Shown here: piece by piece, positions 1 to 64,000 of the stretch
Position numbering within the stretch: the first letter of the stretch is position 1
Layout of the letters: every line of letters begins with the position of its first letter
NCBI GenBank assembly: GCA_038065715.1
Contig: JBBTQL010000004.1
Coordinates: forward strand, 35,693 to 99,692
Reading direction: 5' to 3'
DNA from: Patescibacteria group bacterium
Lineage (GTDB): Bacteria; Patescibacteriota; Minisyncoccia; Minisyncoccales; Staskawiczbacteraceae
Length of the DNA: 64,000 nt
The notes under the pieces: model-generated
What the model saw: only the letters and a program-made list of their open reading frames with translations
The model's database searches: none
Told to the model about the DNA's origin: nothing
Translations under genes and position numbers: made by a program

Positions 1-1
1 A

Positions 2-364
2 CCTAAAAAATTTAAAACGCAGGTTATACTAAAAAGAGATGAGTTTTTAAACCAAATTAAAACAGCATCTCTATTTTCTGGAAAAATCAACGAAGTAAAA
101 ATTACCATAAATGTTGAAAAAAAAGAAATAGAAATATTTGCTCAAAGCCCGGATCTTGGCGAAAATAAATCTATTATTATAGGAAAAATAGACGGAGAAT
201 CAATAGAAGCTTCTTTTAATCACAGGTTTTTAACAGATGGTCTATTAAATATAAAAAGCTCAGAAGTAATGTTTAATTTAAGCAAAGAAGAGGGGGCGTG
301 CATTTTAAGGCCGGTCGGCGACGCGAGTTATATTTATGTGGTAATGCCAATTAAATCAACATAG
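2..364 (+). CDS. dnaN: DNA polymerase III beta sliding clamp, C-terminal part (5' end lies outside the window)
   Basis: The frame is open from the window edge. The translation ends ...NHRFLTDGLLNIKSSEVMFNLSKEEGACILRPVGDASYIYVVMPIKST*, a typical DnaN domain III C-terminus. TAG stop at 362-364. Confidence 0.8.
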   Translation, partial: PKKFKTQVILKRDEFLNQIKTASLFSGKINEVKITINVEKKEIEIFAQSPDLGENKSIIIGKIDGESIEASFNHRFLTDGLLNIKSSEVMFNLSKEEGACILRPVGDASYIYVVMPIKST

Positions 365-367
365 GTT

Positions 368-2497
368 TTATCTTCCGGCAGCCAGCCAATTATTAATTCC
401 TTGTTGCCAATAATTATATTGCGCGTCTGTGTTTGGATTTTGTGGAGGAGGGCCCAAAGGATCATCTTTATTTATATAATATAAAATAGTGTTAGTGTCA
501 TTAGAATTTAACTGGCCCAATAAAACAGGGCTTTTATTTATTATATTGTCTGGCGGATTAAAATTTTCAACAGCATGATTTTTAATTATTTTTTCTATAA
601 CTTTTCTCCATATTGGAGCCGCTAATCCAACGCCAACATCTTTTGTTGGAGAATTATCGCTGTTTCCAACCCACACCCCCACAACCGTGAAGGGAGAATA
701 TCCCATTGTCCAGCCGTCTTTTAAATTTGATGTCGTTCCTGTTTTAGCCGCAACCTGATAGTCTGGAAAATAAAGAGCGGAATTTGCGCCGAAAACAGGC
801 GCCCTTAAATTATTGTCTGATAAAATATTATTTATTTGCCTTGCGGTCTGCGTGTCTAAAACCTTAGTAGATTGTTTGTTTTTTTGTTCAATAATATTGC
901 CGCCGCTGTCTTCTATTTTTAATATACTAGACGGAGAGGTCAGTAAACCTTCTGTCGCAAAAACACCATAAGCAGAGGTTAATTCTAATAAATTTACTTC
1001 TCCTCCGCCCAACACCAAGGATAAGCCATAACGATCCGGATTATTTAAAGTTGTCATTCCAAAATCTTGCGCTGTTTTTAAAGCGTCTTTAAGCCCCGAC
1101 AAATATAATAATTTTACCGATGGAAGGTTTAAAGATTGCGCTAAAGATTGCCTTATAGTAACCTTTCCTCTATAAGCGCCGTCATAATTTTGAGGATGAT
1201 AACATTCTAACCCATACATGTCTTTTTGCTGGCCTCCGTTAGGGCTGCAATTAGGGTTAAATTCAGTTTTTGCGTCCCATAACACTGTATCTGGGGTAAA
1301 ACCTTTTTTAAGCGCTGTAGCATAAACAAATGGCTTAAACGATGATCCTGGCTGTCTTTGCCCCATAGTTGCCACATCATATTTTGGATCAAATAAACAA
1401 CTTCCTGCGGGCTTTTCATCACATCCTGAAGGATAGGGTTTTTCAAAATAATTTTTTGATCCAATTAGCGCTAAAATTTCGCCGGTTTTTGGGTCAAGAA
1501 CCACCACGGCTGCATTATTCGCCCCGCGGCTTTTATTTGTTTTTTCTGCGTCTTTTAAAATTTTCTCTGCATATTGCTGAATATCCCAGTCTATCGTTGT
1601 ATAAACCCTTAATCCTTTTTCCTTTAAAAAATCTTCGCCGTATTTTTTATTTAAATATTTTTGTACATACATTACAAAATGCGGAGCTTTTATATTTGTT
1701 CTGTCTTCTGAAAAAACTATTTTTTCTGCCTTTGATTTTTCCATTTGGTCTTTTGTTATATACCCCGCTTTCTGTACTTTTTCTAAAACATAATCTTTTC
1801 TTTTTAAAAGTTCGTTTTTATTAGAACCGTATGGAGAAAGATAACTTGGAGCCGGAAGCAGCGCCGTTAAAGTTGCGGCCTCTGCCACAGAAATATCAGA
1901 CGCCGGCTTATTAAAATATGTTTGGCTGGCAGACTCAACCCCATAAGTATTTTGTCCGAAAGGAACTGCGTTTAAATACCAATTAAAAATTTGGTCTTTT
2001 GAATATTTTCTTTCTAATTCTATGCTTAAAACAATTTCCCTGACTTTTCTTGATATGCTTTTTTGGCCAGTTAAATAAACAGACCTTATTAGTTGCTGGG
2101 TTATTGTAGATCCGCCCTGGCTGGCAGATTGCAGTTTTAAGTCAATTAGTATGGCTCTGAATATTCCTTCAAAATCTATTCCGCCATGCTGGTAAAACCT
2201 TGCATCCTCTGAAGCTAAAACGGCATGTTTTAAATTATCTGAGATTTTATCAAACGCAACAATTTCCCTTTTTTCTTCGCCATAAATATCATATAAAAGA
2301 ACCTTTCCTGTCCTGTCATAAATTTTAGTGGATTGTATAAATGGAGTTTCAGTGAATTTTTCGGGCTGGGGCAGATTATAAGTGTAATAAAAAAACAGCA
2401 ATAAAATAAAACCTAAGAAAGCCAAAAACAAATAAGACAGGTATTCCCCTATCTTAATTACTATTTTTAATCTTTTATCTTTAATATTTTTAAACAT
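368..2497 (-). CDS. mrcA: Class A penicillin-binding protein (PBP1a; transglycosylase + transpeptidase)
   Basis: 709 aa with an N-terminal TM helix. GT51 motif EDARFYQHGGIDFEGIFRA. Transpeptidase motifs SSFKPFVYATAL (SxxK) and KTGTT. Confidence 0.85.
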   Translation of the reverse strand: MFKNIKDKRLKIVIKIGEYLSYLFLAFLGFILLLFFYYTYNLPQPEKFTETPFIQSTKIYDRTGKVLLYDIYGEEKREIVAFDKISDNLKHAVLASEDARFYQHGGIDFEGIFRAILIDLKLQSASQGGSTITQQLIRSVYLTGQKSISRKVREIVLSIELERKYSKDQIFNWYLNAVPFGQNTYGVESASQTYFNKPASDISVAEAATLTALLPAPSYLSPYGSNKNELLKRKDYVLEKVQKAGYITKDQMEKSKAEKIVFSEDRTNIKAPHFVMYVQKYLNKKYGEDFLKEKGLRVYTTIDWDIQQYAEKILKDAEKTNKSRGANNAAVVVLDPKTGEILALIGSKNYFEKPYPSGCDEKPAGSCLFDPKYDVATMGQRQPGSSFKPFVYATALKKGFTPDTVLWDAKTEFNPNCSPNGGQQKDMYGLECYHPQNYDGAYRGKVTIRQSLAQSLNLPSVKLLYLSGLKDALKTAQDFGMTTLNNPDRYGLSLVLGGGEVNLLELTSAYGVFATEGLLTSPSSILKIEDSGGNIIEQKNKQSTKVLDTQTARQINNILSDNNLRAPVFGANSALYFPDYQVAAKTGTTSNLKDGWTMGYSPFTVVGVWVGNSDNSPTKDVGVGLAAPIWRKVIEKIIKNHAVENFNPPDNIINKSPVLLGQLNSNDTNTILYYINKDDPLGPPPQNPNTDAQYNYWQQGINNWLAAGR

Positions 2498-2544
2498 ATA
2501 TTTTTGAATATAATTTAAGAATATAATACCACAAAACCCCTATT

Positions 2545-2587
2545 TTTACAAAAAACAAAAACTCCGCTTAAATTCCACGGAGTTTTT
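2545..2587 (-). terminator. Intrinsic terminator (9-bp stem aaaactccg/cggagtttt) downstream of the ruvC operon
   Basis: Perfect 9-bp stem at 2558-2566 and 2578-2586, followed on the minus strand by a T-run. Confidence 0.5.
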
Positions 2588-2602
2588 GTTTTGTTGTTGT
2601 TA

Positions 2603-2788
2603 TTATTCTTCTTCCTCTACCATTGTATCATCATCGTCGTCAACCACTTCTTCGGCTTTTTCATCGTCGCCGTCATCATCCCAATTATCTTCATCAAAGT
2701 CATCTTCTTGATTTATAAGCCTATTTAAAAATTCTTCTTCCATTTTTTTTATTTTTTTAATTCTATTGTCCTTATTATATTTTTTCAT
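2603..2788 (-). CDS. Small highly acidic hypothetical protein
   Basis: 61-aa ORF directly downstream of ruvC. DE-rich tail (DDDGDDEKAEEVVDDDDD). No obvious SD sequence. Confidence 0.3.
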   Translation of the reverse strand: MKKYNKDNRIKKIKKMEEEFLNRLINQEDDFDEDNWDDDGDDEKAEEVVDDDDDTMVEEEE

Positions 2789-2833
2789 AAACTATTGTCA
2801 ACCCCGTTAAAAGCCTACTCTGTGGAAAACTTT

Positions 2834-3331
2834 TTAAGTCCAATAATTTTTTAACGAAGCGCAAATAGCCAGCCCCAAAGCATCAAAAGCATCGTCCTTT
2901 TTTCTATTGTTTTTTTTAAAATCAAACCCGTTTAAATCCAATGTTTTTTTTAGCATCTCTTGCATTTGTTTTTTTTCTGCCCTGCCATACCCAGTGATAG
3001 CCATTTTCACTTGCAAAGGAGTAAATTCTACAACTGGCAATTTTTTTTCTTCAGCCGCAAGCAGTATTACTCCCTTTGTTTGGCTTACGGGAATTGCTGT
3101 TTTTAAATTTTTAAAGAAAAATAAATTTTCAACAGCCATTATTTCAGGTTTATGCTTTGCAATCAGTTTTTCTGTTTCTTTGTATATTTTTTTTAATCTT
3201 TCTCCAGTGGTTGCAAACTGCTCTGTTATTATGCATCCAAAATCAATAACCTCAACGCGGCAGTCTTTATGCTTTTTGATAATAGAATAGCCAACCACCA
3301 CAGACCCCGGATCTATGCCTAAGATTATCAT
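2834..3331 (-). CDS. ruvC: Holliday junction resolvase RuvC
   Basis: MIILGIDPGSVVVGYSII... RuvC N-terminus with catalytic Asp. 165 aa. Confidence 0.85.
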   Translation of the reverse strand: MIILGIDPGSVVVGYSIIKKHKDCRVEVIDFGCIITEQFATTGERLKKIYKETEKLIAKHKPEIMAVENLFFFKNLKTAIPVSQTKGVILLAAEEKKLPVVEFTPLQVKMAITGYGRAEKKQMQEMLKKTLDLNGFDFKKNNRKKDDAFDALGLAICASLKNYWT

Positions 3332-4057
3332 TTAGTTTTTTAGGTTAGAGTAAATATCGTTTACTGCATCGTTTTCGTCTAAGGCTTCAAAGAGTTTTTG
3401 CGCTTGTTGTTTTTCTTTTTCTGAAATTTCAACTTCTTCTTTAGCAACATAATCCAAAGACGCAGATTCAATTTTAATCCCCTTTTCTTCTAAGGATTTT
3501 TTTACGCTATCTAAATCTTCTATTTTTGTATAAATTTCAAGTTCGTCTCCGCGCCACTTTACATCATCTGCGCCAGCTTCTATGGCTAAAAGCTCCAGTT
3601 CTTCTTTTGTTTTATTGTTTCCGCTAACAGATATAGCTCCTTTTCTCTCAAACATCCATCTCACAGCTCCTTCGCCTGCCATTTTTCCGTTATTTTGGTT
3701 TAAAATAGATTTTATTTCTCCCAAAGTCCTGTTTGTATTGTCTGTAATGCCGTTAATTATTAAAGCGATTCCTCCTGGCCCAAATCCCTCAAAAGACACC
3801 TCTTCTAAAGTTTCTCCTGCCAATTCTCCGGTACCTTTTTTAATTGCCCGTTCAATATTTTCTTTGGGCATATTCATATTTTTAGCCTGTTCTATCACAG
3901 CCTTAAGTTTGGCGTTTTTAAATGGGTCTCCCGATCCCCCTCCTTCTTTGACGGCTATTGTAATTAACCGGCCATATTTAGAATATATTTTTCCTTTTTT
4001 GGCATCATTGGCCATCTTTGTGGCCATAATTGTTTTTGCATGACTATGTCCCGACAT
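3332..4057 (-). CDS. yebC: YebC/PmpR family DNA-binding transcriptional regulator
   Basis: MSGHSHAKTIMATKMANDAKKGKIYSKYGRLITIAVKEGGG... signature of the YebC family. Forms the common ruvC-yebC arrangement. Confidence 0.85.
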   Translation of the reverse strand: MSGHSHAKTIMATKMANDAKKGKIYSKYGRLITIAVKEGGGSGDPFKNAKLKAVIEQAKNMNMPKENIERAIKKGTGELAGETLEEVSFEGFGPGGIALIINGITDNTNRTLGEIKSILNQNNGKMAGEGAVRWMFERKGAISVSGNNKTKEELELLAIEAGADDVKWRGDELEIYTKIEDLDSVKKSLEEKGIKIESASLDYVAKEEVEISEKEKQQAQKLFEALDENDAVNDIYSNLKN

Positions 4058-5057
4058 ATTTTTTAAAAAGTTTTAATTTAATTAATAATACAATTGCGGC
4101 TGAAATTATAGTTATAATTAAGGCTGTTAAAAATAAAAACCAAGGATTTGCCCCGCTAAAACTTTCGTTGGCAGTTTGGCTTATTGCGTCATTAATGCTT
4201 GCTGTTTTTAAATTTTCATCAACTTTATTACTATTACCAGATTTTTTAGAATTAGACAATATCTCTAAAACAATAATATTTGCAGTTCCCGGGGTAAGGG
4301 TCTTACTCCATTGCCAGCCTGCCTGCGCGGGCAGGCCATTATTCGTTTTATTGTAAGATTGGCCGAGAGGCGCCTTTGTGAGAGAAACTAAATCAATGGT
4401 TTTGCCATCGGGAGTTAACAAATTTAAGCCGTCCCCATCATTGTTCAGTATTATTTTAGTGTCTTGTCTTTTAAAAACTAAATATCCATTGGCAGATATT
4501 TTTACCTGCCTGCCTTCAGGCAGGTATTTAGAAATTGTAAAAGCCGTAATTGTGCCTGCTGTATCTTTTATTTGCCAGTTTGATAAATCAACTTCAAAGT
4601 TATTTGCGTTATATAATTCAATCCATTCGTTTGTTTCGTCTGCGCCTTCTGGTGAAGGCAAAATCTCATTTATAAAAATTCCGCTCGGATAAATTATCGC
4701 GCGTGTTGCCTCTGTCGTGTTTTGTGTATTTAAATTTTGAGAATTAGGATTTGTTTCGGATTTAGAATTTTGAATTTCGGATTTTTCGCCTACATAGGCG
4801 AGCCCCTGGTCTTTTATTTTTTGTAAAGTTTTTTCTCCTATTCCTTTAACTTTTATCAAATCGTCAACAGATAAAAATGGTCTTGCCTCTATTATTCTTT
4901 GCGCCAATACCGGCCCTATGCCAATTATCTCATCTAATTGCGCCAATGAGGCGGTATTTATTTCCACCTTATCTGCCCGCGCAGACAGGTCTGCCGCCAA
5001 AATAAGAGGCGGGCAAAAAGAAAAAACTAATAAAAAAATAATAAATATATTTTTCAC
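4044..5057 (-). CDS. ComEA-like helix-hairpin-helix DNA-binding protein fused to a lamin-tail domain, with a C-terminal TM anchor
   Basis: N-terminal signal/TM segment. HhH repeats INTASLAQLDEIIGIGPVLAQRIIEARPF and VKGIGEKTLQKIKDQG. Middle region INEILPSPEGADETNEWIELYNANNFEVDLSNWQIKD (lamin-tail-domain-like). C-terminal hydrophobic helix. Confidence 0.6.
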   Translation of the reverse strand: MKNIFIIFLLVFSFCPPLILAADLSARADKVEINTASLAQLDEIIGIGPVLAQRIIEARPFLSVDDLIKVKGIGEKTLQKIKDQGLAYVGEKSEIQNSKSETNPNSQNLNTQNTTEATRAIIYPSGIFINEILPSPEGADETNEWIELYNANNFEVDLSNWQIKDTAGTITAFTISKYLPEGRQVKISANGYLVFKRQDTKIILNNDGDGLNLLTPDGKTIDLVSLTKAPLGQSYNKTNNGLPAQAGWQWSKTLTPGTANIIVLEILSNSKKSGNSNKVDENLKTASINDAISQTANESFSGANPWFLFLTALIITIISAAIVLLIKLKLFKKYVGT

Positions 5058-5070
5058 AATTCAGGCATGC

Positions 5071-6084
5071 TTAAATTAATGGACTTTGATTGTTCTTTGG
5101 TTTAAGCCCAAAATGTTCATAGGCAAGTTTTGAGGCGACTCTGCCCTTTGGAGTTCTTTCAATAAAACCGCATTGCATCAAATAGGGTTCGTAAATATCT
5201 AAAATAGAATCTTCTTCTTCCATGGCAGCAGCCGACAAAGATTGAAGCCCCACTGGACCGCCGTTAAATTTTTCTATCAAAGCTTTTAATATAGATCTGT
5301 CGCTGGAATCTAACCCCATTTTATCCACTTCTAAAGAATTTAGCGCATCATTTGCAATTTCTTTTGTGATAAATCCATCACTTTTAACTTCTGCAAAATC
5401 TCTAACTCTTTTAAAAAGTCGGTTGGCAACCCTTGGAGTAAAACGAGACCTCTTTGCTATAATTTTTACGGCTTCTGGCTCAATCCCCACATTTAAAATT
5501 TTTCCTGACCTTTCAATTATTTTTTCAATATCTTCATTTGAGTAAAAATTTAATTGAAAAGTCGCGCCAAAGCGATTTCTTAAGGGCGAGGACAAAAGCC
5601 CGGGCCTTGTTGTGGCTCCAATCATTGTAAAATGAGGCAACTTTAATTCCATTGTTCTTGCCATAGGTCCTTTGCCTAAAATTAAATTAAGCTTGTACTC
5701 TTCCATGGCAGGATATAAATATTCTTCAACCGTTTTATTTATTCTATGTATTTCATCTAAAAACAAAACATCGCCTTCTGATAAATTAGTTAGAATTGCC
5801 GCCAAATCTCCGGCTCTTTCTACGGCAGGGCCCGAAGTCACCCTAATGGACTTGCCCATTTCATTGGCAACTAAATATGCCAGCGTGGTTTTTCCTAATC
5901 CAGAGTTCCCATAAAATAATAAATGGTCAGGCGACTGGCTTCTTTTTTTTGCCGCTGTTATTATTATCCTGATATTTTCTTTGATTTTTTCCTGGCCCAC
6001 ATACTCTTGCCAGTTTTTTGGTCGCAAAGCAGAATCCAGCGCGTTATCGTCATTGTTTATTTTTTCTGGTAAAACTCTTGACAT
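5071..6084 (-). CDS. ruvB: Holliday junction branch migration helicase RuvB
   Basis: LRPKNWQEYVGQEKIKENI...LLFYGNSGLGKTTLAYLVANEMG Walker A. AAA+ RuvB architecture. 337 aa. Confidence 0.9.
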   Translation of the reverse strand: MSRVLPEKINNDDNALDSALRPKNWQEYVGQEKIKENIRIIITAAKKRSQSPDHLLFYGNSGLGKTTLAYLVANEMGKSIRVTSGPAVERAGDLAAILTNLSEGDVLFLDEIHRINKTVEEYLYPAMEEYKLNLILGKGPMARTMELKLPHFTMIGATTRPGLLSSPLRNRFGATFQLNFYSNEDIEKIIERSGKILNVGIEPEAVKIIAKRSRFTPRVANRLFKRVRDFAEVKSDGFITKEIANDALNSLEVDKMGLDSSDRSILKALIEKFNGGPVGLQSLSAAAMEEEDSILDIYEPYLMQCGFIERTPKGRVASKLAYEHFGLKPKNNQSPLI

Positions 6085-6170
6085 AAGCTTTATAAGGTGA
6101 TATAATTAAATTTATTGACGCCTACAATTTATTATAACAAATTTGTTCGTATTATTTATAGGTTTTGCTA

Positions 6171-6305
6171 AAACAGCTCTGGAGTTGGAGGTTTTATATG
6201 GGTTTGTCTCAGTTTCCGGGTAATCTTGCTCCGGCTCGATTATTCCTCAGACAAACTTTTACTTATGTCCCAGACATAAAGACACCTCCAACTCCAGAGC
6301 TGTTT
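6171..6305. repeat. MITE-like unit: perfect 21-bp terminal inverted repeats flanking a 93-nt core
   Basis: aaacagctctggagttggagg at 6171-6191 is the exact reverse complement of 6285-6305. The core has internal hairpins. Confidence 0.5.
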
Positions 6306-6343
6306 TCCCCCGTTTCTAGTTCTTTGTTTTTAGGAGAAACGCC

Positions 6344-6520
6344 ATGAGAAAAATATGTATTATCGGGCATTCCATTTCCTGGGTGGCAGTTGTTCTATAT
6401 ATACTTGCTTGCACTTTTGCACCAGAGTTGGCCGGAAAGCACAACTGGGCAGCAATACTGTCTTTCGCCGCTCTTGGGATGTTCTCTTTTCTCCACTTCT
6501 CAGTTGTTGATGCTAAATAA
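6344..6520 (+). CDS. Small hydrophobic protein (58 aa, probably 2 TM helices)
   Basis: Strong SD taggagaaacgcc followed by ATG. Hydrophobic ORF MRKICIIGHSISWVAVVLYILACTFAPELAGKHNWAAILSFAALGMFSFLHFSVVDAK. Intrinsic terminator follows. Not in the ORF track (<60 aa). Confidence 0.4.
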   Translation: MRKICIIGHSISWVAVVLYILACTFAPELAGKHNWAAILSFAALGMFSFLHFSVVDAK

Positions 6521-6537
6521 ACATTCAACAACCTCAC

Positions 6538-6578
6538 AAAAGTCCTAGTAGGCTTCGCCCAACGGACTTTATTTTTTT
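6538..6578 (+). terminator. Intrinsic terminator (aagtcc...ggactt + T7)
   Basis: Hairpin at 6540-6569 followed by tattttttt. Confidence 0.5.
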
Positions 6579-6581
6579 AAA

Positions 6582-7913
6582 CTAACCAGCTGGCTGCTCT
6601 TCGTCTTCCTCGACAACCCTCAAAACTTCTTCTAATGTTGTATCTCCTAAAACAACATCAATTAAACCCGACTGGTACATTGTGACCATCCCCTTTTTGA
6701 TGGCTAATTCCCTAATTGATGAAACTGGAGGATTAGTTAAAATAAATTTTTCCATTTGCGAGTCTACTAAAAATACTTCAAATAATCCCTGCCTTCCTTT
6801 ATATCCTGTAAAGTTGCAAGCCTCGCACCCTTTTTCTTTTGTTTTTGCAATTTGTATTTTATTTAAATCAGGAAGGATAATATCGTTGGGCAGATTTTTT
6901 AACCCTTTTTTTATTTCAGATAATTCGCTTGCAGTCGGCTTTGCAAGGGTTGAGCATTTTTTGCATACTTTTCTTACCAATCTTTGGGCTACTGTCATTT
7001 TTAATCCTGATGCGATTGATGACGGTTCTGTGCCTAGGTCCACAAGCCTTGGAATGGTGCCAGCAGCGTCATTAGTATGTAAAGTTGATAATACCAAGTG
7101 GCCAGTTAAAGCCGCTTGCAGGGCTATTTTAGCGGTTTCAAGGTCTCTAATTTCACCAACCAATATAACATCGGGGTCTTGCCTTACTATTGACCTTAGC
7201 CCGTCTGAAAAGTCATATCCTTTTTCTGGAGCCACTTGTGTTTGAGAAACGCCTTTTAAGTGATATTCAATCGGGTCCTCAATTGTGATAATTTTAATTT
7301 CTGGATTTTGAATCTTCATTAAAAAAGCGTAAAGAGTAGTTGTTTTTCCAGAACCCGTAGGACCTGTAACAATTATCATTCCATTGGGCTTTTCAATTTC
7401 TTTTTGAAAAATTTTATATAAATCTTTTCTTAATCCTAAAGAATCTAACCCAATTAAATTTTTTGGATTTAAAATTCTCATTACAATTGATTCGCCATAT
7501 TCAGCCGGCAGGCTGGAAGTTCTTATTTCTATTAATGAGTCCTCAATTTCTATGGTAAACCTTCCGTCTTGCGGCTTATCTGTGATATTTAATTTAAGCC
7601 TAGAGAGAAGCTTTAATCTGGAAATTAAGCTGTGATATATTTTTTCGTCAAAAAAAACAACGTCCTGTAAGACGCCGTCTAACCTTATTCTTAACCTTGA
7701 GTTATTTTCCTGCGGCTCTATATGTATATCAGAAGTATCAAGCGCTATGGCTCCAAACAAAATAACATCTAAAAGATTTGTGGTATTTTGCGTTATGTAT
7801 TCTTCTATCTTTGCTTTAAAATTGGAAATACTTTTAACATCTTTTTTTACTTCAACTATAACATCTTTTGAAATAGCTACGGTTCCTAATAATTTTTTCT
7901 TTGTTTCATTCAT
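6582..7913 (-). CDS. pilB: Type II/IV secretion-system ATPase (PilB/GspE family)
   Basis: Walker A GPTGSGKTTTLYA. GEIRD/Asp box and His box. C-terminal CxxC. 443 aa. Confidence 0.8.
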   Translation of the reverse strand: MNETKKKLLGTVAISKDVIVEVKKDVKSISNFKAKIEEYITQNTTNLLDVILFGAIALDTSDIHIEPQENNSRLRIRLDGVLQDVVFFDEKIYHSLISRLKLLSRLKLNITDKPQDGRFTIEIEDSLIEIRTSSLPAEYGESIVMRILNPKNLIGLDSLGLRKDLYKIFQKEIEKPNGMIIVTGPTGSGKTTTLYAFLMKIQNPEIKIITIEDPIEYHLKGVSQTQVAPEKGYDFSDGLRSIVRQDPDVILVGEIRDLETAKIALQAALTGHLVLSTLHTNDAAGTIPRLVDLGTEPSSIASGLKMTVAQRLVRKVCKKCSTLAKPTASELSEIKKGLKNLPNDIILPDLNKIQIAKTKEKGCEACNFTGYKGRQGLFEVFLVDSQMEKFILTNPPVSSIRELAIKKGMVTMYQSGLIDVVLGDTTLEEVLRVVEEDEEQPAG

Positions 7914-8748
7914 TTTTATTAAAAATATTATTTTTTATTTCTTTTAAGTCGGCTCCCGTTTTCATTAAAAGCCCGGCAGTTTCAAAAATTTCCTGCGTTG
8001 TTTTTGAATTTCCAAAATTTTCTGTGTAAATTGCCAGTCCTGCCAAAAAGCAGTTGGCAGCCTGTTTTTTTACCCCGTTAGAAAGCCCATCTTTTGAGGG
8101 TTCCTTATTGGATGGGTCGTATGGCCCCGGTTGCTCAAGCTTTCTATCGGGGTTTACAAGATTTAACGCCATCTCTGACAAAGAATAATCTCTTATTATG
8201 TTTATTCTACCAAAGTTTTGGTTTTTTGTCCCGACTTCGTCGAGGATGCTCGATGGCGAAGCCATCGGCACACTTTCACTATCTATATTTAAAATAAGAG
8301 AATCCAGTAAAAACCCATAAGAGTTAAGCTTGCCAGCCAATTCAGTTTTAAAATCTTTTATTCCTAAAGTTATTGTAAGGTCTGGTTTTGTTTCTGAAAA
8401 ATAAAATAAGAGGTTTTCTTTTTTTATATTTCCCCTGTCAATCATTAAATGAATTTTTAATCCTTCTTCATTTTTTTCGTAGTAAACCTGCGAGATTTCA
8501 GCTGTTTTTTGAGGAATTGAAATCACAAAGTTTTTTGGATATGAAATATGGCCTAAGCTAGGCAATAAAAATCGAAATTTTTCTGGAAATTCTTCTATTA
8601 TTAAGTTTACATTTTTATTTAATTCTTTTAAAGTATAAAAAAGAGCCAAAGCAACTGGAATGCTTTCGCCATTTGGGTTATCATTTGGAATAATGCAGAT
8701 ATTTTTTGCTTCAGAAATTAATTGCTTTGCTTCTTGCGGTATTTCCAT
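7906..8748 (-). CDS. Hypothetical protein, possibly a degenerate DHH-family phosphoesterase, carrying a GC-palindrome insertion
   Basis: N-terminus ICIIPNDNPNGESIPVALALF resembles DHH motif I/II but lacks the catalytic His. Overlaps pilB by 8 nt. Palindromic element at 8228-8271 lies in-frame. Confidence 0.35.
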   Translation of the reverse strand: MEIPQEAKQLISEAKNICIIPNDNPNGESIPVALALFYTLKELNKNVNLIIEEFPEKFRFLLPSLGHISYPKNFVISIPQKTAEISQVYYEKNEEGLKIHLMIDRGNIKKENLLFYFSETKPDLTITLGIKDFKTELAGKLNSYGFLLDSLILNIDSESVPMASPSSILDEVGTKNQNFGRINIIRDYSLSEMALNLVNPDRKLEQPGPYDPSNKEPSKDGLSNGVKKQAANCFLAGLAIYTENFGNSKTTQEIFETAGLLMKTGADLKEIKNNIFNKNE

Positions 8749-8796
8749 AAAATTTAAGATTTAATATACCCTATTCGATTTTAAAAAATAAGTCAA

Positions 8797-9312
8797 TTGT
8801 GGATTATGAGAAATAAAATTATAACAAAAAGTTTTAAAGAAACTCAAAAAATTGGCGAGAAATTGGCAGATGAAATTTTGAAATTACTGCCGCAAAAAAG
8901 CGCAATAATTTTAGGTTTGAACGGAAACCTTGGGGGAGGCAAAACAACCTTCTTGCAAGGTTTTGCAAAAGGGCTGGGAATTAAAGAAAAAATATTAAGC
9001 CCCACCTTTGTAATTTACAAAAAGTTTATTATTTCACCAATACTTATAAATAAGCGTACGCAGAATTTGGAGTATCGCCAATTTTATCACTTTGATTGCT
9101 ATCGCATAAAAAATTACAAAGACTTTTTGGCGATAGGATTTTCCGCCCAAGGCGGACCAGCCTCGGGCTGGAAAGAAATAATTTCAAACCCAAAAAATAT
9201 TGTGGCAATTGAATGGCCAGAAAAAATTAAAAAGATTTTTCCAAAAACTGCCGTAAAGATAAATTTTAAATTTATCAACGAAAGCGCAAGAGAGTTGACA
9301 ATTAATAAATAA
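8797..9312 (+). CDS. tsaE: tRNA threonylcarbamoyladenosine biosynthesis ATPase TsaE
   Basis: P-loop LGLNGNLGGGKTTFLQGF. SPTF and HFDCYRI motifs of the YjeE/TsaE family. In-frame GC insert at 9143-9171. Confidence 0.75.
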   Translation: MWIMRNKIITKSFKETQKIGEKLADEILKLLPQKSAIILGLNGNLGGGKTTFLQGFAKGLGIKEKILSPTFVIYKKFIISPILINKRTQNLEYRQFYHFDCYRIKNYKDFLAIGFSAQGGPASGWKEIISNPKNIVAIEWPEKIKKIFPKTAVKINFKFINESARELTINK

Positions 9313-9344
9313 TATGATAAACTCTAAATTAGTTCCTGAAAAAA

Positions 9345-9580
9345 CGTTTAGTTAGCGGCAAGGCGCCTTTTTTACCAACGGGGAAAGATGGAGCAATACC
9401 CATCTGAAAGCGCGTTGGATTGCTGAGATAATCTTTGTCACCCTGACACAAAGAAACGATTTTTGGCAAAGAGGCGCGCTGGAAAAGAAATGCCAGCCGA
9501 ATCTATTGGAGTCGATTCGGCGCCGCTAACCTTAAAGCCCCTTGTTTTGCAACTCGCAGAACAAGGGGCTGATTTTTTGA
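9345..9580 (+). ncRNA. Candidate structured RNA of unknown family with a closing helix and an intrinsic terminator
   Basis: Long-range helix gttagcggc (9351-9359) pairing with gccgctaac (9522-9530). Several internal hairpins (ccaacg..cgttgg, agatgg..ccatct, ccgaatc..gattcgg). Strong terminator agccccttgtt..aacaaggggct + T6 at 9536-9579. No plausible ORF on the plus strand. Confidence 0.4.
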
Positions 9581-9632
9581 ATAATTTGACATTATTATTA
9601 GTATAATAGTATTATAAATAATAATTAAATAT

Positions 9633-9845
9633 ATGTCTAAAAAAGTAATTTTATTAAAATCAACAGTAAGAAGGGAAAAAGGCGTGGTGGTTTTACCTTT
9701 GGAAAAATGGCAGAAACTGGAAAAAGAAAAATATGAACTTAAAGAGGTGGTAAAAGCGGTTTTAGAGGGAGAATTAGCGCTGAGGTCAGGGAAAACCAGG
9801 TCTTTTAGAGATTTTATAAAAGACAAATATGCCAAAGATTTTTAA
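9633..9845 (+). CDS. Type II antitoxin (Phd/YefM- or RelB-like)
   Basis: 70-aa protein with VVLPLEKWQKLEKE. Overlaps the downstream toxin start by 17 nt. Confidence 0.5.
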   Translation: MSKKVILLKSTVRREKGVVVLPLEKWQKLEKEKYELKEVVKAVLEGELALRSGKTRSFRDFIKDKYAKDF

Positions 9846-10101
9846 ATCGCATTCTACCCCTCATTTTGAAAGCAAATTTGATAAACTTCCGGAAGATATT
9901 AAAAAAATCGCGCTTAGAAAAATTTTACTTTTTGAAAGTAATTTTCTTCATCCCAGCTTAAATACGCACAAATTAAAAGGGCCCCTTTCTAACTTTTGGG
10001 CTTTTTATATTACTAAAAACTATAGAGTTCTTTTTCAGTTTTTAAAGAATAAAGAAGTCATCTATTATGATATTGATACCCACGATATTTATAAAAAATA
10101 A
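9829..10101 (+). CDS. RelE/ParE-family type II toxin
   Basis: 90 aa. THKLKGPLSNFWAFYITKNYRVLFQF...IYYDIDTHDIYK matches the RelE/ParE fold signature and resembles the second toxin at 42414. Confidence 0.6.
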   Translation: MPKIFKSHSTPHFESKFDKLPEDIKKIALRKILLFESNFLHPSLNTHKLKGPLSNFWAFYITKNYRVLFQFLKNKEVIYYDIDTHDIYKK

Positions 10102-10998
10102 ATGGAAACAAAACGGCTTATAATAATTGATTCTAATGCCCTGTTACATAGGGCATTTCATGCTTTGCCGCCTTTAACCAATAAAAAAGGCGAACCAACT
10201 GGAGCTGTTTACGGGTATCTGCTGATTTTATTTAAGGCAATAAAAGATTTAAAAGCAAATTACGTGGTTGCCTGTTTTGACACAAAGGCAAAAACTTTCC
10301 GCCACGAAGAATTTAAAGAATATAAGGCGCATAGAGTTGCCACGCCAGACGGCATAATCTCGCAAATACCAATAGCAAAAAAAGTCCTTCAGGCTTTCAG
10401 GATTCCTGTTTTTGCAAAAGATGGATTTGAAGCAGACGATTTAATTGCAACCATTGCTACAGAAGTCGCTAAAAAAGATAACTTAGAAGTTTATATTTTA
10501 AGCGGCGACTTAGATAATTTACAGCTTGTTTCAAATAATATAAAGGTTTATACTTTAGGTAAGGGCATAAAAGATACCGTGGTTTATGACAAAAATAAAG
10601 TTGTAGAACGTTTTGGAGTGGAGCCTTTGCAGATGAATGATTTTAAAGCGTTAACAGGAGACGCTTCAGATAATATTCCTGGGGTTCCCGGCATTGGCAA
10701 AACAACAGCGGCAGATTTAATACAAAGATACGGCAATATAAAAAATATTTATGACGAGCTTTCAACAGACACAGCTGTTTTAAAACCAAAAATAAAAGAA
10801 GCTTTGAAAAACAATAAAGAGTCAGCTTTTCTTTCTCTCAAGCTAGTAGAAACAAAAAAAAATGTTGATATAGATTTTAAAATTGATGATTGCGAGTTTG
10901 GCAAATTTGATTTTAAAGAAGTTGAAAATATTTTTAGAGAATTAGATTTTAATACTTTAATTGATCGTTTAAAATCAATAACAAACAGTAATTATTAA
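10102..10998 (+). CDS. Stand-alone 5'-3' exonuclease (Pol I N-terminal/FEN-like domain)
   Basis: LIIIDSNALLHRAFHALPPL...GEPTGAVYGY plus an HhH2 region. 298 aa with no polymerase domain. Confidence 0.8.
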   Translation: METKRLIIIDSNALLHRAFHALPPLTNKKGEPTGAVYGYLLILFKAIKDLKANYVVACFDTKAKTFRHEEFKEYKAHRVATPDGIISQIPIAKKVLQAFRIPVFAKDGFEADDLIATIATEVAKKDNLEVYILSGDLDNLQLVSNNIKVYTLGKGIKDTVVYDKNKVVERFGVEPLQMNDFKALTGDASDNIPGVPGIGKTTAADLIQRYGNIKNIYDELSTDTAVLKPKIKEALKNNKESAFLSLKLVETKKNVDIDFKIDDCEFGKFDFKEVENIFRELDFNTLIDRLKSITNSNY

Positions 10999-11013
10999 TT
11001 ACATAAATAAATT

Positions 11014-11610
11014 ATGATGAAAATTACATCAAGGATAGCTTTGCCAATAATACTTGCAGGATTATTTGCGATTGTCTCTTTGATAGCCATAGAATACGAT
11101 AGATTAGATACTAGTTTTTATATAGTATTTTTATTTCTTGCAATATATTTGTTTTTATTTGGTTTTGCTATAGGAGAAAGGGTTTCTCTTCCCGTAAAAA
11201 AAATATTACAAAGGGCAACTGAATTAAGCAAAGGAGATTTAAAATCAAGAATTTATTTAGGGGATAAAGACGAGCTTGGCGAGCTTGCAAAAGTTTTTAA
11301 TAAAATAGCAGAAGAACTTGAAAATAGCCGCCTTGAAGCTGGAAAAACAGAAAATTCGGTTAATATAAAAGTGAAAGCCAGAACAGAATCTTTAGAAGAA
11401 ACAATAAAAGCGTTAGAACAAAAAGTCGGGAATAGGGCTTTAGAGCTTGATAAAATAATAAATGAATCTAAAAAAATGCAGGAGATAGCGGCTAAAAAAG
11501 AGATGGAGGCTTTAGAATTAAAAAATGAGCTTTTATTTTTAAAAGAAAAAGCAAAAAGATATAAATCTAAGAAATGTCCGGTTCCGGTAAATGAGGATAA
11601 CGGACAATAA
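11014..11610 (+). CDS. Membrane protein with HAMP-like and coiled-coil regions
   Basis: Two N-terminal TM helices, then LPVKKILQRATELSKGDLKSRIYLGDKDELGELAKVFNKIAEELE (HAMP-like) and a coiled coil. Confidence 0.4.
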   Translation: MMKITSRIALPIILAGLFAIVSLIAIEYDRLDTSFYIVFLFLAIYLFLFGFAIGERVSLPVKKILQRATELSKGDLKSRIYLGDKDELGELAKVFNKIAEELENSRLEAGKTENSVNIKVKARTESLEETIKALEQKVGNRALELDKIINESKKMQEIAAKKEMEALELKNELLFLKEKAKRYKSKKCPVPVNEDNGQ

Positions 11611-11619
11611 TAAAAAAAG

Positions 11620-12513
11620 ATGCCAGAGCTTCCAGAAGTAGAAACAACGGTGCGCGGTTTAAATTCAAAGGTCCTAAAAAGGGCCTTTGTTGATGTGTGG
11701 TCAGATTGGGAAAGAATAATTAAAAAACCAGACAATTTTGAAGTTTTTAAAAAAAATATAAAAGGTAAAAAAATAGAAAAAATATGGCGCCGCGCTAAAA
11801 ATATTATTTTTGATTTATCTGAAGAAAGTTCTCTTTTAATCCACCAAAAAATGACAGGCCATCTTTTGCATGGAACATGGAACATAAAACATGAAACATG
11901 GACGCCGGCTGAAAAAGGTCCATTGAATGACCCGATGAATCGTTTTATTCATTTAATATTTTTTTTAGACAATGGAAAAATGCTCGCTTTGTCTGATGCA
12001 AGAAAATTTGCCAAAGTTGAATTATGGAAAACAGAAGAATTATTAAAAGAATTTGATAATTTAGGGCCAGAACCGCTGGACAAAAATTTTACTTTTGAAA
12101 AGTTTAAAGAAAGATTGTTGCGGCAAAACCCGCCTTCGCCAAGGCTTCGGCGGGGCAAAGTAAAACAGGTTTTAATGAATCCAGAAATAATTGCAGGCAT
12201 TGGAAATATTTATTCTTCAGAGGCATTGTGGCATGCAAAAATACATCCAGAAAAAGAAATCCAAAAATTAAATGGCAAAGAACTAAAAAATATTTATAAT
12301 TCTATTAAAAAAGTTTTAGAGTTGGGGGTGAAATTGGGAGGAGAAAGTTTCTCAGACTACAGAAAACCAGACGGCAGCAAAGGAAATTTTGACACAGAAA
12401 GAAGGGCTTATAAAAGGGAGGGGCAAAAATGCCATAGATGCGGGACAAAAATAAAAAGAATAAAATTTGGCGGCAGAAGCGCATTTTTTTGCCCCCACTG
12501 CCAAAAACTATGA
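11620..12513 (+). CDS. mutM: Formamidopyrimidine-DNA glycosylase (Fpg/MutM)
   Basis: MPELPEVETTVRGL N-terminus with catalytic Pro2/Glu3. C-terminal zinc finger CHRCGTKIKRIKFGGRSAFFCPHCQ. GC insert at 12129-12155. Confidence 0.85.
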   Translation: MPELPEVETTVRGLNSKVLKRAFVDVWSDWERIIKKPDNFEVFKKNIKGKKIEKIWRRAKNIIFDLSEESSLLIHQKMTGHLLHGTWNIKHETWTPAEKGPLNDPMNRFIHLIFFLDNGKMLALSDARKFAKVELWKTEELLKEFDNLGPEPLDKNFTFEKFKERLLRQNPPSPRLRRGKVKQVLMNPEIIAGIGNIYSSEALWHAKIHPEKEIQKLNGKELKNIYNSIKKVLELGVKLGGESFSDYRKPDGSKGNFDTERRAYKREGQKCHRCGTKIKRIKFGGRSAFFCPHCQKL

Positions 12514-12526
12514 TAAAAGCAAAAAA

Positions 12527-13331
12527 TAGAGACCCGATCTCGCACAACTCACACAAAAAAATACTATGCCATATAGAAAAGAACAATTTGTGAACGGAGA
12601 TATTTATCACATTACCAATAGAGCAATTGATGATAACTTAATTTTTAAAGATAAAAACGATTATTATCGCGGTATTTTTTCTATTTATGAATTTAATAAT
12701 GAAAAACCTGTGAATATATCTAATAGAAGACGAGATCGGATTGTCGAAAAAGAAAGAGAAAAACCGTGTGAGACCGGGTCTCATGCGAAGCTTTCTTCGG
12801 ATGAAAGGGAAAAGTTGGTGGATATTTTTGCATTTTGTTTTATGCCAAATCATATTCATCTTTTGGTAAAACAGCTGGAAGATAATGGAATAACTAATTT
12901 TATGAAAAAAGTCGGCATAGGATATGGAGGTTATTTTAATAGAAAATATCAGCGCAAAGGTTATGTTTTCCAAAACAGATTTAAATCAGTTCACATAGAG
13001 AATGACAATCAATTTATGGTGGTTGTGCCGTACATATTTACAAATCCCACCGCATTAATAGAGCCAGGGTGGAAAGGACAGGGGATCAAAAATCACTCCA
13101 CCAAAGAGGTGCTTAAATTTTTAGAAGAATACAAGTGGTCAAGTTATCAAGATTGTATTGGAATTAAGAATTTTGATTCTGTCACACAAAGAGATTTTTT
13201 ATTAGAAATGATGGCAGGCAAACAAGGTTGTAAAGACGCAGTTGAAAATTGGATAAAAAATAAAGTCGAAATTGGACAGCACGCAAATATTTTATTAGAT
13301 TAAAAACCGTGTGAGATCGGGTCTCACACAG
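12527..13331 (+). mobile_element. IS200/IS605-like (REP/RAYT-like) element: Y1 HUH transposase flanked by subterminal hairpins
   Basis: Left hairpin-forming end tagagacccgatctcgcacaactcacaca (12527-12555). Right end ccgtgtgagatcgggtctcacacag (13307-13331). Hairpin ends rather than classical inverted repeats fit IS200/IS605. A third copy of the right-end hairpin lies inside the transposase ORF at 12764-12787. Confidence 0.5.
12566..13303 (+). CDS. tnpA: IS200-like Y1 (HUH) transposase
   Basis: HUH motif MPNHIHLLV. Tyr region GYGGYFNRKYQRKGYVFQNRF. DIYHITNRA N-terminal motif. 245 aa. Confidence 0.6.
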   Translation: MPYRKEQFVNGDIYHITNRAIDDNLIFKDKNDYYRGIFSIYEFNNEKPVNISNRRRDRIVEKEREKPCETGSHAKLSSDEREKLVDIFAFCFMPNHIHLLVKQLEDNGITNFMKKVGIGYGGYFNRKYQRKGYVFQNRFKSVHIENDNQFMVVVPYIFTNPTALIEPGWKGQGIKNHSTKEVLKFLEEYKWSSYQDCIGIKNFDSVTQRDFLLEMMAGKQGCKDAVENWIKNKVEIGQHANILLD

Positions 13332-13341
13332 CTTGCTAAAA

Positions 13342-14316
13342 ATGATTTATTTTATTTACGGGGAAGATTCTTACAGGTCAAAAAAGAAATTAGAAGAGAT
13401 AATTTTAGGTTACAAAAAAGTCCATAAATCAGGATTAAATTTGGTTTATGTTGATGCTGGTAAAACAGACTTTAATGATTTTTACAGCAATTTTAAAATT
13501 ACCTCAATGTTTGCTGAAAAAAAACTGATAGTTTTAAAAAATGTTTTTTCTCGCCCTGAACGCGCCGAAGGGCCAAGTCAAAAGTTTCAGGAGGAGTTTT
13601 TAGAAAATTTTAAAAATTTAGAAAAAATTGAAGATATAATTATTGTTTTTGAATATGATGCGGTTGATGAAAGAAAAAAGCTTTTTAAAATTTTAAAAAA
13701 AGAAACAAAATGCCAGGAGCTCTCTTTTCTTTTTGGGCTAAGCCTAAAAAAATGGGCAAAAGAGGAGTTCGAAAAAAACAAAACAAAAATTAATCCTGAC
13801 GCAGAAGACTTGCTTTTGGCTTTTACGGGAAACGATCTCTGGCAATTAGCAAATGAGATAAATAAATTATCAAATTATAAAAGAGAGGGGTACTCGCTGC
13901 CAGGTCTTATAAAAAAAGAAGATGTTGAGCTTTTAGTAAGGCCTAAGTTAGAAAATGATATTTTTAAAACAATTGAAGCCATGGCTCAAAAAAATAAAAA
14001 AGAAGCTTTTTCTTTATTGCATAAGCATATTGAAAATGGAGACAACGCCCTTTATCTGCTTTCAATGATTGCCTACCAGTTTAAAAATCTTTTAATAATA
14101 AAAGAACTTATTGAAAAACGCCTGCCCTATGCTGTTGTTTCAAAAAACAGCGGGCTTCACCCGTTTGTTGTTAAAAAAACATATTATTTGTGCGGCCAGT
14201 TTTCATTTAACGAACTAAAAAAAATCTACCAAAAAATTTTTCAGGCAGATTTAGATATTAAAACAGGTAAGATTGATCCAGAACTCACCTTAGATTTATT
14301 AGTTTCAGAAGTATAG
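13342..14316 (+). CDS. holA: DNA polymerase III delta subunit HolA
   Basis: MIYFIYGEDSYRSKKKLEEI... typical HolA N-terminus. The ORF track starts at an upstream TTG (13333); the ATG at 13342 is preferred. Confidence 0.7.
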   Translation: MIYFIYGEDSYRSKKKLEEIILGYKKVHKSGLNLVYVDAGKTDFNDFYSNFKITSMFAEKKLIVLKNVFSRPERAEGPSQKFQEEFLENFKNLEKIEDIIIVFEYDAVDERKKLFKILKKETKCQELSFLFGLSLKKWAKEEFEKNKTKINPDAEDLLLAFTGNDLWQLANEINKLSNYKREGYSLPGLIKKEDVELLVRPKLENDIFKTIEAMAQKNKKEAFSLLHKHIENGDNALYLLSMIAYQFKNLLIIKELIEKRLPYAVVSKNSGLHPFVVKKTYYLCGQFSFNELKKIYQKIFQADLDIKTGKIDPELTLDLLVSEV

Positions 14317-14322
14317 TTATTT

Positions 14323-14583
14323 TTATTTTTTTTCTATCAATCTTGTTAATCTGGATTTTTTTCTTGACGCGGCATTCTTTTTTATAACCCCCTTTTTTGC
14401 CGCTTTATCTAAAATAGAATAAACCTCTGATAATAGTTTTTTTACTTCAACAGATTTTTTTTCTAAAACCAAACTGCGGGCCTCTTTAATGAGGCTTTTC
14501 ATTTTGTTTTTATAAACAAGATTTTGCTCTTTTCGCCTTGCGTTTTGGCGAATAGCTTTTTTAGCTGATTTTGTTATAGCCAT
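14323..14583 (-). CDS. rpsT: 30S ribosomal protein S20
   Basis: MAITKSAKKAIRQNARRKEQN... bS20. Confidence 0.85.
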   Translation of the reverse strand: MAITKSAKKAIRQNARRKEQNLVYKNKMKSLIKEARSLVLEKKSVEVKKLLSEVYSILDKAAKKGVIKKNAASRKKSRLTRLIEKK

Positions 14584-14724
14584 AATTTTTTATTTTATAT
14601 AAAAAAAGCATATCACATAATTATTATTTTTGCAATAGTTGAAGCTTTGTGCTATATTGTAAAAACAGTTTTTTACTTGCCCGTGTGGGCAGGTTTCGCA
14701 CATTGACATTAAGGGAGCTCAGAA

Positions 14725-16302
14725 ATGATTAGCAAACAAAAAAACAACGATTGGCGGTTGATAAGGATTATTGTTCCTGCGTCTAAGAGAGAAACTATAT
14801 ATAGCAGACCATTAAAGATTACTACATCTTTGGCGGCTGTGATTTTAGCAACTATTATCAATAAGATTTGGGGATGGAGGGTTGAGATAATAGATGAAAA
14901 CAATTTTAGGAGCGGTCCTTTAGATAAAAACGGTTTGCCAGACCATGCAGTTTTGCAAAGAGAAAATCCAGCTGTATTGGTTGGATTTTACTGCGGTTTA
15001 AGCAGCCAGATTGACAGAGTTTGGGATTTGGCCAAACTTTATAAAGAACAAGGAGTGGCCACTGTAGCAGGCTCTTGGCATTCTCACTATTTGCCAGAAG
15101 AAACCTTACGCCACGATATTGATTTAGTTGTGCACGGCGATGGAGAACCTGTGATAAAAAGAATTATCTCTAACTTCAGCGACGGAAAGCCTTTGTGGCA
15201 ATCTGTTCCAGGAGTTTCTTTTTTGAGAGATGGTAAAGTTTATCACAACTCTTTAAGCTTGCAAGAAATTCAAGGTATTCCAGATGAAGATGAATTTTTG
15301 AATGGCTTAATGAATAAGGCTTTTGACTTAAGCGACCAGCCCTATCCAGACTTTGGTTTAGTAAAACTTGCAAAAATCAAAATATACCCGATAGGTCGCA
15401 TTAGGGGGTGCAGTTTTAGATGCGAGTTTTGCAGTGTTAGGGGTTCTGCTAGATGGGCAAGCCCAGAATATTTATTTGGAACAGTTAATTGGCTGGTTCA
15501 AACAAGAAAAGCAAAAGAGTTTTTTATTGTTGACGACAGGCTTGAAGAAGATATTGAAGGCACAATAAGGTTTTTTGAAATGATTGCTAAAAAGTACGGC
15601 AACAAACTCAGTTTTATTGTGCAAGTTCGTCTTGGAGCCGCAGAAAATACAAGGCTCTTAGAGGTAATGGAAAAAGCAGGAGTTAGAGTTGTTTGTATTG
15701 GGTATGAATCTCCGATTCAAGAAGAATTGAAGGCAATGCGCAAAGGAGTGGCGGCAGAGAAAATGCTTGAACTAACTAGAATCTGGCGGAAACATTTTAG
15801 GATTCACGGAATGTTTATAGTTGGTTTTCCTCTGCAAGACAACCAACCGTCTCCGCCAGCAAAGAAAATTTACAAAGTCTACAAGGATTTTGTAAGAAAA
15901 GCTGGCATAGACAGCGTTCAGTTTCTTGTGGCAGGGCCGGTGCCGGGGTCTGACCTTAAAAAAAGGTTGAAAAAAGATCAAAGACTGCCCTTTTCTGACC
16001 AAGAAATGTCGTTGGCTGGCGATGGAAATTTTGTTTTGTTCAAACCAATTGGCATAACTGCAACAGAGCTTCAAAATACTACCATGCGGCTAATGAGATG
16101 GTTTTACGGGCCTCTGAACATTCCCAGATTTGTTTTTAGGCTCTTGTCTTTTCCATTTGATTGGCTGATAAGAGGATGGCAAAATTGGTACAAAGACTGG
16201 TGTAGAGACAAAATAAAACTTGGAGGCCATTATTTGTTAAGAAAATGGCAAAGAAGAAAAGAAGTAGCAGAGCTTTTGGAAGAGATTAAAAAGCGATGCT
16301 AA
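14725..16302 (+). CDS. B12-binding-domain radical SAM protein
   Basis: N-terminal B12-binding-like region. CxxxCxxC cluster GCSFRCEFCS. 525 aa with a long C-terminal extension. SD aagggag. Confidence 0.7.
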   Translation: MISKQKNNDWRLIRIIVPASKRETIYSRPLKITTSLAAVILATIINKIWGWRVEIIDENNFRSGPLDKNGLPDHAVLQRENPAVLVGFYCGLSSQIDRVWDLAKLYKEQGVATVAGSWHSHYLPEETLRHDIDLVVHGDGEPVIKRIISNFSDGKPLWQSVPGVSFLRDGKVYHNSLSLQEIQGIPDEDEFLNGLMNKAFDLSDQPYPDFGLVKLAKIKIYPIGRIRGCSFRCEFCSVRGSARWASPEYLFGTVNWLVQTRKAKEFFIVDDRLEEDIEGTIRFFEMIAKKYGNKLSFIVQVRLGAAENTRLLEVMEKAGVRVVCIGYESPIQEELKAMRKGVAAEKMLELTRIWRKHFRIHGMFIVGFPLQDNQPSPPAKKIYKVYKDFVRKAGIDSVQFLVAGPVPGSDLKKRLKKDQRLPFSDQEMSLAGDGNFVLFKPIGITATELQNTTMRLMRWFYGPLNIPRFVFRLLSFPFDWLIRGWQNWYKDWCRDKIKLGGHYLLRKWQRRKEVAELLEEIKKRC

Positions 16303-16308
16303 TAATTG

Positions 16309-16338
16309 CAGACGAACGAAAGTTCGTCTTTTTTTTGA
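16309..16338 (+). terminator. Intrinsic terminator (agacgaac/gttcgtct + T8)
   Basis: 8-bp stem followed by tttttttt directly after the radical SAM stop. Confidence 0.6.
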
Positions 16339-16419
16339 GTGGCTTGTTAGAAGTTTGACGTAATATGTGGCAAGTGGTAAAATTAAGTAAACTTTTTAAA
16401 AATAAAAAATAAAAAAAAT

Positions 16420-18360
16420 ATGGGAGAAAAACCAAACAGAGGAGAAAATGCCAAAAATATACAAATGGTAAAAAATATGGCCGAACAAGCCAAAGCACTT
16501 GAAGATAGTCAAGCTTCAACTAATCCAGAAATAACTCCACCGCAACTTCCACCAAAACCAGACGGAAGTCCAATACCTCCAGAAATTTTTGCTGGAGGTT
16601 TAAAAGGAGTAAAAGCGCCAGCGGAAGAGCTTGTTGGACAGGGAAAATTAGAAAATGTAATTAAACCCAACGAGTCTTTTATCGAAAGTGAAAAAAAATA
16701 TTTTCAAACAAAAGCATATTTTGAAAGATTGATAGAAGCTACTAATGACAAATTAGAAGAATTAAGTTTTAATTTGAAAGAAGGAAAAGGCGCGAAAGAA
16801 GACACAAAAAATGAAATAGCCGATGTAAAAAAAGATTATAAAAAAGTCTCGGATTTGCTTCACGATTTAGAAAACGGAAAAACCGAACAAGTAAAGGTAT
16901 TTATTGCCGACAGGCTGGAATTGGCAAAAAAACAAATTGAGATAGGAGAAATAAAAGAAGATGACGATAAATATACTCATCTTTTAGAGCTTGCTGAAGA
17001 GCTTGGTATACAGAAGGAGGCAGAAAAAGAAAATAAACCTCAAGTTACAGAAAAATTAATTCAGCCAAATGGAAATATAGAAGATGACAGCACAAAAAAA
17101 GTTTTAGATGCGGCAAAAGAAAAATTAGAAAAACAAAGACAAATTTTAGAGTCAGCTTATGGTTCTGGAGATAACACAATAGATGTTGGTGCAGAAGCGA
17201 AGCTAATTGTCAGCCAATTTGAAACGCCCCTGCTAGAGGAAATACCAGTTCCAAAAACAGAGGTTGAGCCGCTTGTTACAGAATCAAGTTTAGAAGAAGA
17301 AAAAGAACAGGGAGAAGCTGTTGTTAGTCCTGATGGCAAATTTATTTACATTAATGGAGAAAAAGAAAAGCCAGCCGTAGAAGAAAAGGTTAGAGTGGAA
17401 TCTGAAGAAGACAGAGAAAAAAGAGAAAAAGCAGAAGCACAGCTGGCTGAAGAAATGCGCTTGCAAAAAATCAAAGAAGCAAAAGAAGAATTAATAAAAA
17501 CAGCAGAGCAGATAAAAACTGCAGTTGCAGAAAAAAATAAAAGCAGTGAGGCGTTGTTATTAGAATCTGCCAAGGGGCCTTTTGAAACAGCAACTGGAGA
17601 AAATTTAGAAAGAAAGAGCGGTGAAAGAGCAGAATTGGTGGCTAAAGAAACAATGAATTGTAAAAGAGTAACTGTGGCAGAATATCTGCAAGAAAATACA
17701 AAAAAAGAAACAGGCATTGCTGAACAAAAACAGAGATTTAAAGCATTAAAAAAATATTGGGCTAATTTATCTAAGGAAGAACAAATACAATATGTTCATG
17801 ACGGTAAAGTTGATGCAAATAAAGTCGCTGTAGATTTGGATAAAAAAATAAATGATAAAAAAGCGGAGTTAGGTAAAAAAGGAATAGAACTTTCTACAAA
17901 TGCATTTTATGCAATGATTGATAATGGATTAAGGCCAGAAGAAATCAAGATATATAAACCATGGTATTCCTCCGTGTTTAAAATAGAAATTCCGCGTTTG
18001 TCTAAAAGAGATAAAAGCGGACCGGCTAAATATTCAGAAAAAGATTTTGCGGAGGAAATTAAAGAGATAGAGGGTGTTTTTAATAAATCAATTAGAAGCG
18101 ATGCAAGAGCCCAACTCGAAAGAAAAATTATATCAGGCAAGAATATATGGAAACAAATAAAGCAAAAGTGCATGAGAAATATAATTGAAGAAACAGCTGA
18201 TGAATATAAAAAACAACAAGAGAATCTGCAGGAAGAACAGGCCGAAAACGCCACAAATAATGTTGCGCCAGAAGTTAAAGTCAGGCGAAGAAAAAATCGA
18301 TTTACTGCGCCAAAAGCTGAGGGTAGACATAAAATAATAAAGAAAAAAAGTAAAAAATAA
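16420..18360 (+). CDS. Large E/K-rich coiled-coil protein of unknown function
   Basis: 646 aa, highly charged and low complexity. No TM helix or signal peptide. Pro-rich N-terminus. Confidence 0.5.
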   Translation: MGEKPNRGENAKNIQMVKNMAEQAKALEDSQASTNPEITPPQLPPKPDGSPIPPEIFAGGLKGVKAPAEELVGQGKLENVIKPNESFIESEKKYFQTKAYFERLIEATNDKLEELSFNLKEGKGAKEDTKNEIADVKKDYKKVSDLLHDLENGKTEQVKVFIADRLELAKKQIEIGEIKEDDDKYTHLLELAEELGIQKEAEKENKPQVTEKLIQPNGNIEDDSTKKVLDAAKEKLEKQRQILESAYGSGDNTIDVGAEAKLIVSQFETPLLEEIPVPKTEVEPLVTESSLEEEKEQGEAVVSPDGKFIYINGEKEKPAVEEKVRVESEEDREKREKAEAQLAEEMRLQKIKEAKEELIKTAEQIKTAVAEKNKSSEALLLESAKGPFETATGENLERKSGERAELVAKETMNCKRVTVAEYLQENTKKETGIAEQKQRFKALKKYWANLSKEEQIQYVHDGKVDANKVAVDLDKKINDKKAELGKKGIELSTNAFYAMIDNGLRPEEIKIYKPWYSSVFKIEIPRLSKRDKSGPAKYSEKDFAEEIKEIEGVFNKSIRSDARAQLERKIISGKNIWKQIKQKCMRNIIEETADEYKKQQENLQEEQAENATNNVAPEVKVRRRKNRFTAPKAEGRHKIIKKKSKK

Positions 18361-18364
18361 TATA

Positions 18365-18412
18365 AAAAAAGAGAGCTGAGGCCAATAAATTGGCTTCAGC
18401 TCTTTGCGTTTT
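18365..18412. terminator. Bidirectional terminator hairpin between convergent genes
   Basis: agagctgaggcca / tggcttcagctct 13-bp stem with A/T runs on both sides. Confidence 0.5.
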
Positions 18413-18439
18413 CCCTATTCCCGATGATTCGGAGAACTG

Positions 18440-18904
18440 CTACTTGTTGGTTTTAGCCGGCTCTTTTGGCGCTGGGAAAAGCTCCACAAACTTTTCCTTT
18501 GCCATTACTGGCACTTCTCTGATGCCCAGAGGCTGGGAAACCTTGGCGTAGAAAACTTTGCCCGAGCTGTCTTCAACAAGCAATAAGGTTTTCTTGTCTT
18601 TTGTCTGGCCCTCCCACATCACGTGGTAGATGTCCTCTTCTTTCGGGGTGGCATCAGAGGCAGTTGTTGGCGACTTTGCAGGAGGTGCTAATCCCTTTTG
18701 CACCAACAAAAACCCCGCAAAAGCGAACATGAAACAGAAAACAACAAACACTCCCAACAGCCATGGCCGTATTTCCCATTTGATGCCGTAGCTAAACGAC
18801 ATCAAAACGAAAAACCCAGCCACGATTATTACCGTCAGGCCAAAACAAATCTGAAGCACGTCCATTTTCAGACTCCCTATAGTAGGAACTTTTTGACGCA
18901 ACAT
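18440..18904 (-). CDS. Hypothetical membrane protein (GC elevated relative to neighbours)
   Basis: Two TM helices, then a soluble C-terminal domain. Local GC is clearly above flanking DNA. Confidence 0.5.
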   Translation of the reverse strand: MLRQKVPTIGSLKMDVLQICFGLTVIIVAGFFVLMSFSYGIKWEIRPWLLGVFVVFCFMFAFAGFLLVQKGLAPPAKSPTTASDATPKEEDIYHVMWEGQTKDKKTLLLVEDSSGKVFYAKVSQPLGIREVPVMAKEKFVELFPAPKEPAKTNK

Positions 18905-19034
18905 AGTGTCGCGTTCTTTATTTATAGTATCATATTATATAATGGTTGTCAACCCTTCACCTTTCCGTCAATACTTGTTCCTAAAAATATTCAAAATTAT
19001 AAGACTTCTATACGGCTTTTAAAAATTTGATTTC

Positions 19035-21083
19035 TTAAGGTGAAGGGTCAATAGCTGGTGGATTATTTATTAAATCTCTAATTTCTGCCGCTCTTTCAAA
19101 GTCTAAATTTTTAACGGCTATTTTCATTTCTTTTTCCAGTAATTTCCTGTCGTGTACTGCCCAAAATTCTTCTGAAACAACTTCTTTTTTTGAAAAACCC
19201 CAATCGCGTATGTCTTTTATTATTGCTTTTGGATTTATTTTATTTTTTTTATTGTAAGCTATTTGTATTTTTCTTCTTCTGTTTATTTCGTCAATGGCTG
19301 ACTGCATAGAAAAAGTAGTTTTGTCTGCATATAAAATAACGCGCCCCTGAAGGTGCCTTGCGGCCCTGCCCATTGTTTGTATTAAGGTTGTTTTATTTCT
19401 TAAAAAACCTTCTTTGTCAGCGTCTAAAATTGCAACCAATGAAACTTCGGGCAGATCAATCCCCTCTCTTAGAAGATTTATTCCAACTAAAACATCGTAT
19501 TTTCCCTCTCTTAAATCTTTTAAAATTTTAGGCCTTTCCATTGTTTTTATTTCAGAATGCAGATATTGGGTTTTGATTCCTCTTTCAATTAAATAATCAG
19601 AAATTTCTTCTGCCAATCTTTTTGTTAAAGTTACAACTAAAACCCTATGTTTTTTAGCAGTTTCTTTTTTAATTTCTTTTATTAAGTCTTTAATTTGATT
19701 CTCGGTTTTTTTGATTTCAATTGATGGTTCTAATAATCCGGTTGGCCTTATAAGCTGTTCAACAATATTTTTGCCTGATTTGTGTTTTTCATAATCGGCT
19801 GGAGTTGCTGAAACATAAATTGTCTGCCCGCCTGCAACGGCTATGCCGTAGGCATTGCGGGCAGGCTTTTGCCTTTTTTCAAATTCTGCAAAAGTTAAAG
19901 GCCTGTTATCAACTGCAGAGGGCAAACGAAATCCAAAATCAATTAAAGTTTCTTTTCTTATTTTATCTTGAACCGACATAGCGCGAATTTGCGGAATTGA
20001 AATATGCGACTCATCAATAAAAATTAACGACCCTTTAGGATTGAAGTAATTAAAATAATCAACCAAAGAAAATGGAGCTTCGCCATGTTTTCTAAATTCC
20101 AAATGCCTTGAATAGTTTTCTATTCCATGGCAAAAGCCAACCTCTTGCATCATCTCTACGTCATAATTTGTTCTTTGCCCTAATCTTTCTGCTTCCAGTA
20201 ATTTTTTTTGTTCATTTAATTTTTTTAGCTGTTCGTGCAATTCTAATTTTATATTTTCTATGGCTATATTTATTTTGTCTTTTGGAGCCACCCAAAAAGT
20301 TGCGGGGAATAGACATAAATTTGAAATTTGAAATTTGAAATTTGAAATTTCGATATTTTTATCGTTAGTTTTTTTTCTGTAAATTTTTTTTATAATATCA
20401 TTGCCAAATTCAATTCTAATAATTTCTTCGCCTGTTACTAAAAATATATCTATAATATCTCCCCTGACACGAAAAGTGGCTGGCTTAAAATCCCAGCCCG
20501 CATTGCTACGCGAAGCGTTGCTGGCGGGAATATCATTTCTTTTATATTGCAAAGCTATAAGATGTGAAATAAATTCTTTGCGTTTTATTTTTTGCCCGGG
20601 GTTTATATCCAAAGAAACATTTTGATAGTTTTCAGGCGAGCCAATATTATAAATGCACGACACAGAAGCCACTACAATTACATCTTTACGCGACAGAACA
20701 TCTTGAACTGCCGAATGCCTTAACCTGTCAATTTCTTCATTTATTTTTGCATCCTTTTCTATATATGTGTCTGATTGCGGGATATAGGCTTCGGGCTGGT
20801 AATAATCATAATAAGAAACAAAGTAATGCACGGCGTTGTTTGGAAAAAATTCTTTAAATTCCTGGTAGAGCTGGGCAGCTAAAGTTTTGTTTGGAGAAAT
20901 AACTAAAGTAGGTTTTTGGATTTTTTGTATAACATTAGCTAATGTGAAAGTTTTGCCCGAGCCAGTAACGCCTAAAAGCACCTGGTCTTTTACGCCATGT
21001 TTGAGATTATTAGTCAGTTCTCTTATTGCTCGTGGCTGATCTCCGGTAGCTGAGAATTTAGATTTTAATTTAAAGTTGGTCAT
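19035..21083 (-). CDS. uvrB: Excinuclease ABC subunit B UvrB
   Basis: Helicase motifs GVTGSGKT and DESH. C-terminal UVR domain. 682 aa. Heptamer array at 20317-20351 is in-frame (NFKFQISN). Confidence 0.9.
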   Translation of the reverse strand: MTNFKLKSKFSATGDQPRAIRELTNNLKHGVKDQVLLGVTGSGKTFTLANVIQKIQKPTLVISPNKTLAAQLYQEFKEFFPNNAVHYFVSYYDYYQPEAYIPQSDTYIEKDAKINEEIDRLRHSAVQDVLSRKDVIVVASVSCIYNIGSPENYQNVSLDINPGQKIKRKEFISHLIALQYKRNDIPASNASRSNAGWDFKPATFRVRGDIIDIFLVTGEEIIRIEFGNDIIKKIYRKKTNDKNIEISNFKFQISNLCLFPATFWVAPKDKINIAIENIKLELHEQLKKLNEQKKLLEAERLGQRTNYDVEMMQEVGFCHGIENYSRHLEFRKHGEAPFSLVDYFNYFNPKGSLIFIDESHISIPQIRAMSVQDKIRKETLIDFGFRLPSAVDNRPLTFAEFEKRQKPARNAYGIAVAGGQTIYVSATPADYEKHKSGKNIVEQLIRPTGLLEPSIEIKKTENQIKDLIKEIKKETAKKHRVLVVTLTKRLAEEISDYLIERGIKTQYLHSEIKTMERPKILKDLREGKYDVLVGINLLREGIDLPEVSLVAILDADKEGFLRNKTTLIQTMGRAARHLQGRVILYADKTTFSMQSAIDEINRRRKIQIAYNKKNKINPKAIIKDIRDWGFSKKEVVSEEFWAVHDRKLLEKEMKIAVKNLDFERAAEIRDLINNPPAIDPSP

Positions 21084-21181
21084 GTTTTTGGCTGGCCTTG
21101 CCCATCCGAAGCTTTAGCGGAGGAGGGTCGCCTGTTGGTTTAAATTTTGATTTTAATTTGAATTTCATATATTATTATTTA

Positions 21182-21787
21182 ATGATAGCATTTTTATCGG
21201 GTAAAATTTTATTAAAAAAGGACAAGTTTATCATTCTTGAAGCAGCTGGCGTTGGCTACAAAGTTTTTTTAAATCAGCAAACCCTATCCCGACTCGATCG
21301 AGGATCCTCGACGACTTCGTCGTCGGGATTAAAATTATCAGAAATAGGGCAGGATGTAAAGCTATTTTGCTTCCAAAATATAAAAGAAGATGCTTCGGAT
21401 TTATATGGGTTTTTAAGTTATGACGAGCTTGATTTTTTTGAGGTGCTAAACGATATTCATGGCGTAGGGCCAAAAGCTGCTTTGGAAATTTCTGTGTTAG
21501 GCCCCTTAGAAAAAATTAAGGACAGAATTTTAGCGCAGGACGAAAAAATATTTGAAGGAATTCCCGGAATTGGTTCAAAAAGGGCGTCGTCAATTATTTT
21601 AGAATTGACCGGAAAAATAATGGCGAAGTCCGCCTTTGCTAAAGCTTCGCCAGACGAAGCAGAAACCGCTTTAACCCAGCTTGGTTTTTCAAAACAGCAA
21701 GCAAAGGATGCCCTGGCTCGCGTGCCTGTTGCTGTTAAAAATTCTGAAGACAGAATAAAATTAGCGCTTAAAAATTTAGGAAAATAA
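21182..21787 (+). CDS. ruvA: Holliday junction DNA helicase RuvA
   Basis: MIAFLSGKILLK...GVGYKVF domain I. HhH motifs DIHGVGPKAALEI / GIPGIGSKRASSIIL. 40-nt GC palindrome at 21288-21327 is in-frame. The ORF track's upstream start (21098) is probably spurious. Confidence 0.8.
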   Translation: MIAFLSGKILLKKDKFIILEAAGVGYKVFLNQQTLSRLDRGSSTTSSSGLKLSEIGQDVKLFCFQNIKEDASDLYGFLSYDELDFFEVLNDIHGVGPKAALEISVLGPLEKIKDRILAQDEKIFEGIPGIGSKRASSIILELTGKIMAKSAFAKASPDEAETALTQLGFSKQQAKDALARVPVAVKNSEDRIKLALKNLGK

Positions 21788-21791
21788 AAAT

Positions 21792-22097
21792 ATGAAAGAA
21801 ATTTATTTGTTATTAATAGGATTATTATTAGGCATAGTTTTAACATGGGTGTTTGAGTTGATTTTAAAAACTAATAAAAAATTGCGGGAGAAATATTATA
21901 GGCGCCATAAGCTTTTTTGGGGTTACCATATACACCACAGCACTTTTGGATTAGTGTTTATTGCGCTTAATGTGGTTTTATTTTTAATGGATAAAAAACC
22001 AACAGATTTAATTTATACAGCAATAGGCGTAGGAATTATTATTATGCACACTATTTCAGACGGCAGGTTTGTTTTTATAGAAAAACAAAGAAATTGA
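21792..22097 (+). CDS. Small membrane protein
   Basis: 101 aa with 3 predicted TM helices. Tightly coupled to ruvA. Confidence 0.4.
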   Translation: MKEIYLLLIGLLLGIVLTWVFELILKTNKKLREKYYRRHKLFWGYHIHHSTFGLVFIALNVVLFLMDKKPTDLIYTAIGVGIIIMHTISDGRFVFIEKQRN

Positions 22098-22100
22098 AAT

Positions 22101-22129
22101 TTGACTTATTTTTTTGTATTTGCTATATA
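22101..22129 (+). promoter_or_regulatory. Sigma70-like promoter TTGACT-N17-TATATA
   Basis: ttgact 22101-22106, 17-nt spacer, tatata 22124-22129. A terminator lies ~120 nt downstream. Confidence 0.4.
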
Positions 22130-22245
22130 TAAATATATGAACTTCCGAACAGCGGAAAACATAATTATTCTTAGTATTATTAACCTCTCTTAGAGAAGGA
22201 GCATTTTGGGAAATTAAAAAATTAGAAAACCAAGAAATTAAAAAT

Positions 22246-22276
22246 GCCTCTTCTCAAAAAGAGGTTTTTGTTTTTT
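22246..22276 (+). terminator. Intrinsic terminator (cctctt/aagagg + T-run)
   Basis: gcctcttctcaaaaagaggtttttgtttttt. Confidence 0.5.
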
Positions 22277-22343
22277 AGGGCACGGAAAGCTCTAAAATCT
22301 TTTTTTGAAGTTCGTTGACAATCTATCGGGAAAGGAAAACACT

Positions 22344-22562
22344 ATGTGTGATTTGAATGAGGCTCACGAAATAGCCAAGGTTGCATGGAAAAATTCTCCT
22401 ATGAAAAGTTCTTTGTCAAGAAAAAAATGCCCAAGATGTTTTGATAATTGGCAAAGAAATGGCTGCAAGGCAGAACAAAAGCCTCCCTATTTTCCTGCCG
22501 ATTATGAGGAAAATTGTCCTGTCTGTAAAAGCGAACTTTCTAGGCCAGGCATTCCTTTCTAA
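22344..22562 (+). CDS. Small zinc-ribbon protein (two CxxC pairs)
   Basis: SD aaaggaaaac then ATG at 22344. CPRC...CPVC. The ORF track starts at an upstream TTG. Confidence 0.45.
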   Translation: MCDLNEAHEIAKVAWKNSPMKSSLSRKKCPRCFDNWQRNGCKAEQKPPYFPADYEENCPVCKSELSRPGIPF

Positions 22563-22569
22563 AATTAAG

Positions 22570-22600
22570 CCCGCCGGCTTGTATATAGCCGGCTTTTTAT
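22570..22600 (+). terminator. Intrinsic terminator (gccggct/agccggc + T5)
   Basis: Hairpin plus ttttta after the zinc-ribbon ORF. Confidence 0.5.
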
Positions 22601-22770
22601 TTTGCTTCATTCTTAAAAATAAATAAAAGCAAAATAACCCCTCGCCAATTTTACCAATATAGCTTGAACTGCCATAAAGGCCGGCGTAGCCGATTCGCCT
22701 TTCTGTATAAATATATTTAAGAAAAGTCGTTGAAATTGGCGACGGGGTTGCTACCATTATTTAAAACTTT

Positions 22771-24039
22771 GTGTTAGATTGGGTAAATATGAGGATAAAA
22801 GAAGCAGTTAAAAAAATATTAGGCAGAAATTTGTTGGGTTTTTATCATTATGGCATGGCTTTTTTGGGAGCTGTGATTTTTGGTTTTCCATCTAAAAATT
22901 TAACTGTTATAGGGGTTACAGGCACCAGCGGTAAATCAACTACTTCTGATTTTATCACAAGAATTTTAGAAGAACCCTTCGACGGGGCCCAGGGCAGGTC
23001 TGGCAATAAGGTGGCTTCAATTTCAACAATAAGATTTAAAATTGCAGAAAAAGAATGGGAAAATAAATATAAAATGACAATGCCCGGCCGTTTTGTTATT
23101 CAAAAGTTTTTAAGGCAGGCAAAAAAAGCAGGATGCAAATTTGTGGTTTTAGAAGTTACTTCGCAAGGCATTGAACAATATCGCCATAAATTTATAAATT
23201 TTGATACAGCTGTTTTTACTAATTTGTCGCCAGAGCATATTGAAAGCCATGGCAGTTTTGAAAATTACAGAAACGCAAAACTAAAACTATTTCGAGCAAC
23301 AAAAAACATCCATATTATAAATACTGATGACGCAAATTCAAAATATTTTTGGAATATTCCGGCAAAACAAAAAATTGGATTTTCAGCCAAAGATGCGCAA
23401 AACGCTAATTTAAAATTAAATTTAATTGGAGACTTTAATATTTTAAACGCCTTAGCGGCAATTTCTGCGGCAAAGGCATATGGCATTGATTTTAGCATTT
23501 GTAAAAGGGCGCTGGAAAAGGCCAAAGGAATTTCTGGCAGAATGGAAGTGATTCAAAAAGAGCCATTCAAAGTTATTGTTGACTATGCTCATACTCCAGA
23601 ACAACTCGAAAGTGTCTATAAGGCACTTTCTCAAAACCCAAAACCTCAAACTCCAAACCCCAAACTTATTTGTGTGCTTGGAAGTTGCGGCGGGGGAAGG
23701 GATAAATGGAAAAGGACTGTTTTAGGAGAAATTGCAAATAAATATTGCGACAAAATATTTATAACCAATGAAGATCCATATGATGAAAACCCCAACCAGA
23801 TTTTATCTGAAATAAAATCTGGAATTATCAATTCTCAATTTCCAATTTCCAATTTATATGAAATTTTAGACCGTAAAGAGGCAATTAAAACTGCAATAAA
23901 ATTAGCAAAATCAGATGATATTGTTATAATCACTGGCAAGGGTTCAGAATCCTGGATGTGCATAGCAAACGGTAAAAAAATCCCCTGGGACGACAGGCAA
24001 ATCGCTAAAGATGCGTTGGGGCTCCAAACCTTGACATAG
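22771..24039 (+). CDS. Mur ligase family protein (MurE/MurF-like central and C-terminal domains)
   Basis: P-loop VIGVTGTSGKSTT. DYAHTPEQLESVY. N-terminal TM helix. Three in-frame repeat inserts (22975-23005; 23634-23665; 23829-23856). Confidence 0.7.
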   Translation: MLDWVNMRIKEAVKKILGRNLLGFYHYGMAFLGAVIFGFPSKNLTVIGVTGTSGKSTTSDFITRILEEPFDGAQGRSGNKVASISTIRFKIAEKEWENKYKMTMPGRFVIQKFLRQAKKAGCKFVVLEVTSQGIEQYRHKFINFDTAVFTNLSPEHIESHGSFENYRNAKLKLFRATKNIHIINTDDANSKYFWNIPAKQKIGFSAKDAQNANLKLNLIGDFNILNALAAISAAKAYGIDFSICKRALEKAKGISGRMEVIQKEPFKVIVDYAHTPEQLESVYKALSQNPKPQTPNPKLICVLGSCGGGRDKWKRTVLGEIANKYCDKIFITNEDPYDENPNQILSEIKSGIINSQFPISNLYEILDRKEAIKTAIKLAKSDDIVIITGKGSESWMCIANGKKIPWDDRQIAKDALGLQTLT

Positions 24040-24059
24040 ATGCTTTAATATGATATGAT
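24031..24059 (+). promoter_or_regulatory. Promoter TTGACA-N17-TATGAT of the DGR-A target gene, conserved with DGR-B
   Basis: ttgaca 24031-24036, 17-nt spacer, tatgat 24054-24059. The same hexamers and spacing occur at 61998-62025. Confidence 0.45.
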
Positions 24060-24218
24060 TAATAATATAGCTCTTTTTTATTGTTACTTGCGAAATTGGC
24101 AGTTATAGCCAAAAGCTACTGAATTATATCGGTATCTTCTGGCTATGACTGCTATGTCGGTACGTCAAGCAGAAACCAGCCTGTCATAATTGGCGGGCAA
24201 AACAGAAAGGAGATTGTC

Positions 24219-24878
24219 ATGGCTGTGCAAGTCATTGGCGATCTATATGTGGAGTTGGATGGGAAGTTGGCGGAGATTAAGCGGCAAATGAGGCAGCAGG
24301 GAGGCTATCCGTTTGACCCGGAGAAATTAAACAAGTTTCTCCAACTAGCTGTCGAGGGCAGGTTCAACGACAACCGGTGCTGGTGCGAGAAGGAAGGAGT
24401 GATCTACTTTGAGGTCACCTCTGACGGCACGACTGGACCCCAATGGATTGAGCGTCTGGAGAAGAAGGGTATCCAGCTCTCCAAGTGGGCCAAGGACGTC
24501 CTGCTGTCTCCGGACTTCAAGCCGACCAACGGCGTGACCACCGAGATCGCTGTCCTCAAGGGCGCGCTTTTTATGGACAATGATCGCATCACGTCTAAGA
24601 TCCGCGCTGAGGCCGACAAGCGCAAGCTCGTCAAGCCCGAAGCCGAACTCGGTTGCCTTATCCGCGACACGTTCACGGACGAGGAAATCGAAGCCATGGG
24701 TCTTGTGTGGATCGTGGCGTTCCACGAGCCCATCAAGGACTCTGACGGCGATCCGACGTTGCTCGGTGCGCGTCGCCTTGGCGATGGCCGTTGGCTGCGC
24801 GCGTGCTGCGGCCTGCCCGACCGCAGGTGGCTTCGCGACCGTGGCTTTGCCTTCGCCGTCTCGCAAGTATCTTCGTAA
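24219..24878 (+). CDS. DGR variable (target) protein A, with the variable region at its C-terminus
   Basis: SD aaaggagattgtc then ATG. 219 aa, ~57% GC. The C-terminal 42 codons are the VR matched by TR-A. Confidence 0.75.
   Translation: MAVQVIGDLYVELDGKLAEIKRQMRQQGGYPFDPEKLNKFLQLAVEGRFNDNRCWCEKEGVIYFEVTSDGTTGPQWIERLEKKGIQLSKWAKDVLLSPDFKPTNGVTTEIAVLKGALFMDNDRITSKIRAEADKRKLVKPEAELGCLIRDTFTDEEIEAMGLVWIVAFHEPIKDSDGDPTLLGARRLGDGRWLRACCGLPDRRWLRDRGFAFAVSQVSS
24741..24866 (+). repeat. DGR-A variable repeat (VR)
   Basis: 126 nt aligned to TR-A (25208-25333). Mismatches fall essentially only where the TR has A (e.g. TR aatcgcaatgac vs VR cgtcgccttggc). The 3' end ggctttgccttcgccgtctcgcaa is identical (IMH-like). 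Confidence 0.8.
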
Positions 24879-25207
24879 GTCCTTTGGGCTTGAGCCTTTG
24901 CTCTAGCCCTTGGATCCTCTGCCCTTTGCATTTCCTCACGGACTTGCACTGGGCAGATTTTTTTTGCTAAAATATAAATGGTAATAGGTGAATCTTGCGG
25001 GAGATCAAGGTTTCCCGCGGCCGAATCCAGTATTCGTATGCTGAGAGCGTTTGCGATTAAGGTTGCAAACGGAGGGCATACGAATTACTTTCAAAAAAGA
25101 AGATACTTGGCGTGGGAAACTAGGGCATTACGATGCCGAATTCGATACAGCCCTGTGATCGTAAAACTACTTCAAGGGGCAGTGGCATAGATGGTTTCTT
25201 GCGTATT

Positions 25208-25333
25208 TCTGACGGCGATCCGAACTTGCTCAGTGCGAATCGCAATGACGATGGCCATTGGCTGAACGCGTACTACGACAAGCCCGACAACAGGTGGAAT
25301 CGCGACAATGGCTTTGCCTTCGCCGTCTCGCAA
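25208..25333 (+). repeat. DGR-A template repeat (TR)
   Basis: Non-coding copy of the VR, rich in AAC/AAT codons (…AACGCGTACTACGACAAGCCCGACAACAGGTGGAATCGCGACAAT…). Confidence 0.8.
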
Positions 25334-25339
25334 CTCTCT

Positions 25340-25699
25340 TCATTTCTCTCCTTGCTTAGGAGAGTTTTGTTTAATAATTTGTCCCGACCAACCACCGAGC
25401 ATTTTGCCAATTTCATCTAGTTTCAATGATAGAGCAATATATTTTTTGTTATCCAATGATTTTGTTTCCCAAAGAATCATTAAAAATATTTTTAACGTAT
25501 CGACCTTTCTAATTGCTAAACGTACATAGGACAATTTTTCTGATTGCCCAAGAAAACTTGCAGTCACTATTGCCTCTATTGCTTCAACAAAAAGTTTATC
25601 AATTTTTTCACCAAGAGAATATTTATGTATTTTTGGTATAATTAAATAGTGTTGGTACCAAAAAAGATAAGCTTCTTTCAACTTTTGCAAAACAGGCAA
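25340..25699 (-). CDS. avd: DGR accessory variability determinant Avd-A (TTG start)
   Basis: 120 aa. ...KYSLGEKIDKLFVEAIEAIVTASF...KLDEIGKMLGGWSGQIIKQ matches Avd four-helix-bundle proteins (compare Bordetella bAvd ...EVGRILGSWIARVNRK). Starts at TTG 25697-25699 just downstream of the C10 tract, as in copy B. The ORF track's longer start (25834) runs through the homopolymer. Confidence 0.7.
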   Translation of the reverse strand: MPVLQKLKEAYLFWYQHYLIIPKIHKYSLGEKIDKLFVEAIEAIVTASFLGQSEKLSYVRLAIRKVDTLKIFLMILWETKSLDNKKYIALSLKLDEIGKMLGGWSGQIIKQNSPKQGEK

Positions 25700-25705
25700 C
25701 AGTCT

Positions 25706-25715
25706 GGGGGGGGGG
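25706..25715. repeat. Homopolymeric G10 (C10 on the avd strand) in the avd/RT divergent intergenic region
   Basis: agtctGGGGGGGGGGattaaaag. The equivalent position in DGR-B has G7. Confidence 0.9.
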
Positions 25716-25739
25716 ATTAAAAGCTGAGTTATTTTGATT

Positions 25740-26726
25740 ATGAAAATTACTTTGCAACATAAATACGAAGACATCATAAGCGTTGAGAATATTTTGGAAG
25801 CATGGCAAGAGTTTCTTCTCGGCAAAAGAAACAAGCCCGATGTTCAAGAATTTTCTCTCTGTCTGATGAATAATGTTTTTAATTTGCACAACGACTTATC
25901 CAATCATACCTACAAACACGGAGGCTATCAACAATTTAAAATTAACGACCCAAAGCCAAGAACAATCCACAAAGCCAGCGTAAAAGACAGATTATTGCAC
26001 CACGCAGTATATCGTATATTATACCCGTTTTTTGATAAAAAGTTTATTGCAGACTCTTTCTCTTGCAGAAACAACAAAGGCACTCATAAAGCATTAAACA
26101 AATTCAGGGAGTTCAGCTATATTGTTTCCAAAAACAACACAAACACCTGCTGGATTTTAAAATGCGACATAAAAAAGTTTTTTGCCAGCGTTGATCAGCA
26201 GATACTAATTAAAATTTTAGAAAAATATATTTCAGAAAAAGATATTATCAACTTTCTAAAAGAAATAATTTTTGGTTTTAAACCCAATGGTTTGCCTCTC
26301 GGTAATTTGACTTCCCAGTTGTTCGCAAATGTTTATCTGAATGAATTTGACCAGTTTGTAAAACACAAATTGAAAGTAAAATACTATATTAGGTATGCCG
26401 ATGACTTCGTAATTTTATCAGAGAACAAAAATTATTTAAAAAACATAATTCCAGAGCTAAAATATTATTTAAAAAACAATTTAAAACTGGAAATTCATCC
26501 AAATAAAATTTTTATTAAAACATTGAATTCTGGCGTTGATTTTTTAGGCTGGATTAATTTTACAGATCATAGAGTTTTAAGGACAAAAACTAAAAACAGA
26601 ATATTAAAGAGAATAAAAAATAATTCAAGTATTGAAACATTAAATTCTTATTCGGGTTTGTTAAAACATGGAAATATGAACAAAATGATTAAGAAATTAT
26701 TTAAGGAAACGGAGATTGCTTTTTAA
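25740..26726 (+). CDS. DGR reverse transcriptase A
   Basis: RT motifs including GLPLGNLTSQLFANVYLNEFD (DGR-type motif 4) and YIRYADDFV (YxDD). 329 aa. Nearly identical to the partial RT at 63686. Confidence 0.85.
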   Translation: MKITLQHKYEDIISVENILEAWQEFLLGKRNKPDVQEFSLCLMNNVFNLHNDLSNHTYKHGGYQQFKINDPKPRTIHKASVKDRLLHHAVYRILYPFFDKKFIADSFSCRNNKGTHKALNKFREFSYIVSKNNTNTCWILKCDIKKFFASVDQQILIKILEKYISEKDIINFLKEIIFGFKPNGLPLGNLTSQLFANVYLNEFDQFVKHKLKVKYYIRYADDFVILSENKNYLKNIIPELKYYLKNNLKLEIHPNKIFIKTLNSGVDFLGWINFTDHRVLRTKTKNRILKRIKNNSSIETLNSYSGLLKHGNMNKMIKKLFKETEIAF

Positions 26727-26734
26727 TCTATTTT

Positions 26735-27031
26735 GTGTTAGAATTAAAAATCATGAAAAATTCAAAATCTGTTAAGAAATTTATTAGGACGCAAAAGGCG
26801 CAGATTAGGCGCCAGTTTTTTGATGTGAAAAAACAAGAAGCTGAAATAGCAGAGTTATATAAAAAAGTGGCAGGAACTGTGGTGGCGAAATCCTTCGACG
26901 CGGCTCAGGACGATGCTTCTACATTGAAAGCAGAAGTTAAAAAACCTGCCCGCAATGCTTCGCATAGCGATGCAGGCGGGGAGAAATCGAGAAAAGAAAT
27001 AAAGAAACAAAAGCTAAAAGTTAAATCTTAA
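26735..27031 (+). CDS. Small basic hypothetical protein carrying GC inserts
   Basis: 98 aa, K/R-rich. CCTTCGAC-family insert at 26891-26912 encodes KSFDAAQDD. Confidence 0.4.
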   Translation: MLELKIMKNSKSVKKFIRTQKAQIRRQFFDVKKQEAEIAELYKKVAGTVVAKSFDAAQDDASTLKAEVKKPARNASHSDAGGEKSRKEIKKQKLKVKS

Positions 27032-27038
27032 AAATAAG

Positions 27039-27983
27039 ATGAAAGTTATTGATATTCAAAATTTATTTATTAAGCTTGGAATGGAAGCCGATTTTCGCGG
27101 CAAAGACGGAGTGCAGAGTTTTTTGGATAACAAAAAGAAAAAGTTTGAAAAATTATCTTTACAGGAAAAAGAAGAATTTGATAAAGACGCTTTAGAAAAT
27201 CCTTATTTGGATTCAGGCATTTATAATATTTCAGACGATAAAGAAATAAAAAAAGTTTTAGTTGGGATTGATATTTCGCCCGCAGAAATTTTAATAGCAA
27301 AAGAGCTTGGCGGCATTGATTTAATTATCGCCCACCATCCAATAGGCAAGGGTTTGGCGCAGTTGGCAGATGTTATGAGCCTGCAGTGCGATGTTTTAAG
27401 TTATTACGGAGTTCCAATAAATATATCAGAAGGCTTAATGAAAGAAAGAATTTCAGAAGTGGCGCGAGGAGTTAATGCTTCAAACCACCAAAGAACAGTT
27501 GACGCGGCGAAACTTATGAATGTTAATTTAATGAATTCCCATACTCCAGCCGATAATTCTGCGGCAAAATTTTTAAGGGGTTTAATTGAAAACAAAAAAA
27601 TAGACAGGGTTTCAGACCTGATAAATATATTAAAAGAAATACCAGAATATAAAGAAGCTATGAAAATTGGAGTTGGCCCTAAAATTTTTGTGGGCACGCC
27701 CGAAAATCATTGCGGAAAAATTGCTTTATCTGAAATAACAGGAGGCACTGAAGGCTCTCCAAAGCTTTATGAAAAAATGGCCCAGGCTGGCATTGGAACT
27801 GTTGTTGGAATGCATATTTCAGAAGAGCATAAGAAAGAAGCAGAAAACGCCCACATTAATATTGTGATAGCTGGCCACATTTCTTCAGATTCGCTTGGCA
27901 TGAATTTATTAATGGACGAGCTGGAAAAACAGGGAATTGAAATTGTGCCTTGCTCTGGGTTCGCAAGATTTTCAAGAGTTTAA
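27039..27983 (+). CDS. Nif3-family dinuclear metal-centre protein (YqfO/YbgI-like)
   Basis: IDLIIAHHPIGKG, MNSHTPADNSA and IAGHISSD correspond to the conserved His clusters of Nif3. Confidence 0.6.
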   Translation: MKVIDIQNLFIKLGMEADFRGKDGVQSFLDNKKKKFEKLSLQEKEEFDKDALENPYLDSGIYNISDDKEIKKVLVGIDISPAEILIAKELGGIDLIIAHHPIGKGLAQLADVMSLQCDVLSYYGVPINISEGLMKERISEVARGVNASNHQRTVDAAKLMNVNLMNSHTPADNSAAKFLRGLIENKKIDRVSDLINILKEIPEYKEAMKIGVGPKIFVGTPENHCGKIALSEITGGTEGSPKLYEKMAQAGIGTVVGMHISEEHKKEAENAHINIVIAGHISSDSLGMNLLMDELEKQGIEIVPCSGFARFSRV

Positions 27984-27990
27984 AAATTAC

Positions 27991-28018
27991 TTGACATTTG
28001 TTTTTTTGGGATTAAAAT
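27991..28018 (+). promoter_or_regulatory. Promoter TTGACA-N16-TAAAAT
   Basis: ttgaca 27991-27996 and taaaat 28013-28018, upstream of a 170-nt structured transcript. Confidence 0.45.
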
Positions 28019-28024
28019 GCAAAG

Positions 28025-28200
28025 TGAGGGGGTGAGAGATTTATTCTCAAGGACAGAATAGTTCTTAATGAAGGAGGTTTATGCATATGCCTAGCTTCAC
28101 ATTGTCCGAATCTAGTTTAAACAACAGGCCAAGAGCGTTGAGAATTATATACCCCCTCATCAAAAAAACCATCCTTCGATAAACTCAGGATGGTTTTTTC
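28025..28200 (+). ncRNA. Candidate small RNA / leader-peptide transcript with a closing helix and terminator
   Basis: gagggggt (28026-28033) pairs with accccctc (28151-28158). Strong SD aaggagg followed by a 33-codon ORF (28081-28182, MHMPSFTLSESSLNNRPRALRIIYPLIKKTILR). Terminator aaccatcc..ggatggtt + T6 at 28166-28200. Confidence 0.35.
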
Positions 28201-28282
28201 GATTGATAAGGCGCATCTTTTTTGTTAATATACAAATAAAGGTCGTAACTTATTTTAGCTTTAAATTATTCAAATTTATTTT

Positions 28283-28561
28283 ATGCCAAAAGAAGAAAAA
28301 GCCCTGCCTGCCGTCAGGCAGGCAATTGGCAAAATTACTCACTATTTTTCTAATATAGGCGTGGCGGTTATTGATATTTCTGGTGTTTTAAAAGAAGGCG
28401 ATAGCATTAGAATTACAGGCGGAGAGAATACAGACTTTGAGCAAGAAGTTGATTCTATGCAGGTTGACCACAAGGAAGTAAAAACTGCCAAAAAAGGAGA
28501 TTCTGTGGGATTAAAAGTAAAAGAAAAAGTCAGAGAGGGATATAGCGTTTATAAAATTTAA
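28283..28561 (+). CDS. Hypothetical protein (small beta-barrel-like)
   Basis: 92-aa ORF after the terminated sRNA. No recognisable motifs. Confidence 0.4.
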   Translation: MPKEEKALPAVRQAIGKITHYFSNIGVAVIDISGVLKEGDSIRITGGENTDFEQEVDSMQVDHKEVKTAKKGDSVGLKVKEKVREGYSVYKI

Positions 28562-28653
28562 AATTAAATTTTATAAACGAATTTTTAATTTTTAATTTAT
28601 AATTTTTAATTATAGTATCGCATAAATCGCGATAATGTTTATTTTATTTTAAA

Positions 28654-29085
28654 ATGGCAGAAAATATACAAGAAAAGATAGAAAATAAAATTATTGATTT
28701 AATAGCATTGGGAGCAGGAGGAAGGCTTATAGTTTTTAAGCCCCAAAATTCCTTCGGGCGTAGCTCGCAGCCGTTAGCTTACGAGCGAGGCCCAACGGGC
28801 GAGCCAACGGGCGAGGCGGATAAAGATTTGGTTGTAGAAAAAAAGGGCGATTATAAAAAAAAGCCGATTTTTTTAAAAATTTACGATAAAAAACTTTTTG
28901 ATAAAGTTTTAGCAGATAAGGATAAGGATAAAAACTTTTATTTAATTTTTGCGCGTTTTGACATCGTAAAGCAAGATATTGAAGACGAAATTTTTATTGT
29001 TTCATCCGTTGATTCAAAAAAGATTATAATGAGTAAAAAAGATTTTGTCAGATTTCTATTAGAAAAATTTGAAAAAAGAGAATAA
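28654..29085 (+). CDS. Hypothetical protein with a 70-nt GC-rich insert
   Basis: 143 aa. Insert at 28750-28820 encodes NSFGRSSQPLAYERGPTGEPTGEA within otherwise K/I/D-rich sequence. Confidence 0.4.
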   Translation: MAENIQEKIENKIIDLIALGAGGRLIVFKPQNSFGRSSQPLAYERGPTGEPTGEADKDLVVEKKGDYKKKPIFLKIYDKKLFDKVLADKDKDKNFYLIFARFDIVKQDIEDEIFIVSSVDSKKIIMSKKDFVRFLLEKFEKRE

Positions 29086-29087
29086 TT

Positions 29088-30386
29088 ATGAAGTTTGCAG
29101 CTGATTTTCATATACACTCAAAATATTCAAGAGCCACTTCCCCTTCAATGGACTTGGAAAATTTAGATAAATGGGCAAAAATTAAAGGCATTAAGGTTTT
29201 AGGAACAGGAGATTTTACTCATCCTGGTTGGCTTAAGAATTTAAAAGAAAAATTGAGCCCCGCTGAGCGGGGTCTTTTTTGCGCCCAAGGCGCATCCGCC
29301 TTGGGCGCAAAGCTTAATGATAATTTTGCTACTAGGTTTTTACTTACAGCTGAGATTAGCTGTATATATTCTAAGGCTGGTAAAGTTAGAAAAATCCATA
29401 TTATAATTTTTGCCCCCTCATTTGAGGCAGTAGAAAAAATTAATTTAAAACTGGGCCAAATTGGAAATTTAAAAGCAGATGGCAGGCCTATTTTAGGCCT
29501 TGATGCAAAAGAATTGGCTAAAATTATTTTTGACGCAGATGAAAATTGCATGGTTGCGCCGGCTCATATGTGGACGCCATGGTTTTCTGTTTTCGGTTCA
29601 AAATCAGGCTTTAATTCAATGGAAGAGTGTTTTGAAGAATATTCAAAATATATTTACGCTGGCGAAACTGGTTTGTCTTCTGACCCGGCAATGAACTGGC
29701 GGCTTTCACAATTAGATAAAATTACCTTGATTTCTAATAGCGACGCCCATTCCCCCAGTAAAATCGGTAGAGAAGCGAATTTTTTTGATACAGAAATGAG
29801 TTATATTGGGATAATAGACATAATAAAAAACCCCATTAGAAAGCCTTCGGCTTCTAACGGGGCAAGGTTTTTGTATACAATAGAATTTTTTCCAGAAGAA
29901 GGAAAGTATCATTATGACGGCCATAGGTCGTGCGACATAAGATTATCTCCGCAAGAATCAAAAAGATATAACAATATTTGCCCAAAATGCCAAAAACCTC
30001 TTGTTATTGGAGTTTTAAACAGAGTTGAGGAGCTGGCTGATAGGCCTGAAGGATTCCAGCCAGAAAATGCTGTACCTTTTAAAAGCTTAATTCCATTAGA
30101 AGAAATAATCGCTGAATCTATCGGCGTTACGACTGCGTCAAAACAAGTCGCTAAATTTTATAATAATTTAATAAAAAATATAGGCAGCGAGTTTAAAATT
30201 TTGTTAGAAGCAGATAAAGAAGAAATTAAAAAAATAAGTTTGCCTGCCATTGCAGAAGGTATTATAAAAGTTAGGGAAGGGAAAATTTATATTGAGCCGG
30301 GTTACGATGGAGTCTATGGAAAAATAAAAATTTTTGCAAAACCAGAGGAAAAAAAATTTTTATTTTCACAAAAAACATTATTTTAA
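29088..30386 (+). CDS. EndoQ-like PHP-domain endonuclease (TIGR00375 family)
   Basis: MKFAADFHIHSKYSRATSPSMDLENLDKWAKIKGIKVLGTGDFTHPGW closely matches the EndoQ N-terminus. C-terminal zinc finger CPKCQKP. 432 aa. Confidence 0.6.
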   Translation: MKFAADFHIHSKYSRATSPSMDLENLDKWAKIKGIKVLGTGDFTHPGWLKNLKEKLSPAERGLFCAQGASALGAKLNDNFATRFLLTAEISCIYSKAGKVRKIHIIIFAPSFEAVEKINLKLGQIGNLKADGRPILGLDAKELAKIIFDADENCMVAPAHMWTPWFSVFGSKSGFNSMEECFEEYSKYIYAGETGLSSDPAMNWRLSQLDKITLISNSDAHSPSKIGREANFFDTEMSYIGIIDIIKNPIRKPSASNGARFLYTIEFFPEEGKYHYDGHRSCDIRLSPQESKRYNNICPKCQKPLVIGVLNRVEELADRPEGFQPENAVPFKSLIPLEEIIAESIGVTTASKQVAKFYNNLIKNIGSEFKILLEADKEEIKKISLPAIAEGIIKVREGKIYIEPGYDGVYGKIKIFAKPEEKKFLFSQKTLF

Positions 30387-30486
30387 TAAAGTTATTAACC
30401 CTTGCGCTATTATGTTTGCTATTATAAAATTATTCAACGGTGTTTTTTTAGTTCATTGAAAATCAGTAGAACAAGGAGGTTTTAAT

Positions 30487-30708
30487 ATGTCTGCCTGTGC
30501 GAAAACAGAACATAAAAAAGAATTGAAGAAGAAGCTAATTTATAGCGTAATATTTGAAAACGATGGAGAAGAATCATCAAACATGACAGAAATATTTGCA
30601 TTAATAGAAGAAAAAATAAACACCGCTGAAAGGCAGGGCAAGAGAGTTAAATTGTGTATATGTTTTGTTGATGATGTAATATTAAAAATATATCCTTTTT
30701 GTGTTTAA
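30487..30708 (+). CDS. Small hypothetical protein
   Basis: 73-aa ORF with SD aaggagg. Confidence 0.25.
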   Translation: MSACAKTEHKKELKKKLIYSVIFENDGEESSNMTEIFALIEEKINTAERQGKRVKLCICFVDDVILKIYPFCV

Positions 30709-30845
30709 TATAAATATGGGTTATCATTGCGATAGCCTTTTTTTATTATAAAAACAGCTCCGAAAATTGAGGGGTTGACATTTTTAAGAAAATAAATAAG
30801 ATTAAAGAACCCTAAGGGAAAGAAAATTAAGTTTGAAGAGAAATC

Positions 30846-31322
30846 ATGGACGAAAAGAAATTTTATTTAACTAAACAAAAATTAGCAGAATTGGAAAAAG
30901 AGCATAAAAAAATGCTTGCTTTTGAAAAAAATAAGGCAACAGGAGAAGAAGCGCCCAAAATTTTTGAATCCGAGGATATAAATCCAGAATTTATCAGTTT
31001 TCAAGAGGACATGATTTTTTTGAGGTCCAGAATTAAAGAATTAGAAAATATTTTAGCCAACTATGAATTGATTAAAAATCCTACGAAAGAAAATAAAAAC
31101 ATCGTTAATTTAGGGGCTAAAGTTTTGCTGGAAATAGACGGACAAAAAGACCAATTTATAATCACTGGCACCCTTGAGGCTAATCCGTCTTTAGGGAAAA
31201 TAAGCAACGAATCTCCTGTAGGAAAGGCGCTTATGGGGCATAAAATTGGAGACGAGGTCGTTGTTTCTTCCCCTATTAAGACAACATATAAAATAAAAAA
31301 CATAAAATACGAAATTAGCTAA
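30846..31322 (+). CDS. greA: Transcription elongation factor GreA
   Basis: Coiled-coil N-terminus. C-terminal SPVGKALMGHKIGDEVVV signature. Confidence 0.85.
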   Translation: MDEKKFYLTKQKLAELEKEHKKMLAFEKNKATGEEAPKIFESEDINPEFISFQEDMIFLRSRIKELENILANYELIKNPTKENKNIVNLGAKVLLEIDGQKDQFIITGTLEANPSLGKISNESPVGKALMGHKIGDEVVVSSPIKTTYKIKNIKYEIS

Positions 31323-31326
31323 GCAT

Positions 31327-31962
31327 ATGAAAGATTTGGTTAATTTTTTTCATCAAGTCGGCAAGCTAAAAGATATGCCGAGGCGCGGCTGGGTGATAAA
31401 TGATATTAAAAATCCAGAAAGCATTGCTGAGCATATTTTTCGAGCCTCTTTAATGGTTTGGATTTTGGGCAGTAAAAAGAAGCTTAATATAGAAAGAGTT
31501 TTAAAGATGGCTTTGATCCATGATTTGTGTGAGATATATGCTGGCGACACAACTCCCTATGATTCTATTTTGCCAAAAAATCACAAAAAAAGAAAAGAGT
31601 TTATGAAGACCTGGCCAAGGTTTTCAGATAAAGAAAAAAAGAGGTTAAGCGAAAAAAAGCATAAAAAAGAAAAAATTGCTTTAGAAAAACTTCTTAAAAA
31701 TTTACCAAGAGAATTAAGCAGTGAAATTAAACATTTGTGGTATGATTATGAAAAAGGTTTGACCAAAGAGGGAAGATTTTTTAAACAAACAGATCGTCTC
31801 GAAAATTTTTTACAGGCAATGGAATATTGGAAAAAGTATAAAAAGCCGCCGCAAGGGCCTTGGTGGGAATGGGCAAGAGAATTTTTTGACGACCCCGTCT
31901 CACTTGAGTTTGTTGAAGAAATGGCTAAAAAGTTTCACCATAAAATTAAACCAAGAGCCTAA
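31327..31962 (+). CDS. HD-domain phosphohydrolase (YfbR-like)
   Basis: IAEHIFRAS...ALIHDLCEIYAGDTTPYD (H...HD...D). Confidence 0.7.
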   Translation: MKDLVNFFHQVGKLKDMPRRGWVINDIKNPESIAEHIFRASLMVWILGSKKKLNIERVLKMALIHDLCEIYAGDTTPYDSILPKNHKKRKEFMKTWPRFSDKEKKRLSEKKHKKEKIALEKLLKNLPRELSSEIKHLWYDYEKGLTKEGRFFKQTDRLENFLQAMEYWKKYKKPPQGPWWEWAREFFDDPVSLEFVEEMAKKFHHKIKPRA

Positions 31963-32048
31963 AAAAAACAAAACTCCAAAATGGGGTTTTTTGTTTTTAG
32001 TTTAATAACAGGATATAATAAATATATAATTAAAAATATTCTATTAAA

Positions 32049-32690
32049 ATGCCAAAACTTATAAACAAGATTATTAAAGTATTAATAACAAGCGATTTCT
32101 TTTTGAATTTAGGCTGGGGTCTTTTGTCGCCTATTTTTGCCTTATTTATTTTAGAAAAAATAACAATTGGAAACCCAGCGAAGGCTGCGGAGGTGGCTGG
32201 ATTTGCTGCATTATTTTATTGGATATCAAAATCATCTATAGAAATACCCATAGGCAGATTTTTAGATAAAAATAAAGGGGAAAAAGATGATTTTTGGTTT
32301 ATGGTCAGCGGACTTTTTATAGTGGGATTAGTGCCTATTGGATATTTATTTTCCACATCTCCTTGGCAAATTTATTTTTTTCAGATAATTCATGCTGTTG
32401 GCATGGCAATGACTTTGCCTTCTTGGCTGGCAATTTTTACCCGCCATATAGATAAAGGCAAGGAAGCATTTGAATGGAGTATGGAAACCACATCTATGGG
32501 AGCTGGAGCCGGAATAGCTGGAGGATTGGGGGGTATTATAGCCTCGGTTTTTGGCTTTAAAATACTTTTTATTTTTGTAAGCTCTCTTACAATATTTTCT
32601 GCATTTTTGTTATTGTTTGTAAAAAACGATATTTCTGCAAAACCAGCTGGCGTTAAAATATATGCAGAAAAACCAGTAGTAGAACCATAG
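32049..32690 (+). CDS. Polytopic membrane protein of unknown function
   Basis: 213 aa with ~6 hydrophobic helices. Confidence 0.4.
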   Translation: MPKLINKIIKVLITSDFFLNLGWGLLSPIFALFILEKITIGNPAKAAEVAGFAALFYWISKSSIEIPIGRFLDKNKGEKDDFWFMVSGLFIVGLVPIGYLFSTSPWQIYFFQIIHAVGMAMTLPSWLAIFTRHIDKGKEAFEWSMETTSMGAGAGIAGGLGGIIASVFGFKILFIFVSSLTIFSAFLLLFVKNDISAKPAGVKIYAEKPVVEP

Positions 32691-32697
32691 TATAGTT

Positions 32698-34527
32698 ATG
32701 AAGAACAAGGAAATTGCTAAAATATTTTATGAAATAGCGAAATTTTTAGAAATAGAAAGAGTGGCTTTTAAGCCCTATGCTTATGAAAGGGCTGGTAATT
32801 CCTTAGAAGCATTGAAAGAAGATGTGGGCGATATTTATAGAAAAGGCGGGGCAAAGGCTTTGCAGGAAATTTCAGGAGTCGGCAAAAATATTGCAGGGCA
32901 TATTGAAGAGTATTTAAAAAATGGAAAGGTAAAAATCTACGAACAGCTTAAAAAGAAATTGCCCCTTAAAATAGATGAGTTGATTAAAGTAGAAGGTTTG
33001 GGCCCAAGAAAAATAAAAATTCTTTATCAAAAATTAGGCGTTAAAAATTTGAAAGATTTGGAAAAGATGGCTAAGGCGCATAAAATAGCCCCGCTTTTCG
33101 GTTTTGGAGAAAAAACAGAAAATAATATTTTAGAAGGCATTGAATTTTTAAAAAGAAGCAAAGGCCGGTCTCGTTTGGGAGACATAATGCCAATAGTAGA
33201 AGAAATTTTTGAAAATTTAAAAAATTTAAAAGAGGTTGAAAAAATCAGTTTAGCTGGCTCTTTAAGAAGAAGAAAAGAAACTATTGGAGATGTTGATATT
33301 TTAGTGGTTTCCCGCCCAGCAGGGCGAGGCTCGCCTGGTGAGGCGGCTAATAAAGTAATGGATTTTTTTGTTTCTCAAGAGGGCGTAGAAAAAGTATGGG
33401 GCAAAGGAGGAACAAAAGCATCGGTTCATATGAAATATGGATTTGATATGGATTTAAGAATTGTTCCCGAAAAAAGTTATGGCTCTGCTTTGCAATACTT
33501 TACCGGGTCAAAAGACCACAATATTGTTACAAGAAAAATTGCCATAGAAAAAGGCCTAAAATTAAGCGAGTACGGAGTTTTTAAAGGAAAAAAACAGATT
33601 GCCGGTAAAACAGAAGAAGATGTTTATAAAGCAATTGGTTTGCCATTTATAGAACCAGAATTAAGAGAAAACGAAGGCGAAATTGAGGCGGCTCTTCGAC
33701 AAGCTCAGGGTAAACTTCCGGGATTGCCAAAAATAGTTGAGTTAAAAGATATAAGGGGGGACTTACATTGCCATTCAAAACCCGATGGAGTCGCCCATTT
33801 GAATGTCGGAGAAAAATCGATTGAAGAAATGGCTAAAGTGGCAATGGCTATGGGTTACGAATATATTGGAATTTCTGATCATACAAAATTTTTAAAAATT
33901 GATGATGGTTTAGACGAGAAACAATTATTAAAACAAAATGAAGCAATAAAAAAAATAAATACCCGCCTCCGCCAACCTGCGCTTCGCCAAAGGCTTCGGC
34001 AAGGCGAGGGCTTCGGCGGGCAAGAAAAATTTCGCATACTTCACGGATGCGAGGCAAATATTCTACCGGACGGTTCAATAGATATTAAAGACGAAGTTTT
34101 GGCTCAATTAGATTATGTTATAGCTGGCGTTCACAATGCTTTAAAACAAGAAAAACTAAAAATGACAGAAAGGTTAATAAGAGCAATGAAAAATCCGAAT
34201 GTTGATATTATTTCGCATCCAACGGGCAGATTAATAGGCAGCAGAGACGAATATCAAATTGATTTTGATAAAATTTTAGAAATAGCAAAAGAAACCGGAA
34301 CAATTTTGGAAATTAATTCGTCTCCTTACAGATTAGATTTAAAAGACTTATATGTCAGAAGAGCAAAAAATGAAGGCGTGAAAATGATTATAAATACCGA
34401 CAGCCACCAAAAAGAGCAATTAAATCTTATGGAATATGGAGTTTCGCAAGCCAGAAGAGGTTGGGCGGAGAGAGAGGATATTATAAACACAAATTCATTA
34501 GACGGATTATTAAAATATTTTAAATGA
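32698..34527 (+). CDS. DNA polymerase X family protein with a C-terminal PHP domain
   Basis: N-terminal HhH/Pol-beta-like region (GVGKNIAGHIEEYL, GDVDIL). PHP motifs DLHCHS and ISDH. Two in-frame GC inserts (33311-33346; 33962-34021). Confidence 0.85.
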   Translation: MKNKEIAKIFYEIAKFLEIERVAFKPYAYERAGNSLEALKEDVGDIYRKGGAKALQEISGVGKNIAGHIEEYLKNGKVKIYEQLKKKLPLKIDELIKVEGLGPRKIKILYQKLGVKNLKDLEKMAKAHKIAPLFGFGEKTENNILEGIEFLKRSKGRSRLGDIMPIVEEIFENLKNLKEVEKISLAGSLRRRKETIGDVDILVVSRPAGRGSPGEAANKVMDFFVSQEGVEKVWGKGGTKASVHMKYGFDMDLRIVPEKSYGSALQYFTGSKDHNIVTRKIAIEKGLKLSEYGVFKGKKQIAGKTEEDVYKAIGLPFIEPELRENEGEIEAALRQAQGKLPGLPKIVELKDIRGDLHCHSKPDGVAHLNVGEKSIEEMAKVAMAMGYEYIGISDHTKFLKIDDGLDEKQLLKQNEAIKKINTRLRQPALRQRLRQGEGFGGQEKFRILHGCEANILPDGSIDIKDEVLAQLDYVIAGVHNALKQEKLKMTERLIRAMKNPNVDIISHPTGRLIGSRDEYQIDFDKILEIAKETGTILEINSSPYRLDLKDLYVRRAKNEGVKMIINTDSHQKEQLNLMEYGVSQARRGWAEREDIINTNSLDGLLKYFK

Positions 34528-34538
34528 AATTTAAAAAT

Positions 34539-34567
34539 TTGACACAGAGTTGAGGGGGGGGTATTAT
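34539..34567 (+). promoter_or_regulatory. Promoter TTGACA-N17-TATTAT whose spacer holds a G8 homopolymer (candidate phase-variable promoter)
   Basis: ttgaca 34539-34544. Spacer cagagttgaGGGGGGGG (17 nt, G run 34554-34561). tattat 34562-34567. Directly upstream of the secreted protein gene at 34665. Confidence 0.5.
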
Positions 34568-34664
34568 AAGATAATATCAAAAATATCAAATTTTTAGTTT
34601 TTAATTTCTAATTTTTTAAATAATTTTTCAATTTTAGAATTTTAAAATTAAAATTTAATAGCAT

Positions 34665-36359
34665 ATGAGAATAAAATATTTTTTAATAACAGCTGTTTTA
34701 GCAACATCAATTTTAGGTTCTGGCGGTTTTGTGAAAGCGCAAACCACAGACAATTCAGCGTTAATTGCCCAACTTCAAGCGCAAATTCAGGCAATTCTGC
34801 AACAAATAGCGCAACTGCAAGCTCAGCAAGATACAAACGCGGTCCAAAACTCTGCGTCAGAAAATGCTAATTCAGACAGTTCAAAAGCAAACTGGTGCTA
34901 TAATTTCAAACAAAACTTGTGGATTGGTAAAAATGGCAGGCCTGTTGAGGCTTTACAGATTGCTTTGTCTAAAGAAGGTTTGTTTGACGCCAGTTTAATT
35001 AAGAATCCATGGAGATTTGGCCCCTCTACCTTATTGGCAGTAATCAAGTTTCAGAATAAATATAGCATAAAACCAACAGGATATGTGGGCTTCGCCACAA
35101 ACAAAAAACTAAACGAACTCTACGGCTGCAAAACCACCGAGTCATCAGTTACAGTTACTTCGCCCAACGGCGGAGAGGAGTGGGTGCGAGGGTCAACTCA
35201 TAATGTTACGTGGACGTCTCAAAATGTGGAAAGAGATGTTTATCTTACAATTAAAAACTTTGACACAAACGTCATAAAGAGCATTTCTTTAGCGCCTGTT
35301 TCGCCGGTCAGCGATTCTGCTTCTTTTAATATTCCGTCTGATTTGGCCGTGGGAAACAAATATAAGGTTAGAGTGGGAAATAGCGATGTTTCAGATTACA
35401 GCGACAATTATTTTAGCATTCTTGATACAACAACTTCTTCAAATGCGTCTATTACCGTCACTTCGCCCAACGGCGGAGAAACATGGCAAGTCGGCGGAAC
35501 GCATAATATCACATGGTTCAGTCAGGGTGCAAATGCTATAAATTATAATGTTCAAATCGGAATTATTGATAATCGCTATAGTACGGAATCAGGAGATAGA
35601 TCCGAAAAAATTATAGTAAATTCTATTCCTAATACTGGCAGTTATTCTTGGACGGTGCCTCAATCTATTGGAACAATGAATCTGAATGATACTATCCAAC
35701 CGGTTTATAAAATTGTTGTACATTCTCGAAGTGATGCGGTTACAGGAGTGGCTCTTGGAGACTCGAGCGATAATCCTTTCAGTATTGTGGCGCCGACGGT
35801 TGCCTGTACGTCATTTACCTATTCAGCTTGGGGGGCTTGCCAGTCAAACAATACCCAAACAAGAACAGTTGTATCATCCTCGCCAACTGGATGCGCAGGA
35901 GGCAGCCCAATATTATCGCAATCTTGCGGAGTAGTAAAGACTGTATTCAGCAATAGCCAAATTTATCTTGACGCCAATAGCAAAGTAGCGCCCTTGTCTT
36001 GCACTAATTATAAGTGTAACGGCTCTTTTGGCTATTGCTCTGCTTCTTGCGGAGGAGGATATTATCCAGATAATTTAACAGCCCAGAAATTGTGCCAGAA
36101 AAAAGGTTACGATGCAGCTTCAAGTTTCACCATAAAAAATGGTTTTTATGCATCTTGCAGCGATAACTATATGTGGAAATGGAATGGGGTTAGCGCTGAA
36201 TATGTTTGGTCTTGCGTTAAAAATAGCGGTATAGACACTGTCACTTGCTCAAAAACTGTTGGGACTACGGCAAGCATTGATTCTCAAGATCAATTAGCGT
36301 CTATTTCTAGCGCAATACAAAGAATAGCTCAACAAATTCAAGCATTATTTGAAAGGTAA
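34665..36359 (+). CDS. Secreted protein with a peptidoglycan-binding domain, repeated SPNGGE-W-type beta domains and a Cys-rich C-terminus
   Basis: Signal peptide MRIKYFLITAVLATSILGSGGFVKA. Q-rich coiled coil. PG_binding_1-like GKNGRPVEALQIALSKEG...IKFQNKYSIKPTGYVG. Two VTVTSPNGGEEW/ETW..G.TH.TW repeats. Many Cys in the last 150 aa. Confidence 0.65.
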   Translation: MRIKYFLITAVLATSILGSGGFVKAQTTDNSALIAQLQAQIQAILQQIAQLQAQQDTNAVQNSASENANSDSSKANWCYNFKQNLWIGKNGRPVEALQIALSKEGLFDASLIKNPWRFGPSTLLAVIKFQNKYSIKPTGYVGFATNKKLNELYGCKTTESSVTVTSPNGGEEWVRGSTHNVTWTSQNVERDVYLTIKNFDTNVIKSISLAPVSPVSDSASFNIPSDLAVGNKYKVRVGNSDVSDYSDNYFSILDTTTSSNASITVTSPNGGETWQVGGTHNITWFSQGANAINYNVQIGIIDNRYSTESGDRSEKIIVNSIPNTGSYSWTVPQSIGTMNLNDTIQPVYKIVVHSRSDAVTGVALGDSSDNPFSIVAPTVACTSFTYSAWGACQSNNTQTRTVVSSSPTGCAGGSPILSQSCGVVKTVFSNSQIYLDANSKVAPLSCTNYKCNGSFGYCSASCGGGYYPDNLTAQKLCQKKGYDAASSFTIKNGFYASCSDNYMWKWNGVSAEYVWSCVKNSGIDTVTCSKTVGTTASIDSQDQLASISSAIQRIAQQIQALFER

Positions 36360-36373
36360 TCAATTAGAGAATG

Positions 36374-36405
36374 AAACCAGCCCAATGGGCTGGTTTTGTT
36401 TTTAA
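36374..36405 (+). terminator. Intrinsic terminator (aaccagccc/gggctggtt + T-run)
   Basis: Hairpin immediately after the stop of the 34665 gene. Confidence 0.6.
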
Positions 36406-36424
36406 TAGTTGATATAATAATCCA

Positions 36425-36916
36425 ATGCCAAAAGAAAAGTCAGCTGGAGTTATAATTTTTAGACGGGAACCCTTCGACCCGGCTCAGGGTAAAAAATCTG
36501 ATATTTTTTACCTGCTTTTGCATTATGCTCCGTCTGAGCCGGGAAAACATGGACACTGGGGGTTTGCAAAAGGGCATATTGAAAAAGGCGAAACAGACGA
36601 AGAAACAGCTAAAAGAGAAGTCGCTGAAGAAACTGGCATTAAAGACCTAAAAATAATTTCTGGATTTAAAGAATTAGAAAAATATTTTTTTAGGCAGGTT
36701 TACGGGCTAAAGGGCGAAGCAAGAAAAAAAGCGCCGTGGGTTTTCAAATCAGTTGTATTTTTTTTAGCTGAAACAAAAATTAAAGATGTTAAAATTTCAG
36801 AAGAACACGCTGGTTTTTTGTGGCTGGCTTACGGAGATGCTGTTAGAAAAATAAGTTTTAAAAACTCAAAAGAGCTATTAAAAAAAGCAAATGAATTTTT
36901 AGAAGAAAACAAGTAA
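36425..36916 (+). CDS. NUDIX hydrolase
   Basis: Nudix box GHWGFAKGHIEKGETDEETAKREVAEETGI. In-frame GC insert at 36470-36490 (EPFDPAQGKK). Confidence 0.8.
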   Translation: MPKEKSAGVIIFRREPFDPAQGKKSDIFYLLLHYAPSEPGKHGHWGFAKGHIEKGETDEETAKREVAEETGIKDLKIISGFKELEKYFFRQVYGLKGEARKKAPWVFKSVVFFLAETKIKDVKISEEHAGFLWLAYGDAVRKISFKNSKELLKKANEFLEENK

Positions 36917-36917
36917 A

Positions 36918-36962
36918 ATAAAAAACCGTCCTTCGATAATCTTGGGACGGTTTTTCGTTTTT
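36918..36962. terminator. Bidirectional terminator (aaccgtcc...ggacggtt), same hairpin family as 28166-28200
   Basis: Lies between convergent nudix and rplT. T/A runs on both sides. Confidence 0.5.
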
Positions 36963-36968
36963 AAATAA

Positions 36969-37319
36969 TTATTTTGATTTGACTTTTTCTATTATTTTCA
37001 CAAAAATTTCAGGATGCTTTTTTGCCAATTCAGACAAAATTTTTCTATCAAGCTCAATTTTATTTTCTTTTAATCCGTGAATGAGCCTGCTGTAATTTAT
37101 GCCGTTTTCTCTAGCTAAAGCATTAATTTGCAATTGCCAAAGCTGCCTGAAGTCTCTTTTTTTAATTTTTCTGTCGCGATACGAATAAGTCCACGCATGC
37201 CTTAAAGCATCTTTTGCCAGCTTATATTTTGATTTTCTGCCCCACTTAAAACCTTTCGCATGTTTTAATGTGTTTTTTCTATGTTTTCTGGCTGATACTG
37301 CTCTTTTTACTCTTGCCAT
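36969..37319 (-). CDS. rplT: 50S ribosomal protein L20
   Basis: MARVKRAVSARKHRKNTLKHAKGFKWGRKSKYKLAKDAL... Confidence 0.9.
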   Translation of the reverse strand: MARVKRAVSARKHRKNTLKHAKGFKWGRKSKYKLAKDALRHAWTYSYRDRKIKKRDFRQLWQLQINALARENGINYSRLIHGLKENKIELDRKILSELAKKHPEIFVKIIEKVKSK

Positions 37320-37331
37320 ATTTTTGGATTT

Positions 37332-37547
37332 TTATATATGTAAAAATCTTTTAATTTTTTTAGTTTCGGATTTGGAAACTTGAATCCATTTACGGCCTTT
37401 TCTTTTCCTTGCGCCTGATTTTTTAGCTTGAAGATGGTTTTGCCCGGAAAGCCTTCTTAAAATTTTTCCGGTTTTTGTTATTTTAAACCTTTTTACTAAT
37501 GCTTTTTTTGTTTTATTCATATTTTTATTTTTATTCTTTTGAAACAA
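37332..37547 (-). CDS. rpmI: 50S ribosomal protein L35
   Basis: ...KTKKALVKRFKITKTGKILRRLSGQNHL... bL35. The infC-rpmI-rplT operon order is conserved. Confidence 0.85.
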   Translation of the reverse strand: MFQKNKNKNMNKTKKALVKRFKITKTGKILRRLSGQNHLQAKKSGARKRKGRKWIQVSKSETKKIKRFLHI

Positions 37548-38037
37548 TTACTGTGAATCCCTTTGGCTCTCTTTTCAATTCTCTTTCAACCTTTATTGGC
37601 ATTAATTTATCTATATTTTCTAAAAACATCAGCACTTTTTTCTTTGCAAAATCTCCCAATGCCTTTTCTCTTCCTCTTAATACCATAGACAATTTAACTT
37701 TGTCTCCGCCTTTTAAAAATTTTTCTGCCTGTTTTGCCCTAATATCCATATCATGCGGCGAAATATTAAAGGTAAGCCTTATTTCTTTTAATTCTCCGCC
37801 CTTAGGATGCGCTACTTTTTTTTCTTTCTTTTGCAAAGAGTAAAGATATTTTCCATAGTCTCCAATTCTGCAAACCGGCGGTTCAACTTTTTCTGTAACC
37901 TGGATTAAATCCAAACTCTTAGATTTTGCCAAATCAATAGCCTCAAATATACCCATTACCCCGAGCTGGTTTCCAGCCTCGTCTATAATTCTTACCTCTT
38001 TTGCCCTTATATAATTGTTTATTAAAACTTTATTCAA
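37531..38037 (-). CDS. infC: Translation initiation factor IF-3
   Basis: INNYIRAKEVRIIDEAGNQLGVM...LDLIQVTEKVEPPVCRI. A non-ATG start is likely, as usual for infC. Confidence 0.85.
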   Translation of the reverse strand: MNKVLINNYIRAKEVRIIDEAGNQLGVMGIFEAIDLAKSKSLDLIQVTEKVEPPVCRIGDYGKYLYSLQKKEKKVAHPKGGELKEIRLTFNISPHDMDIRAKQAEKFLKGGDKVKLSMVLRGREKALGDFAKKKVLMFLENIDKLMPIKVERELKREPKGFTVIVSKE

Positions 38038-38054
38038 TTGTATTTATTATTTTA

Positions 38055-38403
38055 GTGGAAGCGCCGGGGTCGAACCCGGGTCCAGAAATTTTTTAAAAAT
38101 AAATCTACAAATTTATCTTGCTTTGTTGTTTGGATATTAAATAAGAAGCAAGAAAAATGTTTAATATCCTAATTCTCGTAAATCTCGACAGTTCCCCGAG
38201 AAATAAAACTGCCTATCCTGAAAATATAACACCCTCGGTCCATTTATCAGGAGTCAATGGCGAGGATGCAGCATTAAGCTAAAGCTAGTGCTGGTTGCCT
38301 ATTAAATAAATTAGCAATTATGTTTTTTCTATAAGTTTAACCAGGTTATAGAAAACTGGATTTGCATATTTTTAATGAAACATCTGTCAAAACTTACGCT
38401 CCC
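38055..38403 (-). ncRNA. ssrA: tmRNA (SsrA)
   Basis: 3' end GGACCCGGGTTCGACCCCGGCGCTTCCA (T-arm + acceptor) at 38056-38083 on the minus strand. 5' GGGAGCG at 38397-38403 pairs with the 3' CGCUUCC to form a 7-bp acceptor stem. Candidate tag reading frame gct aat tta ttt aat agg caa cca gca cta gct tta gct taa gives (A)NLFNRQPALALA* (plus 38274-38315). Lies immediately downstream of smpB. Confidence 0.65.
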
Positions 38404-38404
38404 A

Positions 38405-38908
38405 TTATCCTCTTAATTCGCGATTAACCTCGCGCTCTGTGTCTCTTTTCTTTATTTCCTCTTTTTTGTTGTATTTTTTCTTTCCCTTAGCCAATCCGAA
38501 TTCAAGTTTTATCCTACCATTTTTCTCGTAAACTTTCAAGGGTATCAGCGAAAAACCCTTCATATTTGACTTTCCTGCAAGAAAATTTATCTCTTTTTTG
38601 TTCAAAAGCAGTTTTCTTTGCCTTTCTGGATTATATCCCTCTGGCGCGTTTTTTGGCTGATAAGCTGGAATTTTAGCTCCTATTAAAAATACCTCTTCAT
38701 TTCTTAAAACAACATAAGAAGCAGTTAGAGTAATATGCCCGCCCCGAATTGATTTTACTTCTGTGCCAATCAAAACAAGCCCCGCTTCAAACTTGTCGAG
38801 TATTTCATAATCATAGTAGGCCTTTTTGTTTTCACTGAAAATTTTCATATTTTTCTTTAAGCTTAGCAGTTGTTTTATATTACCACAACTATTGACAAAT
38901 GTAAACAA
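38405..38908 (-). CDS. smpB: SsrA-binding protein SmpB
   Basis: ...KKAYYDYEILDKFEAGLVLIGTEVKSIRGG...LLLNKKEI... The likely true start is the internal MKIFSEN (~38848). Confidence 0.85.
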   Translation of the reverse strand: MFTFVNSCGNIKQLLSLKKNMKIFSENKKAYYDYEILDKFEAGLVLIGTEVKSIRGGHITLTASYVVLRNEEVFLIGAKIPAYQPKNAPEGYNPERQRKLLLNKKEINFLAGKSNMKGFSLIPLKVYEKNGRIKLEFGLAKGKKKYNKKEEIKKRDTEREVNRELRG

Positions 38909-38951
38909 TGGGTGTATAATTAATATAATATGATCTGTTGATTTATTTCTC

Positions 38952-39101
38952 TGCCGTCCCCGGTCAGATTCGTCTGATCGAGGGCTTTTTTATTGTTTTT
39001 TTGTCCGTGTGCGGCTTTTTCACTCGAGTGAAAAAGCCGCACCTTTTGAAAATTAGAAACCCGCTTCGCCCGCGAAGCGAGGCGAGTTGAAAATTGAAAA
39101 T
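38952..39101. repeat. Intergenic cluster of three GC-rich palindromes plus a (GAAAATT)2 repeat
   Basis: Hairpin 38952-38984 + T-run. Perfect 34-nt palindrome gtgcggctttttcactcgagtgaaaaagccgcac 39008-39041. ccgcttcgcccgcgaagcgagg 39061-39082. ttgaaaattgaaaatt 39086-39101. Confidence 0.5.
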
Positions 39102-39152
39102 TAGCCCATGAGCCCTTTAAATTTTAGCTAAAATAAGGTAGACTAAGAAATA

Positions 39153-39830
39153 ATGAATAAGGAAACTATAATAATTTCACTGGGTGGGTCGCTTGTAGCG
39201 CCGGGGGAAATTGATATTGGATTTTTGAAGAATTTTAAGCACGCTTTGTTAAAATACTTAAAGTTAAAGCGTTTTTTTATTATTGTAGGCGGAGGCAAAA
39301 TTTGCAGAAATTACCAAAAAACATTATCAGAATTTGGCGCAAAAGATGTTGATAAGGACTGGATAGGAATAAATGTTTCAAAATTAAACGCAGAAGTTGT
39401 AAAACAGGTTTTTTCTAAGTTTTCTTTTTCTGAAATTATTACAAACCCTACAAAAGAAATAACAACTAAAAAAGATATTGTTGTAGCGTCTGGCTGGAAA
39501 CCTGGCCGCTCTACTGATTACTGCTCCGTTGTGATGGCAAAAAAAGCCGGTATTAAGACGATTATAAACTTAACAAATATTGATTATGTTTACGATAAAG
39601 ACCCAAAACAGTTTCCTGGAGCTAAAGCCATAAAAGAAATAAGCTGGAAAGATTTTAGAAAAATTATTGGTGATAAATGGAGCCCTGGATTGTCAGCTCC
39701 CTTTGACCCTGAGGCTTCAAAAATTGCAGAAAAATTAAAATTAAAGGTGGCAATGATTAACGGCAAAAATTTAGAACGCCTTGAAGATTTTTTAAACAGT
39801 AAGCCATTTATTGGAACTATTATTCAATGA
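39153..39830 (+). CDS. pyrH: Archaeal-type UMP kinase (amino-acid kinase family)
   Basis: IIISLGGSLVAP...FIIVGGGKICRNY...VASGWKPGRSTDYCSVVMA... matches the short (~225 aa) archaeal PyrH architecture. Confidence 0.6.
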   Translation: MNKETIIISLGGSLVAPGEIDIGFLKNFKHALLKYLKLKRFFIIVGGGKICRNYQKTLSEFGAKDVDKDWIGINVSKLNAEVVKQVFSKFSFSEIITNPTKEITTKKDIVVASGWKPGRSTDYCSVVMAKKAGIKTIINLTNIDYVYDKDPKQFPGAKAIKEISWKDFRKIIGDKWSPGLSAPFDPEASKIAEKLKLKVAMINGKNLERLEDFLNSKPFIGTIIQ

Positions 39831-41482
39831 TAAAAGAAGAAATAAAAAAAATAGTGGAAAACTCAATTAAAAACCTGCAAAAACAGGGCGCATTTTTAAA
39901 ATTAAAAATGCCAGAAATTTTAATTGAGCGGCCTAAAGAAAAAATACGCGGTGACTATTCAACCAACATTGCCTTTGTAATTGGAAAAGATGTTTTGAAA
40001 AATCCATTTGAAACGGCATTGCTTTTGAAAACAGAAATTGTCTCGCTTTGCGAGATCTCGCGCAGCGAGAAAAAACAAAAATCTGTAATAGAAAAAGTTG
40101 AGGTAGTGGGAGGGTTTATTAATTTTTTTGTTGCTGACGATTATTTTAAAAATCAGCTGCAAATTATTTTAAAACAAAAAAACAAATTTGGAGATTTAAA
40201 ACTTGGTAAAAGTCAAAAAGTAAACATAGAATTTATTTCTGCAAATCCAACAGGGCCGTTAACTTTAGGAAACGGCAGAGGAGGATTTTGTGGCGATGTT
40301 TTGGCTAATGTTTTAGAAAAAGCAGGATATAAAGTTGAAAGAGAATATTATATTAACAATACCGGAGCTCAAATTAAAAAACTTGGGCATTCTGTAATTG
40401 GAGATGCAGAAGCTGTTTACAAAGGAAAATATATTATTGATTTAAGAAACAAAGTTAAGGGAGATGACCCCGAGAAAGTTGGAGAAAAATCGGCAAAAAT
40501 TATTTTAGAAAAAATGATAAAGCCGTCTGTAAAAAAAATGGGAATTAAATTTGACACATGGTTTTCAGAAAAAACTCTCTATAAAAATAAAGAAGTAGAT
40601 AAAACAATACAAGAATTGGCTAAAAAAGGGTTCACCTATGAAAGCGAAGACGCTGTGTGGTTTAAATCTAAAGAATTGGGCGATGACAAAGACAGGGTTT
40701 TGGTGAGAGCCGACGGAATTAAAACATATTTTGCTTCAGATATTGCTTATTTTAAAAATAAATTTAAAAGAGGGTTTGGTAAACTTATTATGTTTTTGGG
40801 AGCCGACCACTATGGATATGTTCCGAGGCTAAAAGCTGCCTCGCTTGCTTTTGGTTTTAAAAAAGACAGTATTGATGCTATTGTTATGCAGTTGGTGCGG
40901 CTTTATGAAAAAGGCAAAGAAGTAAGAATGGCAAAAAGGACTGGTATTTATGTAACAATAGATGAGTTAATTGGCGAGGTTAGTTTGGATGTTGCCAGAT
41001 TTTTCTTTTTAATGATAAGCCCTAATACCCACATGAATTTTAATTTGGATTTAGCAAAAGAAAAATCAGAGAAAAATCCGGTTTTTAAAGTGCAATATGC
41101 GCATGCCCGAATTTGCTCAATTTTCCGAAAATTTGGAAATTTCAAATTTTCCCGATTTCATCGAGGATCCTCAATGGCAAAGCCATCGGGACAAATTTCA
41201 AATTTAAAATTATTAAATGAGCCGAGCGAGTTAGGGTTAATTAGAGAATTAATTAAACTTCCAGAAATTATTGAAGAGATAGCTAAAGATTATCAAGTTC
41301 AAAGACTACCGCAATACGCAATGGATTTAACTGATGCATTCCATAGATTTTATGAAAACTGTAAAGTCCTGAGCGAAGTCGAAGGATTGCGTGATGCCCG
41401 CTTGTCTCTTGTTATGGCAACAAAAATTGTTTTAAAAAATACATTAGACTTAATGGGAATATCTGCTCCTGAAAAAATGTGA
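39827..41482 (+). CDS. argS: Arginyl-tRNA synthetase
   Basis: ISANPTGPLTLGNGRGGFCGDVLANVLEKAGYKV class I signature. C-terminal anticodon-binding DALR domain. Composite heptamer + palindrome insertion at 41129-41210 is in-frame. Confidence 0.9.
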   Translation: MIKEEIKKIVENSIKNLQKQGAFLKLKMPEILIERPKEKIRGDYSTNIAFVIGKDVLKNPFETALLLKTEIVSLCEISRSEKKQKSVIEKVEVVGGFINFFVADDYFKNQLQIILKQKNKFGDLKLGKSQKVNIEFISANPTGPLTLGNGRGGFCGDVLANVLEKAGYKVEREYYINNTGAQIKKLGHSVIGDAEAVYKGKYIIDLRNKVKGDDPEKVGEKSAKIILEKMIKPSVKKMGIKFDTWFSEKTLYKNKEVDKTIQELAKKGFTYESEDAVWFKSKELGDDKDRVLVRADGIKTYFASDIAYFKNKFKRGFGKLIMFLGADHYGYVPRLKAASLAFGFKKDSIDAIVMQLVRLYEKGKEVRMAKRTGIYVTIDELIGEVSLDVARFFFLMISPNTHMNFNLDLAKEKSEKNPVFKVQYAHARICSIFRKFGNFKFSRFHRGSSMAKPSGQISNLKLLNEPSELGLIRELIKLPEIIEEIAKDYQVQRLPQYAMDLTDAFHRFYENCKVLSEVEGLRDARLSLVMATKIVLKNTLDLMGISAPEKM

Positions 41483-41536
41483 AATTTAGCTATGCTGAAT
41501 TTCATCCTGAGCTATTGCGAAGGATAAATTATTACT

Positions 41537-42106
41537 ATGAAACTAAATAATAAATACTATGTTTTACGCCATGGGGAGGCTTTGTCTAATGTTAAAAATA
41601 TTGTTTCTTGCTGGCCTGAAAAATTTGAAAATTCATTAACAAAAAATGGAATATCGCAGATTAAAATAGTTGCGCAAGAGTTAAGGAATAAAAATATAAA
41701 TTTAGTATTAGCTTCAGATTTATTAAGAACTAAACAAACAGCAGAAATCAGCGGCAATATTTTGGGAATAAAGCCGGAATATGATAAAAGGCTAAGAGAA
41801 ATTGATTTTGGGATCCTTAACGGGGGTTTGGCATCAGATTTCGAAAAATATTTTAAAAATTATTTAGAAAGAATAGACAAGGCCACGCCAGAGGGAGAAA
41901 ACTATAAAGATGTTTTTAAAAGAGTTGCTGATTTTTTTAAAGAAATAAATAATAAATATAAAGATAAAAATATCTTGATAATTAGCCACCAGGCCCCGCT
42001 TTTTCTACTGGAAGGATATATGAGGGGTTTTTCGATTGAACAAACTATCGAAAATTTTCCAGAAGAAAAAATGCTTCGCAACGGAGAATTAAGAGGATTA
42101 AATTAG
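41537..42106 (+). CDS. Histidine phosphatase family protein (phosphoglycerate mutase-like)
   Basis: YYVLRHGEALSNV RHG motif. SHQAPL near the C-terminus. Confidence 0.7.
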   Translation: MKLNNKYYVLRHGEALSNVKNIVSCWPEKFENSLTKNGISQIKIVAQELRNKNINLVLASDLLRTKQTAEISGNILGIKPEYDKRLREIDFGILNGGLASDFEKYFKNYLERIDKATPEGENYKDVFKRVADFFKEINNKYKDKNILIISHQAPLFLLEGYMRGFSIEQTIENFPEEKMLRNGELRGLN

Positions 42107-42187
42107 AAGTATTGACAGATTTTTTAAAAAAGATAAAATGAATATGTAATACAAATTATTACATATTATAATTAATATTTTAATTTT

Positions 42188-42406
42188 ATGCGCTCAATTG
42201 TTAATATATCATTATCAAAAGAACTTGTTTCTGATTTGAATAAGGCGGTAAAAAAGGGAAAATATTCAAGCAAAAGCGAATTTTTGAGAGAACTTATAAG
42301 AGAAAGAATTGAACAGGAAGATTTGTTGAGGAGGGTAAGGATAAGTCAAAAAGAAATAAAACAAGGTAAAGGAAAAATTCTTAAGTCATTAAAAGATTTA
42401 AGGTAA
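42188..42406 (+). CDS. Ribbon-helix-helix (CopG/ParD-like) antitoxin
   Basis: 72 aa. SKSEFLRELIRERIEQ RHH motif. 8 nt upstream of the toxin gene. Confidence 0.5.
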   Translation: MRSIVNISLSKELVSDLNKAVKKGKYSSKSEFLRELIRERIEQEDLLRRVRISQKEIKQGKGKILKSLKDLR

Positions 42407-42413
42407 TTTTATC

Positions 42414-42671
42414 ATGCAGATTATTTATTCTCCGCAATTTGTAAAAGATTACAAAAAAATAAACGAGCAGACAAAGAGAAAAGCGGAGGCGAAAGAAAAT
42501 ATTCTTCGCAATAATCCTTTCGACAGCCGTTTAAAAACCCATAAATTAAGCGGTAAGTTTTATGATTTTTGGTCGTTTTCCGTTGATTATAATTGCAGAA
42601 TAATTTTTGAGTTTAAAAATGAAAAAATTGTTATATTCCATGCAATTGGTAGCCATTCTATTTATAAATGA
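42414..42671 (+). CDS. RelE/ParE-family type II toxin
   Basis: 85 aa. THKLSGKFYDFWSFSVDYNCRIIFEF...IVIFHAIGSHSIYK. Confidence 0.6.
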   Translation: MQIIYSPQFVKDYKKINEQTKRKAEAKENILRNNPFDSRLKTHKLSGKFYDFWSFSVDYNCRIIFEFKNEKIVIFHAIGSHSIYK

Positions 42672-42728
42672 TGTAAAAAAAGAATTCACAAAGCAGAAAG
42701 AAGAGAATCAAATTAAATTTTAATAAAT

Positions 42729-43355
42729 ATGCTAAAAGAAAATATTTCAGAAATTGTAGAAGGACTTTTAAAACTTCAAAAAAAATATTCTTCTACTCCC
42801 AGATCTATAGTGACCTACGATAGGAATAAAAATATTATTGAATCGGGTTTATTAAAAGAATATAATTATGACTCTGAAATAATTCGCGAGCCGCTAATTG
42901 AACATGTTGGGCATCTGCCGATTATTGCATCTTATTTGCACCAATTTATTGAACATAAAAATAAAGTTGATTTAGGAAAGTCATTAATTATTTTATCAGT
43001 GCATGATATTGGGGAAACAGAAGTCGGAGACATGATAACTTATTCAAAAACAAAATCGCACGAAAAAGCAGAAGAGAAAGCCGCTTTTAAAATCCTGCCT
43101 GATTATTTGTATAAATATTTTATAGAATATGATGAGGCAAAAACCATAGATGCCAAGTTTGCCAAGTCGGTTGATTCTTTGGCGCCATTATTACACGAAT
43201 TAACATTGCCAAAAATTACAGCCGAAAGATTTAAATATCATAATTTCAGCGTTGATAAAATTGTTGTAAAGAAAAAAGTATATTTTAAATGGGATAATGT
43301 TTTATCTAAAATATTTGATTATGTGACAGACGAATTAAGAAAAATAGAAAAATAA
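42729..43355 (+). CDS. HD-domain protein (YfbR-like nucleotidase superfamily)
   Basis: EHVGHLPIIASYLH...ILSVHDIGETEVGD. Confidence 0.6.
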   Translation: MLKENISEIVEGLLKLQKKYSSTPRSIVTYDRNKNIIESGLLKEYNYDSEIIREPLIEHVGHLPIIASYLHQFIEHKNKVDLGKSLIILSVHDIGETEVGDMITYSKTKSHEKAEEKAAFKILPDYLYKYFIEYDEAKTIDAKFAKSVDSLAPLLHELTLPKITAERFKYHNFSVDKIVVKKKVYFKWDNVLSKIFDYVTDELRKIEK

Positions 43356-43364
43356 TTTTTAAAT

Positions 43365-46313
43365 ATGTATAATTTTCCAGAAGCAGAAAATAAAATCTTA
43401 AAGTTTTGGCAGGATAACAAAATTTTTGAAAAGTTAAGACAAAAAAATAAAAAGGGAAAACCATGGTCTTTTTTAGACGGGCCTATAACTGCAAACAATC
43501 CGATGGGCGCGCATCATGCATGGGGCAGAAGTTATAAAGATATTTTTCAGAGATATAAGGCGATGCAAGGTTATGACCAGCGATATCAAAATGGTTTTGA
43601 TTGCCAGGGATTGTGGGTTGAAGTTGAAGTTGAAAAAGAGCTGGGCTTTAAAAATAAAAAAGATATTGAAAAATATGGAATTGATAAATTTGTTGAAAAA
43701 TGCAAAGAAAGAGTTGAAAAATATTCAACCATACAGACGCAGCAGTCAATAAGATTGGGCCAATGGATGGATTGGGAAAATTCTTATTACACAATGTCTG
43801 ATGAAAACAATTATGCTATTTGGCATTTTTTAAAAAAATGTTGGCAAGAGGGCTATTTATATAAAGGCAGGGATTCGGTTCCTTGGTGTCCAAGATGCGG
43901 AACTGCAATTTCTCAGCATGAAATTTTAACAGAAGAATATAAAGAAATAACGCACAAAGCCATATATTTTAAGTTACCCGTGATAGAGGGCAAACTAAAA
44001 GGCAAAAAGTTTTTGGTTTGGACGACTACTCCATGGACAATTCCAGCTAACGTTGCTTTGGTCGTAAACCCAGATTTTGATTACGGAATTTATAAAAAAG
44101 ATAACGAAGAATTAATTTTATTGAAATCTTTAGCCGAAAAAGTTTTACATGCCCGCGAAGGCGGGGGTAAAGATTATATTTTAGAAAAGAAAATTAAAGG
44201 CAAAGATTTAAAGGGCATAAAATATGAAGGGCCGTTTGACAGCCTACCTAGAGTTAAAAAAATAAAAGAAGAAAAAATAGACACATTTCATACGGTTGTT
44301 TTAGATAAAGATTTAGTGACAGAAACAGAGGGAACGGGAATTGTGCACTGTGCGCCGGGCGCCGGCGAAGAAGATTTTAAAATAAGCCAAAGAGAGGGCT
44401 TAGCGGTAATTGATGTGATTGATGAAGCAGCAGTGTATTTGCCGGAAATGGAAGAATTTTCTGGAAAAAATGCAAAAAAAATTCCAGATATTATTTTTGA
44501 TTATTTAAAATCCAGTGAAAATGGAAAATTCTTTTTTAAGATAGAAGATTATACGCACCGCTATCCTACTTGCTGGAGATGTAAAACAGAATTAGTTTGG
44601 AGGGTTGTTGACGAGTGGTATATTTCTATGGATAAGTTAAGAAAAAATTTAGAAAAAATTACAAAAAAAATAAATTGGATTCCATCTTTTGGCAAAGAGC
44701 GTGAGCTTGACTGGTTAAAAAATATGCATGACTGGCTGATTTCTAAAAAAAGGTATTGGGGTTTGGCTTTGCCTATTTTTGAATGCGAATGCGGAAATTT
44801 TGAGGTTATTGGCTCAAAAGAAGAGCTAAAAAAGAGAGCGATAGAAGGTTGGGATAAATTTGAAAATAATTCTCCTCATAGGCCGTGGATAGACAATGTA
44901 AAAATAAAATGCAAAAAATGCAAAAAAATAGTTTCAAGAATTAAAGATGTGGGCAGCCCTTGGTTAGATGCTGGAATTGTTTCTTTTTCCACAATGAAAT
45001 ATTTTTCAGATAAGTCATATTGGAAAAAATGGTTTCCTATAGAATTAGTTTGTGAATCATTTCCCGGGCAATTTAAAAATTGGTTTTATAGTTTGTTAGT
45101 GATGTCAGTTGTTTTAGAAGATACAAATCCAATAAAAACAATTTTTGGTTATGCCTTAGTCCGCGATGAAAAAGGAGAGGAAATGCACAAATCAAAAGGT
45201 AATGCCATTTGGTTTGACGAGGCCGTAGAAAAAATTGGGGCTGATCCAATGCGCTGGATGTATTCAAAACAAAATCCAGCAGAAAATCTTAATTTTGGTT
45301 ATAATACAGCCGATGAAGTAAAAAGAAGACTGTTAACACTTTATAATGTTTATGCTTTTTTCAATACCTATGTTAAAAAAGAAGAATTTGAAAATATAGA
45401 TTTGAATCCAAAGCCGAAAAGTGTTTTAGATAAATGGATTTTGTCAAAAATAGACCATTTAATTGGCGCTTGTGAATTTAATCTTGAAAAATACGATGTT
45501 GCTAAAGTAGTTTTAGCCATAGAAGATTTTTTCATAAATGATTTGTCTTTATGGTATATAAGAAGGTCAAGGAAAAGATTTCATCCTTCGGCGGACTCGG
45601 GGCAAGTCAATGATAGCCAAGATAGGTCAGAGGCGATGTCAGCTCTTTATTATGCGCTTTTGAATATTACAAAGCTAATAAGTCCGATAATGCCATTTTT
45701 TGCAGAAGAAATGTATCAAAATTTAAAAACAAACAATATGCTAGAATCGGTTCATTTGTGTAGTTGGCCTCAATTAAAAAAAGAAGGTTATGTTGATTTA
45801 GAACTTGAAGGCAAAATGGACGAAGCCCGCAATATTGTTAATTTGGCCTTAGCAGAAAGGGCCGAAAAAGTAATCAAAGTAAGACAGCCAATTGCTTTGA
45901 TTAAAATAAAAAATAAGAAATTAAAAATTGAGGGCGATAAAGAAATATTAGAATTGATAAAAGACGAGGTTAATACAAAAAAAATTGTTTTTGATGTCAA
46001 AATTAAAAATGAGATAGAGCTTGATACAAAAATTACGCAAGAGTTAAAAGAAGAAGGAATGGTCAGGGAAATAATTAGGTATATTCAAAATATGAGGAAA
46101 GAGGCGGGCTTAATACCAGAAAACAAAATTTTGGTTTTCTTTTTTGGCGGACTCGGAATAAACAAGGTTTTGGAGAAAAATAAAGAGTTTTTATTGAAAG
46201 AAATTAATGCAAAAGATTTTTATTTAGATAAAAAATCAGGCCCAGCTTGCGATATGGAAAAAGAATTTTTAATTGATAACCAAAAAATATTATTAAAAAT
46301 AAAAAAAATATAA
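43365..46313 (+). CDS. ileS: Isoleucyl-tRNA synthetase
   Basis: PITANNPMGAHHAWGRSYKD (HIGH region). MHKSKGNAI (KMSKS). CP1 editing domain. WCPRCGT zinc motif. 982 aa. GC insert at 45584-45608. Confidence 0.9.
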   Translation: MYNFPEAENKILKFWQDNKIFEKLRQKNKKGKPWSFLDGPITANNPMGAHHAWGRSYKDIFQRYKAMQGYDQRYQNGFDCQGLWVEVEVEKELGFKNKKDIEKYGIDKFVEKCKERVEKYSTIQTQQSIRLGQWMDWENSYYTMSDENNYAIWHFLKKCWQEGYLYKGRDSVPWCPRCGTAISQHEILTEEYKEITHKAIYFKLPVIEGKLKGKKFLVWTTTPWTIPANVALVVNPDFDYGIYKKDNEELILLKSLAEKVLHAREGGGKDYILEKKIKGKDLKGIKYEGPFDSLPRVKKIKEEKIDTFHTVVLDKDLVTETEGTGIVHCAPGAGEEDFKISQREGLAVIDVIDEAAVYLPEMEEFSGKNAKKIPDIIFDYLKSSENGKFFFKIEDYTHRYPTCWRCKTELVWRVVDEWYISMDKLRKNLEKITKKINWIPSFGKERELDWLKNMHDWLISKKRYWGLALPIFECECGNFEVIGSKEELKKRAIEGWDKFENNSPHRPWIDNVKIKCKKCKKIVSRIKDVGSPWLDAGIVSFSTMKYFSDKSYWKKWFPIELVCESFPGQFKNWFYSLLVMSVVLEDTNPIKTIFGYALVRDEKGEEMHKSKGNAIWFDEAVEKIGADPMRWMYSKQNPAENLNFGYNTADEVKRRLLTLYNVYAFFNTYVKKEEFENIDLNPKPKSVLDKWILSKIDHLIGACEFNLEKYDVAKVVLAIEDFFINDLSLWYIRRSRKRFHPSADSGQVNDSQDRSEAMSALYYALLNITKLISPIMPFFAEEMYQNLKTNNMLESVHLCSWPQLKKEGYVDLELEGKMDEARNIVNLALAERAEKVIKVRQPIALIKIKNKKLKIEGDKEILELIKDEVNTKKIVFDVKIKNEIELDTKITQELKEEGMVREIIRYIQNMRKEAGLIPENKILVFFFGGLGINKVLEKNKEFLLKEINAKDFYLDKKSGPACDMEKEFLIDNQKILLKIKKI

Positions 46314-46314
46314 A

Positions 46315-46614
46315 ATGTCATTATTTGATAAAAAAGGGCAATTACCGAGAAAAGAATTTAGGGATATACTTAAAAGAAGCGATATAAAAACAGGACCAAC
46401 AAAGGGGCTGAATATTAAAGAAAGACTTAAAATAGAAGAAGATGTTTTTCCTAAAAAACACGGTGAAATAATATCAAAAAGTATCTTTGACAGGGGGCTT
46501 AATAATCTTAAAAAGAAAGGCGCATGGGAAGTTGATCTTATAAAGAAATCGAAAATACATAAAAAAATAAAATACTTAAAAAAATTAGAAGAAACAGGAG
46601 GCACAGATAAATAA
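46315..46614 (+). CDS. Small basic hypothetical protein
   Basis: 99-aa K-rich ORF whose start overlaps the ileS stop. Confidence 0.35.
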   Translation: MSLFDKKGQLPRKEFRDILKRSDIKTGPTKGLNIKERLKIEEDVFPKKHGEIISKSIFDRGLNNLKKKGAWEVDLIKKSKIHKKIKYLKKLEETGGTDK

Positions 46615-46615
46615 T

Positions 46616-47371
46616 ATGGCAGTTCATTATAGAACCAAAGGTTTAATCTTTAAAGAAAATAACTGGGCTGAGGCAGATAAAGTTTTTTCTATTTTTACTT
46701 GTGATTTTGGAAGGCTTGAAGTTTTTGCTAAGGCCATAAGAAAAATTACTTCAAAATTAAGAGGAGGAATTGAAATTTTTTCTTTATCTGAAATCGAGTT
46801 TATACAAGGCAAAAACCGCAAAACCTTAACCGACGCAGTTTTTATAAACAATTTTAACAATATAGCGCATGATTTGGAAAAATTAAGAATTGCCAGCAAA
46901 GTTATCCAAGCTTTAGACAACTTTGTTAAAGGCCAAGAGAAAGATGAAAAAATTTGGAATTTGATAATTGATATTTTTGAAAAAATAAATAGCCCATTAT
47001 TATCTCAAGAAAAATATCAATTAACTTATTATTATTTTATTTGGAATTTTTTTTCTATATTGGGATATAAGCCCGAAGTTTCAAAGTGCGCTATATGCCA
47101 GAAAAAGTTAAATCCCTATAATTTATATTTTTGCAATCAAGAAGGAGGAATTATTTGCAAAAATTGTTTTTCAAAAAAAAGAGATGTTAAAAAAATAAAC
47201 TCCAGTATTGTTAAAGTTTTAAGGCTGTTTTTTAAAAAAGACTGGCAAACTATACAAAAATTAAAAATTGAGTTTTCTTTAATAAATCTTTTGAAAGAAG
47301 TTTCTGAAGATTATTATCTTTATCTTTTATCATCGCATTCTTTTAAAGACAGCATAAATGATGTAATATAA
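46616..47371 (+). CDS. recO: DNA repair protein RecO
   Basis: N-terminal OB fold GLIFKENNWAEADKVFSIFTCDFGRLEVFAKAIRK. C-terminal zinc motif CAICQKK...CKNC. Confidence 0.75.
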   Translation: MAVHYRTKGLIFKENNWAEADKVFSIFTCDFGRLEVFAKAIRKITSKLRGGIEIFSLSEIEFIQGKNRKTLTDAVFINNFNNIAHDLEKLRIASKVIQALDNFVKGQEKDEKIWNLIIDIFEKINSPLLSQEKYQLTYYYFIWNFFSILGYKPEVSKCAICQKKLNPYNLYFCNQEGGIICKNCFSKKRDVKKINSSIVKVLRLFFKKDWQTIQKLKIEFSLINLLKEVSEDYYLYLLSSHSFKDSINDVI

Positions 47372-47376
47372 AAAAT

Positions 47377-49041
47377 ATGAACAAAAAAGCAACTTTTATA
47401 TTGTTATTTATCGTTATTATGTTAGGTTTTTTAGGATTTTGGTATTACAGAAATACGATTTTTTCAAAAGAAATTTTAAAATTAGAAATCCTTGGACTTG
47501 ATTCTGCTAAAATGGGAGATGAAATTAAGTACACTGTAAAATATAAAAATAACGGCAATTTTGTTTTAGAGCAGCCAAAGCTGATTTTTGAGCTTCCTGA
47601 TAATTCTTTAACCGAGGACGGAAAAACAAGATTTGAAAAGGACCTAAAAGATATTTATCCTGGAGTTGAAGAAATTGTGCAATTTAACGGCAGGCTTCTC
47701 GGAAAAGAGGGCGACTTAAAAGTAGCCAAAGCCTCTCTTTCTTATATTCCAAAAAACATAACAGCCCGCTATGAATCAAGCACTACATTTACCACAAAAA
47801 TTGATGCTGTTGCCATAACTTTAGATTTTGATTTGCCTTCAAAAATAGAAAAAGGCAAGGAAATTTCTTATTCTCTTAATTATTTTTCTAACATAGATTA
47901 TCCTTTAGAAAATCTAAGCATGAAAATTGATTCTGTAAACGGTTTTAACTTTGAGTCGGCAACTCCCTCTTCATTAGATAATTCTGAATGGAAATTACAA
48001 ACATTAAACAAGGCCCAAGGTGGCAGGATAAATGTTAAGGGAGCAATTACGGCCTCTGCTAATAGCCGCATAATATTTGGCGCAACGCTTGGCGTATGGC
48101 AAAACGGAGCATTTATCGCAATAAAACAAACCAACGCAGATATTGAGGTTATTGATCCTTTATTATTTATATCGCAGCAAATAAACGGATCTTCTAATCA
48201 CATTGCTTCTCCCGGTGAAAAGCTGCATTATAAAATATTTTTTAGAAATATCGGCTCCAGTTCTTTTGATAATTTATTTATGATAGTAAGGTTAGACGGT
48301 TTAGCTTTTGATTTGTCTACGCTTCAGTCACAGCAAGGGCAAGCAAGGCCAAATGACAATTTAATTGTTTTTGATTCAAAACAAGTTTCAGAATTAACTC
48401 ATTTAAACCCCCAACAAGAAAACAAAGTTGAATTTGATGTTAAGTTAAAAGACAGCTGGCCTCCTGTTCCAGCTGAAAAAAACAATACAGTTATAAAAAG
48501 CAAGGTTAATATTTCTGATATCAGCCAGGAATTTGATACTAAAGTTAATTCAAGATTAGAAGTTTCTCAAAAAGCATATTACTCAAATCAAGGGAATGTA
48601 GAAAATTCAGGGCCTGTCCCTCCAGAGGTTGGCAAAGCTACCACATATACTATAGTTTGGCAGATTAAAAATTATTTTAACGATGTTAAGAATGTAAAGG
48701 TAAGAGCTGTTTTGCCCCAAGGCGTTGTTTTAACCGGGAAAATACTGCCAGACAATCAAATAGCCAATTTTTCTATGGATAATGGCAGCAGGGAAATTGT
48801 TTGGTCTGCTGGAGATATTTCAGCTGGCGCAGGAATTTCAAGTTCTGGGCCGTCATTATTTTTTCAGGTTTCTTCAACTCCAAGTTCTTTCCAAAAAGGA
48901 GGGACAGCGAGCCTTATTGGCCAGGCAACAATTTTTGGCGAAGACCAATTTACTAATTCCACTGCTCAAAGCAATGCGCCAGCGGCAGATACTAATTTGC
49001 CAGATGACCAAAATAATTCTGGCGGCGGAATCGTGCAGTAA
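47377..49041 (+). CDS. Membrane-anchored protein with a large extracytoplasmic beta-rich domain, function unknown
   Basis: N-terminal TM helix ATFILLFIVIMLGFLGFWYY. 554 aa, S/T/N-rich. Confidence 0.5.
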   Translation: MNKKATFILLFIVIMLGFLGFWYYRNTIFSKEILKLEILGLDSAKMGDEIKYTVKYKNNGNFVLEQPKLIFELPDNSLTEDGKTRFEKDLKDIYPGVEEIVQFNGRLLGKEGDLKVAKASLSYIPKNITARYESSTTFTTKIDAVAITLDFDLPSKIEKGKEISYSLNYFSNIDYPLENLSMKIDSVNGFNFESATPSSLDNSEWKLQTLNKAQGGRINVKGAITASANSRIIFGATLGVWQNGAFIAIKQTNADIEVIDPLLFISQQINGSSNHIASPGEKLHYKIFFRNIGSSSFDNLFMIVRLDGLAFDLSTLQSQQGQARPNDNLIVFDSKQVSELTHLNPQQENKVEFDVKLKDSWPPVPAEKNNTVIKSKVNISDISQEFDTKVNSRLEVSQKAYYSNQGNVENSGPVPPEVGKATTYTIVWQIKNYFNDVKNVKVRAVLPQGVVLTGKILPDNQIANFSMDNGSREIVWSAGDISAGAGISSSGPSLFFQVSSTPSSFQKGGTASLIGQATIFGEDQFTNSTAQSNAPAADTNLPDDQNNSGGGIVQ

Positions 49042-49058
49042 TTAAAAAAGAAAAAATT

Positions 49059-50369
49059 ATGAAAAAAGAAGAAAATAATTTAATGGAAAAAATAGTGTCT
49101 TTATGTAAAAGAAGAGGGTTTGTATTTCCTGGTTCTGAAATTTATGGAGGCATGGCAAACAGTTATGATTACGGCCCTTTGGGCGCCGAAGTTTTTAATA
49201 ATATACGTAATTTATGGTGGAAAAAATTTGTGCATGAAAGAGACGACATGGTGGGTGTAAGGGGACCCATTATAATGAATTCAAAAGTTTGGGAAGCTTC
49301 CGGACATATTAAAAATTTTACAGACCCCTTGGTTGAATGCAAAATTTGCCATACAAGATTACGTTCAGATAAGACAATGGAAATTAAAGAACATGAAAAA
49401 TCGCATAAAGAAAAAGTTGAGTGGGCAGATCCTAAAAATTTTAATTTGCTATTTAAAACGTTTATAGGGGCAACAGAAGATAAAACATCCGAAGTTTATT
49501 TACGCGGAGAAACTGCGCAAACCATGTTTACAGATTTTAAGCTTGTTATGGATTCTATGAGGCGCAAACTTCCCTTTGGAATTGCGCAAATAGGCAGGTC
49601 GTTTAGAAATGAAATTACCACTGGAAATTTCATTTTCAGAATGAAAGAGTTTACCATTGCCGAATTTGAATATTTCGTAAAACCAGAAAGTGATGATAAA
49701 TCTTTTTCTGAACTTTTAGATTATCAGCAAGATTTTTTTATAAATAGTTTAGGCATTAAAAAGGAAAACATAAAAACTGTTGAGTTGTCAAAAGACGAAT
49801 TAGCTCATTATTCAAAACGAACAGTTGATACGTATTTTAATTTTCCTTTTGGATGGGACGAGGTTGCTGGAATAGCAAATCGCGTAGATTACGATTTAAA
49901 AAATCATATTGCGTTATCTGGCGAAAATCTTTCATATAAAGATGAAGAAACAAAAGAGGAATTCGTTCCCTATGTGATAGAGCCGACTTTTGGTTTAGAC
50001 AGATTATTGCTAGCCGTATTAACTGATGCATATAAAGAAGAAGCAAACAGGGTTGTTTTGAAATTAAAGCCGAGTTTGGCGCCATATAAGGCTGCTGTGT
50101 TTCCGCTTTTAAAAAACAAGCCAGAGTTAGTTAAAAAAGCAAAAGAAATTTACAACGTATTAAGAAAGGAATTTAATATTGCTTTTGACGACAGGGGAAA
50201 TATAGGCAAGCGTTATTATAGCCAAGACGAAATTGGCACGCCCTATTGCATTACTATTGATTTTGACACATTAAAAGATGATACAGTAACCGTCCGCGAC
50301 CGCGACACAATGAAACAAGAAAGAGTAAAAATTCCCGATTTAATAAAAAAAATATCAGAATTTTTATAA
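49059..50369 (+). CDS. glyQS: Glycyl-tRNA synthetase (alpha2 class II type)
   Basis: MEKIVSLCKRRGFVFPGSEIYGGMANSYDYGPLGAEVFNNIRNLWW N-terminus typical of GlyRS. C-terminal anticodon-binding domain. Confidence 0.85.
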   Translation: MKKEENNLMEKIVSLCKRRGFVFPGSEIYGGMANSYDYGPLGAEVFNNIRNLWWKKFVHERDDMVGVRGPIIMNSKVWEASGHIKNFTDPLVECKICHTRLRSDKTMEIKEHEKSHKEKVEWADPKNFNLLFKTFIGATEDKTSEVYLRGETAQTMFTDFKLVMDSMRRKLPFGIAQIGRSFRNEITTGNFIFRMKEFTIAEFEYFVKPESDDKSFSELLDYQQDFFINSLGIKKENIKTVELSKDELAHYSKRTVDTYFNFPFGWDEVAGIANRVDYDLKNHIALSGENLSYKDEETKEEFVPYVIEPTFGLDRLLLAVLTDAYKEEANRVVLKLKPSLAPYKAAVFPLLKNKPELVKKAKEIYNVLRKEFNIAFDDRGNIGKRYYSQDEIGTPYCITIDFDTLKDDTVTVRDRDTMKQERVKIPDLIKKISEFL

Positions 50370-50374
50370 AAATA

Positions 50375-51361
50375 ATGGAAGGAGAAAAAAGAGAATCAGA
50401 AAAAATACCAGAACAAAAAATTAATATTCCTCAAAATGAGGGTAAAATTTTAGGAATTAACTCAGAAACCACAAAAGAAAGGGAGGCTGAAGAACAAGTG
50501 GAAATTAAAGAATTAAAAAAAGAAATTGAGAAATCATTTACTGACGAAAATCCTAATACAACAGAAAAATCGGTCAATTCTCCAGAAAAAGAATTTGAAG
50601 AAAAATCAGCGCAAGGAAAGAATGAAAGTATTGCTAAAAAATTTGGCGTCTTCATTGGGAAATCATTGAGCTGGATGTTCGGTTCATTAGAAAGCAGAGT
50701 TAAAAATTTTGATGTTGAACTTTCAGGGTCTGAAAATTTAAGAGAGTTAGAGGGTAGACCGTATATATTAGCGGCTAACCATATTAAACCAAAAAACATT
50801 CTAATGCAGGCAATAGGGTTGTCTCCCGATTCTTTTGTAATTAGAAGAGTCGTTCAGGAAGAAACCCAGCGGATGCCCCATGTCATTGCAAATGTATCAA
50901 GCAAGATAAGAAAAATTCCGATTTTTGGGCAAATAGATAAGATATGGTCTCCATTTCGAGAGGGAATAATGCAGGGAGCAGGTTTTATCCCTGTAAAAAT
51001 GAGGAGAGGAGGAGAATCGACAGGATTTAATCGTAATTTCATCGAAAGGTTTCGAGAGGTAGTAGACAAAAAAGAACCGGTTATTATTTTTCCTCAAGGC
51101 CATTGGGATAAAGATTTTAATCCCGAGAGAGAATTTGAAACTGGGACAGCTACGCTTGCTAGGAACTATGGCTTGCCGATAGCACCGGTTTACATTCAAG
51201 GATGTCAATCATGGTCACCAAAGGGAAGAGCGTCGGTTAGTATTGGTCAAATTATTGATCCTGCTGAAAAAAATAAAGAAGAGATAACGGATGAAATTAA
51301 AAAAAGCATAATCTGCATGAAAGAAGTTAAAGCAGGCAGTAATGACACAACAAAAAAATGA
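50375..51361 (+). CDS. Putative acyltransferase (PlsC-like), low confidence
   Basis: AANHIKPKN (degenerate HX4D) and FPQGHWDK (motif III-like). E/K-rich N-terminal extension. Confidence 0.4.
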   Translation: MEGEKRESEKIPEQKINIPQNEGKILGINSETTKEREAEEQVEIKELKKEIEKSFTDENPNTTEKSVNSPEKEFEEKSAQGKNESIAKKFGVFIGKSLSWMFGSLESRVKNFDVELSGSENLRELEGRPYILAANHIKPKNILMQAIGLSPDSFVIRRVVQEETQRMPHVIANVSSKIRKIPIFGQIDKIWSPFREGIMQGAGFIPVKMRRGGESTGFNRNFIERFREVVDKKEPVIIFPQGHWDKDFNPEREFETGTATLARNYGLPIAPVYIQGCQSWSPKGRASVSIGQIIDPAEKNKEEITDEIKKSIICMKEVKAGSNDTTKK

Positions 51362-51921
51362 GCAGGTTTTTTAGAAACATAATACACAAAATAAAAAATA
51401 AAGGAGCAAAAGATAGGATTAAAAAGATTAGGCCATATTTAAACAAAAAAGATAAAATTTTAGATATTGGGGCCGGTTCTTGCATTGTTTGCGAAGCACT
51501 GCGAGAAGAAGGTTATCATATTACGCCGATCGATATTAAAAACTCGAGTTTTGCTAAGGATATCAAGCCGATTATATATGGCGGTGTAAAAATACCGTTT
51601 AAGAGAGATGAATTTAATACAGCTTTAATTTTAACGGTTTTGCATCATACGCCTTCTCCCAGAAAAATTTTAGAAGAAGCTAAAAGAATATCAAGGGTAA
51701 TTATTATTATAGAAGATATTTATACAAATATATTTAATAAGTATATGACCTATTTTATTGACAACCTGCTTAATTTAGAATTTATTGGTTGTTATCATAC
51801 AAATAAAAATGACAGAGAATGGAAAAAAATATTCGATAAAATGAATTTGAAATTGCTTGACACTAAATACTATAAATCCTTTTTCAGAGTTAAGCGTGCG
51901 GTATATTATCTTAAAAAATAA
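51358..51921 (+). CDS. SAM-dependent methyltransferase
   Basis: Motif I ILDIGAGSCIV. 187 aa. Confidence 0.6.
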   Translation: MSRFFRNIIHKIKNKGAKDRIKKIRPYLNKKDKILDIGAGSCIVCEALREEGYHITPIDIKNSSFAKDIKPIIYGGVKIPFKRDEFNTALILTVLHHTPSPRKILEEAKRISRVIIIIEDIYTNIFNKYMTYFIDNLLNLEFIGCYHTNKNDREWKKIFDKMNLKLLDTKYYKSFFRVKRAVYYLKK

Positions 51922-51951
51922 TCTTTTACAGGAAAATAACGACATCGGCTA

Positions 51952-52821
51952 ATGAAATTTTTGATAAATCTTTTCAAGCTTACAAGACCACTAAGCAATG
52001 TAAAAAACATTGCAATAGTTGTCCTAGCTTTTTATTTTTCAAAAAAGGGATTTGATTTATGGCTGTTTTCAGGTTCTCTGATTTCTTTATCGTTGGTCTG
52101 CTCGGCTTTTTATGCCTATAACACTTTATCTGACTTTGATTTAGATAAAGATAATAAAAATAAAAAGCATTATCTGGAGGCGGTTAATTATTTTGGAAAA
52201 AATAAAAGTTTTATTATTTTTATAACTCTTTTAATTGCGGGGCTGTTCATCGGATATTTTATAAATTTATACTTTTTTATATTTTTATTGCTTTTAGCTT
52301 TAACCGATTTTTCATACTCTTTTAAGTATACTCGGTTTAAAGAAAAATTTATTTTAGATATATTGTTTGGCGCTTCTTTTACTTTTTTATTCAGATTTCT
52401 TGCTTTTTGGTTTGTTTTTTCGTCTGCCTTTCCGCCATTGTTGGTTGTGGCAGGATTGGTTTTTGCCAAAAGCGGAGGATATTTTTTGTATAAATCATTG
52501 GATTATCAGTATTTACTAAAAGAAAACATAAAAAATTCAATAACAATTTTAAATCAAAAAACAAAAATTATTGTTTCTATTTTATTTTGGGTTATTGCCC
52601 TCATTTCTTTTATATTTTTGTGCTTTAATTCTTATTTTAAAATCGGATTGATTGGAGAGCTTCCTTTTAAGTTTTTGTTTTTAGGGCTACTTGCAGTTCC
52701 TCCACTTGCTGTAATTTATCTTTCAGTTTTCGGAAAGATTAAAATAAAAATTAAAAATTTAAGAACTGCAGGATACATTTATTGGGCGGCAGTTTTGGCC
52801 ACTACCTTAACTTTTATATGA
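51952..52821 (+). CDS. Polytopic membrane protein, possibly a UbiA-like prenyltransferase
   Basis: 8-9 TM helices. Asp-rich NTLSDFDLDKD. Confidence 0.35.
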   Translation: MKFLINLFKLTRPLSNVKNIAIVVLAFYFSKKGFDLWLFSGSLISLSLVCSAFYAYNTLSDFDLDKDNKNKKHYLEAVNYFGKNKSFIIFITLLIAGLFIGYFINLYFFIFLLLLALTDFSYSFKYTRFKEKFILDILFGASFTFLFRFLAFWFVFSSAFPPLLVVAGLVFAKSGGYFLYKSLDYQYLLKENIKNSITILNQKTKIIVSILFWVIALISFIFLCFNSYFKIGLIGELPFKFLFLGLLAVPPLAVIYLSVFGKIKIKIKNLRTAGYIYWAAVLATTLTFI

Positions 52822-53330
52822 AAAAAGGATTTATTAGAAATTTATTGCCTGACCATAGGTTTGAAAAAATTATAGATATTATGTCGGATTTTTTTTCAGG
52901 CAGTCAGCTTGTTATTTTTGATTTGGATAATACGCTGGTTTTTTCTGAAAAAACAGAATCGACAAAAGAAATTATTAATTGGATAGCTTCTATTAAAAAC
53001 AGATACAAGTGCGTATGTATATCCAACAGCAGAACTGCCAAAGATAGAGCTCAGAAAATTTCAAAAGCGCTTGACATTGATATTTTTTTAAGCAAAGAAA
53101 AAAAGCCATCAAAAAAGTTATTTGAGGAAATCAAAAAAAAATATAATTTAGGAAATGGCAAAATATTTGTTGTTGGCGACAGAGTTTTTACAGATATTTT
53201 GTTTGGCAATTTAAATGGGGCGGCAACTGTCTTAATAAAACCTTTAAGCAGGAAAGAAAATATTTTAATTAAAATTATAAGGAAAATTGAAAACGCAATT
53301 CTTTTTTTAGTCAATTTAATATATACTTAA
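52818..53330 (+). CDS. HAD-family phosphatase (YqeG-like)
   Basis: LVIFDLDNTLV motif I. VVGDRVFTDI motif. ATG overlaps the upstream stop (ATGA). Confidence 0.65.
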   Translation: MKKGFIRNLLPDHRFEKIIDIMSDFFSGSQLVIFDLDNTLVFSEKTESTKEIINWIASIKNRYKCVCISNSRTAKDRAQKISKALDIDIFLSKEKKPSKKLFEEIKKKYNLGNGKIFVVGDRVFTDILFGNLNGAATVLIKPLSRKENILIKIIRKIENAILFLVNLIYT

Positions 53331-53335
53331 AATAT

Positions 53336-54607
53336 ATGTATAAAAAAACAACATTAAAAAACGGATTAAGGGTGATAACAATTCCAATGGAAAACGCCAA
53401 TAGTGTTACTGTTTTAATCTTGGTTGGCACAGGTTCAAAATATGAAACAAAAGACATAAACGGCATTTCTCATTTTTTAGAACATATGTTTTTTAAAGGC
53501 ACTGAAAAAAGGCCAACCACTTTAAAAATTGCCGAAACCTTAGATATGGTTGGCGGCGAATATAATGCTTTCACATCAAAAGAAATTACTGGATTTTGGG
53601 CTAAAGTAGATAAAAAACACACAGATGTTGCTTTAGACTGGATATCTGATATGTTTTTAAATTCTAAATTTGACGAAAAAGAAATAGAAAGAGAAAAAGG
53701 AGTAATAATAGAAGAGGTAAATATGTATTTAGACACCCCAATGGCCTATGTTGGAGAATTATGGGAAGATTTGCTTTACAAAGACCAGCCGGCCGGCTGG
53801 CGGGTTATAGGCGAAAAAGAAAACATACTGAACTTTAACAGAAAAAAAATTATAAATTATTATAAAAATCATTATTCGCCAAAAAATACAATAATTTGCG
53901 TGTCGGGAGGCATTGAGCAAGATAAAATTGCATCAAAAATACAGAGTTATTTTTCCCCCTTCGGGGGATCCGCCGTAGGCGGAAAAGTTAAAGTAAAAGA
54001 ATACCAAAAAGAGCCTGAAATATTGTTTCACCATAAAAAAACAGACCAGACCCATTTTTGTTTAGGGGTAAGGGCATACGATATGTTTCATCAGCAAAAA
54101 TATGCTTTGGTTTTACTGGCTATTATTTTGGGGGGAAACATGAGCTCGCGTCTTTTTATTAAAGTAAGGGAAAGAAGCGGTTTGGCTTATTCTATTCACA
54201 CATCTGTTGACGCTTCTACTGACACCGGATATTTGGTCACGCAAGCTGGAATTGACCATAAAAATTTAGAAAAATCAGTAAAGCTTATTTTACAGGAATA
54301 TAAAAACATTAAAGATACAAAAATTACAGAAAGAGAATTGCAAAAGGCAAAAGATTATTTAAAGGGAACTATGTCTTTGTCTTTAGATTCGTCAGACAGC
54401 CAAGCTTCTTTTTATGCCGTGCAAGAATTGCTTGAAAAGGAAGTTTTATCTCCTGAAGAAAAGTTTAAAAAAATTGACACAGTTTCTGTAAATGATATAA
54501 AAAAGGTAGCAGAGGATATATTTTTACCAGAAAAGTTGAATTTGGCAGTTATCGGCCCGTTTGAAGAAAATAAAAAAGAAGAGTTTAAAAAAATACTAAA
54601 AATATGA
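53336..54607 (+). CDS. M16-family zinc peptidase (insulinase-like)
   Basis: HFLEHMFFKGT (HxxEH). In-frame GC insert at 53945-53972 (PFGGSAVGGK). Confidence 0.8.
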   Translation: MYKKTTLKNGLRVITIPMENANSVTVLILVGTGSKYETKDINGISHFLEHMFFKGTEKRPTTLKIAETLDMVGGEYNAFTSKEITGFWAKVDKKHTDVALDWISDMFLNSKFDEKEIEREKGVIIEEVNMYLDTPMAYVGELWEDLLYKDQPAGWRVIGEKENILNFNRKKIINYYKNHYSPKNTIICVSGGIEQDKIASKIQSYFSPFGGSAVGGKVKVKEYQKEPEILFHHKKTDQTHFCLGVRAYDMFHQQKYALVLLAIILGGNMSSRLFIKVRERSGLAYSIHTSVDASTDTGYLVTQAGIDHKNLEKSVKLILQEYKNIKDTKITERELQKAKDYLKGTMSLSLDSSDSQASFYAVQELLEKEVLSPEEKFKKIDTVSVNDIKKVAEDIFLPEKLNLAVIGPFEENKKEEFKKILKI

Positions 54608-55635
54608 GCCAAAGCCAAACATTGGACATTTCTTGGGAAGCTATAATAAAAATATTTATAGCAATTTTTGTTTTATATATGATTTATTTGGCGCGGAATA
54701 TCGTCCTTTGGTTTTTCTTTGGGCTGGCAATATCTGTTTTATTGGATCCTGCAATTAATTTTTTAAGAAAGCTATGGATACCTAAAATGCTGGCAATAGT
54801 TGTGATTTATTTTTCTATTTTTGGATTATTAGGAATTTTAATTTATTTAATGGCGCCTCTTTTTATAAGCGAGTTAAAGCAATTTTCCAGTTATTTGCCT
54901 GATTATTTTAATCAAATAAATCCGGTTTTGCAAAAATTCGGGATAGATGCCGCCCAAAGCTTTAACGAATTTATCGGTTCGCTGGTAGGCGGGTTAGAGC
55001 AAAGTTCAAGGGGAGTGATGGACGCATTATTCACATTCTTTGGAGGGTTATCTTCAACTGTTATTATTTTAACAATAGCCTTTTTTCTATCGCTGGAAGA
55101 CAGGGGCCCAGAAAAGTTTTTGGCGCTGGTTTCGCCTAAAAAATACCAGGATAAAATTGTTTTATTTTTTGAAAAAGCCCAGACTAAGGTTGCAGGATGG
55201 TTTGGCGCAAGGATAATTGCCTGTCTTTTTGTGGGAGCAGCATCTTTTATAGTATTTTATATTTTTAACATAAAATACGCCTTTTTATTGGCATTAATTG
55301 CCGGTATTTTTAATTTTGTTCCATATATAGGACCGTTAATAACCGCTATTTTGCTGATTGTATTTGTTTTTGTTTCTGCCGGATCTTGGCTTATTACAAT
55401 GTATATTTTGCTGGCTATTTGGGTTGTTCAGATAATAGAAAATAATATTTTAACTCCTTTTTTAATGAAAAAAATGATAGACATTCCGCCAGTTTTAGTT
55501 TTAATATCTTTGCTGTTTGGAGCCAAAGTTTTTGGTTTTTTGGGGACTATATTTGTAGTGCCAGTTTTTGGAATTATATATGAATTTACAAAAGAGATGC
55601 TGGAAAAGAGAAAAGAAGAAACGTTTTCTGATTAA
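54604..55635 (+). CDS. AI-2E family transporter (PerM/YhhT-like)
   Basis: 343 aa with 7-8 TM helices and typical AI-2E topology and length. Confidence 0.55.
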   Translation: MSQSQTLDISWEAIIKIFIAIFVLYMIYLARNIVLWFFFGLAISVLLDPAINFLRKLWIPKMLAIVVIYFSIFGLLGILIYLMAPLFISELKQFSSYLPDYFNQINPVLQKFGIDAAQSFNEFIGSLVGGLEQSSRGVMDALFTFFGGLSSTVIILTIAFFLSLEDRGPEKFLALVSPKKYQDKIVLFFEKAQTKVAGWFGARIIACLFVGAASFIVFYIFNIKYAFLLALIAGIFNFVPYIGPLITAILLIVFVFVSAGSWLITMYILLAIWVVQIIENNILTPFLMKKMIDIPPVLVLISLLFGAKVFGFLGTIFVVPVFGIIYEFTKEMLEKRKEETFSD

Positions 55636-56078
55636 AATTTTAATAAAATAACAGAAATAATAATTATTATAATCTGGCTTGAAATTCTCCATAAGTTGGA
55701 GATTTTTTTGTGTTTTAGAAAATGGTTTTTTTCGTGAAAATTACTATGAATTTGCAATAATCTGTTTCTAAAAATCATATTTAAAATATTAAGTATGTCG
55801 GGCAGGACGGCAAAAAAAGCCACTATAAAAATTATTGGCTGGCTGTTTGAAAATATTAAAATAAGAAGTATTCCAAGAGAAAAATCCAGGAATACTCTTA
55901 AAAAATCCGGGAAAGCTTTAAGCCATTGCCTATTTTTAATATTTTCAATAGGATATTCAATATGGGGAATAGCATCTAAAATATAATGGCTTAAAAAGCT
56001 TAAAGTTATTGATAGTGGAATATATTTTATTTTAGAAGCAATAACAGCCCCTAAAAGCAGGTGCGCAATTAAAATCAT
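55632..56078 (-). CDS. Hypothetical membrane protein
   Basis: 148 aa with 4 TM helices. Confidence 0.35.
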   Translation of the reverse strand: MILIAHLLLGAVIASKIKYIPLSITLSFLSHYILDAIPHIEYPIENIKNRQWLKAFPDFLRVFLDFSLGILLILIFSNSQPIIFIVAFFAVLPDILNILNMIFRNRLLQIHSNFHEKNHFLKHKKISNLWRISSQIIIIIISVILLKF

Positions 56079-56135
56079 ATGAAATTTAATAAAAAAATGA
56101 TAAAATCAACTTAAACCAATTAGACCTATTATACT

Positions 56136-57569
56136 ATGTTTGGCAAAAAGAAAAAGTTTTATATAACGACAACTTTGCCCTATGTTAATGCCGACCCGCA
56201 TCTCGGCCATATTTTAGAATTTGCGCAAGCAGATGTGGCTGCGCGATATCATAAGTTATTAGGCTATGATGTATTTTTTAATACAGGCGTTGACGAGCAC
56301 GGATTAAAAATTTATCAAAAAGCGCAGGAAAGAAAATTAGATCCGCAGGAATATTGCGATATTTATGCTAAAAAATTTGATAATTTAAAAAGCGCGTTTA
56401 ATCTAAGCTATAATAGTTTTATTAGAACCACAGACGAACATCACATTAAAGCCGCGCAAGAATTTTGGCGACGATGCCAAAAGAACGGGGATATTTATAA
56501 AAAAATATATAAAATAAAATATTGCATCGGCTGCGAATTAGGAAAAACTGAATCAGAAATAGTTGGCGGCAAATGCCCCATACACCCAAATTTAGAAATA
56601 GAAATTATTGAAGAAGAAAATTATTTTTTTAAGTATTCAAAATATCAAAAATCACTTTTAAATTTTTATAAAAAAAATGCAGATTTTGTTGTTCCAGAAT
56701 CAAGATTTAACGAAATAAAAGAATTTACTAAAAGAGGTTTGGAAGATTTTAGCATATCCAGACTAAAAGAAAAAATGCCATGGGGCGTTCCAGTTCCCGA
56801 TGATAACAATCATATTATGTATGTTTGGTTTGATGCCCTTGTAAATTATATTTCTGCTTTAGGCTGGCCTGAAAATTCAAAACAATTTAAAGATTTCTGG
56901 CCAGGACTCCAAATAGCAGGAAAAGACAATCTTCGCCAGCAGTCTTCAATGTGGCAAGCTATGCTTATGTCTGCTGGACTGCCAAATTCAAAACAGATTT
57001 TTATTCATGGATTCATTACGGTAAATGGGCAAAAAATGTCAAAGAGCTTGGGAAATGTAATTGACCCGTTTGAGTTAGTAAAAAAATATGGAACAGATGC
57101 CGCGCGTTATTATTTATTGAGAGAGATTTCTCCAACAGAAGACGGCGATTTTACTTATGAAAAATTTGAGCGAAGATATAATTCAGATTTAGCTGGAGGA
57201 ATAGGAAATTTAGTTGCAAGAACAATGGCTCTGTTTTTAAAACTGAATATAAAGACAAAAAAACCAAGCTTGTTTATAAAAAAGGCAGTAGAAAAGGCCA
57301 ATAAAGATTGTTTTGGCTTTTTAGAAAATTACAAATTCAGCGATTCATTAAAATCAATTTGGGAGCTTATTTCTTTTTGCGACAAATATATAAATAATGA
57401 AAAGCCGTGGGAAAACAATGGCAGTTCTTTGCAAGTTATTTCAGATGTAATTTTTGCTTTGGAAAATATTGTAGAATTATTGAGTCCATTTTTGCCAGAA
57501 ACATCAGAGAAGATTAAAAAAATAATTAAAGCCGGAAAAAATTCAGAAATTCTATTTCTAAGGATTTAA
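56136..57569 (+). CDS. metG: Methionyl-tRNA synthetase
   Basis: TTLPYVNADPHLGHILEFAQADV (HIGH). KMSKSLGN. CxxC zinc knuckle. Confidence 0.9.
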   Translation: MFGKKKKFYITTTLPYVNADPHLGHILEFAQADVAARYHKLLGYDVFFNTGVDEHGLKIYQKAQERKLDPQEYCDIYAKKFDNLKSAFNLSYNSFIRTTDEHHIKAAQEFWRRCQKNGDIYKKIYKIKYCIGCELGKTESEIVGGKCPIHPNLEIEIIEEENYFFKYSKYQKSLLNFYKKNADFVVPESRFNEIKEFTKRGLEDFSISRLKEKMPWGVPVPDDNNHIMYVWFDALVNYISALGWPENSKQFKDFWPGLQIAGKDNLRQQSSMWQAMLMSAGLPNSKQIFIHGFITVNGQKMSKSLGNVIDPFELVKKYGTDAARYYLLREISPTEDGDFTYEKFERRYNSDLAGGIGNLVARTMALFLKLNIKTKKPSLFIKKAVEKANKDCFGFLENYKFSDSLKSIWELISFCDKYINNEKPWENNGSSLQVISDVIFALENIVELLSPFLPETSEKIKKIIKAGKNSEILFLRI

Positions 57570-57600
57570 AGGTGTTTTTTAGTTGTACTTGTTGACGCTA

Positions 57601-57629
57601 TTGACTTTATTTTAGCATTATGATATCAT
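57601..57629 (+). promoter_or_regulatory. Promoter TTGACT-N17-TATCAT upstream of csrA
   Basis: ttgact 57601-57606, 17-nt spacer, tatcat 57624-57629. The leader has a 9-bp hairpin (taactcttt/aaagagtta) and a C7 tract at 57675-57681 just 5' of the SD aaaggagag. Confidence 0.45.
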
Positions 57630-57698
57630 AAAAGTAACTCTTTATTTCAGTCAAGATGACCGAAAAGAGTTAGACCCCCCCAGAAAGGAGAGTGCAAG

Positions 57699-57953
57699 AT
57701 GCTGGTTTTGTCCCGCAAGAAGAACGAGAGCATTGTCATCAACGACGATATCACGATTGTCGTGATAGAAATCCGCGGCGACAAGGTTCGCCTCGGCATT
57801 GATGCGCCAAAAGAGGTGCCTGTCCACCGGCGCGAAGTGTTTGACGCGATACGTCGCGATGATGCTTCAGCAGCTAGTACGGGGATTAAAACCTCCGAGA
57901 CCCCCGATAATCTGGAGGATCCCGCCGAGGAAAGCCCTCAAGACCCAGGTTAA
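57699..57953 (+). CDS. csrA: Carbon storage regulator CsrA (GC-rich, with an acidic C-terminal extension)
   Basis: MLVLSRKKNESIVINDDITIVVIEIRGDKVRLGIDAPKEVPVHRREVFDAI aligns along its full length with CsrA/RsmA. ~55% GC against a ~33% background. Confidence 0.8.
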   Translation: MLVLSRKKNESIVINDDITIVVIEIRGDKVRLGIDAPKEVPVHRREVFDAIRRDDASAASTGIKTSETPDNLEDPAEESPQDPG

Positions 57954-57987
57954 TTCTTGGGAACACAGCACAAGGCGCGAAAGCGCA

Positions 57988-58019
57988 TAACGGATAACCG
58001 CTGGTTATCCGTTTTTTTA
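57988..58019 (+). terminator. Intrinsic terminator (cggataacc/ggttatccg + T7)
   Basis: aacggataaccgctggttatccgtttttttat. Confidence 0.6.
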
Positions 58020-58036
58020 TTTGTTATTATAAAAAC

Positions 58037-58945
58037 ATGATTATTGATACACATTCTCATTTAAGTTTTAAGGCATATGATAGCGATAGAGATGAGGTTA
58101 TAAAACGCACTCAAAAAGAGGGTGTTGTTTGTATTGATGTTGGCACAAAATATGAAACAAGCAAAAGGGCAGTTGAATTAGCAGAAAAATATGAAAATAT
58201 ATATGCAGCCGTTGGAATGCATCCAATTCATATAAAAACAGATTTATTAAAATTAAAATTAGACAAAGAAGAGGGCGCATTTGCTCCGCTTGGCGAAGAG
58301 TTTGATAAAGCGAAATACAGAGAACTTGTTATAAATAGTGAAAAAAAAGCCGAAGGTCCTAACTCGAGAAGGACCGAAGGCTCTGAGGAGCTAAAGCGAC
58401 GAAGAGTGGTAGCGGTTGGTGAAATTGGATTAGACTATTATTATAAGCCAAAAGGAACAGCTAAAAAAGAACAATTTAAAGAAAAACAAAAACAAGTTTT
58501 TTTACAGCAATTAGAATTGGCAGAAGAATTAAATTTACCGGTAATTGTTCATTGCAGAATGGCGCATCAGGATGTTATAGAAATTTTGAAAAATAAAAAT
58601 GTTGAAGGAGTTATTCATTGTTTCACAGGAAATTGGGAAGAAGCGCAAAAATATATAGATTTAGGATTTTATATTGGCTTAAACGGAATTATTTTTTCTG
58701 CCCTAGGCAGACCCGCCTCGGGCGGGAAATTACCGCTAGATGATGTTGTTACGCAGTGTCCCCTAGATAAAATTTTAACAGAAACAGATTGCCCATATTT
58801 AACACCCTTGCAGGAAAACGGAAAAAGAAACGAACCGATTTTTGTAAAACACGTTATTCAAAAAATCGCTGACTTAAAAAGTGTTAGTTTCGCCGAAGTT
58901 GCCGACAAAACTACCCAAAACGCCAAAAAATTATTTAATATTTAA
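58037..58945 (+). CDS. tatD: TatD-family metal-dependent hydrolase
   Basis: MIIDTHSHL start. Conserved His/Glu/Asp positions. Two in-frame GC inserts (58349-58381; 58698-58726). Confidence 0.85.
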   Translation: MIIDTHSHLSFKAYDSDRDEVIKRTQKEGVVCIDVGTKYETSKRAVELAEKYENIYAAVGMHPIHIKTDLLKLKLDKEEGAFAPLGEEFDKAKYRELVINSEKKAEGPNSRRTEGSEELKRRRVVAVGEIGLDYYYKPKGTAKKEQFKEKQKQVFLQQLELAEELNLPVIVHCRMAHQDVIEILKNKNVEGVIHCFTGNWEEAQKYIDLGFYIGLNGIIFSALGRPASGGKLPLDDVVTQCPLDKILTETDCPYLTPLQENGKRNEPIFVKHVIQKIADLKSVSFAEVADKTTQNAKKLFNI

Positions 58946-58992
58946 AACAAAAAAAGACCGCCCTTAGACTTTGCTCAAGGCGGTTTTTGATT
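58945..58992. terminator. Bidirectional terminator between tatD and the convergent gene
   Basis: accgcc/ggcggt stem flanked by A-run and T-run. Confidence 0.5.
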
Positions 58993-58998
58993 CGGAGA

Positions 58999-59337
58999 TC
59001 AACGGTCCACAATGCGCGTAACACACCATTCTTTCAAAACATCTTCTGACACACTATAAACAATGGTGTATACCGTTTTTCCGTGTTCATCTTTTGATGT
59101 TAGCACGGCCATGTTTTTTTTGAAGTCGGCGAAGTATAAGTTGTATGTTACACCTGCTTTGATCATCTCGCCTTCGGAAACAGGATTTTGAGATTTGACC
59201 ATTTCCATGATTGTCAAAGAAAGTTGGTCAATTTGACGCTGTTGGTCAATAAATTGTCCCATAAGAGTGACATAAACAATCGTCACAGTTACAAGAAAAA
59301 CACCAAAATGTGTTGGGGCAGTAAGAATTCTTTTCAT
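58999..59337 (-). CDS. Hypothetical membrane-anchored protein
   Basis: 112 aa with an N-terminal TM helix and an SD ggaggtg. Confidence 0.4.
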   Translation of the reverse strand: MKRILTAPTHFGVFLVTVTIVYVTLMGQFIDQQRQIDQLSLTIMEMVKSQNPVSEGEMIKAGVTYNLYFADFKKNMAVLTSKDEHGKTVYTIVYSVSEDVLKEWCVTRIVDR

Positions 59338-59467
59338 TTCACACCTCCGATGGTTGAAAACCTTGTTTAAAGAGGCGAAATGCCTCTTTGTTTGTGCTGG
59401 TTGAAGATTATCATATTATTATATTAATGTCAAGATTTACCAGATCAAATAATTCTGTTATTATTAT

Positions 59468-62014
59468 ATGAATATGGCAAAATATAATCCTCAAAAAATT
59501 GAGAAGAAATGGCAAGAGGCTTGGTATAAATCAAGCATTTTTAAAGCTAAAAACGGGTCTAAAAATAAGAAATTTTACCTTTTAGTGGAGTTTCCTTATC
59601 CTTCGGGAGACGGGCTTCATGTCGGCCATTGCCGAAGCTATACTGCCTTAGATATTATTGCCAGAAAAAAAAGAATGCAGGGATTTAATGTTTTATTCCC
59701 AATGGGCTGGGACGCTTTTGGATTGCCAACTGAAAATTATGCCATAAAAAAGGGAGTACACCCGTCTGTTGTGACAAAAAAGAATACAGATAACTTTAGG
59801 CGGCAGATGAAAAGTTTGGGGCTTTCTTTTGACTGGAGCCGAGAAATAAATACCACAGACCCAAAATATTATAAATGGACGCAGTGGATTTTTTTGCAGT
59901 TATTTAAAAATAACTTGGCTTATAAAGATAAAATTGCAATCAACTGGTGCCCTAAAGATAAAATTGGATTGGCAAATGAAGAAGTGATAAATGGCAAATG
60001 CGAAAGATGCGGCGCAAAAGTTGAAAAAAGAGATAAAGAGCAATGGATGATAAAAATTACAAAATATGCCGACAGATTAATTGAAGATTTAAATTTAGTT
60101 GATTATTTAGAAAAAATAAAAATACAGCAGAAAGATTGGATAGGCGAGTCACATGGAGCGTTGATAAAATTTTCGTTAGAAGGAAGCGAAGAATTCATAG
60201 AAGTTTTTACAACCAGAATAGACACAATATTTTCTGGCACGTTTTTAATTTTATCTCCAGGACACAATTTTATAGATAAATATAAAAATAAAATTGAAAA
60301 CATTGATGAAGTTTTAAAATATAGAGAAACCGCAAAAAATACTTCTGATATAGATAGAACTAATCAAGATAAAGATATTACAGGAGTGGAATTAAAAGGA
60401 ATTACAGTAAAAAATCCTGCCACAAATGAAGAAATGCCAGTTTGGACAGCTGATTTTGTTTTAGAGCAATACGGAACAGGAGTCGTTTTTGCTGATGCCC
60501 ATGATAAAAGAGATTTTAAAATGGCAAAAAAATATGGGATACCTTTGCGAACTTCAATAAAACCAGAAAATGAACTATCGGCGCAAAAAGCAAAAAATTT
60601 GGAAGAATGTTTTGAGGGCGAAGGCGCTCTTTATAATTCTATGCATTTTGACGGCTTAACTTCTTCTGAAGCCCGACCTAAAATAATTTCTTGGTTAAGG
60701 GAAAAAGGATATGCGGAAAACAAAATAAGCTATAAGCTTCGAGATTGGGTTTTTTCGCGCCAGCATTATTGGGGCGAGCCAATACCAATGATTTTTTGCG
60801 TAAAATGCGGTTGGCAGGCTGTTTTAGAAAAAAATCTGCCCGTTGAATTGCCTAAGGTAAAAAAATATCAGCCAACAGATACAGGCGAATCTCCTCTTTC
60901 TGCTATTGAAAAATGGGTAAATGTAAAATGTCCAAAATGCAAAGGACCGGCAAAAAGAGAAACAGACACAATGCCTAATTGGGCAGGTTCAAACTGGTAT
61001 TACTTGGCATATACTATGCCAAAAATTTCAAATTTCAAATTTCAAATTTCAAATTCTGCGAAAGAATTTTCGCAGTGGATGCCAGTTGACTGGTATAATG
61101 GCGGAATGGAGCACACAACTTTGCATTTATTGTATTCAAGATTTATTTTTAAATTTTTATGGGATATTGGAGCTGTTCCAAAAATAATTGGGGCAGAACC
61201 ATATAAAAAAAGAACTTCGCATGGAATGATTTTAGGCGAAGGGGGAATTAAAATGTCAAAGTCAAAGGGAAATGTAATAAATCCAGATTCAGTTGTGAAA
61301 CAATATGGAGCCGACACCTTAAGAGTTTACGAAATGTTTATCGGGCCTTTTGAGCAAATGATTCCTTGGGATATAAAGGGGGTTGTTGGTTCGCGCAGGT
61401 TTTTAGAAAAAATTTACAACTTAGTTTTGAAGAAGGCAATTCCGGCAAAAATCCCGACGGTCTCGCCGTCGAGGACCCGCGACGAAGTCGGGGCAGAAGA
61501 AAATTTTAAAAAACTTTTGCATAAAACAATAAAAAAGGTTGGTGACGATATTGAGGCAATGAAATTTAACACAGCAGTGAGCTCTTTAATGGAATTTGTA
61601 AATGCATGGAGCATTGCTGAAAATAGTTTAGATAAACCAGCCTCCGATAAAGGCTACGGCTTGGCGAAGAAAGATTTGCAAGAATTTTTAAAGATTTTGT
61701 CGCCTTTTGCCCCGCATTTGTCAGAAGAGCTTTGGCAAAGAGCTGGATTTAAAGGTTTGTGCTGCGCTCAAAAATGGCCTAAGTATGACGAAAAATTAAT
61801 TGAAGAAAAAAACATATTGCTTATTGTGCAAATTAACGGTAAAGTTAGAGATAAAATAGAAGTTAACGCAGGCATTACTCAAAAACAAGCTGAAGAAATA
61901 GTTTTAAAATTAGAAAAAATTAAAAACCGTATAACTAATATTAAAGAAGTGGAAAAAGTTGTTTTTGTGCCAGGTAAGTTAATAAATTTTGTGACTATTG
62001 ACAAGGATAAGTAA
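59468..62014 (+). CDS. leuS: Leucyl-tRNA synthetase
   Basis: HVGHCRSYTALDIIARKKRMQGFNVLFPMGWDAFGLP (HIGH region). KMSKSKGN. 848 aa. Heptamer array + hairpin at 61023-61077 and palindrome at 61453-61494 are in-frame. Confidence 0.9.
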   Translation: MNMAKYNPQKIEKKWQEAWYKSSIFKAKNGSKNKKFYLLVEFPYPSGDGLHVGHCRSYTALDIIARKKRMQGFNVLFPMGWDAFGLPTENYAIKKGVHPSVVTKKNTDNFRRQMKSLGLSFDWSREINTTDPKYYKWTQWIFLQLFKNNLAYKDKIAINWCPKDKIGLANEEVINGKCERCGAKVEKRDKEQWMIKITKYADRLIEDLNLVDYLEKIKIQQKDWIGESHGALIKFSLEGSEEFIEVFTTRIDTIFSGTFLILSPGHNFIDKYKNKIENIDEVLKYRETAKNTSDIDRTNQDKDITGVELKGITVKNPATNEEMPVWTADFVLEQYGTGVVFADAHDKRDFKMAKKYGIPLRTSIKPENELSAQKAKNLEECFEGEGALYNSMHFDGLTSSEARPKIISWLREKGYAENKISYKLRDWVFSRQHYWGEPIPMIFCVKCGWQAVLEKNLPVELPKVKKYQPTDTGESPLSAIEKWVNVKCPKCKGPAKRETDTMPNWAGSNWYYLAYTMPKISNFKFQISNSAKEFSQWMPVDWYNGGMEHTTLHLLYSRFIFKFLWDIGAVPKIIGAEPYKKRTSHGMILGEGGIKMSKSKGNVINPDSVVKQYGADTLRVYEMFIGPFEQMIPWDIKGVVGSRRFLEKIYNLVLKKAIPAKIPTVSPSRTRDEVGAEENFKKLLHKTIKKVGDDIEAMKFNTAVSSLMEFVNAWSIAENSLDKPASDKGYGLAKKDLQEFLKILSPFAPHLSEELWQRAGFKGLCCAQKWPKYDEKLIEEKNILLIVQINGKVRDKIEVNAGITQKQAEEIVLKLEKIKNRITNIKEVEKVVFVPGKLINFVTIDKDK

Positions 62015-62025
62015 ATATGCTATGA
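61998..62025 (+). promoter_or_regulatory. Promoter TTGACA-N16-TATGAT of the DGR-B target gene
   Basis: ttgaca 61998-62003 (inside the leuS 3' end) and tatgat 62020-62025. Matches the DGR-A promoter. Confidence 0.45.
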
Positions 62026-62201
62026 TTAATAATACAGCTCTTTTTAAGTGAAAATACTTGCAAAAACAGCGGTTATAGCCAAAAGCGACCGAAGGTCGTC
62101 CTGAGCAGAGCCGAAGGACAACAAATCGGTATTTTCTGGCTATGACTGCTATGGTAGTAGTCAAGCGAAATGGTGAAACCCTAAAGAAAGGAAAAAGCAC
62201 C

Positions 62202-62822
62202 ATGTCGTACGACAAGCAGACAGCCGAGTTCATCGCCACTGTGGTGCAGAACATCCCCAAAATGTCAGGCGATGTTATGCAGGGTTGGATTGGGAATCCA
62301 AAAGCGCTACAGAAGCTCCTCTTGGGTCTATGCCCTTCTGTCAATGAGCCCAAGGAAGTCTCGTTGCTCCGCAAGCTCGCCAGCGTTCAGGTGGAGGGCG
62401 TTGCAAGATTCGTCGTTGACGACGATACCCTGCAGGCGGCCAACATCGGCTGGACTGGCGACAACTTCAAAAAGTTTTTCGCCAAGAAGGTTGAGGAGGA
62501 TGTTCCCGCCTGCGCTATCGCTGTTCACCGGCTGGAACGCGCGTCTTCGGATGCGCCCATTCTCACCGAACTCGGTGACCGCGCCGAAATCAGCCTCGCG
62601 CACCTGTTCGAGCTGATCAAAAAGCAGTCCAAGGGCGAAACTGGCCAGTTGTTGGTTAATGGTTATGCGAATGTCGCATATGTCCGTGGAACCGATGGCA
62701 ACCTCTGGGCTGTGCTTGCGGCCTGGCGCTCTTACTGCGGTTGCTGGGGTGTCGAGGCTGACTCGGTTGAGGATCCGGACGGGTGGCGCGGTAGCCGCCG
62801 GATTCTCTCCCGCGATTCTTGA
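62202..62822 (+). CDS. DGR variable (target) protein B, with the variable region at the extreme C-terminus
   Basis: SD aaaggaaaaagcacc then ATG at 62202. ~57% GC. Last 36 codons = VR-B. The ORF track's upstream ATG (62142) lies in the conserved leader. Confidence 0.7.
   Translation: MSYDKQTAEFIATVVQNIPKMSGDVMQGWIGNPKALQKLLLGLCPSVNEPKEVSLLRKLASVQVEGVARFVVDDDTLQAANIGWTGDNFKKFFAKKVEEDVPACAIAVHRLERASSDAPILTELGDRAEISLAHLFELIKKQSKGETGQLLVNGYANVAYVRGTDGNLWAVLAAWRSYCGCWGVEADSVEDPDGWRGSRRILSRDS
62704..62813 (+). repeat. DGR-B variable repeat (VR)
   Basis: 110 nt aligned to TR-B (63165-63274). Substitutions essentially only at TR adenines (TR tac ggt tac tgg aat ... aac vs VR tgc ggt tgc tgg ggt ... 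gac). Shared 3' attctctcccgc. Confidence 0.8.
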
Positions 62823-62867
62823 AACTTAATCCTTTTGGGATTTTGGATCTTGAATCCTTTGAATCTA

Positions 62868-62916
62868 TGGCTCTCTGAAACTTTGAAAAAAGTAGTAAGA
62901 GAGCCTTTTTGTTTTG
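62868..62916 (+). terminator. Intrinsic terminator after target B (ggctctct/agagagcc + T-run)
   Basis: 8-bp stem, 22-nt loop, ttttt gtttt. Confidence 0.5.
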
Positions 62917-63164
62917 TGAAAAAGTAATGTAGAATAAATCTAAGGAATGCTAAGTATGAAGGCTACGGCTTTCATAAAGCGCTCCGAAAATGTATATTGC
63001 AGAATTATTGCGGATACGTCTTCAATAAGAGTTGATATACATATTTCAAAAAAAGAAAAGAATCGGTGTGGCGTGCTGGCGGACTTTGAGGTCCCAAATA
63101 AGATACAGCCCCTAGAGTATTCAAAGGGCAGTGGCATTGATGGCGCGTTGCATATTAATTAGGG

Positions 63165-63274
63165 TCTGGGCTGTGAATGCGAACTGGAACTCTAACTACG
63201 GTTACTGGAATGTCGAGGCTAACTCGGTTGAGAATCCGAACAGGTGGAACGATAGCAACCAGATTCTCTCCCGC
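63165..63274 (+). repeat. DGR-B template repeat (TR)
   Basis: AAC/AAT-rich (…AACTGGAACTCTAACTACGGTTACTGGAATGTCGAGGCTAACTCG…). Encodes LWAVNANWNSNYGYWNVEANSVENPNRWNDSNQ in the VR frame. Confidence 0.8.
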
Positions 63275-63642
63275 TACTGTTTTCTTTCTTCCGCTTTTAT
63301 CGCGGAAGTTTTGCTTATTATTCCTTTTTTCCAGCCACCGATTATCTTACCAATGCCTTCTATCTCAGCGCCAAGCGAGATATATTGTTTATTAGAAACG
63401 AGTTTTGTTTCCCATAAAAGCTGAAAGAAAAAACGCAACGAATCAATTTTGTCCGATGTCGCTTCAAGCAAAACAAGTTTTTTATTTATTGGCGTATACG
63501 TAGCTTTTCTTAATAACTCAAGAAGATCTAAAAATAAAATATCTACTTTAGTCCCGATTCCGAACCGCGCGATTCGTTCAATATTGCGATGCACTTCCAT
63601 CCACTGTTTATATATCAATTTGGATTTTTGCAAAACTGGCAA
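63274..63642 (-). CDS. avd: DGR accessory variability determinant Avd-B (TTG start)
   Basis: 122 aa. ...LGAEIEGIGKIIGGWKKGIISK C-terminus. Co-linear with Avd-A. Stop codon overlaps the last 2 nt of TR-B. TTG start 6 nt from the C7 tract. Confidence 0.7.
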   Translation of the reverse strand: MPVLQKSKLIYKQWMEVHRNIERIARFGIGTKVDILFLDLLELLRKATYTPINKKLVLLEATSDKIDSLRFFFQLLWETKLVSNKQYISLGAEIEGIGKIIGGWKKGIISKTSAIKAEERKQ

Positions 63643-63648
63643 CAGTCT

Positions 63649-63655
63649 GGGGGGG
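63649..63655. repeat. Homopolymeric G7 in the avd-B/RT-B divergent intergenic region
   Basis: agtctGGGGGGGattagaag. Homologous position to the G10 tract in DGR-A. Confidence 0.9.
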
Positions 63656-63685
63656 ATTAGAAGAATAACTATTTATATTTTGATT

Positions 63686-64000
63686 ATGAAAATTGTTTTG
63701 AAACATAAATATGAATATTTAATTAGCGTTAATAATTTATTGGAAGCGTGGACAGAATTTATCAAGGGGAAGCGCAACAAAAGCGATGTTCAGATTTTTT
63801 CATTTCATTTAATGGATAATATTTTACAACTTCATTGTGATTTAAAAAATGGCACATATAAGCATGGAGGCTATCAACAATTTAAAATCAACGACCCAAA
63901 ACCAAGGATAATTCACAAAGCCAGCGTAAAAGACAGATTATTGCACCACGCAGTATATCGTATATTATACCCGTTTTTTGATAAAAAGTTCATTGCAGAC
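63686..64000 (+). CDS. DGR reverse transcriptase B (5' part; continues beyond the window)
   Basis: MKIVLKHKYEYLISVNNLLEAWTEFIKGKRNK...GGYQQFKINDPKPRIIHKASVKDRLLHHAVYRILYPFFDKKFIAD. The last ~130 nt are ~95% identical at the DNA level to RT-A 25920-26050. Confidence 0.85.
   Translation, partial: MKIVLKHKYEYLISVNNLLEAWTEFIKGKRNKSDVQIFSFHLMDNILQLHCDLKNGTYKHGGYQQFKINDPKPRIIHKASVKDRLLHHAVYRILYPFFDKKFIAD

Follow-up and report, generated by a model that had tools for sequence, protein, structure and literature searches.

A family of 36- and 42-nt double-hairpin DNA elements in Patescibacteria and Chloroflexota, with four in-frame copies in a Staskawiczbacteraceae genome

The window (the whole 64,000-nt stretch of Staskawiczbacteraceae DNA that was analysed) carries four copies of a short, GC-rich double-hairpin element. 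Three lie in argS, ruvA and leuS, and the fourth lies in an ORF (7906–8748) for which no Pfam match was found. The window also encodes an HUH Y1 transposase whose gene is flanked by hairpins of its own. The features are as follows:

8229–8270, + strand: copy A, 42-nt double-hairpin element, antisense within the minus-strand ORF 7906–8748; encodes VPMASPSSILDEVG
12529–12541, no strand assigned: upstream hairpin of the Y1 gene, GAGA-CCCGA-TCTC, inverted relative to the downstream hairpin
12566–13303, + strand: RAYT-like HUH Y1 transposase gene, 245 aa (PF01797; HIH in FMPNHIHLL, Tyr in PYIFTNP)
13309–13329, no strand assigned: downstream hairpin of the Y1 gene, GTGTGAGA-TCGGG-TCTCACAC; orthologous loci have the same loop and covarying stems
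21287–21328, + strand: copy C, double-hairpin element, sense, within domain I of ruvA; encodes SRLDRGSSTTSSSG
41150–41191, + strand: copy B, double-hairpin element, sense, in argS where the DALR anticodon-binding domain begins; encodes SRFHRGSSMAKPSG
41192–41211, + strand: AT-rich heptamer array (CAAATTT)n abutting copy B, with a (CAAATTT) unit also on the left of copy B
61452–61493, − strand: copy D, double-hairpin element, inverted, in leuS; encodes about PTVSPSRTRDEVG

All four elements of the original prediction were located in the sequence and their exact limits set. Each is 42 nt long, rather than 42–44 or 40 nt as first given, and each is in-frame in its host gene, as had been claimed. 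They belong to one repeat family, again as predicted, with pairwise identities of 30–36/42 (71–86%), from which it follows that none is a fresh copy of another. The earlier wording 'nearly identical' suits copies A and B (beginning at 8229 and 41150; 36/42) and no other pair, identity elsewhere falling to 30/42. The leuS copy had been set apart as a related version; it is the same element in inverted orientation, matching copy A at 33/42 positions once reverse-complemented. On the + strand, the short hairpin leads in copies A, B, and C and the long hairpin leads in copy D. The GC content of the copies is 52–74%, vs. 33–39% in the host genes, so the figure of >65% given earlier is too high for three of the four. 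Four copies in the 64-kb window compare with an expectation of zero; the window has two matches to the core pattern, and 100 shuffles gave none.

Comparison with orthologues bears out the proposal that these are lineage-specific in-frame insertions: each copy accounts for 14 residues that the closest relatives do not have. The ArgRS orthologues P0002 (81% identity), P0031, and P0034 are without the insert, as is the closest LeuRS orthologue (P0242, 82% identity) at the corresponding 14 residues. RuvA in locus L122 lacks exactly the 14 residues of copy C, and the homologue of ORF 7906 in the same locus is shorter by ~12–14 residues at the site of copy A. The 61 positions of the RuvA_N profile are stretched over 76 residues of the window RuvA. 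Judged from these alignments, the inserts entered after divergence from the close orthologues. At argS, the one site for which filled and empty DNA were compared (the latter from the relative L001), exactly 42 nt were added and no bases were duplicated. A target-site duplication was considered for the 7-nt direct repeats that flank some copies and was rejected: the heptamer array is already present in the empty argS site, and the repeat there is therefore not a product of insertion. No copy of the element was found in ~80 kb from four related genomes.

The same comparisons bear on whether the segments could be ancestral features of the proteins, or sequencing or assembly artefacts such as a linker or adapter. 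The core string TCGAGGATCCTCGA does resemble a cloning linker, contains BamHI- and TaqI-like sites, and occurs in a single paper, an unrelated Clostridium study. Ancestry is contradicted by the close orthologues that are missing the segments. NCBI and ENA, as separate sources, give the ArgRS sequence with its insert on 4 contigs, and neighbouring genes recur on 5–6 contigs, which makes an assembly artefact unlikely. Copies also differ from one another by compensatory changes and are found in metagenome-assembled genomes (MAGs) from many unrelated projects. The probability of this explanation is negligible, and we consider it already refuted.

The element comprises two bulged hairpins in inverted architecture that abut with zero spacer. 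Hairpin 1 has the form T-N-C / CGAY-loop-RTCG / bulged A / G-N'-A, and hairpin 2 mirrors it as its architectural reverse complement with a bulged T, the bulge being an A on the 3' side in one hairpin and a T on the 5' side in the other. The 36-nt form consists of two 18-nt hairpins, and lengthening of one stem by 3 bp gives the 42-nt form; unique copies include 55 36-mers and 33 42-mers, and the metagenome set includes 108 copies of 36 nt. Both hairpins show Watson–Crick covariation with compensatory changes. Standard pairs occupy 97.9% and 98.7% of cells, a level matched by 0/500 shuffles, and the clamp pair of hairpin 2 takes all four Watson–Crick types (CG 26, GC 15, UA 8, AU 2). In a prospective test in which position 2 was forced to be non-C, the complementary base stood at position 17 in 117/130 copies. 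G·T pairs fill 5/1,334 cells of the genome-scan alignments; their near-absence, together with the use of both orientations in ORFs, favours constraint on DNA over constraint on RNA. Variation is free in the loops and at one base pair of each hairpin, while the stems show very strong sequence conservation between the two phyla. Invariance at columns 2–6, 12–19, and 21–25 is uninformative because these were fixed by the search patterns. No isolated single hairpins of the element were found in the window. Nested copies, one within another, occur twice in L066 and also in L060, and share the same termini.

An exact-pattern scan recovered >115 loci in at least 78 species genomes, where ~4 matches would be expected by chance (calculated for uniform base composition). 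Among the matches listed, the hosts are nearly all Patescibacteria or Chloroflexota, and the largest number of loci from one genome is at least 8. The element is not particular to the source lineage and extends across Patescibacteria and into Chloroflexota. Carriage by viruses was considered and rejected, there being 1 match in 2.9 million IMG/VR contigs. As anticipated, the element appears to be undescribed in this lineage: searches of the accessible literature for the element sequence, RAYT/REPIN, RPE or in-frame inserts, and miniature inverted-repeat transposable elements (MITEs) in the Candidate Phyla Radiation (CPR) returned no description, and the REP survey papers have Patescibacteria outside their coverage.

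The scan also alters the view of the element as a specialist of protein-coding genes. Among the matches listed in 78 genomes, 35/119 copies (29%) lie in long ORFs vs. 65% of random positions, and 84/119 lie outside them vs. 35% of random positions; in the window, all four copies are genic. Genic copies in other species occur in UvrA, UvrC, UvrD, Mfd, LigA, PolX, Mur ligases, IleRS, and LepA. A copy is usually open in 5–6 of its 6 reading frames, vs. 3.4–3.6 for shuffles. All three frames and both orientations occur among the ORF-borne copies, with no preference for frame or orientation found among them. The expectation that inserts occupy permissive protein sites agrees with the AlphaFold model of ArgRS (mean pLDDT 90), in which the insert (residues 442–456) is the sole long stretch with pLDDT <50 and is predicted to be a disordered loop. 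The same loops of ArgRS and LeuRS hold other, unrelated inserts in orthologues. Because the genes are essential, the host proteins presumably retain their function despite the insert.

Many unrelated GC-rich hairpin inserts of 15–48 nt distinguish the window from L001 in both directions, and the element is one among many families of GC-rich hairpin inserts in the source genome. This abundance could be taken to mean that such inserts arise de novo by local mutation (template switching, hairpin-primed repair synthesis, or PolX-type fill-in) and resemble one another by convergence. The genome does encode PolX, and different inserts do pile up in the same protein loops. For the double-hairpin family, this explanation is very improbable and close to refuted: a specific sequence of 20 or more positions is met again in 78 genomes, far more often than chance would allow, the copies come in two discrete lengths of 36 and 42 nt, and nested copies keep the same termini.

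The 36-nt length recalls a different kind of unit, the guide RNAs of TIGR-Tas or CRISPR-like systems. TIGR-Tas systems occur in Staskawiczbacteria, the lineage studied here, and their dual-repeat tigRNAs are 36 nt long (bioRxiv 10.64898/2026.09.09.750476). However, copies of the element are solitary or nested rather than in tandem arrays with variable spacer pairs, they reside within housekeeping ORFs, and there is no conserved box C/D motif, since the loops vary freely. A guide-RNA identity has next to no probability and is already refuted.

Many copies in other genomes are embedded in AT-rich heptamer arrays. Identical heptamer units stand on both flanks of 10/81 copies when exact, and of 23/81 when ≤2 mismatches are allowed, vs. 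6/81 in the control. In the flank logo, the element is preceded by T-T-G and followed by C/T and then an A-rich stretch: position −1 is G in 73–76% of copies, and positions −2 and −3 are T in about 60%. IS200/IS605-type elements insert 3' of a fixed tetra- or pentanucleotide; for the present element, G at −1 is suggestive of a target preference, and in the four window copies the base at −1 is T, A, G, and A. Certain copies occupy apparently conserved positions upstream of genes. In a Saccharibacteria genome, the core lies within a conserved AT-rich repeat (~150 nt) just upstream of gene starts, and in three Chloroflexota-type genomes the element stands at an apparently orthologous site immediately 5' of a GGAG-ATG start.

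These positions are consistent with a functional cis-acting motif, that is, a folded DNA or RNA binding site for a host protein common to Patescibacteria and Chloroflexota, with a role in nucleoid organisation, recombination, transcript stabilisation, termination, or 5'-UTR control. Selection would maintain such a motif, which would spread through natural transformation or through recombination between flanking heptamer arrays (which the heptamer flanks and the array in the argS empty site would fit), and the genic copies would be tolerated by-products. Conservation of the stem across two phyla, with loops and one pair per hairpin left free, could likewise reflect host function instead of mobility. 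Against this stand the copies at arbitrary places within unrelated housekeeping genes, the ORF copies without orientation or frame bias, the nesting, and the close relatives in which no copies were found. The near-absence of G·T pairs also argues against a role confined to RNA. Rfam 15 gave tmRNA as the sole match in the window at gathering thresholds, with none at the element; nor did 8 loci that carry the element give a match there when E values as high as 1 were allowed. No T-run, as a terminator would need, follows any window copy on direct inspection of the sequences, and a terminator role was rejected. CsrA binding was also considered, the core having a GGA and a csrA gene being present, and was rejected because the GGA is positioned in the stem and not in the loop. 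We regard a cis-acting motif as rather unlikely.

The four elements probably represent a dispersed family of tiny, non-coding, REP/REPIN-like DNA palindromes that is mobile now or was so recently. With copies dispersed over dozens of genomes from Patescibacteria and Chloroflexota, the family has the look of selfish DNA of very small size. The element, folded as single-stranded DNA or as a cruciform, would be recognised and moved by an enzyme acting in trans. It would insert without target-site duplication and in either orientation, often by TTG and inside AT-rich heptamer arrays. Insertion into a gene would mostly add just 12 or 14 Ser/Gly/Arg/Pro-rich residues, because the length is a multiple of three and the sequence is usually free of stops in 5–6 frames, and selection would retain only those copies that land in disordered surface loops. 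We infer active transposition, a single-stranded DNA route for it and, with the greatest caution, the identity of the enzyme.

Within the window, the Y1 gene at 12566–13303 is the sole candidate for a mobiliser. HUH Y1 enzymes reportedly recognise bulged hairpins, according to structural work on IS608 and RAYT. The sole NCBIfam match of the Y1 protein is to REP_Tyr_transpos, at 41.9 bits (cut-off 80), and its best fold in the PDB is 4ER8 (E 2.8e-6, vs. about 5e-4 for the IS608 and ISDra2 TnpA proteins). The gene is single-copy and RAYT-like. The order fpg-Y1-holA is kept in L121 and L122 at 61–65% identity, and this synteny across species indicates vertical inheritance. The stems that flank the gene carry a CCCGA or TCGGG loop and constitute a hairpin distinct from the 36/42-nt element. 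A few further copies of the Y1-gene hairpin occur elsewhere (e.g., L121 4628–4652). The pentamer CCCGA/TCGGG, common to these loops and to the element termini, was dropped as evidence of a link, because the element ends at its 3' side in TCGG-N-A, where N covaries freely, and because the search pattern itself required CCCGA at the 5' side. The Y1 gene never adjoins the element: tblastn with the Y1 protein gave no match at 115 + 121 element loci, so that no Y1 homologue was found in ~1.46 Mb (about 0.8 + 0.66 Mb) of element-adjacent DNA. Conversely, related genomes that bear the Y1 orthologue yielded no element copy in ~60 kb. It is conceivable but doubtful that this transposase moves the element.

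A bolder proposal is that no class of active mobile DNA smaller than the 36/42-nt double hairpin has yet been seen. Its design would be harmless to translation, and its restriction to Patescibacteria and Chloroflexota would follow from the domesticated enzyme, HUH or other, that moves it: this enzyme would go back to the ancestor shared by the two phyla or be exchanged between CPR symbionts and Chloroflexota hosts. We hold this to be unlikely; if true, the element would be an ongoing source of new loops in the essential proteins of genome-reduced bacteria, as well as a molecular marker connecting the two phyla. More generally, Patescibacteria have genomes among the smallest and most streamlined, yet repeat DNA lies inside ArgRS, LeuRS, RuvA, and other core genes. 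The element points to a continuing, sequence-defined source of insertions and deletions in essential proteins, and helps to explain why CPR orthologues differ in length. Annotators and structure predictors should be warned that such Ser/Gly/Arg-rich loops are inserted DNA rather than function. With its defined structure, quantised size, and two-phylum distribution, the element offers a tractable system for the study of how REP-like elements move, and it may be relevant to the relationship or contact that has been proposed between CPR bacteria and Chloroflexota.

Among known systems, the yeast mitochondrial GC clusters and mitochondrial hairpin elements are hairpin-forming, relatively GC-rich sequences of 30–50 nt in AT-rich, compact genomes, mobile in appearance and occasionally in-frame. 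To our knowledge, they have no transposase, and we know of no machinery that they have in common with the present element. The resemblance can be read as a functional analogy only, the hosts being organelles and the sequences unrelated. Double-hairpin or repetitive hairpin elements are reported from fungal and sponge mitochondria (PMC4478555, PMC2800124). Non-autonomous IS200/IS605 elements are similar in their hairpin-defined ends and in the absence of target-site duplication (argS, one site compared), and we assume that the element, as in IS200/IS605, is without classical terminal inverted repeats recognised as double-stranded DNA. It differs in that neither left- and right-end hairpins in the same orientation nor flanking guide or cleavage motifs are identifiable.

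The original prediction had likened the element to the Rickettsia palindromic elements (RPEs). The likeness is apt in that both are palindromes inserted in-frame into essential genes, adding a tolerated peptide, but it is one of analogy and not of family, and the architecture is closer to REP/REPIN. RPE-1-type elements are roughly 100–150 bp and REPINs roughly 70–110 nt. At 36/42 nt, the element is far smaller than the RPE-1 type; it is also mostly intergenic among the matches listed, and no Rickettsia is among the 78 genomes listed, so that length and lineage set the two apart. Di Nocera et al. (PMC3733652) equated RPE-4 and RPE-6 with CGTC-type REPs.

As in REP/REPIN systems, the palindromes are short, imperfect, and bulged, the unit is an inverted pair of hairpins (a doublet), and the genome has a single-copy, vertically inherited RAYT-like Y1 gene. 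REPs are predominantly extragenic and number tens to hundreds of similar copies per genome; of the element copies listed from 78 genomes, 84/119 lie outside long ORFs, the 64 kb of the source genome hold four, all genic, and one other genome has at least 8 loci. Genic copies of the element include some in repair and tRNA synthetase genes, and intragenic REPs have been documented in such genes (Di Nocera et al., 2013; PMC3733652). Unlike REPs, it has no GTAG or CGTC tag, its flank logo reading TTG, and its hairpins abut without a spacer for a total of 36 or 42 nt. Furthermore, the Y1 gene is not flanked by members of the element family (no REPtron), the family spans two phyla, and all four window copies are genic. 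A separate likeness, to the TIRYT/TIRtron arrangement (PMC3733652), concerns the hairpins of the Y1 gene itself and not the 42-nt element: the gene is directly flanked by inverted hairpins that are kept at orthologous loci.

Each of the four GC-rich stretches of the original prediction is present in the window, whose source genome, recovered in Hainich groundwater assemblies, is a patescibacterial (Parcubacteria) one close to Candidatus Staskawiczbacteria. The sites had been placed correctly, but their exact limits differ, and every copy of what we term the double-hairpin element is 42 nt long.

Copies of the double-hairpin element in the window
8229-8270, 42 nt, in ORF 7906-8748
21287-21328, 42 nt, in ruvA
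41150-41191, 42 nt, in argS
61452-61493, 42 nt, in leuS, reverse orientation

Pairwise identity between these copies is 30-36 of 42 positions. The leuS stretch had been regarded as a looser relative, but its reverse complement is identical to the 8229 copy at 33/42 positions, with a compensatory stem change among the differences. The GC content of the copies is 52-74% vs. 33-39% for their host genes; the figure of >65% ascribed to all four is true of one copy only. The core pattern has two matches in the window vs. none in 100 shuffles, and a structure-based scan of the window returned the four known loci and no others.

Every window copy adds 14 residues in frame. Among 120 ArgRS orthologues compared, the closest (P0002, 81%; P0031; P0034) read FGNFKF followed directly by QISN, without SRFHRGSSMAKPSG, and the argS DNA differs from the syntenic locus L001 by exactly 42 inserted nt, with zero duplicated target bases. 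The closest LeuRS orthologue (P0242, 82%) is without the 14 residues at the insert site, precisely SRLDRGSSTTSSSG is absent from RuvA of comparison locus L122, and the L122 homologue of ORF 7906-8748 has about 12-14 residues fewer at the copy site. Alignment of the hosts with their closest orthologues, all without the segment, thus bears out the predicted in-frame palindromic insertions. The proposal that these fall in permissive loops is supported by an AlphaFold2 model of the window ArgRS (mean pLDDT 90.3), in which the insert (residues 442-456) is the sole long stretch with pLDDT <50 and forms a coil joining two anticodon-binding-domain helices, and by the different, unrelated insertions that these loops of ArgRS and LeuRS hold in other orthologues. 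ORF 7906-8748 has no Pfam hit and encodes 280 aa vs. 370 aa for its homologue (L122 1134-2246), with the C-terminal ~90 residues missing; a further GC-rich insert, of about 17 residues, lies at 8110-8152.

The element folds as two abutting hairpins. Hairpin 1 (18 nt) comprises T-N-C, CGAY, a 3-nt loop, RTCG, a bulged A, and G-N'-A; hairpin 2 mirrors it (T-N-C, a bulged T, CGAY...RTCG, G-N'-A) and measures 18 nt, or 24 nt with a stem 3 bp longer, so that the element comes in two discrete lengths, 36 and 42 nt. Unique genome-derived copies among the matches listed number 55 of 36 nt and 33 of 42 nt, and the metagenome set holds 108 copies of 36 nt. Standard pairs fill 97.9% of cells in ungapped alignments of 42-mers and 98.7% in those of 36-mers; pairing collapses to 19-49% in shifted registers, and the observed pairing/covariation score was reached by 0/500 shuffles. 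The clamp pair of hairpin 2 is CG (26), GC (15), UA (8), or AU (2), and pairs of the extended stem are of the types GC, CG, UA, and AU. Because many alignment columns are fixed by the search pattern itself, a prospective covariation test was run as a metagenome scan, with position 2 constrained to non-C and position 17 unconstrained; the Watson-Crick partner occupied position 17 in 117 of 130 unique copies. G·T pairs are nearly absent (5 of 1,334 cells in the genome-scan alignments), copies in ORFs are about equally sense and antisense, and all three frames are used. The constraint therefore concerns the two strands alike, meaning DNA, or else a process copying one arm from the other, and not a single transcript.

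We infer that the element is mobile. Presence or absence of the insert differs between close orthologues (ArgRS, LeuRS, RuvA, ORF 7906), single genomes yield several loci, and copies are nested: twice in locus L066 a 42-mer is interrupted between its TCGAG and GATCC by a 36-mer, and locus L060 has a hairpin within a loop. Five to six of the six frames per copy are free of stops vs. 3.4-3.6 in composition-matched shuffles; these open frames and the length of 12 or 14 codons mean that most genic insertions only add a loop. In the flanks, the base at -1 is G for about 75% of copies, and T is seen at -2 and -3. A subset of copies lies within AT-rich heptamer arrays, with an identical unit on each side. 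The heptamer array is already there at the empty argS site of L001, and is therefore a target or companion of the element, not a duplication created by insertion.

AT-rich heptamers (AAATTTG x4.9, AAATTTC x4.7, others) are repeated in tandem, perfectly or nearly so, within essential genes of the window, with the translated product ...ISNFKFQISN...; in LeuRS the array takes the place of the conserved DPKNNKKLAD segment. Similar arrays are found in many ArgRS and LeuRS orthologues, and often adjoin the double-hairpin element in other genomes.

Heptamer arrays in the window
20317-20350, in uvrB
61023-61055, in leuS
41192-41211, in argS
11869-11902
23836-23855

With each species represented by one genome, a scan for the exact pattern gave >115 loci among the matches listed (a lower bound), vs. 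about 4 chance matches calculated for uniform base composition. The loci listed derive from at least 78 genomes, of which at least 50 among these matches are Patescibacteria: Saccharibacteria, Paceibacterota, and the candidate groups Liptonbacteria, Sungiibacteriota, Wildermuthbacteria, Magasanikbacteria, Daviesbacteria, Yanofskybacteria, Nealsonbacteria, Brennerbacteria, Staskawiczbacteria, Jorgensenbacteria, Harrisonbacteria, and Portnoybacteria. At least 18 genomes among the matches listed are Chloroflexota, chiefly Dehalococcoidia, plus Thermoflexus; only a single viral contig matched, and the taxonomic labels of a few carrier MAGs are doubtful. No copies were found in ~80 kb of four relatives of the window genome. 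By a crude test (at least 40 codons open on each flank), 35 of 119 copies among the matches listed lie in long ORFs vs. 65% of positions drawn at random from those loci; the family is depleted in genes and appears chiefly intergenic. The proposed specialisation in essential genes of the window's lineage is incorrect. Three genomes have copies at one shared loop of Mur ligases, in differing frames; other genic hosts elsewhere are PolX, an IleRS-type synthetase, LeuRS, UvrA, UvrC, UvrD, Mfd, LigA, a Pif1-like helicase, and LepA. The structure and distribution of the element are well supported.

The surroundings of the core vary. In Saccharibacteria CAYJTN01 (L051, L067, L073, L075, L084, L089), a conserved, AT-rich ~150-nt repeat built from TTTAGGA/TTTAGAA-type heptamers surrounds the 36-nt core and lies immediately 5' of gene starts; what is repeated in this genome thus far exceeds the core in length. 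In Chloroflexota (L019, L046, L060, L018, L072, L101), the core lies among clustered other hairpin repeats, e.g., CCCCTCTTAAG-TAAGAGGGG; three Chloroflexota genomes have it at an apparently orthologous site, immediately 5' of a GGAG-N-ATG start, and the Thermoflexus core has an outer inverted repeat around it, TCCTCTCC...GGAGAGGA.

The window has many further GC-rich islands, hairpins or double hairpins, that belong to different sequence families (e.g., CCGCC-N3-GGCGG, CTGCC-N3-GGCAG, TCTCGC-N3-GCGAGA), several apparently in frame within genes. Coding indels of at least 9 nt between the window and L001 are nearly all hairpin-type islands, in both directions, and the lengths of these hairpin-type indels are multiples of three. 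The GC-rich motif CCTTCGAC-NN-GGCYCAGG, one frame of which would encode FD-x-AQG, occurs in at least four places, and at least one copy is missing from the relative L001.

Other GC-rich islands
4298-4347
4503-4526
4964-5004
9129-9177
12116-12162
19819-19874
20491-20529
26948-26981
28294-28332
28749-28827
29254-29315
33300-33353
33957-34028
39053-39092
40040-40069
53950-53988
58693-58742

Places of the CCTTCGAC-NN-GGCYCAGG motif
22966-23016
26877-26913
36459-36493
33697-33714

The window also holds two diversity-generating retroelement (DGR) cassettes, each with a high-GC (about 62%) target ORF containing a variable repeat, a template repeat 79-82% identical to it, a minus-strand bAvd gene, and a reverse transcriptase (RVT_1). 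The csrA gene (57699-57953) has about 61% GC vs. 34% for the genome, and this atypical composition suggests recent acquisition. The tmRNA gene (38053-38403, minus strand) is of ordinary length, with tag ANLFNRQPALALA, and has no hairpin insert, although such inserts are dense nearby.

DGR cassettes
24219-26726, cassette 1: variable repeat 24741-24874, template repeat 25208-25341
62142-64000, cassette 2: variable repeat 62704-62820, template repeat 63165-63281
24031-24083 and 61998-62050, conserved AT-rich promoter-like sequence preceding cassettes 1 and 2

ORF 12566-13303 encodes a 245-aa HUH Y1 protein (PF01797), with HIH as the HUH motif and the Tyr within PYIFTNP. Its sole NCBIfam match is 'REP-associated tyrosine transposase' (41.9 bits, under the cut-off of 80). 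The best match of its AlphaFold model (pLDDT 82.6) is 4ER8, the E. coli RAYT with bound REP hairpin (E 2.8e-6), vs. about 5e-4 for IS608 and ISDra2 TnpA. Orthologues are 60-82% identical, similar to ArgRS orthologues of the same lineage, and the order fpg-Y1-holA is kept in two other species; these sequence comparisons fit a gene that would be domesticated and vertically inherited. Inverted hairpins lie on both sides of the gene; their stems are variable and covary, their loop (CCCGA/TCGGG) is conserved, and they are distinct from the 42-nt element.

Y1 hairpin family
12529-12541, on one side of the gene
13309-13329, on the other side
12765-12787, inside the ORF, encoding KPCETGSH, within a loop with pLDDT <50

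Orthologous loci in L120, L121, and L122 (around position 10000) have the same arrangement, with an extra hairpin copy 5 kb off in L121 (4628-4652). In about 1.46 Mb of DNA adjoining copies of the double-hairpin element, the Y1 gene was never found beside it, and about 60 kb of relatives with the Y1 gene contained no element copy; we consider the Y1 protein a doubtful candidate for the element's mobiliser. Downstream of the Y1 gene in L122 (12338-14383), the gene is called as a single 681-aa product combining RVT_1 with a DNA polymerase III delta C-terminal domain; this domain architecture suggests that a reverse-transcriptase element has entered holA or become fused with it.

No Rfam family matches the double-hairpin element, and TIGR arrays do not fit it. 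The RPE label originally applied is not right, as RPEs resemble the element in effect only; mitochondrial GC clusters offer a functional analogy. Of the kinds already known, the REP/REPIN class comes nearest; for it, copies inside genes, notably repair genes and tRNA synthetases, and Y1 genes with flanking inverted repeats have been described (Di Nocera et al., PMC3733652). Unlike REPs and REPINs, the element is without two defining features of that class, a GTAG or CGTC tag and a REPtron arrangement; it is also much smaller, its hairpins abut without a spacer, its lengths are quantised, and it spans two phyla. A search for a description of the element in the searchable literature found none; we regard the double-hairpin element as a new form within the REP-like kind.

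Follow-up and report, generated by a model that had tools for sequence, protein, structure and literature searches.

A 30-bp double-hairpin sequence inserted in frame in tsaE, tatD and other genes of Patescibacteria, probably a miniature mobile element

Introduction

Two genes in the stretch of Patescibacteria (CPR) DNA analysed here (64,000 nucleotides in all, referred to as the window), tsaE and tatD, carry short GC-rich inserts that resemble each other closely. This raises the question of what these inserts are, how they came to lie in two different genes and how the host reading frames stay open. The best explanation is that they are probably copies of one non-autonomous mobile element, miniature, REPIN-like and exactly 30 bp long, which selection would filter by phase and which would be translated in the host gene and moved by a candidate Y1 transposase. 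No earlier description of such an element in CPR was found in the searchable literature. Selfish palindromic DNA within protein genes is known from Rickettsia and from yeast mitochondria; the CPR form is far smaller, sharply defined and found in a very large and poorly understood branch of the bacteria.

Structure of the inserts in tsaE and tatD

A sequence-only reading of the window had pointed out two look-alike GC-rich inserts lying in the same frame in tsaE and tatD, and both are present:

9142 to 9171, plus strand: tsaE copy of the double-hairpin element, identical to the family master sequence TCCGCCCAAGGCGGACCAGCCTCGGGCTGG, between TTT (Phe) and AAA (Lys), peptide SAQGGPASGW
58697 to 58726, plus strand: variant copy in tatD, reading ttt TCTGCCctaGGCAGA CCCGCCtcgGGCGGG aaa, peptide SALGRPASGG

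The tsaE locus reads ttt TCCGCCcaaGGCGGA CCAGCCtcgGGCTGG aaa. In both genes the unit of 30 nt starts on the first base of a codon and is made of 15 + 15 nt, two tandem hairpins each with a GC stem of 6 bp and a loop of 3 nt. The second half, described earlier as a perfect palindrome of 15 nt, does have that length and is in fact a 6-bp stem with a 3-nt loop, while the supposedly small hairpin before it is also 15 nt long once its T...A closing pair is counted. The trailing AAA, earlier taken as part of the element, is host target sequence, because it is the Lys codon of the empty site. Compared with the tsaE copy, the tatD copy has T-A for C-G in hairpin 1 and C-G for A-T in hairpin 2, both changes being compensatory, and the remaining differences are in a loop.

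The elements have a GC content of about 70% in a window of 34%, and their predicted folds range from -18 to -30 kcal/mol. The master sequence has no stop codon in any of the six frames, which, together with its length of 30 nt, leaves a host ORF open wherever the element lands. Chance is excluded as the origin of the likeness between the two copies: a degenerate 30-nt pattern matched twice in the window and never in 100 shuffles, 164 tandem double hairpins were counted in 1.62 Mb (the window and related loci) against none in shuffles, and the window holds 43 GC-rich hairpins where 4.6 +/- 2.3 are expected.

For the tsaE and tatD copies, ViennaRNA prefers a single long hairpin over the 30-mer and its flanks; this structure was rejected, as covariation at positions 18/28 (A-T in 74, C-G in 42 and other pairs in 4 of 120 copies) and 3/13 (C-G in 111, T-G in 8, C-A in 1) favours two hairpins. 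Loop 1 occurs in 17 variants while the stems covary. No covariation was found between the 5' and 3' flank bases, and TTT and AAA are thus taken as a site preference and not as a closing stem. A search of the whole window at Rfam gathering thresholds returned tmRNA only and no known RNA family over the elements.

Template switching during replication creates and perfects palindromes in quasipalindrome mutagenesis and could help to keep these stems perfect. Each hairpin pair might then have arisen locally and independently, the likeness being due to convergence in a GC-poor genome. A local origin would, however, copy flanking host sequence, which the elements do not, and the same 30-nt sequence, loops included, is found in 47 copies and more than 100 near-identical variants in different genes and genomes. 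On this comparison of copies a local origin is effectively refuted, and we give it hardly any probability.

Empty sites and target preference

TatD is 302 aa long here and typically 271-273 aa in its relatives. At the DNA level the window has ATT TTT[30 nt]AAA, and about 75 related loci have ATT TTT AAA without interruption; the tatD copy of the window is therefore an exact insertion of 30 nt; the filled and empty junctions differ neither by a target-site duplication nor by terminal inverted repeats. The TsaE unit is missing from about 109 of 120 homologues, whose sequence reads GF^KEII (^ marks the point of insertion here and below), and in an alignment with Haemophilus influenzae YjeE (1HTW) it falls opposite a 10-residue gap. 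Exact look-up of the TsaE and TatD sequences minus the 10 residues in the protein collection gave no strain-level empty-site variant.

The flanks follow a TTT^VA preference, with T at -2 in 92% and at -3 in 69% of copies, A at +2 in 80%, and almost never T at +1. The preference persists in copies outside phase 0. The element thus enters DNA with a preference for TTT^VA sites and leaves no target duplication.

Nothing was found in favour of an error of sequencing or assembly or of contamination by an oligonucleotide, and the probability of such an origin is negligible. Many laboratories and assemblers have produced MAGs, and in one case a single-cell genome, with the element in frame; the TatD and TsaE proteins of the window are recorded with their inserts from 5 and 6 contigs, respectively; three TatD contigs from three Hainich assemblies encode the insert-bearing protein exactly; and the variation between copies is compensatory.

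Distribution of the element in Patescibacteria

Species-representative genomes gave at least 119 stretches that match the degenerate pattern, the expectation being far below one. Nearly all informative labels among them are Patescibacteria; roughly 25 hits bear a label other than CPR. The sequence found in tsaE is the master sequence, present in 47 of 162 copies, with the variants arranged in a star around it. Units always come in pairs (143 perfect doubles, no triples). Most copies, 101 of 120 (about 84%), lie in ORFs of at least 150 aa that fall into at least 68 unrelated host protein clusters, and 19 of 120 lie outside any such ORF. Together with the rarity of the unit among TsaE and TatD homologues, these counts bear out the earlier proposal of palindromic elements whose insertions are in frame within genes and occur in non-coding DNA as well. 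Of 120 TatD homologues, 8 have the element, at 4 different sites, and the nearest relatives of each are empty; in the DnaJ G/F linker there are 13 copies at different positions. Recurrently filled sites are seen in TatD (core column 199), TsaE, M16 and DnaJ. Three copies from one MAG (L140, and L154 twice) have a rare loop variant in common. A search for an autonomous parent, either a gene between the two hairpins or arrays of three or more units, found none, and no match to the element was obtained in the IMG/VR viral collection. Movement of the element is inferred from these sequence comparisons.

Identity between orthologous pairs is 97% in the element and 62% in its flanks; slower evolution of the element was rejected as a conclusion, since the comparison is circular for copies found by a near-exact pattern.

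The 30-mer could instead be a functional DNA signal, used in DNA uptake or bound by a conserved CPR protein; its function would then keep it intact, and it would spread between related genomes by uptake and homologous recombination and not by transposition. Its sequence is near-identical across many CPR classes, TatD and M16 genes that are not sisters have the element at one and the same junction, and the M16 copy (see below) is a same-length replacement, as from allelic recombination. A type IV pilus/T2SS ATPase is encoded in the window, which is origin-proximal and holds 5 copies in its 64 kb, a higher density than the 9 copies in roughly 0.76 Mb of unbiased TatD loci. Recombination cannot, however, seed non-homologous sites, of which at least 68 host families and 13 DnaJ positions give evidence. 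Copy number is also far below that of known uptake sequences, the Haemophilus USS and Neisseria DUS occurring about once per kb, and the constant TTT^VA junction with an exact unit of 30 nt points to an insertion reaction. We consider a DNA signal of this kind unlikely and prefer a mobile element.

Phase, orientation and translation

In 76 of 120 copies the element is in sense orientation and phase 0, encoding SAxGGPASG(W/G), and sense copies are distributed over the phases as 76:6:4. The observed proportions for F0/F2/R0/R2/no ORF are 63/5/9/2/16%, against 24/21/18/22/10% expected from the available TTT^RA sites. This excess of phase-0 sense copies (63% against 24% by target availability) indicates that selection filters phase and orientation. 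Orientation matches that of the host gene and not that of the neighbouring genes (16:4), and intergenic copies are 7:7. A replication-strand bias was not supported, orientation having no relation to the presumed direction of replication, for which neighbour orientation served as a proxy. The earlier idea that insert length should be a multiple of three in coding sequences and free in intergenic ones proved inapplicable, as copies within and between genes alike measure 30 nt; selection is visible in phase and orientation, not in length.

The fixed length of 30 nt and the strong bias to one phase argue for translation and against an untranslated bypass. Judged from the phase bias alone, phase-0 copies would add Ser-Ala-x-Gly-Gly-Pro-Ala-Ser-Gly-Trp/Gly, a small and flexible peptide, usually between Phe and Lys/Glu/Asp; a predicted translated peptide would read, for example, ...GFSAQGGPASGWK... 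The phase-0 excess of sense over antisense copies is 7:1, with no obvious cause in the peptides SAQGGPASGW and PARGWSALGG. Host proteins appear to tolerate the insert structurally: in the AF2 model of TatD, insert residues 222-230 have a pLDDT below 50 and form a low-confidence loop between secondary-structure elements, the TsaE insert lies in the alignment gap relative to 1HTW, and the 13 DnaJ copies are in the disordered G/F linker. The element is most likely read as an extra surface loop of 10 aa in essential genes.

The sense bias might also reflect a function of the RNA and not of the peptide, the hairpins being kept as an mRNA stabiliser, an RNase barrier or a translation pause that aids folding, with insertion explaining only their origin. 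The strong sense bias tied to the host gene, the very stable folds, stems that change by compensation while loops vary, and the excess of G-T wobble pairs (10 copies) over C-A (2 copies) on the sense strand all fit such a role. The preference for one of three phases among sense copies is not expected for an RNA-only function, however, intergenic copies occur in both orientations, and a C-to-T deamination bias of the coding strand could give the wobble asymmetry without selection. An mRNA role is accordingly judged improbable, and translation of the inserted element remains the preferred reading.

Other double hairpins and GC-rich families in the window

Three further double hairpins were recognised in the window:

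53954 to 53983, plus strand: variant in the M16 peptidase gene, TCCCCCttcGGGGGA TCCGCCgtaGGCGGA, flanks TTT^AAA, phase 0, peptide SPFGGSAVGG
29280 to 29309, plus strand: variant in ORF 29088-30386 (no Pfam hit), TGCGCCcaaGGCGCA TCCGCCttgGGCGCA, flanks TTT^AAG, phase 0, peptide CAQGASALGA
40041 to 40070, plus strand: variant in argS, TCTCGCtttGCGAGA TCTCGCgcaGCGAGA, flanks TTG^AAA, starting at codon position 2 and so in another phase, VSLCEISRSEK

At the M16 junction the orthologues L033 and L037 also have double hairpins, though different ones, and other orthologues have a native Lys-rich loop of 10 residues. In M16 the element replaces this native loop, with no net gain in length. This same-length swap was counted against the preferred explanation.

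The copy at 29280-29309 repeats its first unit with the loop inverted, which makes the whole 30-mer a near-perfect palindrome, with a predicted RNA fold of -29.8 kcal/mol (z = -6.1); an inverted-loop second unit is found in several variants, among them this copy and L143.

The gene names TsaE, TatD, Fpg/MutM, PolX, M16 and IleRS given in the sequence-only reading were confirmed by Pfam; the ORF labelled 'EndoQ-like' has no Pfam hit and this name was not confirmed. Of the composites listed there as related, those in the M16 gene (53954-53983) and in ORF 29088-30386 (29280-29309) do share the 30-nt architecture with F^K flanks. The mutM and polX segments differ and form another family, with the core TTCGCCAA(A)GGCTTCGG, and the 'ccgaagg' copies a third, with the core CTGAGCRRAGYCGAAGG; the composites listed as related thus fall into at least three separate families. 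By comparison with a PDB homologue the GC-rich stretch of MutM is not a clean insertion, the net gain being 3 residues only.

A candidate Y1 transposase

One transposase-like gene was found in the window, together with REP-like hairpins:

12566 to 13303, plus strand: gene for a RAYT-like Y1 HUH transposase of 245 aa, the sole transposase-like gene found in the window and a putative mobiliser
12527 to 12545, minus strand: REP-like hairpin on the upstream side of the Y1 gene, GAGA-CCCGA-TCTC, in the opposite orientation to the downstream copy
12759 to 12783, plus strand: the same REP-like hairpin within the Y1 gene, in frame, EKPCETGSH
13302 to 13334, plus strand: REP-like hairpin directly after the Y1 stop codon, GTGTGAGA-TCGGG-TCTCACAC

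The gene matches Pfam Y1_Tnp (35 bits, where the cut-off is 23; E = 1.8e-8) and NCBIfam REP_Tyr_transpos at 41.9 bits, under the equivalog cut-off of 80. The HUH motif (H96, H98) and the Y156-x3-N160-P161 motif of the protein are invariant in 42 homologues. A profile search against PDB gave only weak or marginal matches, to ISDra2 TnpA and E. coli TnpA-REP (4ER8), phmmer against PDB gave no match, and the AF2 model (mean pLDDT 52) is too poor for a fold search. The gene is syntenic in L203. A hairpin at the place of the intragenic one is present in two of the three homologues compared as DNA (L203 and L205, none in L204), and a peptide similar to the EKPCETGSH segment occurs in most members of the Y1 family.

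In six other genomes the Y1 homologues are flanked by hairpins with genome-specific stems, and the loop is TCGGG/CCCGA or a close variant in five of the six, L077 having TCCGA/TCGGA. Within the window the Y1-flanking hairpins GTGAGAYCGGGTCTCAC are found at the Y1 locus only; they are low-copy, mostly at the Y1 locus, and unlike the 30-mer in sequence. No Y1 gene was found near the element at any of the 119 element loci. Since its own flanking hairpins differ from the 30-mer and no Y1 gene lies near those loci, the assignment of Y1 as the enzyme that moves the 30-mer is circumstantial.

Proposed mechanism and significance

The element is in effect a pair of small palindromic units placed head to tail, and it is spread through Patescibacteria genomes. 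It would move as single-stranded DNA through a hairpin-recognising Y1 (HUH) tyrosine transposase of RAYT/IS200 type, for example that encoded at 12566-13303, and selection would then purge most insertions other than those in sense phase 0. A bolder version, which we put forward tentatively and hold to be rather doubtful, is that these are the smallest known bacterial mobile elements (30 bp, scarless, TTT^VA), superphylum-wide and driven by a domesticated Y1/RAYT-like, syntenic and housekeeping-like gene kept in most genomes, and that they are a standing generator of 10-residue loops in essential CPR proteins.

The element explains why segments of the SAQGGPASGW type recur in CPR proteins and why the proteins differ in length. 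This matters for annotation, for alignment and phylogeny (the inserts being homoplastic) and for structure prediction, and the inserts offer a natural experiment on the peptide, the phase and the sites in proteins at which a fixed insertion of 10 residues is tolerated. The hairpins of the co-resident conserved Y1 transposase co-vary with each genome, and any role it may have in moving the elements is testable in vitro. Should the bolder version hold, insertions seen in the essential proteins of these genomes would have a mechanistic origin, and the enzyme and the 30-mer might make up a system for precise insertion.

Comparison with known palindromic elements

IS200/IS605 elements reportedly transpose by peel-and-paste and give rise to miniature derivatives (PATEs), which are mobilised in trans by a TnpA (Y1) that binds their end hairpins. 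These share with the element hairpins at the ends and the lack of inverted terminal repeats and of target duplication, but they need tens of bases between hairpins and cleavage sites and are much longer. They insert 3' of a specific tetra- or pentanucleotide, to which the TTT preferred before the element may correspond. IS200/IS605 insertion also shows a replication-strand bias (lagging-strand template) and an unconstrained 3' flank, whereas no such bias is seen for the element and its 3' flank is constrained (A at +2, see above); both points were counted against movement of the IS200/IS605 type.

REPs and REPINs are said to be mobilised by RAYT (Y1) transposases. REPs are imperfect GC-rich palindromes of about 20-40 nt, often in inverted doublets, and the element resembles them in its short GC-rich palindromic units that come as doublets with neither terminal inverted repeats nor target duplication. 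The single-copy, conserved and syntenic Y1 gene flanked by inverted hairpins would, as a candidate RAYT gene, be a further likeness of this genome to REPIN/RAYT systems. In contrast, classical REPs are extragenic, REPINs are longer and consist of two inverted REPs with a spacer where the units of the element abut, and RAYT genes are flanked by a dispersed REP family, while the Y1-flanking hairpins here are not of the 30-mer family. The 5' foot of the REP hairpin also has a conserved tetranucleotide, GTAG or CGTC (PMC3733652); this tag is absent from the element, which starts with TCCGCC after a TTT flank consensus.

GC-rich hairpins are also known as yeast mitochondrial GC clusters and as elements of Allomyces mtDNA (PMC4478555, PMC8811140), the latter with a double-hairpin fold according to what these two sources cite from Paquin et al. 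2000. The mitochondrial clusters resemble the element in being GC-rich hairpins of tens of bases in an AT-rich genome, with loops that change faster than stems and some in-frame copies (var1). They are, however, organellar, mostly intergenic and variable in length, and the AG/TAG terminal repeats of yeast GC clusters are read as target duplications (PMC8811140), whereas the element is of fixed length, without duplication and mostly intragenic. The 'byp' translational-bypass elements of Magnusiomyces mtDNA are untranslated, of a length not tied to codons, and need not be open (PMC8811140), unlike the element with its constant 30 nt and its one-phase bias.

The RPEs of Rickettsia are described, in the account of Ogata et al. 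(2000) given in PMC10969869, as repeated palindromic DNA present both in non-coding regions and, in frame and with the ORF kept open, in unrelated and often essential genes; that account gives them a length of about 100-150 bp and confines them to Rickettsia. RPEs have no sequence relation to the 30-bp element, which differs in its size, its fixed two-hairpin plan, its occurrence in many CPR classes, its defined TTT^VA junction and its marked bias to one phase. Both insert in frame in unrelated protein genes, which for the element are, in the window, tsaE, tatD, the M16 gene, argS and ORF 29088. RPEs add a peptide at tolerated positions of the protein, as the element probably does.

Double hairpins inserted in tsaE and tatD

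The window, from a Patescibacteria (CPR) MAG of Hainich groundwater, has a GC content of 34% and contains 43 GC-rich hairpins, against 4.6 expected. The GC-rich inserts that a sequence-only reading had reported in tsaE and tatD are present where it placed them, and Pfam agrees with its identification of TsaE, TatD, Fpg, PolX, M16 and IleRS. Each insert consists of two abutting 15-nt hairpins (6-bp stem, 3-nt loop), for a total of 30 nt (10 codons). Six positions distinguish the two copies. Four of these belong to two base pairs with compensatory changes (hairpin 1, C-G to T-A; hairpin 2, A-T to C-G), and the remaining two are one loop base and the final base of the element. A degenerate 30-nt pattern matched twice in the window and never in 100 shuffles, and chance is excluded. 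A scan based on structure alone (a pair of adjacent 15-nt hairpins with GC-rich stems, 11 or 12 of the 12 base pairs being Watson-Crick) retrieved 164 double hairpins in 1.62 Mb and none in shuffles; the density in the window, 5 in 64 kb, is far above that of unbiased TatD loci (9 in ~0.76 Mb).

Copies of the 30-nt element in the window
9142-9171, tsaE: ttt-TCCGCCcaaGGCGGA-CCAGCCtcgGGCTGG-aaa, starting on a codon boundary, peptide SAQGGPASGW
58697-58726, tatD: ttt-TCTGCCctaGGCAGA-CCCGCCtcgGGCGGG-aaa, starting on a codon boundary, peptide SALGRPASGG
from 29280, ORF 29088-30386: double hairpin, structure-only scan
from 40041, argS: double hairpin, structure-only scan
53954-53983, M16 peptidase gene: double hairpin, structure-only scan

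Comparison with homologues establishes that the tsaE and tatD units are insertions. TatD is 302 aa long in the window and typically 271-273 aa in relatives, and GINGIIF is joined directly to K in most of the 30 homologues aligned. In about 75 related metagenomic loci the site is empty: they read ATT TTT AAA, or nearly so, against ATT TTT, 30 nt and AAA in the window. What was inserted is thus the 30-mer exactly, without target-site duplication. Nearly the whole insert (residues 222-230) has a pLDDT below 50 in the AlphaFold model of the window TatD (mean pLDDT 82.5). Of 120 TsaE homologues, about 109 lack the element and read GF|KEII, and about 11 carry SA(Q/L/K)GGP(A/V)SGW at this junction, some of them decayed (SDKGGLLSGW); the insert corresponds to a 10-residue gap against H. 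influenzae YjeE (1HTW).

A further insertion in tsaE at 9040-9090 (ISPILINKRTQNLEYRQ) forms a 12-residue gap against 1HTW and aligns to a hypervariable region, in which homologues show the recurring peptide motifs KNRRPSDLWY and KSTLSRVFYDR. It is possibly another element, read in different frames.

Distribution, structure and target of the family

A search of one-genome-per-species contigs with the pattern TCYGCCNNNGGCRGACCNGCCTCGGGCNGG matched at least 119 stretches, where by our own estimate well below one is expected even for GC-rich DNA. The labels among the matches listed include Magasanik-, Staskawicz-, Giovannoni-, Nealson-, Moran-, Falkow-, Gottesman-, Colwell-, Nomura-, Vogel-, Yanofsky-, Doudna-, Kaiser-, Portnoy- and Uhrbacteria, and Paceibacterota; one of these matches comes from a single-cell genome, and about 25 bear other labels, mostly third-party 'uncultured ...' names, taken as given. 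IMG/VR viral contigs gave no match.

The commonest family sequence is that of the tsaE copy (47/162), around which the variants are arranged in a star-like manner. The positions left free by the pattern covary, in hairpin 2 (18/28: A-T 74, C-G 42, other 4) and in hairpin 1 (3/13: C-G 111, T-G 8, C-A 1); loop 1 has 17 variants. The further stems TCAGCC, TCGGCC, TCCCGC, TCTCGC, TCCCCC and CCACCC are self-complementary too and, coming from the structure-only scan, which selected for pairing, are not independent evidence. Arrays always comprise two units (143 perfect doubles, no triples). Predicted folds are stable (-18 to -30 kcal/mol); some copies have a single long hairpin as their minimum-energy fold, since the two units are alike, and covariation favours the two-hairpin form.

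Base preferences at the target
Position -3: T 69%
Position -2: T 92%
Position -1: T 64%; G 2/118
Position +1: G, A or C; T 3%
Position +2: A 80%

These preferences are seen outside phase 0 (element starting on a codon boundary) as well. Since empty sites already contain TTT and AAA, these triplets reflect the preferred site and lie outside the element, and since the two flanks do not covary, they do not form a stem. In three different genomes (L155 at 3488, L056 at 626 and L183 at 2016) the element sits within another palindrome, in its loop (ggattcccgc TTT [element] CGCgggaat), which suggests nesting within a further repeat family.

Evidence for mobility

Copies of the element are hosted by at least 68 protein clusters. 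In the Gly/Phe-rich linker of DnaJ, rich in GGN TTT GAT sites, 13 copies occupy different positions. Among 120 TatD homologues, eight have the element, which occupies four different sites in them, and the nearest relatives are empty in all eight cases; the GIIF|K junction is filled in five homologues that are not each other's closest relatives. Three copies that share a rare CGA loop lie at different sites of one genome, MAG221 (JAYEHJ01; L140, L154), all of them antisense to their host ORFs, which looks like a genome-specific subfamily. At the M16 junction, different double hairpins are found in the window, L033 and L037, and the other orthologues compared (L004-L083) have a native Lys-rich 10-residue loop at the element site (YF-KNIKKRKSGS-KLKVKE). 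The protein length is unchanged: the element takes the place of the native loop with zero net gain, whether by direct replacement or by an insertion and a later deletion of equal size. For the TsaE and TatD of the window, no strain-level allele lacking the insert is on record.

Evidence for selection on surviving copies

The phase and orientation of 120 copies were compared with the shares that the TTT|RA sites of ~0.6 Mb of related DNA would predict.

Phase and orientation of the element relative to the host ORF
Sense, phase 0: observed 76/120 (63%), expected 24%
Sense, phase 2: observed 6/120 (5%), expected 21%
Sense, phase 1: observed 4/120 (3%), expected 0%
Antisense, phase 0: observed 11/120 (9%), expected 18%
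Antisense, phase 1: observed 2/120 (2%), expected 5%
Antisense, phase 2: observed 2/120 (2%), expected 22%
No ORF of at least 150 aa, or intergenic: observed 19/120 (16%), expected 10%

No copies are expected in sense phase 1, where T|RA would be a stop codon. Target choice alone cannot explain the excess of sense phase 0. The orientation of the element matches that of the host gene even where this gene opposes its neighbours (16:4), and intergenic copies are split 7:7, a pattern that speaks for selection on the product (peptide or mRNA) rather than for a mechanism tied to the replication strand. Read directly, the master sequence (that of the tsaE copy) is free of stop codons in all six frames. 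The proposal that lengths would be multiples of three in coding sequences only is inapplicable, as the element measures 30 nt everywhere.

Other GC-rich families

The sequence-only reading had listed related composites at other sites. They do not all belong together: the mutM/polX and 'ccgaagg' sites belong to separate families.

Sites of the second and third families
12130-12156, mutM: second family, core TTCGCCAA(A)GGCTTCGG within variable GC outer stems
33978-34005, polX: second family, same core within variable GC outer stems
41369-41385, argS: third family ('ccgaagg'), core CTGAGCRRAGYCGAAGG
62089-62117, intergenic leader upstream of diversity-generating retroelement (DGR) genes (bAvd and RT): third family, core CTGAGCRRAGYCGAAGG
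58346-58400, tatD: third family, degenerate, core CTGAGCRRAGYCGAAGG

The core of the second family is also present in four other genomes (L016, L033, L141, L155), and the family is read in a different frame, giving NPPSPRLRRG in MutM. Compared with T. thermophilus PolX, the polX segments amount to insertions of 9 and 18 residues; the mutM segment adds only a net three residues relative to a PDB homologue. The core of the third family, often preceded by CCGAAGG, has 15 hits in related loci, coding and non-coding, and this family explains the other TatD insertion (KKAEGP...RRR) as well as the variants of that insertion seen in homologues.

Comparison with known systems and a candidate enzyme

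The 30-nt element resembles REP/REPIN-RAYT systems in its anatomy. These are the closest to it in this respect (PMC3733652), but REPs are extragenic, carry a GTAG tag and are identical to the repeats flanking the RAYT gene, and the element fails all three. It behaves like Rickettsia palindromic elements (RPEs; PMC10969869) and differs from them in size and host; in composition and fold it is like mitochondrial GC clusters and double-hairpin elements (PMC4478555, PMC8811140), without the target duplication of GC clusters. The replication-strand bias of IS200/IS605 is also lacking. The element thus fails defining features of RPEs, REPs, GC clusters and IS200/IS605, and a full-text literature search found no description of it in CPR.

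A Pfam scan of 48 ORFs, nearly all non-nested ORFs of at least 100 aa in the window, detected one transposase-like gene, at 12566-13303, encoding a 245-aa Y1_Tnp protein (E = 1.8e-8, above the gathering score). Its best NCBIfam match, 'REP-associated tyrosine transposase', scores below the cut-off, and profile searches gave marginal matches to ISDra2 TnpA and E. coli TnpA-REP; the HUH and Tyr-x3-Asn-Pro motifs are invariant in 42 homologues. Patescibacteria contain many members of its family (1565 hits, the best 120 of which are 60-82% identical to the window protein). The gene has the same neighbourhood in the related locus L203 (exonuclease, HAMP, mutM, Y1, holA) and so behaves as a resident gene, not as a jumping IS.

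One REP-like hairpin occurs three times at 12527-13334: upstream of the Y1 gene (inverted), in frame within it and downstream. Hairpins flank this gene in seven genomes, with visibly inverted sides in six; six have a TCGGG/CCCGA loop or one close to it (ACGGG in L063; in L203, TCGGA on one side), L077 has TCCGA/TCGGA, and at least four, including the window, have the third in-frame copy. Stems are genome-specific and the loop is mostly kept, so the copies at one Y1 locus evolve in concert. This arrangement is the same as that of RAYTs and their REPs. The flanking hairpins are low-copy and unlike the 30-mer in sequence, and none of the 119 element loci has a Y1 gene nearby. The Y1 protein is a plausible candidate for mobilising the 30-mer.

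Other features of the window

Two reverse-transcriptase loci are present. An RVT_1 gene (25734-26726) adjoins a block at 24-26 kb that is unusually rich in GC (46%) and in which ten consecutive G occupy 25706-25715, and a DGR-type set lies at 62.1-64 kb (extended in L001), with bAvd at 63274-63642 and the RT just past the window end. The cumulative GC skew reaches its minimum at ~8000-8800, where gene orientation switches (minus strand before 8748, plus strand after 8797); this fits a replication origin region. Finally, a tmRNA (Rfam, 112 bits) directly adjoins smpB on the minus strand, at 38053-38908.

What the first reader, a model, noticed from the sequence alone, without database searches (positions are those of the whole stretch)
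20317..20351. Tandem AAATTTC/G heptamer arrays embedded in-frame in uvrB, leuS and argS, producing identical NFKFQISN peptides
(aaatttg)4aaatttc on the top strand inside uvrB (minus-strand gene) and (aaatttc)4-5 inside leuS (61023-61055, plus-strand gene) are the same sequence in the same orientation relative to their genes. Both read N-F-K-F-Q-I-S-N. argS has aaatttggaaatttcaaatttt immediately flanking its GC palindrome (41129-41150 and 41193-41210), i.e. a composite heptamer-palindrome-heptamer element. The Mur ligase carries a caattt-c/ccaattt variant (23829-23856) and a ccaaa-type pentamer run (23634-23665). An intergenic copy is at 39086-39101. A 7-nt unit inside ORFs is a slippage hazard (a ±1 unit change shifts the frame), so these may act as contingency switches in essential genes, or be relics of the same mobile element family as the GC palindromes.
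Basis: seen in the sequence. Interest (0 to 1): 0.6.

Follow-up and report, generated by a model that had tools for sequence, protein, structure and literature searches.

The report
In-frame 7-base repeats in housekeeping genes
Short tandem runs of the 7-base unit AAATTTC sit in-frame inside essential genes of this groundwater bacterium; they look like tolerated repetitive DNA in flexible protein loops, not genetic on/off switches.

Summary
Perfect (AAATTTC)n arrays of 33-34 nt lie inside uvrB and leuS. A degenerate array in argS is split by a 42-nt palindrome. Chance predicts 0.21 such matches in the window; 12 were found.

The "identical peptide, same orientation" is forced by arithmetic. 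Seven is coprime to three, so all three frames read the same cycle, KFQISNF. The reverse strand carries TGA in every frame.

The organism is a Staskawiczbacteria-like CPR bacterium from Hainich groundwater. Orthologues carry other heptamer arrays at the same loops: AGTTACA, CAATTTC and AATTTTC were read in DNA or in a window parallel, and AGTCAAA and AAAATCC were inferred from peptides. mutM and a Mur ligase in the window hold further in-frame heptamer arrays.

More than 119 loci across many phyla carry (AAATTTC)4. Most start in the same register, with a length mode of 33 nt, and 76 of 121 lie in long sense ORFs.

Two assemblies that differ by SNPs have identical arrays. A change of 1 or 2 units would truncate LeuRS or UvrB.

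Best reading: coding heptanucleotide microsatellites, a known but unexplained class. They persist in permissive loops and are not contingency switches. The argS palindrome is a separate, later insertion. The fixed register and 33-nt size remain unexplained.

The parts
20317..20351 (-). Perfect (AAATTTC)n array in uvrB: 33-nt canonical core plus adjacent matching bases. It encodes (E)ISNFKFQISN(L), UvrB residues 246-255.
   Evidence: (TRF period 7, 4.9 copies, 100% match). Identical in two independent assemblies.
19035..21083 (-). Host gene uvrB. The array lies in the variable stretch just before the conserved FPA(T/S)(F/H)(W/F)V motif, at the end of the UvrB interaction domain.
   Evidence: Pfam. 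Alignment to PDB 2fdc. The AF2 model shows a low-confidence loop at 242-245, next to the array.
61023..61055 (+). Perfect canonical 33-nt array, (AAATTTC)4AAATT, in leuS. It encodes (K)ISNFKFQISN, LeuRS residues 520-529.
   Evidence: (period 7, 4.7 copies, 100% match). Identical in two assemblies.
59468..62014 (+). Host gene leuS. The array occupies the variable loop between WYYL(A/R)Y and W(M/L)PVD.YxGGxEH.
   Evidence: Pfam. Orthologue alignment. PDB 3ziu and 2v0c alignments.
61056..61075 (+). Small palindrome CTGCGAAA-GAAT-TTTCGCAG immediately 3' of the leuS array. A similar CTGCGG...CGCAG or CTGAGGCG...CGCCTCAG palindrome follows the array in the UppP-like genes of L030, L084 and L096.
   Evidence: DNA fold of the region is -12.6 kcal/mol, z = -3.1.
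41129..41149 (+). Left half of an old, degenerate AAATTTC array in argS (AAATTTGGAAATTTCAAATTT). It encodes (K)FGNFKF.
41150..41191 (+). 42-nt in-frame palindromic element with terminal inverted repeats TCCCGAT...ATCGGGA. It encodes SRFHRGSSMAKPSG and sits between T and C of an array unit. It is absent from the sister genome and all other relatives.
   Evidence: A related element lies at the same register in the Berkelbacteria leuS array (L007).
41192..41212 (+). Right half of the argS array (CAAATTTCAAATTTAAAATTA). It encodes QISNLKL.
23829..23856 (+). (CAATTTC)2.9 in-frame array in a Mur ligase gene. It encodes NSQFPISN. The region differs from the sister genome's, which is 6 aa shorter here.
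23634..23665 (+). Degenerate AAACCCC-type heptamer array (period 7, not 5) in the same Mur ligase. It encodes QNPKPQTPNPK.
11869..11902 (+). (CATGGAA)4.9 degenerate in-frame heptamer array in mutM/fpg. It encodes HGTWNIKHETW.

Best explanation
The arrays are coding heptanucleotide microsatellites: tandem 7-nt DNA repeats living inside variable surface loops of housekeeping proteins.

Shown:
- They are DNA-level repeats, not conserved protein motifs.
- They survive in ORFs because of the unit's arithmetic and composition. Seven is coprime to three, so all frames read the same stop-free peptide, KFQISNF. The reverse strand has TGA in every frame, so only one orientation is viable.
- They occupy loops that already vary in length and sequence.
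- The same loops carry arrays of different heptamer units in different lineages.

Inferred:
- The arrays arise and are kept homogeneous in place, by replication slippage and out-of-register gene conversion.
- Selection removes every length change that is not a multiple of 21 nt. This leaves arrays whose length is frozen while the unit sequence turns over.
- They have no regulatory role. They are neutral or mildly selfish passengers.

The 42-nt GC palindrome in argS is a different, discrete insertion element that landed inside a pre-existing array.
For: 1. DNA repeat, beyond chance.

2. Frame and orientation logic follows directly from the sequence. Among 76 in-ORF copies in other genomes all three codon phases are used (38, 24 and 14), each giving the same cyclic peptide.

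3. Period 7 is a genome habit.
- In 949 kb of window plus loci, perfect arrays of other units with at least 3 copies number 64 for period 7. Periods 5, 6, 8, 9, 10 and 11 give 2, 4, 4, 1, 1 and 0.
- TRF finds 283 period-7 arrays, against at most 79 for any other period.
- This matches the published over-representation of heptamer repeats in prokaryotes (PMC4679880 and PMC4692102, which cite Mrazek 2007).

4. Unit turnover at the same site.
- UvrB: the sister genome has (AGTTACA)n, read in DNA. Other lineages show NYKLQTT and SYQLQAT peptides.
- LeuRS: ISNFQFPIS, matching the CAATTTC reading seen in the window's Mur ligase, and KSQKSKVKSQK, back-translated as AGTCAAA.
- ArgRS: (AATTTTC)4, read in DNA, plus KIQNPKS and KSKVKSQ peptides.

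5. The arrays occupy existing loops rather than adding 11 aa. Net length differences to relatives are -2 to +6 aa.

6. Length is stable.
- Arrays are identical in two assemblies that differ by SNPs.
- Orthologous UppP-like genes at 76-91% DNA identity keep the same 33/33 array with the same boundaries.

7. A change of 1 or 2 units gives truncated LeuRS or UvrB.

8. A composition-matched control unit, (AATATTC)4, is at least as common as (AAATTTC)4 in viral contigs: 14 hits against 5. The unit is therefore not uniquely privileged.

9. The flanks of 11% of arrays are themselves strongly 7-periodic, against 0.8% of controls.
Against: Simple slippage does not predict the regularity of the bacterial copies.
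- 81 of 121 arrays begin exactly at AAATTTC. About one in seven per register would be expected.
- 76 have exactly 4 full units, and the length mode is 33 nt.
- The flanks show no decaying AAATTTC periodicity.

Other-unit heptamer arrays also have a length hump at about 29-34 nt rather than a monotonic decay. This hints at a preferred size of about 4.7 units that I cannot explain.

Arrays recur at the same site in orthologues only 44% identical: LeuRS in Berkelbacteria and in this genome.

No slippage or conversion event was observed directly. Homogenisation without length change is an inference.
Confidence: 0.6

Rival explanations
1. A discrete 33-nt 'frame-blind' mini-element, (AAATTTC)4AAATT, is copied or written into genomes by an unknown trans-acting mechanism. 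Candidates are copy-paste of a tiny element, or templated repeat synthesis at breaks. It survives wherever it lands in a permissive loop or leader peptide. Its length (11 codons) and its stop-free sense strand make it harmless in any codon phase.
For: - Fixed 5' register in 81 of 121 arrays. Exactly 4 full units in 76. Length mode of 33 nt, sharper in ORFs (27 of 76).
- Sharp boundaries with no decaying AAATTTC periodicity.
- All three codon phases are used.
- The host genomes span many phyla and local GC from 0.31 to 0.71.
- Several copies occur per genome in some MAGs.
- The hosts are diverse housekeeping genes, confirmed as TsaD (twice), MurD, RlmN, HemW, RecJ, PcrA and GatA.
- 28 of 76 copies lie within 30 codons of the N-terminus, including pilin and signal-peptide leaders.
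- The same sites are hit in distant lineages.
Against: - No clean 33-nt presence/absence was seen. Net length differences to orthologues are -2 to +6 aa, not +11.
- The same loops carry arrays of other units.
- There are no target-site duplications, terminal inverted repeats or conserved flanks.
- In viral contigs AAATTTC arrays have random registers and lengths, and a control unit is more frequent.
- No candidate enzyme was identified.
- The literature search found nothing.
Confidence: 0.2
2. The arrays are contingency loci. Slippage by one unit switches uvrB, leuS or argS off and on in a subpopulation. An example would be a mutator or persister state through loss of UvrB.
For: A 7-nt unit does shift the frame, and +/-1 or 2 units truncate the proteins. 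Heptanucleotide repeats do drive phase variation elsewhere, at the H. influenzae HMW1A/2A promoters (PMC8262952).
Against: - No length difference between two assemblies that differ by SNPs, and identical proteins on 5 contigs each.
- Array boundaries are unchanged across orthologues with 24% DNA divergence.
- There are only about 4.7 units.
- The hosts are essential aminoacyl-tRNA synthetases, for which 'off' means a null allele.
- The same arrays occur in dozens of unrelated housekeeping genes.
- No frameshifted orthologues were seen among 360 homologues.
Confidence: 0.04
3. The array has a selected function of its own. Options: (a) the peptide KISNFKFQISN acts as a structural module. (b) The DNA or RNA acts as a near-palindrome of five AAATTT hexamers, serving as a hairpin or protein-binding site. 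(c) It acts as a run of -1 frameshift 'slippery' heptamers; A-AAT-TTC fits X-XXY-YYZ.
For: - Arrays stay perfect while flanks diverge.
- The boundaries coincide with whole AAATTT palindromic hexamers.
- The unit fits the slippery-site pattern. This is by inspection and my own knowledge, not a test.
- The alternating hydrophobic/polar pattern FKFQI would suit an amphipathic strand.
Against: - The DNA hairpin is weak: -3.5 kcal/mol, z = -1.2.
- AF2 gives no confident structure for the segment.
- Relatives replace the peptide with unrelated heptamer-encoded peptides at the same site.
- The host proteins and positions have nothing in common.
- Concerted evolution plus my selection of perfect arrays can explain the apparent conservation. 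There are 7 effective sites, not 33.
Confidence: 0.08
4. The arrays are an assembly or sequencing artefact.
For: Most copies come from metagenome-assembled genomes.
Against: - At 33 nt the arrays are shorter than a read and shorter than the final assembly k-mers.
- Reading frames and orthology continue across them.
- They recur at orthologous sites in MAGs from different studies and assemblers.
- They also occur in isolate genomes: Desulfonema magnum, Chryseotalea and Aequorivita.
Confidence: 0.01

Closest known systems
Prokaryotic heptanucleotide tandem repeats. Examples: cyanobacterial STRR (Mazel 1990); TAACTGA direct repeats of Beggiatoaceae, cyanobacteria and Bacteroidetes (MacGregor 2015, PMC4679880); GGGAATC and GGGGAYT repeats of Xanthomonas and Nostoc (Rehm 2015, PMC4692102); the general excess of 7-nt SSRs (Mrazek 2007, as cited in those papers).
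   Same: - Head-to-tail 7-nt units with a few copies per array.
- Many arrays per genome and a strong excess of period 7 over other periods.
- The same unit is shared by phylogenetically distant genomes, with no known mechanism.
- One orientation is blocked in ORFs by stop codons. MacGregor made the same point for TAACTGA, whose reverse orientation reads LSVISYQ.
   Different: - Those families are described as mainly intergenic, often upstream of start codons. Here the arrays sit inside essential genes and are translated.
- The unit AAATTTC was not found in the searchable literature.
- The bacterial copies show a preferred register and a 33-nt size.
- The same protein loops carry different units in different lineages.
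Rickettsia palindromic elements (RPE): selfish repeats inserted in-frame in protein-coding genes. This comparison rests on my own knowledge; PMC1779305 turned up but I did not read it.
   Same: - Repetitive DNA is translated as extra peptide in housekeeping proteins at structurally permissive sites.
- The frame is kept and no stop codon is introduced.
- There are many host genes.
   Different: - RPEs are about 100-150 bp palindromic units with recognisable consensus ends. The arrays here are 33-nt tandem heptamers with no terminal repeats.
- The arrays occupy existing loops rather than adding a fixed-size insert.
- The 42-nt TCCCGAT...ATCGGGA element in argS is the part that behaves like an RPE or MITE.
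Contingency loci: phase-variable simple sequence repeats, for example the 7-bp repeats in the H. influenzae hmw1A/hmw2A promoters (PMC8262952).
   Same: A tandem short repeat whose unit length is not a multiple of 3. Slippage would change expression.
   Different: Known loci have long, strain-variable tracts in surface, virulence or restriction-modification genes or their promoters. Here the tracts are short (about 4.7 units) and invariant between strains and across diverged orthologues. They lie in essential genes.
PARCELs: palindromic amphipathic repeat coding elements of Mollicutes and other microbes (PMC2996958, seen; only the start of its abstract was read).
   Same: Repetitive coding DNA whose sequence symmetry lets it be read productively in more than one way. 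It is distributed across distant taxa.
   Different: PARCELs are longer repeats that build surface repeat proteins. They are not 7-nt microsatellites embedded in housekeeping enzymes. I did not test membership.

Membership tests
Prokaryotic heptanucleotide SSRs (STRR / TAACTGA-like direct repeats) | Head-to-tail repeats of a 7-nt unit, at least 3 copies, high identity | tested here: met
   TRF gives period 7 with 4.9 and 4.7 copies at 100% match.
Prokaryotic heptanucleotide SSRs (STRR / TAACTGA-like direct repeats) | Period 7 over-represented relative to neighbouring periods in the same genomes | tested here: met
   64 perfect period-7 arrays against 0-4 for periods 5, 6 and 8-11. TRF gives 283 period-7 arrays against at most 79 for any other period. 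The sample is biased toward loci chosen for an AAATTTC array.
Prokaryotic heptanucleotide SSRs (STRR / TAACTGA-like direct repeats) | Same unit dispersed at several loci of one genome and shared by distant taxa | tested here: met
   Three loci in the 64-kb window. More than 119 loci across many phyla, with several per MAG.
Prokaryotic heptanucleotide SSRs (STRR / TAACTGA-like direct repeats) | Predominantly intergenic location, as described for STRR, TAACTGA and GGGAATC | tested here: not met
   All window copies are in ORFs. 76 of 121 copies elsewhere lie in sense ORFs of at least 150 aa.
Contingency locus (phase-variable SSR) | Repeat number differs between closely related strains or within a population | tested here: not met
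   Arrays are identical in assemblies ERZ1292632 and ERZ1292635, which differ by 1-2 SNPs. The same proteins occur on 5 contigs. This is consensus level only; reads were not available.
Contingency locus (phase-variable SSR) | Located in or upstream of surface, virulence or restriction-modification genes where on/off switching is viable | tested here: not met
   The hosts are uvrB, leuS, argS, mutM and a Mur ligase. Frameshift alleles are truncations.
Contingency locus (phase-variable SSR) | Out-of-frame alleles found among orthologues | tested here: not met
   None among 120 UvrB, 120 LeuRS and 120 ArgRS homologues. Gene callers would under-report broken genes, so this test is weak.
In-frame selfish palindromic element (RPE / MITE-like) | Discrete unit with defined ends or terminal inverted repeats | tested here: not met
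   The heptamer arrays have no TIR, no TSD and no conserved flanks, although their register and length are regular. The 42-nt argS element does have 7-nt TIRs, TCCCGAT/ATCGGGA.
In-frame selfish palindromic element (RPE / MITE-like) | Clean presence/absence between orthologues, with a gap equal to the element length | tested here: inconclusive
   Met for the 42-nt palindrome: a 14-aa gap in all 118 other ArgRS, plus sister-genome DNA. Not met for the arrays, whose net differences are -2 to +6 aa. The nearest relatives are only about 81-84% identical in protein, so recent events cannot be seen.
In-frame selfish palindromic element (RPE / MITE-like) | Insert keeps the frame and adds no stop codon | tested here: met
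   Translations. The palindrome is 42 nt and the leuS array is 33 nt.
-1 programmed ribosomal frameshift site | Slippery heptamer X-XXY-YYZ, plus a downstream stimulatory structure and a functional alternative-frame product | not tested
   A-AAT-TTC fits the pattern by inspection only. Shifted frames end within about 25-60 codons, so no alternative product is evident.

The most novel reading that the evidence does not exclude
The bacterial copies are not ordinary slippage products. They are the output of an unrecognised process that writes or pastes a fixed block of about 33 nt, made of 4.7 heptamers, into DNA. The AAATTTC version starts at a defined register. The block is harmless in any codon phase, so it accumulates in loops and leader peptides of essential genes across CPR, Nitrospirota, Acidobacteriota, Planctomycetota and other phyla. 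It also serves as a landing pad for small GC palindromes such as TCCCGAT...ATCGGGA, which was found twice at the same register in different genes and classes.
Probability: 0.15. Interest if true: 0.8.

Novelty: new member of a known kind. Interest (0 to 1): 0.45.

Why it matters
This shows that non-triplet microsatellites can live for a long time inside essential genes, provided the unit is stop-free in all frames on one strand.

For annotators, the recurring NFKFQISN-type peptides in CPR proteins are translated repeat DNA, not motifs or domains.

The long-noted but unexplained excess of heptanucleotide repeats in prokaryotes becomes more tractable here. CPR housekeeping loops (UvrB, LeuRS, ArgRS) act as natural, orthology-anchored recorders of how heptamer arrays are born, homogenised, change unit and decay.

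If the fixed 33-nt register reflects a dedicated mechanism, that would be a new kind of very small genome-modifying process.

Tried and rejected
1. Metagenome scan for the array-palindrome junction AAATTTCAAATTTTCCCGAT. It returned 31 hits. These were unrelated gene starts and one IS-like repeat end, plus the same Berkelbacteria leuS. There is no evidence that the composite is a recurrent unit.

2. Search for further TCCCGAT...ATCGGGA elements. There is only the argS copy in the window. The two hits in other loci were unrelated chance matches.

3. General association between arrays and GC hairpins. 12 of 234 flanks against 3.2% of controls. This is not convincing.

4. Hairpin idea, treating the array as five AAATTT palindromes. 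-3.5 kcal/mol, z = -1.2, which is weak.

5. Decaying array edges. The flanks show no AAATTTC periodicity.

6. Viral-contig scans as a specificity control. Numbers are small, but AAATTTC is not enriched over AATATTC and shows no fixed register there.

7. AF2 model of UvrB. It is only good enough to say the segment is a low-confidence loop; no fold search was run.

8. A protein-database search with the bare peptide was not attempted. An 11-residue match cannot reach significance against 5.8 billion sequences.

9. Literature string search for the repeat or the peptide found nothing relevant.

10. Assembly artefact was rejected, for the reasons given under the rival explanations.
Full report
**1. 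What is in the sequence**

The + strand at 20317-20351 reads (AAATTTG)4AAATTTC. Tandem Repeats Finder gives period 7, 4.9 copies and 100% match. The segment lies in a 682-aa ORF on the minus strand (19035-21083), which Pfam identifies as UvrB. On the coding strand the repeat is (AAATTTC)n.

Positions 61023-61055 read (AAATTTC)4AAATT, 33 nt at 100% match. They lie inside an 848-aa LeuRS gene (59468-62014). Both proteins contain ISNFKFQISN: UvrB residues 246-255 and LeuRS residues 520-529.

In ArgRS (39827-41482) the protein reads FGNFKF-SRFHRGSSMAKPSG-QISNLKL. The DNA is AAATTTGGAAATTTCAAATTT | TCCCGAT...ATCGGGA (42 nt, 41150-41191) | CAAATTTCAAATTTAAAATTA.

A 21-mer of three units with up to 3 mismatches matches only at these three loci. 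There are 12 overlapping matches, against 0.21 expected from dinucleotide shuffles.

Two details in the finding need correcting.
- The run at 23634-23665 in the Mur ligase has period 7 (AAACCCC-like), not 5.
- The "intergenic copy" at 39086-39101 is (TTGAAAA)2.3, a different unit with a weak score.

A further in-frame heptamer array was missed: (CATGGAA)4.9 at 11869-11902 in mutM.

**2. Why the peptide and orientation are identical**

This follows from arithmetic, not biology. Seven and three are coprime, so a heptamer array cycles through all three frames every 21 nt. Every frame therefore reads the same cyclic heptapeptide. For AAATTTC the codons are AAA TTT CAA ATT TCA AAT TTC, giving K-F-Q-I-S-N-F, with no stop codon.

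The complementary orientation, (GAAATTT)n, reads GAA ATT TGA and so has a stop in every frame. Any copy that persists inside a gene must be in this orientation and must give this peptide.

Consistent with this, 76 in-ORF copies found in other genomes use all three codon phases (38, 24 and 14). All read as rotations of the same peptide.

**3. Organism and source**

The best homologues of all three proteins are from Candidatus Staskawiczbacteria, in the Parcubacteria (Patescibacteria). The exact proteins occur on contigs from the Hainich groundwater well H43 metagenomes.

Two independent assemblies differ from the window by 1-2 SNPs over 4-5 kb. Both carry exactly the same arrays. The identical UvrB and LeuRS proteins are on 5 contigs each.

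**4. What orthologues show**

*UvrB.* The array lies in the variable stretch just before the conserved FPATFWV motif. Against Bacillus caldotenax UvrB (PDB 2fdc) it aligns to DALTGEVLGEREH, with a net +5 aa. An AlphaFold model gives a low-confidence loop there.

Many Staskawiczbacteria orthologues carry other 7-residue-periodic peptides at this exact site: NYKLQTTNYKL, SYKLQVTSYKL, SYQLQATSYKL and NFKIQISNFRL. The closest relative (84% identity) was checked in DNA. It reads AACTACA AGTTACA AGTTACA AGCTATA, a heptamer array with a different unit. On a neighbour-joining tree, carriers of each type are scattered.

*LeuRS.* The common loop is DPKNNKKLADEKLLKY. Ours is MPKISNFKFQISNSAKEFSQ. Other lineages have ISNFQFPIS (the CAATTTC reading) or KSQKSKVKSQK (back-translated as AGTCAAA). 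Against Mycoplasma mobile LeuRS (PDB 3ziu), our loop is 2 aa shorter. The array therefore occupies an existing loop.

A Berkelbacteria LeuRS that is only 44% identical has an AAATTTC array at the same site, and a second one elsewhere in the gene.

*ArgRS.* The common loop K(I/V)KNPKSKNLELL has the same length as GNFKFQISNFKLL in P0274 and P0277. Other lineages have NFQFSIFNFQSN or 7-periodic peptides such as KIQNPKSKIQN and KSKVKSQKSKV. DNA confirms a degenerate, uninterrupted AAATTTC array in P0277 and (AATTTTC)4 in P0273.

*Mur ligase.* Both array regions differ from the sister genome's sequence at those sites, by +2 and +6 aa.

These loops are long-lived heptamer-repeat sites. The unit sequence turns over while loop length stays within a narrow range.

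**5. The argS composite**

The sister genome reads ...AAATTTGGCAATTCCAAATTG|CAAATTTCAAATTTAAAATTA..., with no interruption. Ours has 42 nt inserted at the bar. All 118 other ArgRS sequences lack these 14 residues.

The element has 7-nt terminal inverted repeats (TCCCGAT/ATCGGGA) and is in-frame. The Berkelbacteria leuS array is interrupted at the same register, after AAATTT and before CAAATTT. The interrupting element is related: TCCCGATGTTTTAATCGAGATCTT...ATCGTCGGAA.

So the palindrome is a separate small insertion element, and it has landed in AAATTTC arrays at least twice. More generally, arrays are not significantly associated with GC hairpins: 5.1% of flanks against 3.2% of controls. A metagenome scan for the junction found no further cases.

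**6. The wider picture**

These come from many CPR lineages and from Nitrospirota, Nitrospinota, Planctomycetota, Acidobacteriota, Bacteroidota, Omnitrophota and others. They include isolates (Desulfonema magnum, Chryseotalea, Aequorivita) and regions with local GC up to 0.71.

Of 121 arrays, 76 lie in sense ORFs of at least 150 aa. Hosts confirmed by NCBIfam include TsaD (twice), MurD, RlmN, HemW, RecJ, PcrA and GatA. Twenty-eight arrays lie within 30 codons of the N-terminus, several in what look by eye like type IV pilin or signal-peptide leaders.

Period 7 dominates in these genomes. There are 64 perfect arrays of other units at period 7, against 0-4 for periods 5, 6 and 8-11. This fits the published excess of heptanucleotide repeats in prokaryotes and the known STRR, TAACTGA and GGGAATC families (PMC4679880, PMC4692102). 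String searches for this unit or its peptide in the paper library found nothing relevant.

**7. An unexplained regularity**

- 81 of 121 arrays begin exactly at AAATTTC.
- 76 have exactly four full units.
- The 3' remainder peaks at AAATT, giving a length mode of 33 nt. The 33-nt peak is sharper in ORFs (27 of 76).
- The window's leuS copy is exactly this 33-mer. The uvrB copy is the same 33-mer plus a T.

The phase of my search pattern cannot produce this result. A 33-nt array in six of the seven registers would still have been found.

The flanks show no decaying AAATTTC periodicity. However, 11% of flanks are strongly 7-periodic with other units, against 0.8% of controls. Heptamer arrays of other units also show a length hump at about 29-34 nt. 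In the window, all arrays with at least 4.5 copies are 32-34 nt long.

In viral contigs, AAATTTC arrays (5) have random registers and lengths. A composition-matched control, (AATATTC)4, is more frequent at 14 hits. The unit is therefore not generally privileged.

Three orthologous UppP-like genes at 76-91% DNA identity keep a 33/33 identical array with identical boundaries. With homogenisation, the effective number of independent sites is 7 rather than 33. I also selected for perfect arrays. Together these make the observation compatible with concerted evolution. It also shows that array length is stable over long times.

**8. Interpretation**

I consider it most likely (0.6) that these are coding heptanucleotide microsatellites. 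They would be generated and homogenised in place by slippage or out-of-register conversion. They sit in loops and leaders that tolerate almost any sequence. Selection would filter them so that only frame-preserving states and the stop-free orientation survive.

They are not contingency switches.
- A change of 1 or 2 units truncates LeuRS at 535-577 of 848 aa and UvrB at 268-292 of 682 aa.
- The host genes are essential.
- The arrays do not vary between strains or across diverged orthologues.

The main rival (0.2) is a discrete 33-nt element or a repeat-writing process. The fixed register and size favour it. The absence of clean 33-nt indels, the presence of other units at the same sites and the lack of defined ends argue against it.

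A function for the peptide, hairpin or slippery heptamer is possible but unsupported (0.08). The DNA hairpin is weak, at -3.5 kcal/mol with z = -1.2.

**9. Limits**

- No read-level data were available, so low-frequency length variants cannot be excluded.
- The nearest relatives are about 81-84% identical in protein, so recent gain or loss events could not be observed.
- The mechanism of homogenisation is inferred, not shown.

Noticed in passing
window 25340-26726 and 63274-64000: Two cassettes resembling diversity-generating retroelements. The first pairs a bAvd-like gene (25340-25834, minus strand) with a reverse transcriptase (25734-26726). The second has a bAvd-like gene at 63274-63642, followed beyond the window end by an RT gene that is 79% identical in DNA to the first (seen in L121).
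   Followed up: partly
window 20493-20528 and 19827-19865 (uvrB); 12127-12168 (mutM); 22975-23004 (Mur ligase): GC-rich in-frame insertions, palindrome-like as judged by eye, in housekeeping genes. In UvrB they encode PASNASRSNAGW and PARNAYGIAVAGG; both are absent from PDB UvrB and fall in low-pLDDT segments of the model. mutM has NPPSPRLRRGKVKQ and the Mur ligase has PFDGAQGRSG. Orthologues carry related inserts such as LPRSP..GSLAMT and PSRRDDETIQ at the UvrB heptamer site.
   Followed up: partly
window 39009-39042 and 39050-39105: A perfect 34-nt intergenic palindrome, GTGCGGCTTTTTCACTC/GAGTGAAAAAGCCGCAC. It is followed by a second GC palindrome (cgcttcgcccgcgaagcg) and then (TTGAAAA)2.3.
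   Followed up: no
L007 (Berkelbacteria leuS), reverse strand: One LeuRS gene carries two AAATTTC arrays. One is perfect and lies after APEHK in the editing-domain region. The other is at the same loop as in the window and is interrupted by a TCCCGAT... element.
   Followed up: yes
L004, L083, L100, L112, L120 (one Saccharibacteria MAG, SRP067234_co1_36): Five array copies in a single MAG share longer identical flanks on the right. On the left lie GC palindromes of the cattcccgcgaaggcgggaat type. In this genome the array is part of a larger dispersed repeat.
   Followed up: no
L002, L010, L025, L041, L051, L052, L056, L066, L082 (Planctomycetota, Kuenenia, Desulfonema, Aequorivita): In GC-richer genomes, AAATTTC arrays run directly into arrays of related units (AAATCTC, GATTTCA, GAGTTTCAA, CACAAAT). 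These form long hybrid heptamer tracts of up to about 100 nt.
   Followed up: no
L030, L084, L096 (UppP-like genes), just 3' of the array: The palindrome that follows the array differs between orthologues but stays self-complementary: CTGCGGAGAAG..CCTTCGCAG against CTGAGGCG..CGCCTCAG. This suggests replacement, or maintenance of the hairpin within coding sequence.
   Followed up: no
L126, L130, L131 and other SDBS01 contigs: A repeat ending in ...GGATGGCGTAAAAATTTCAAATTTTCCCGATTTCATTCCCCAAGTGAGAAAGTTGGG lies about 72 nt from many contig ends in one metagenome. It is probably the end of an insertion sequence. It matched my junction pattern by coincidence.
   Followed up: no
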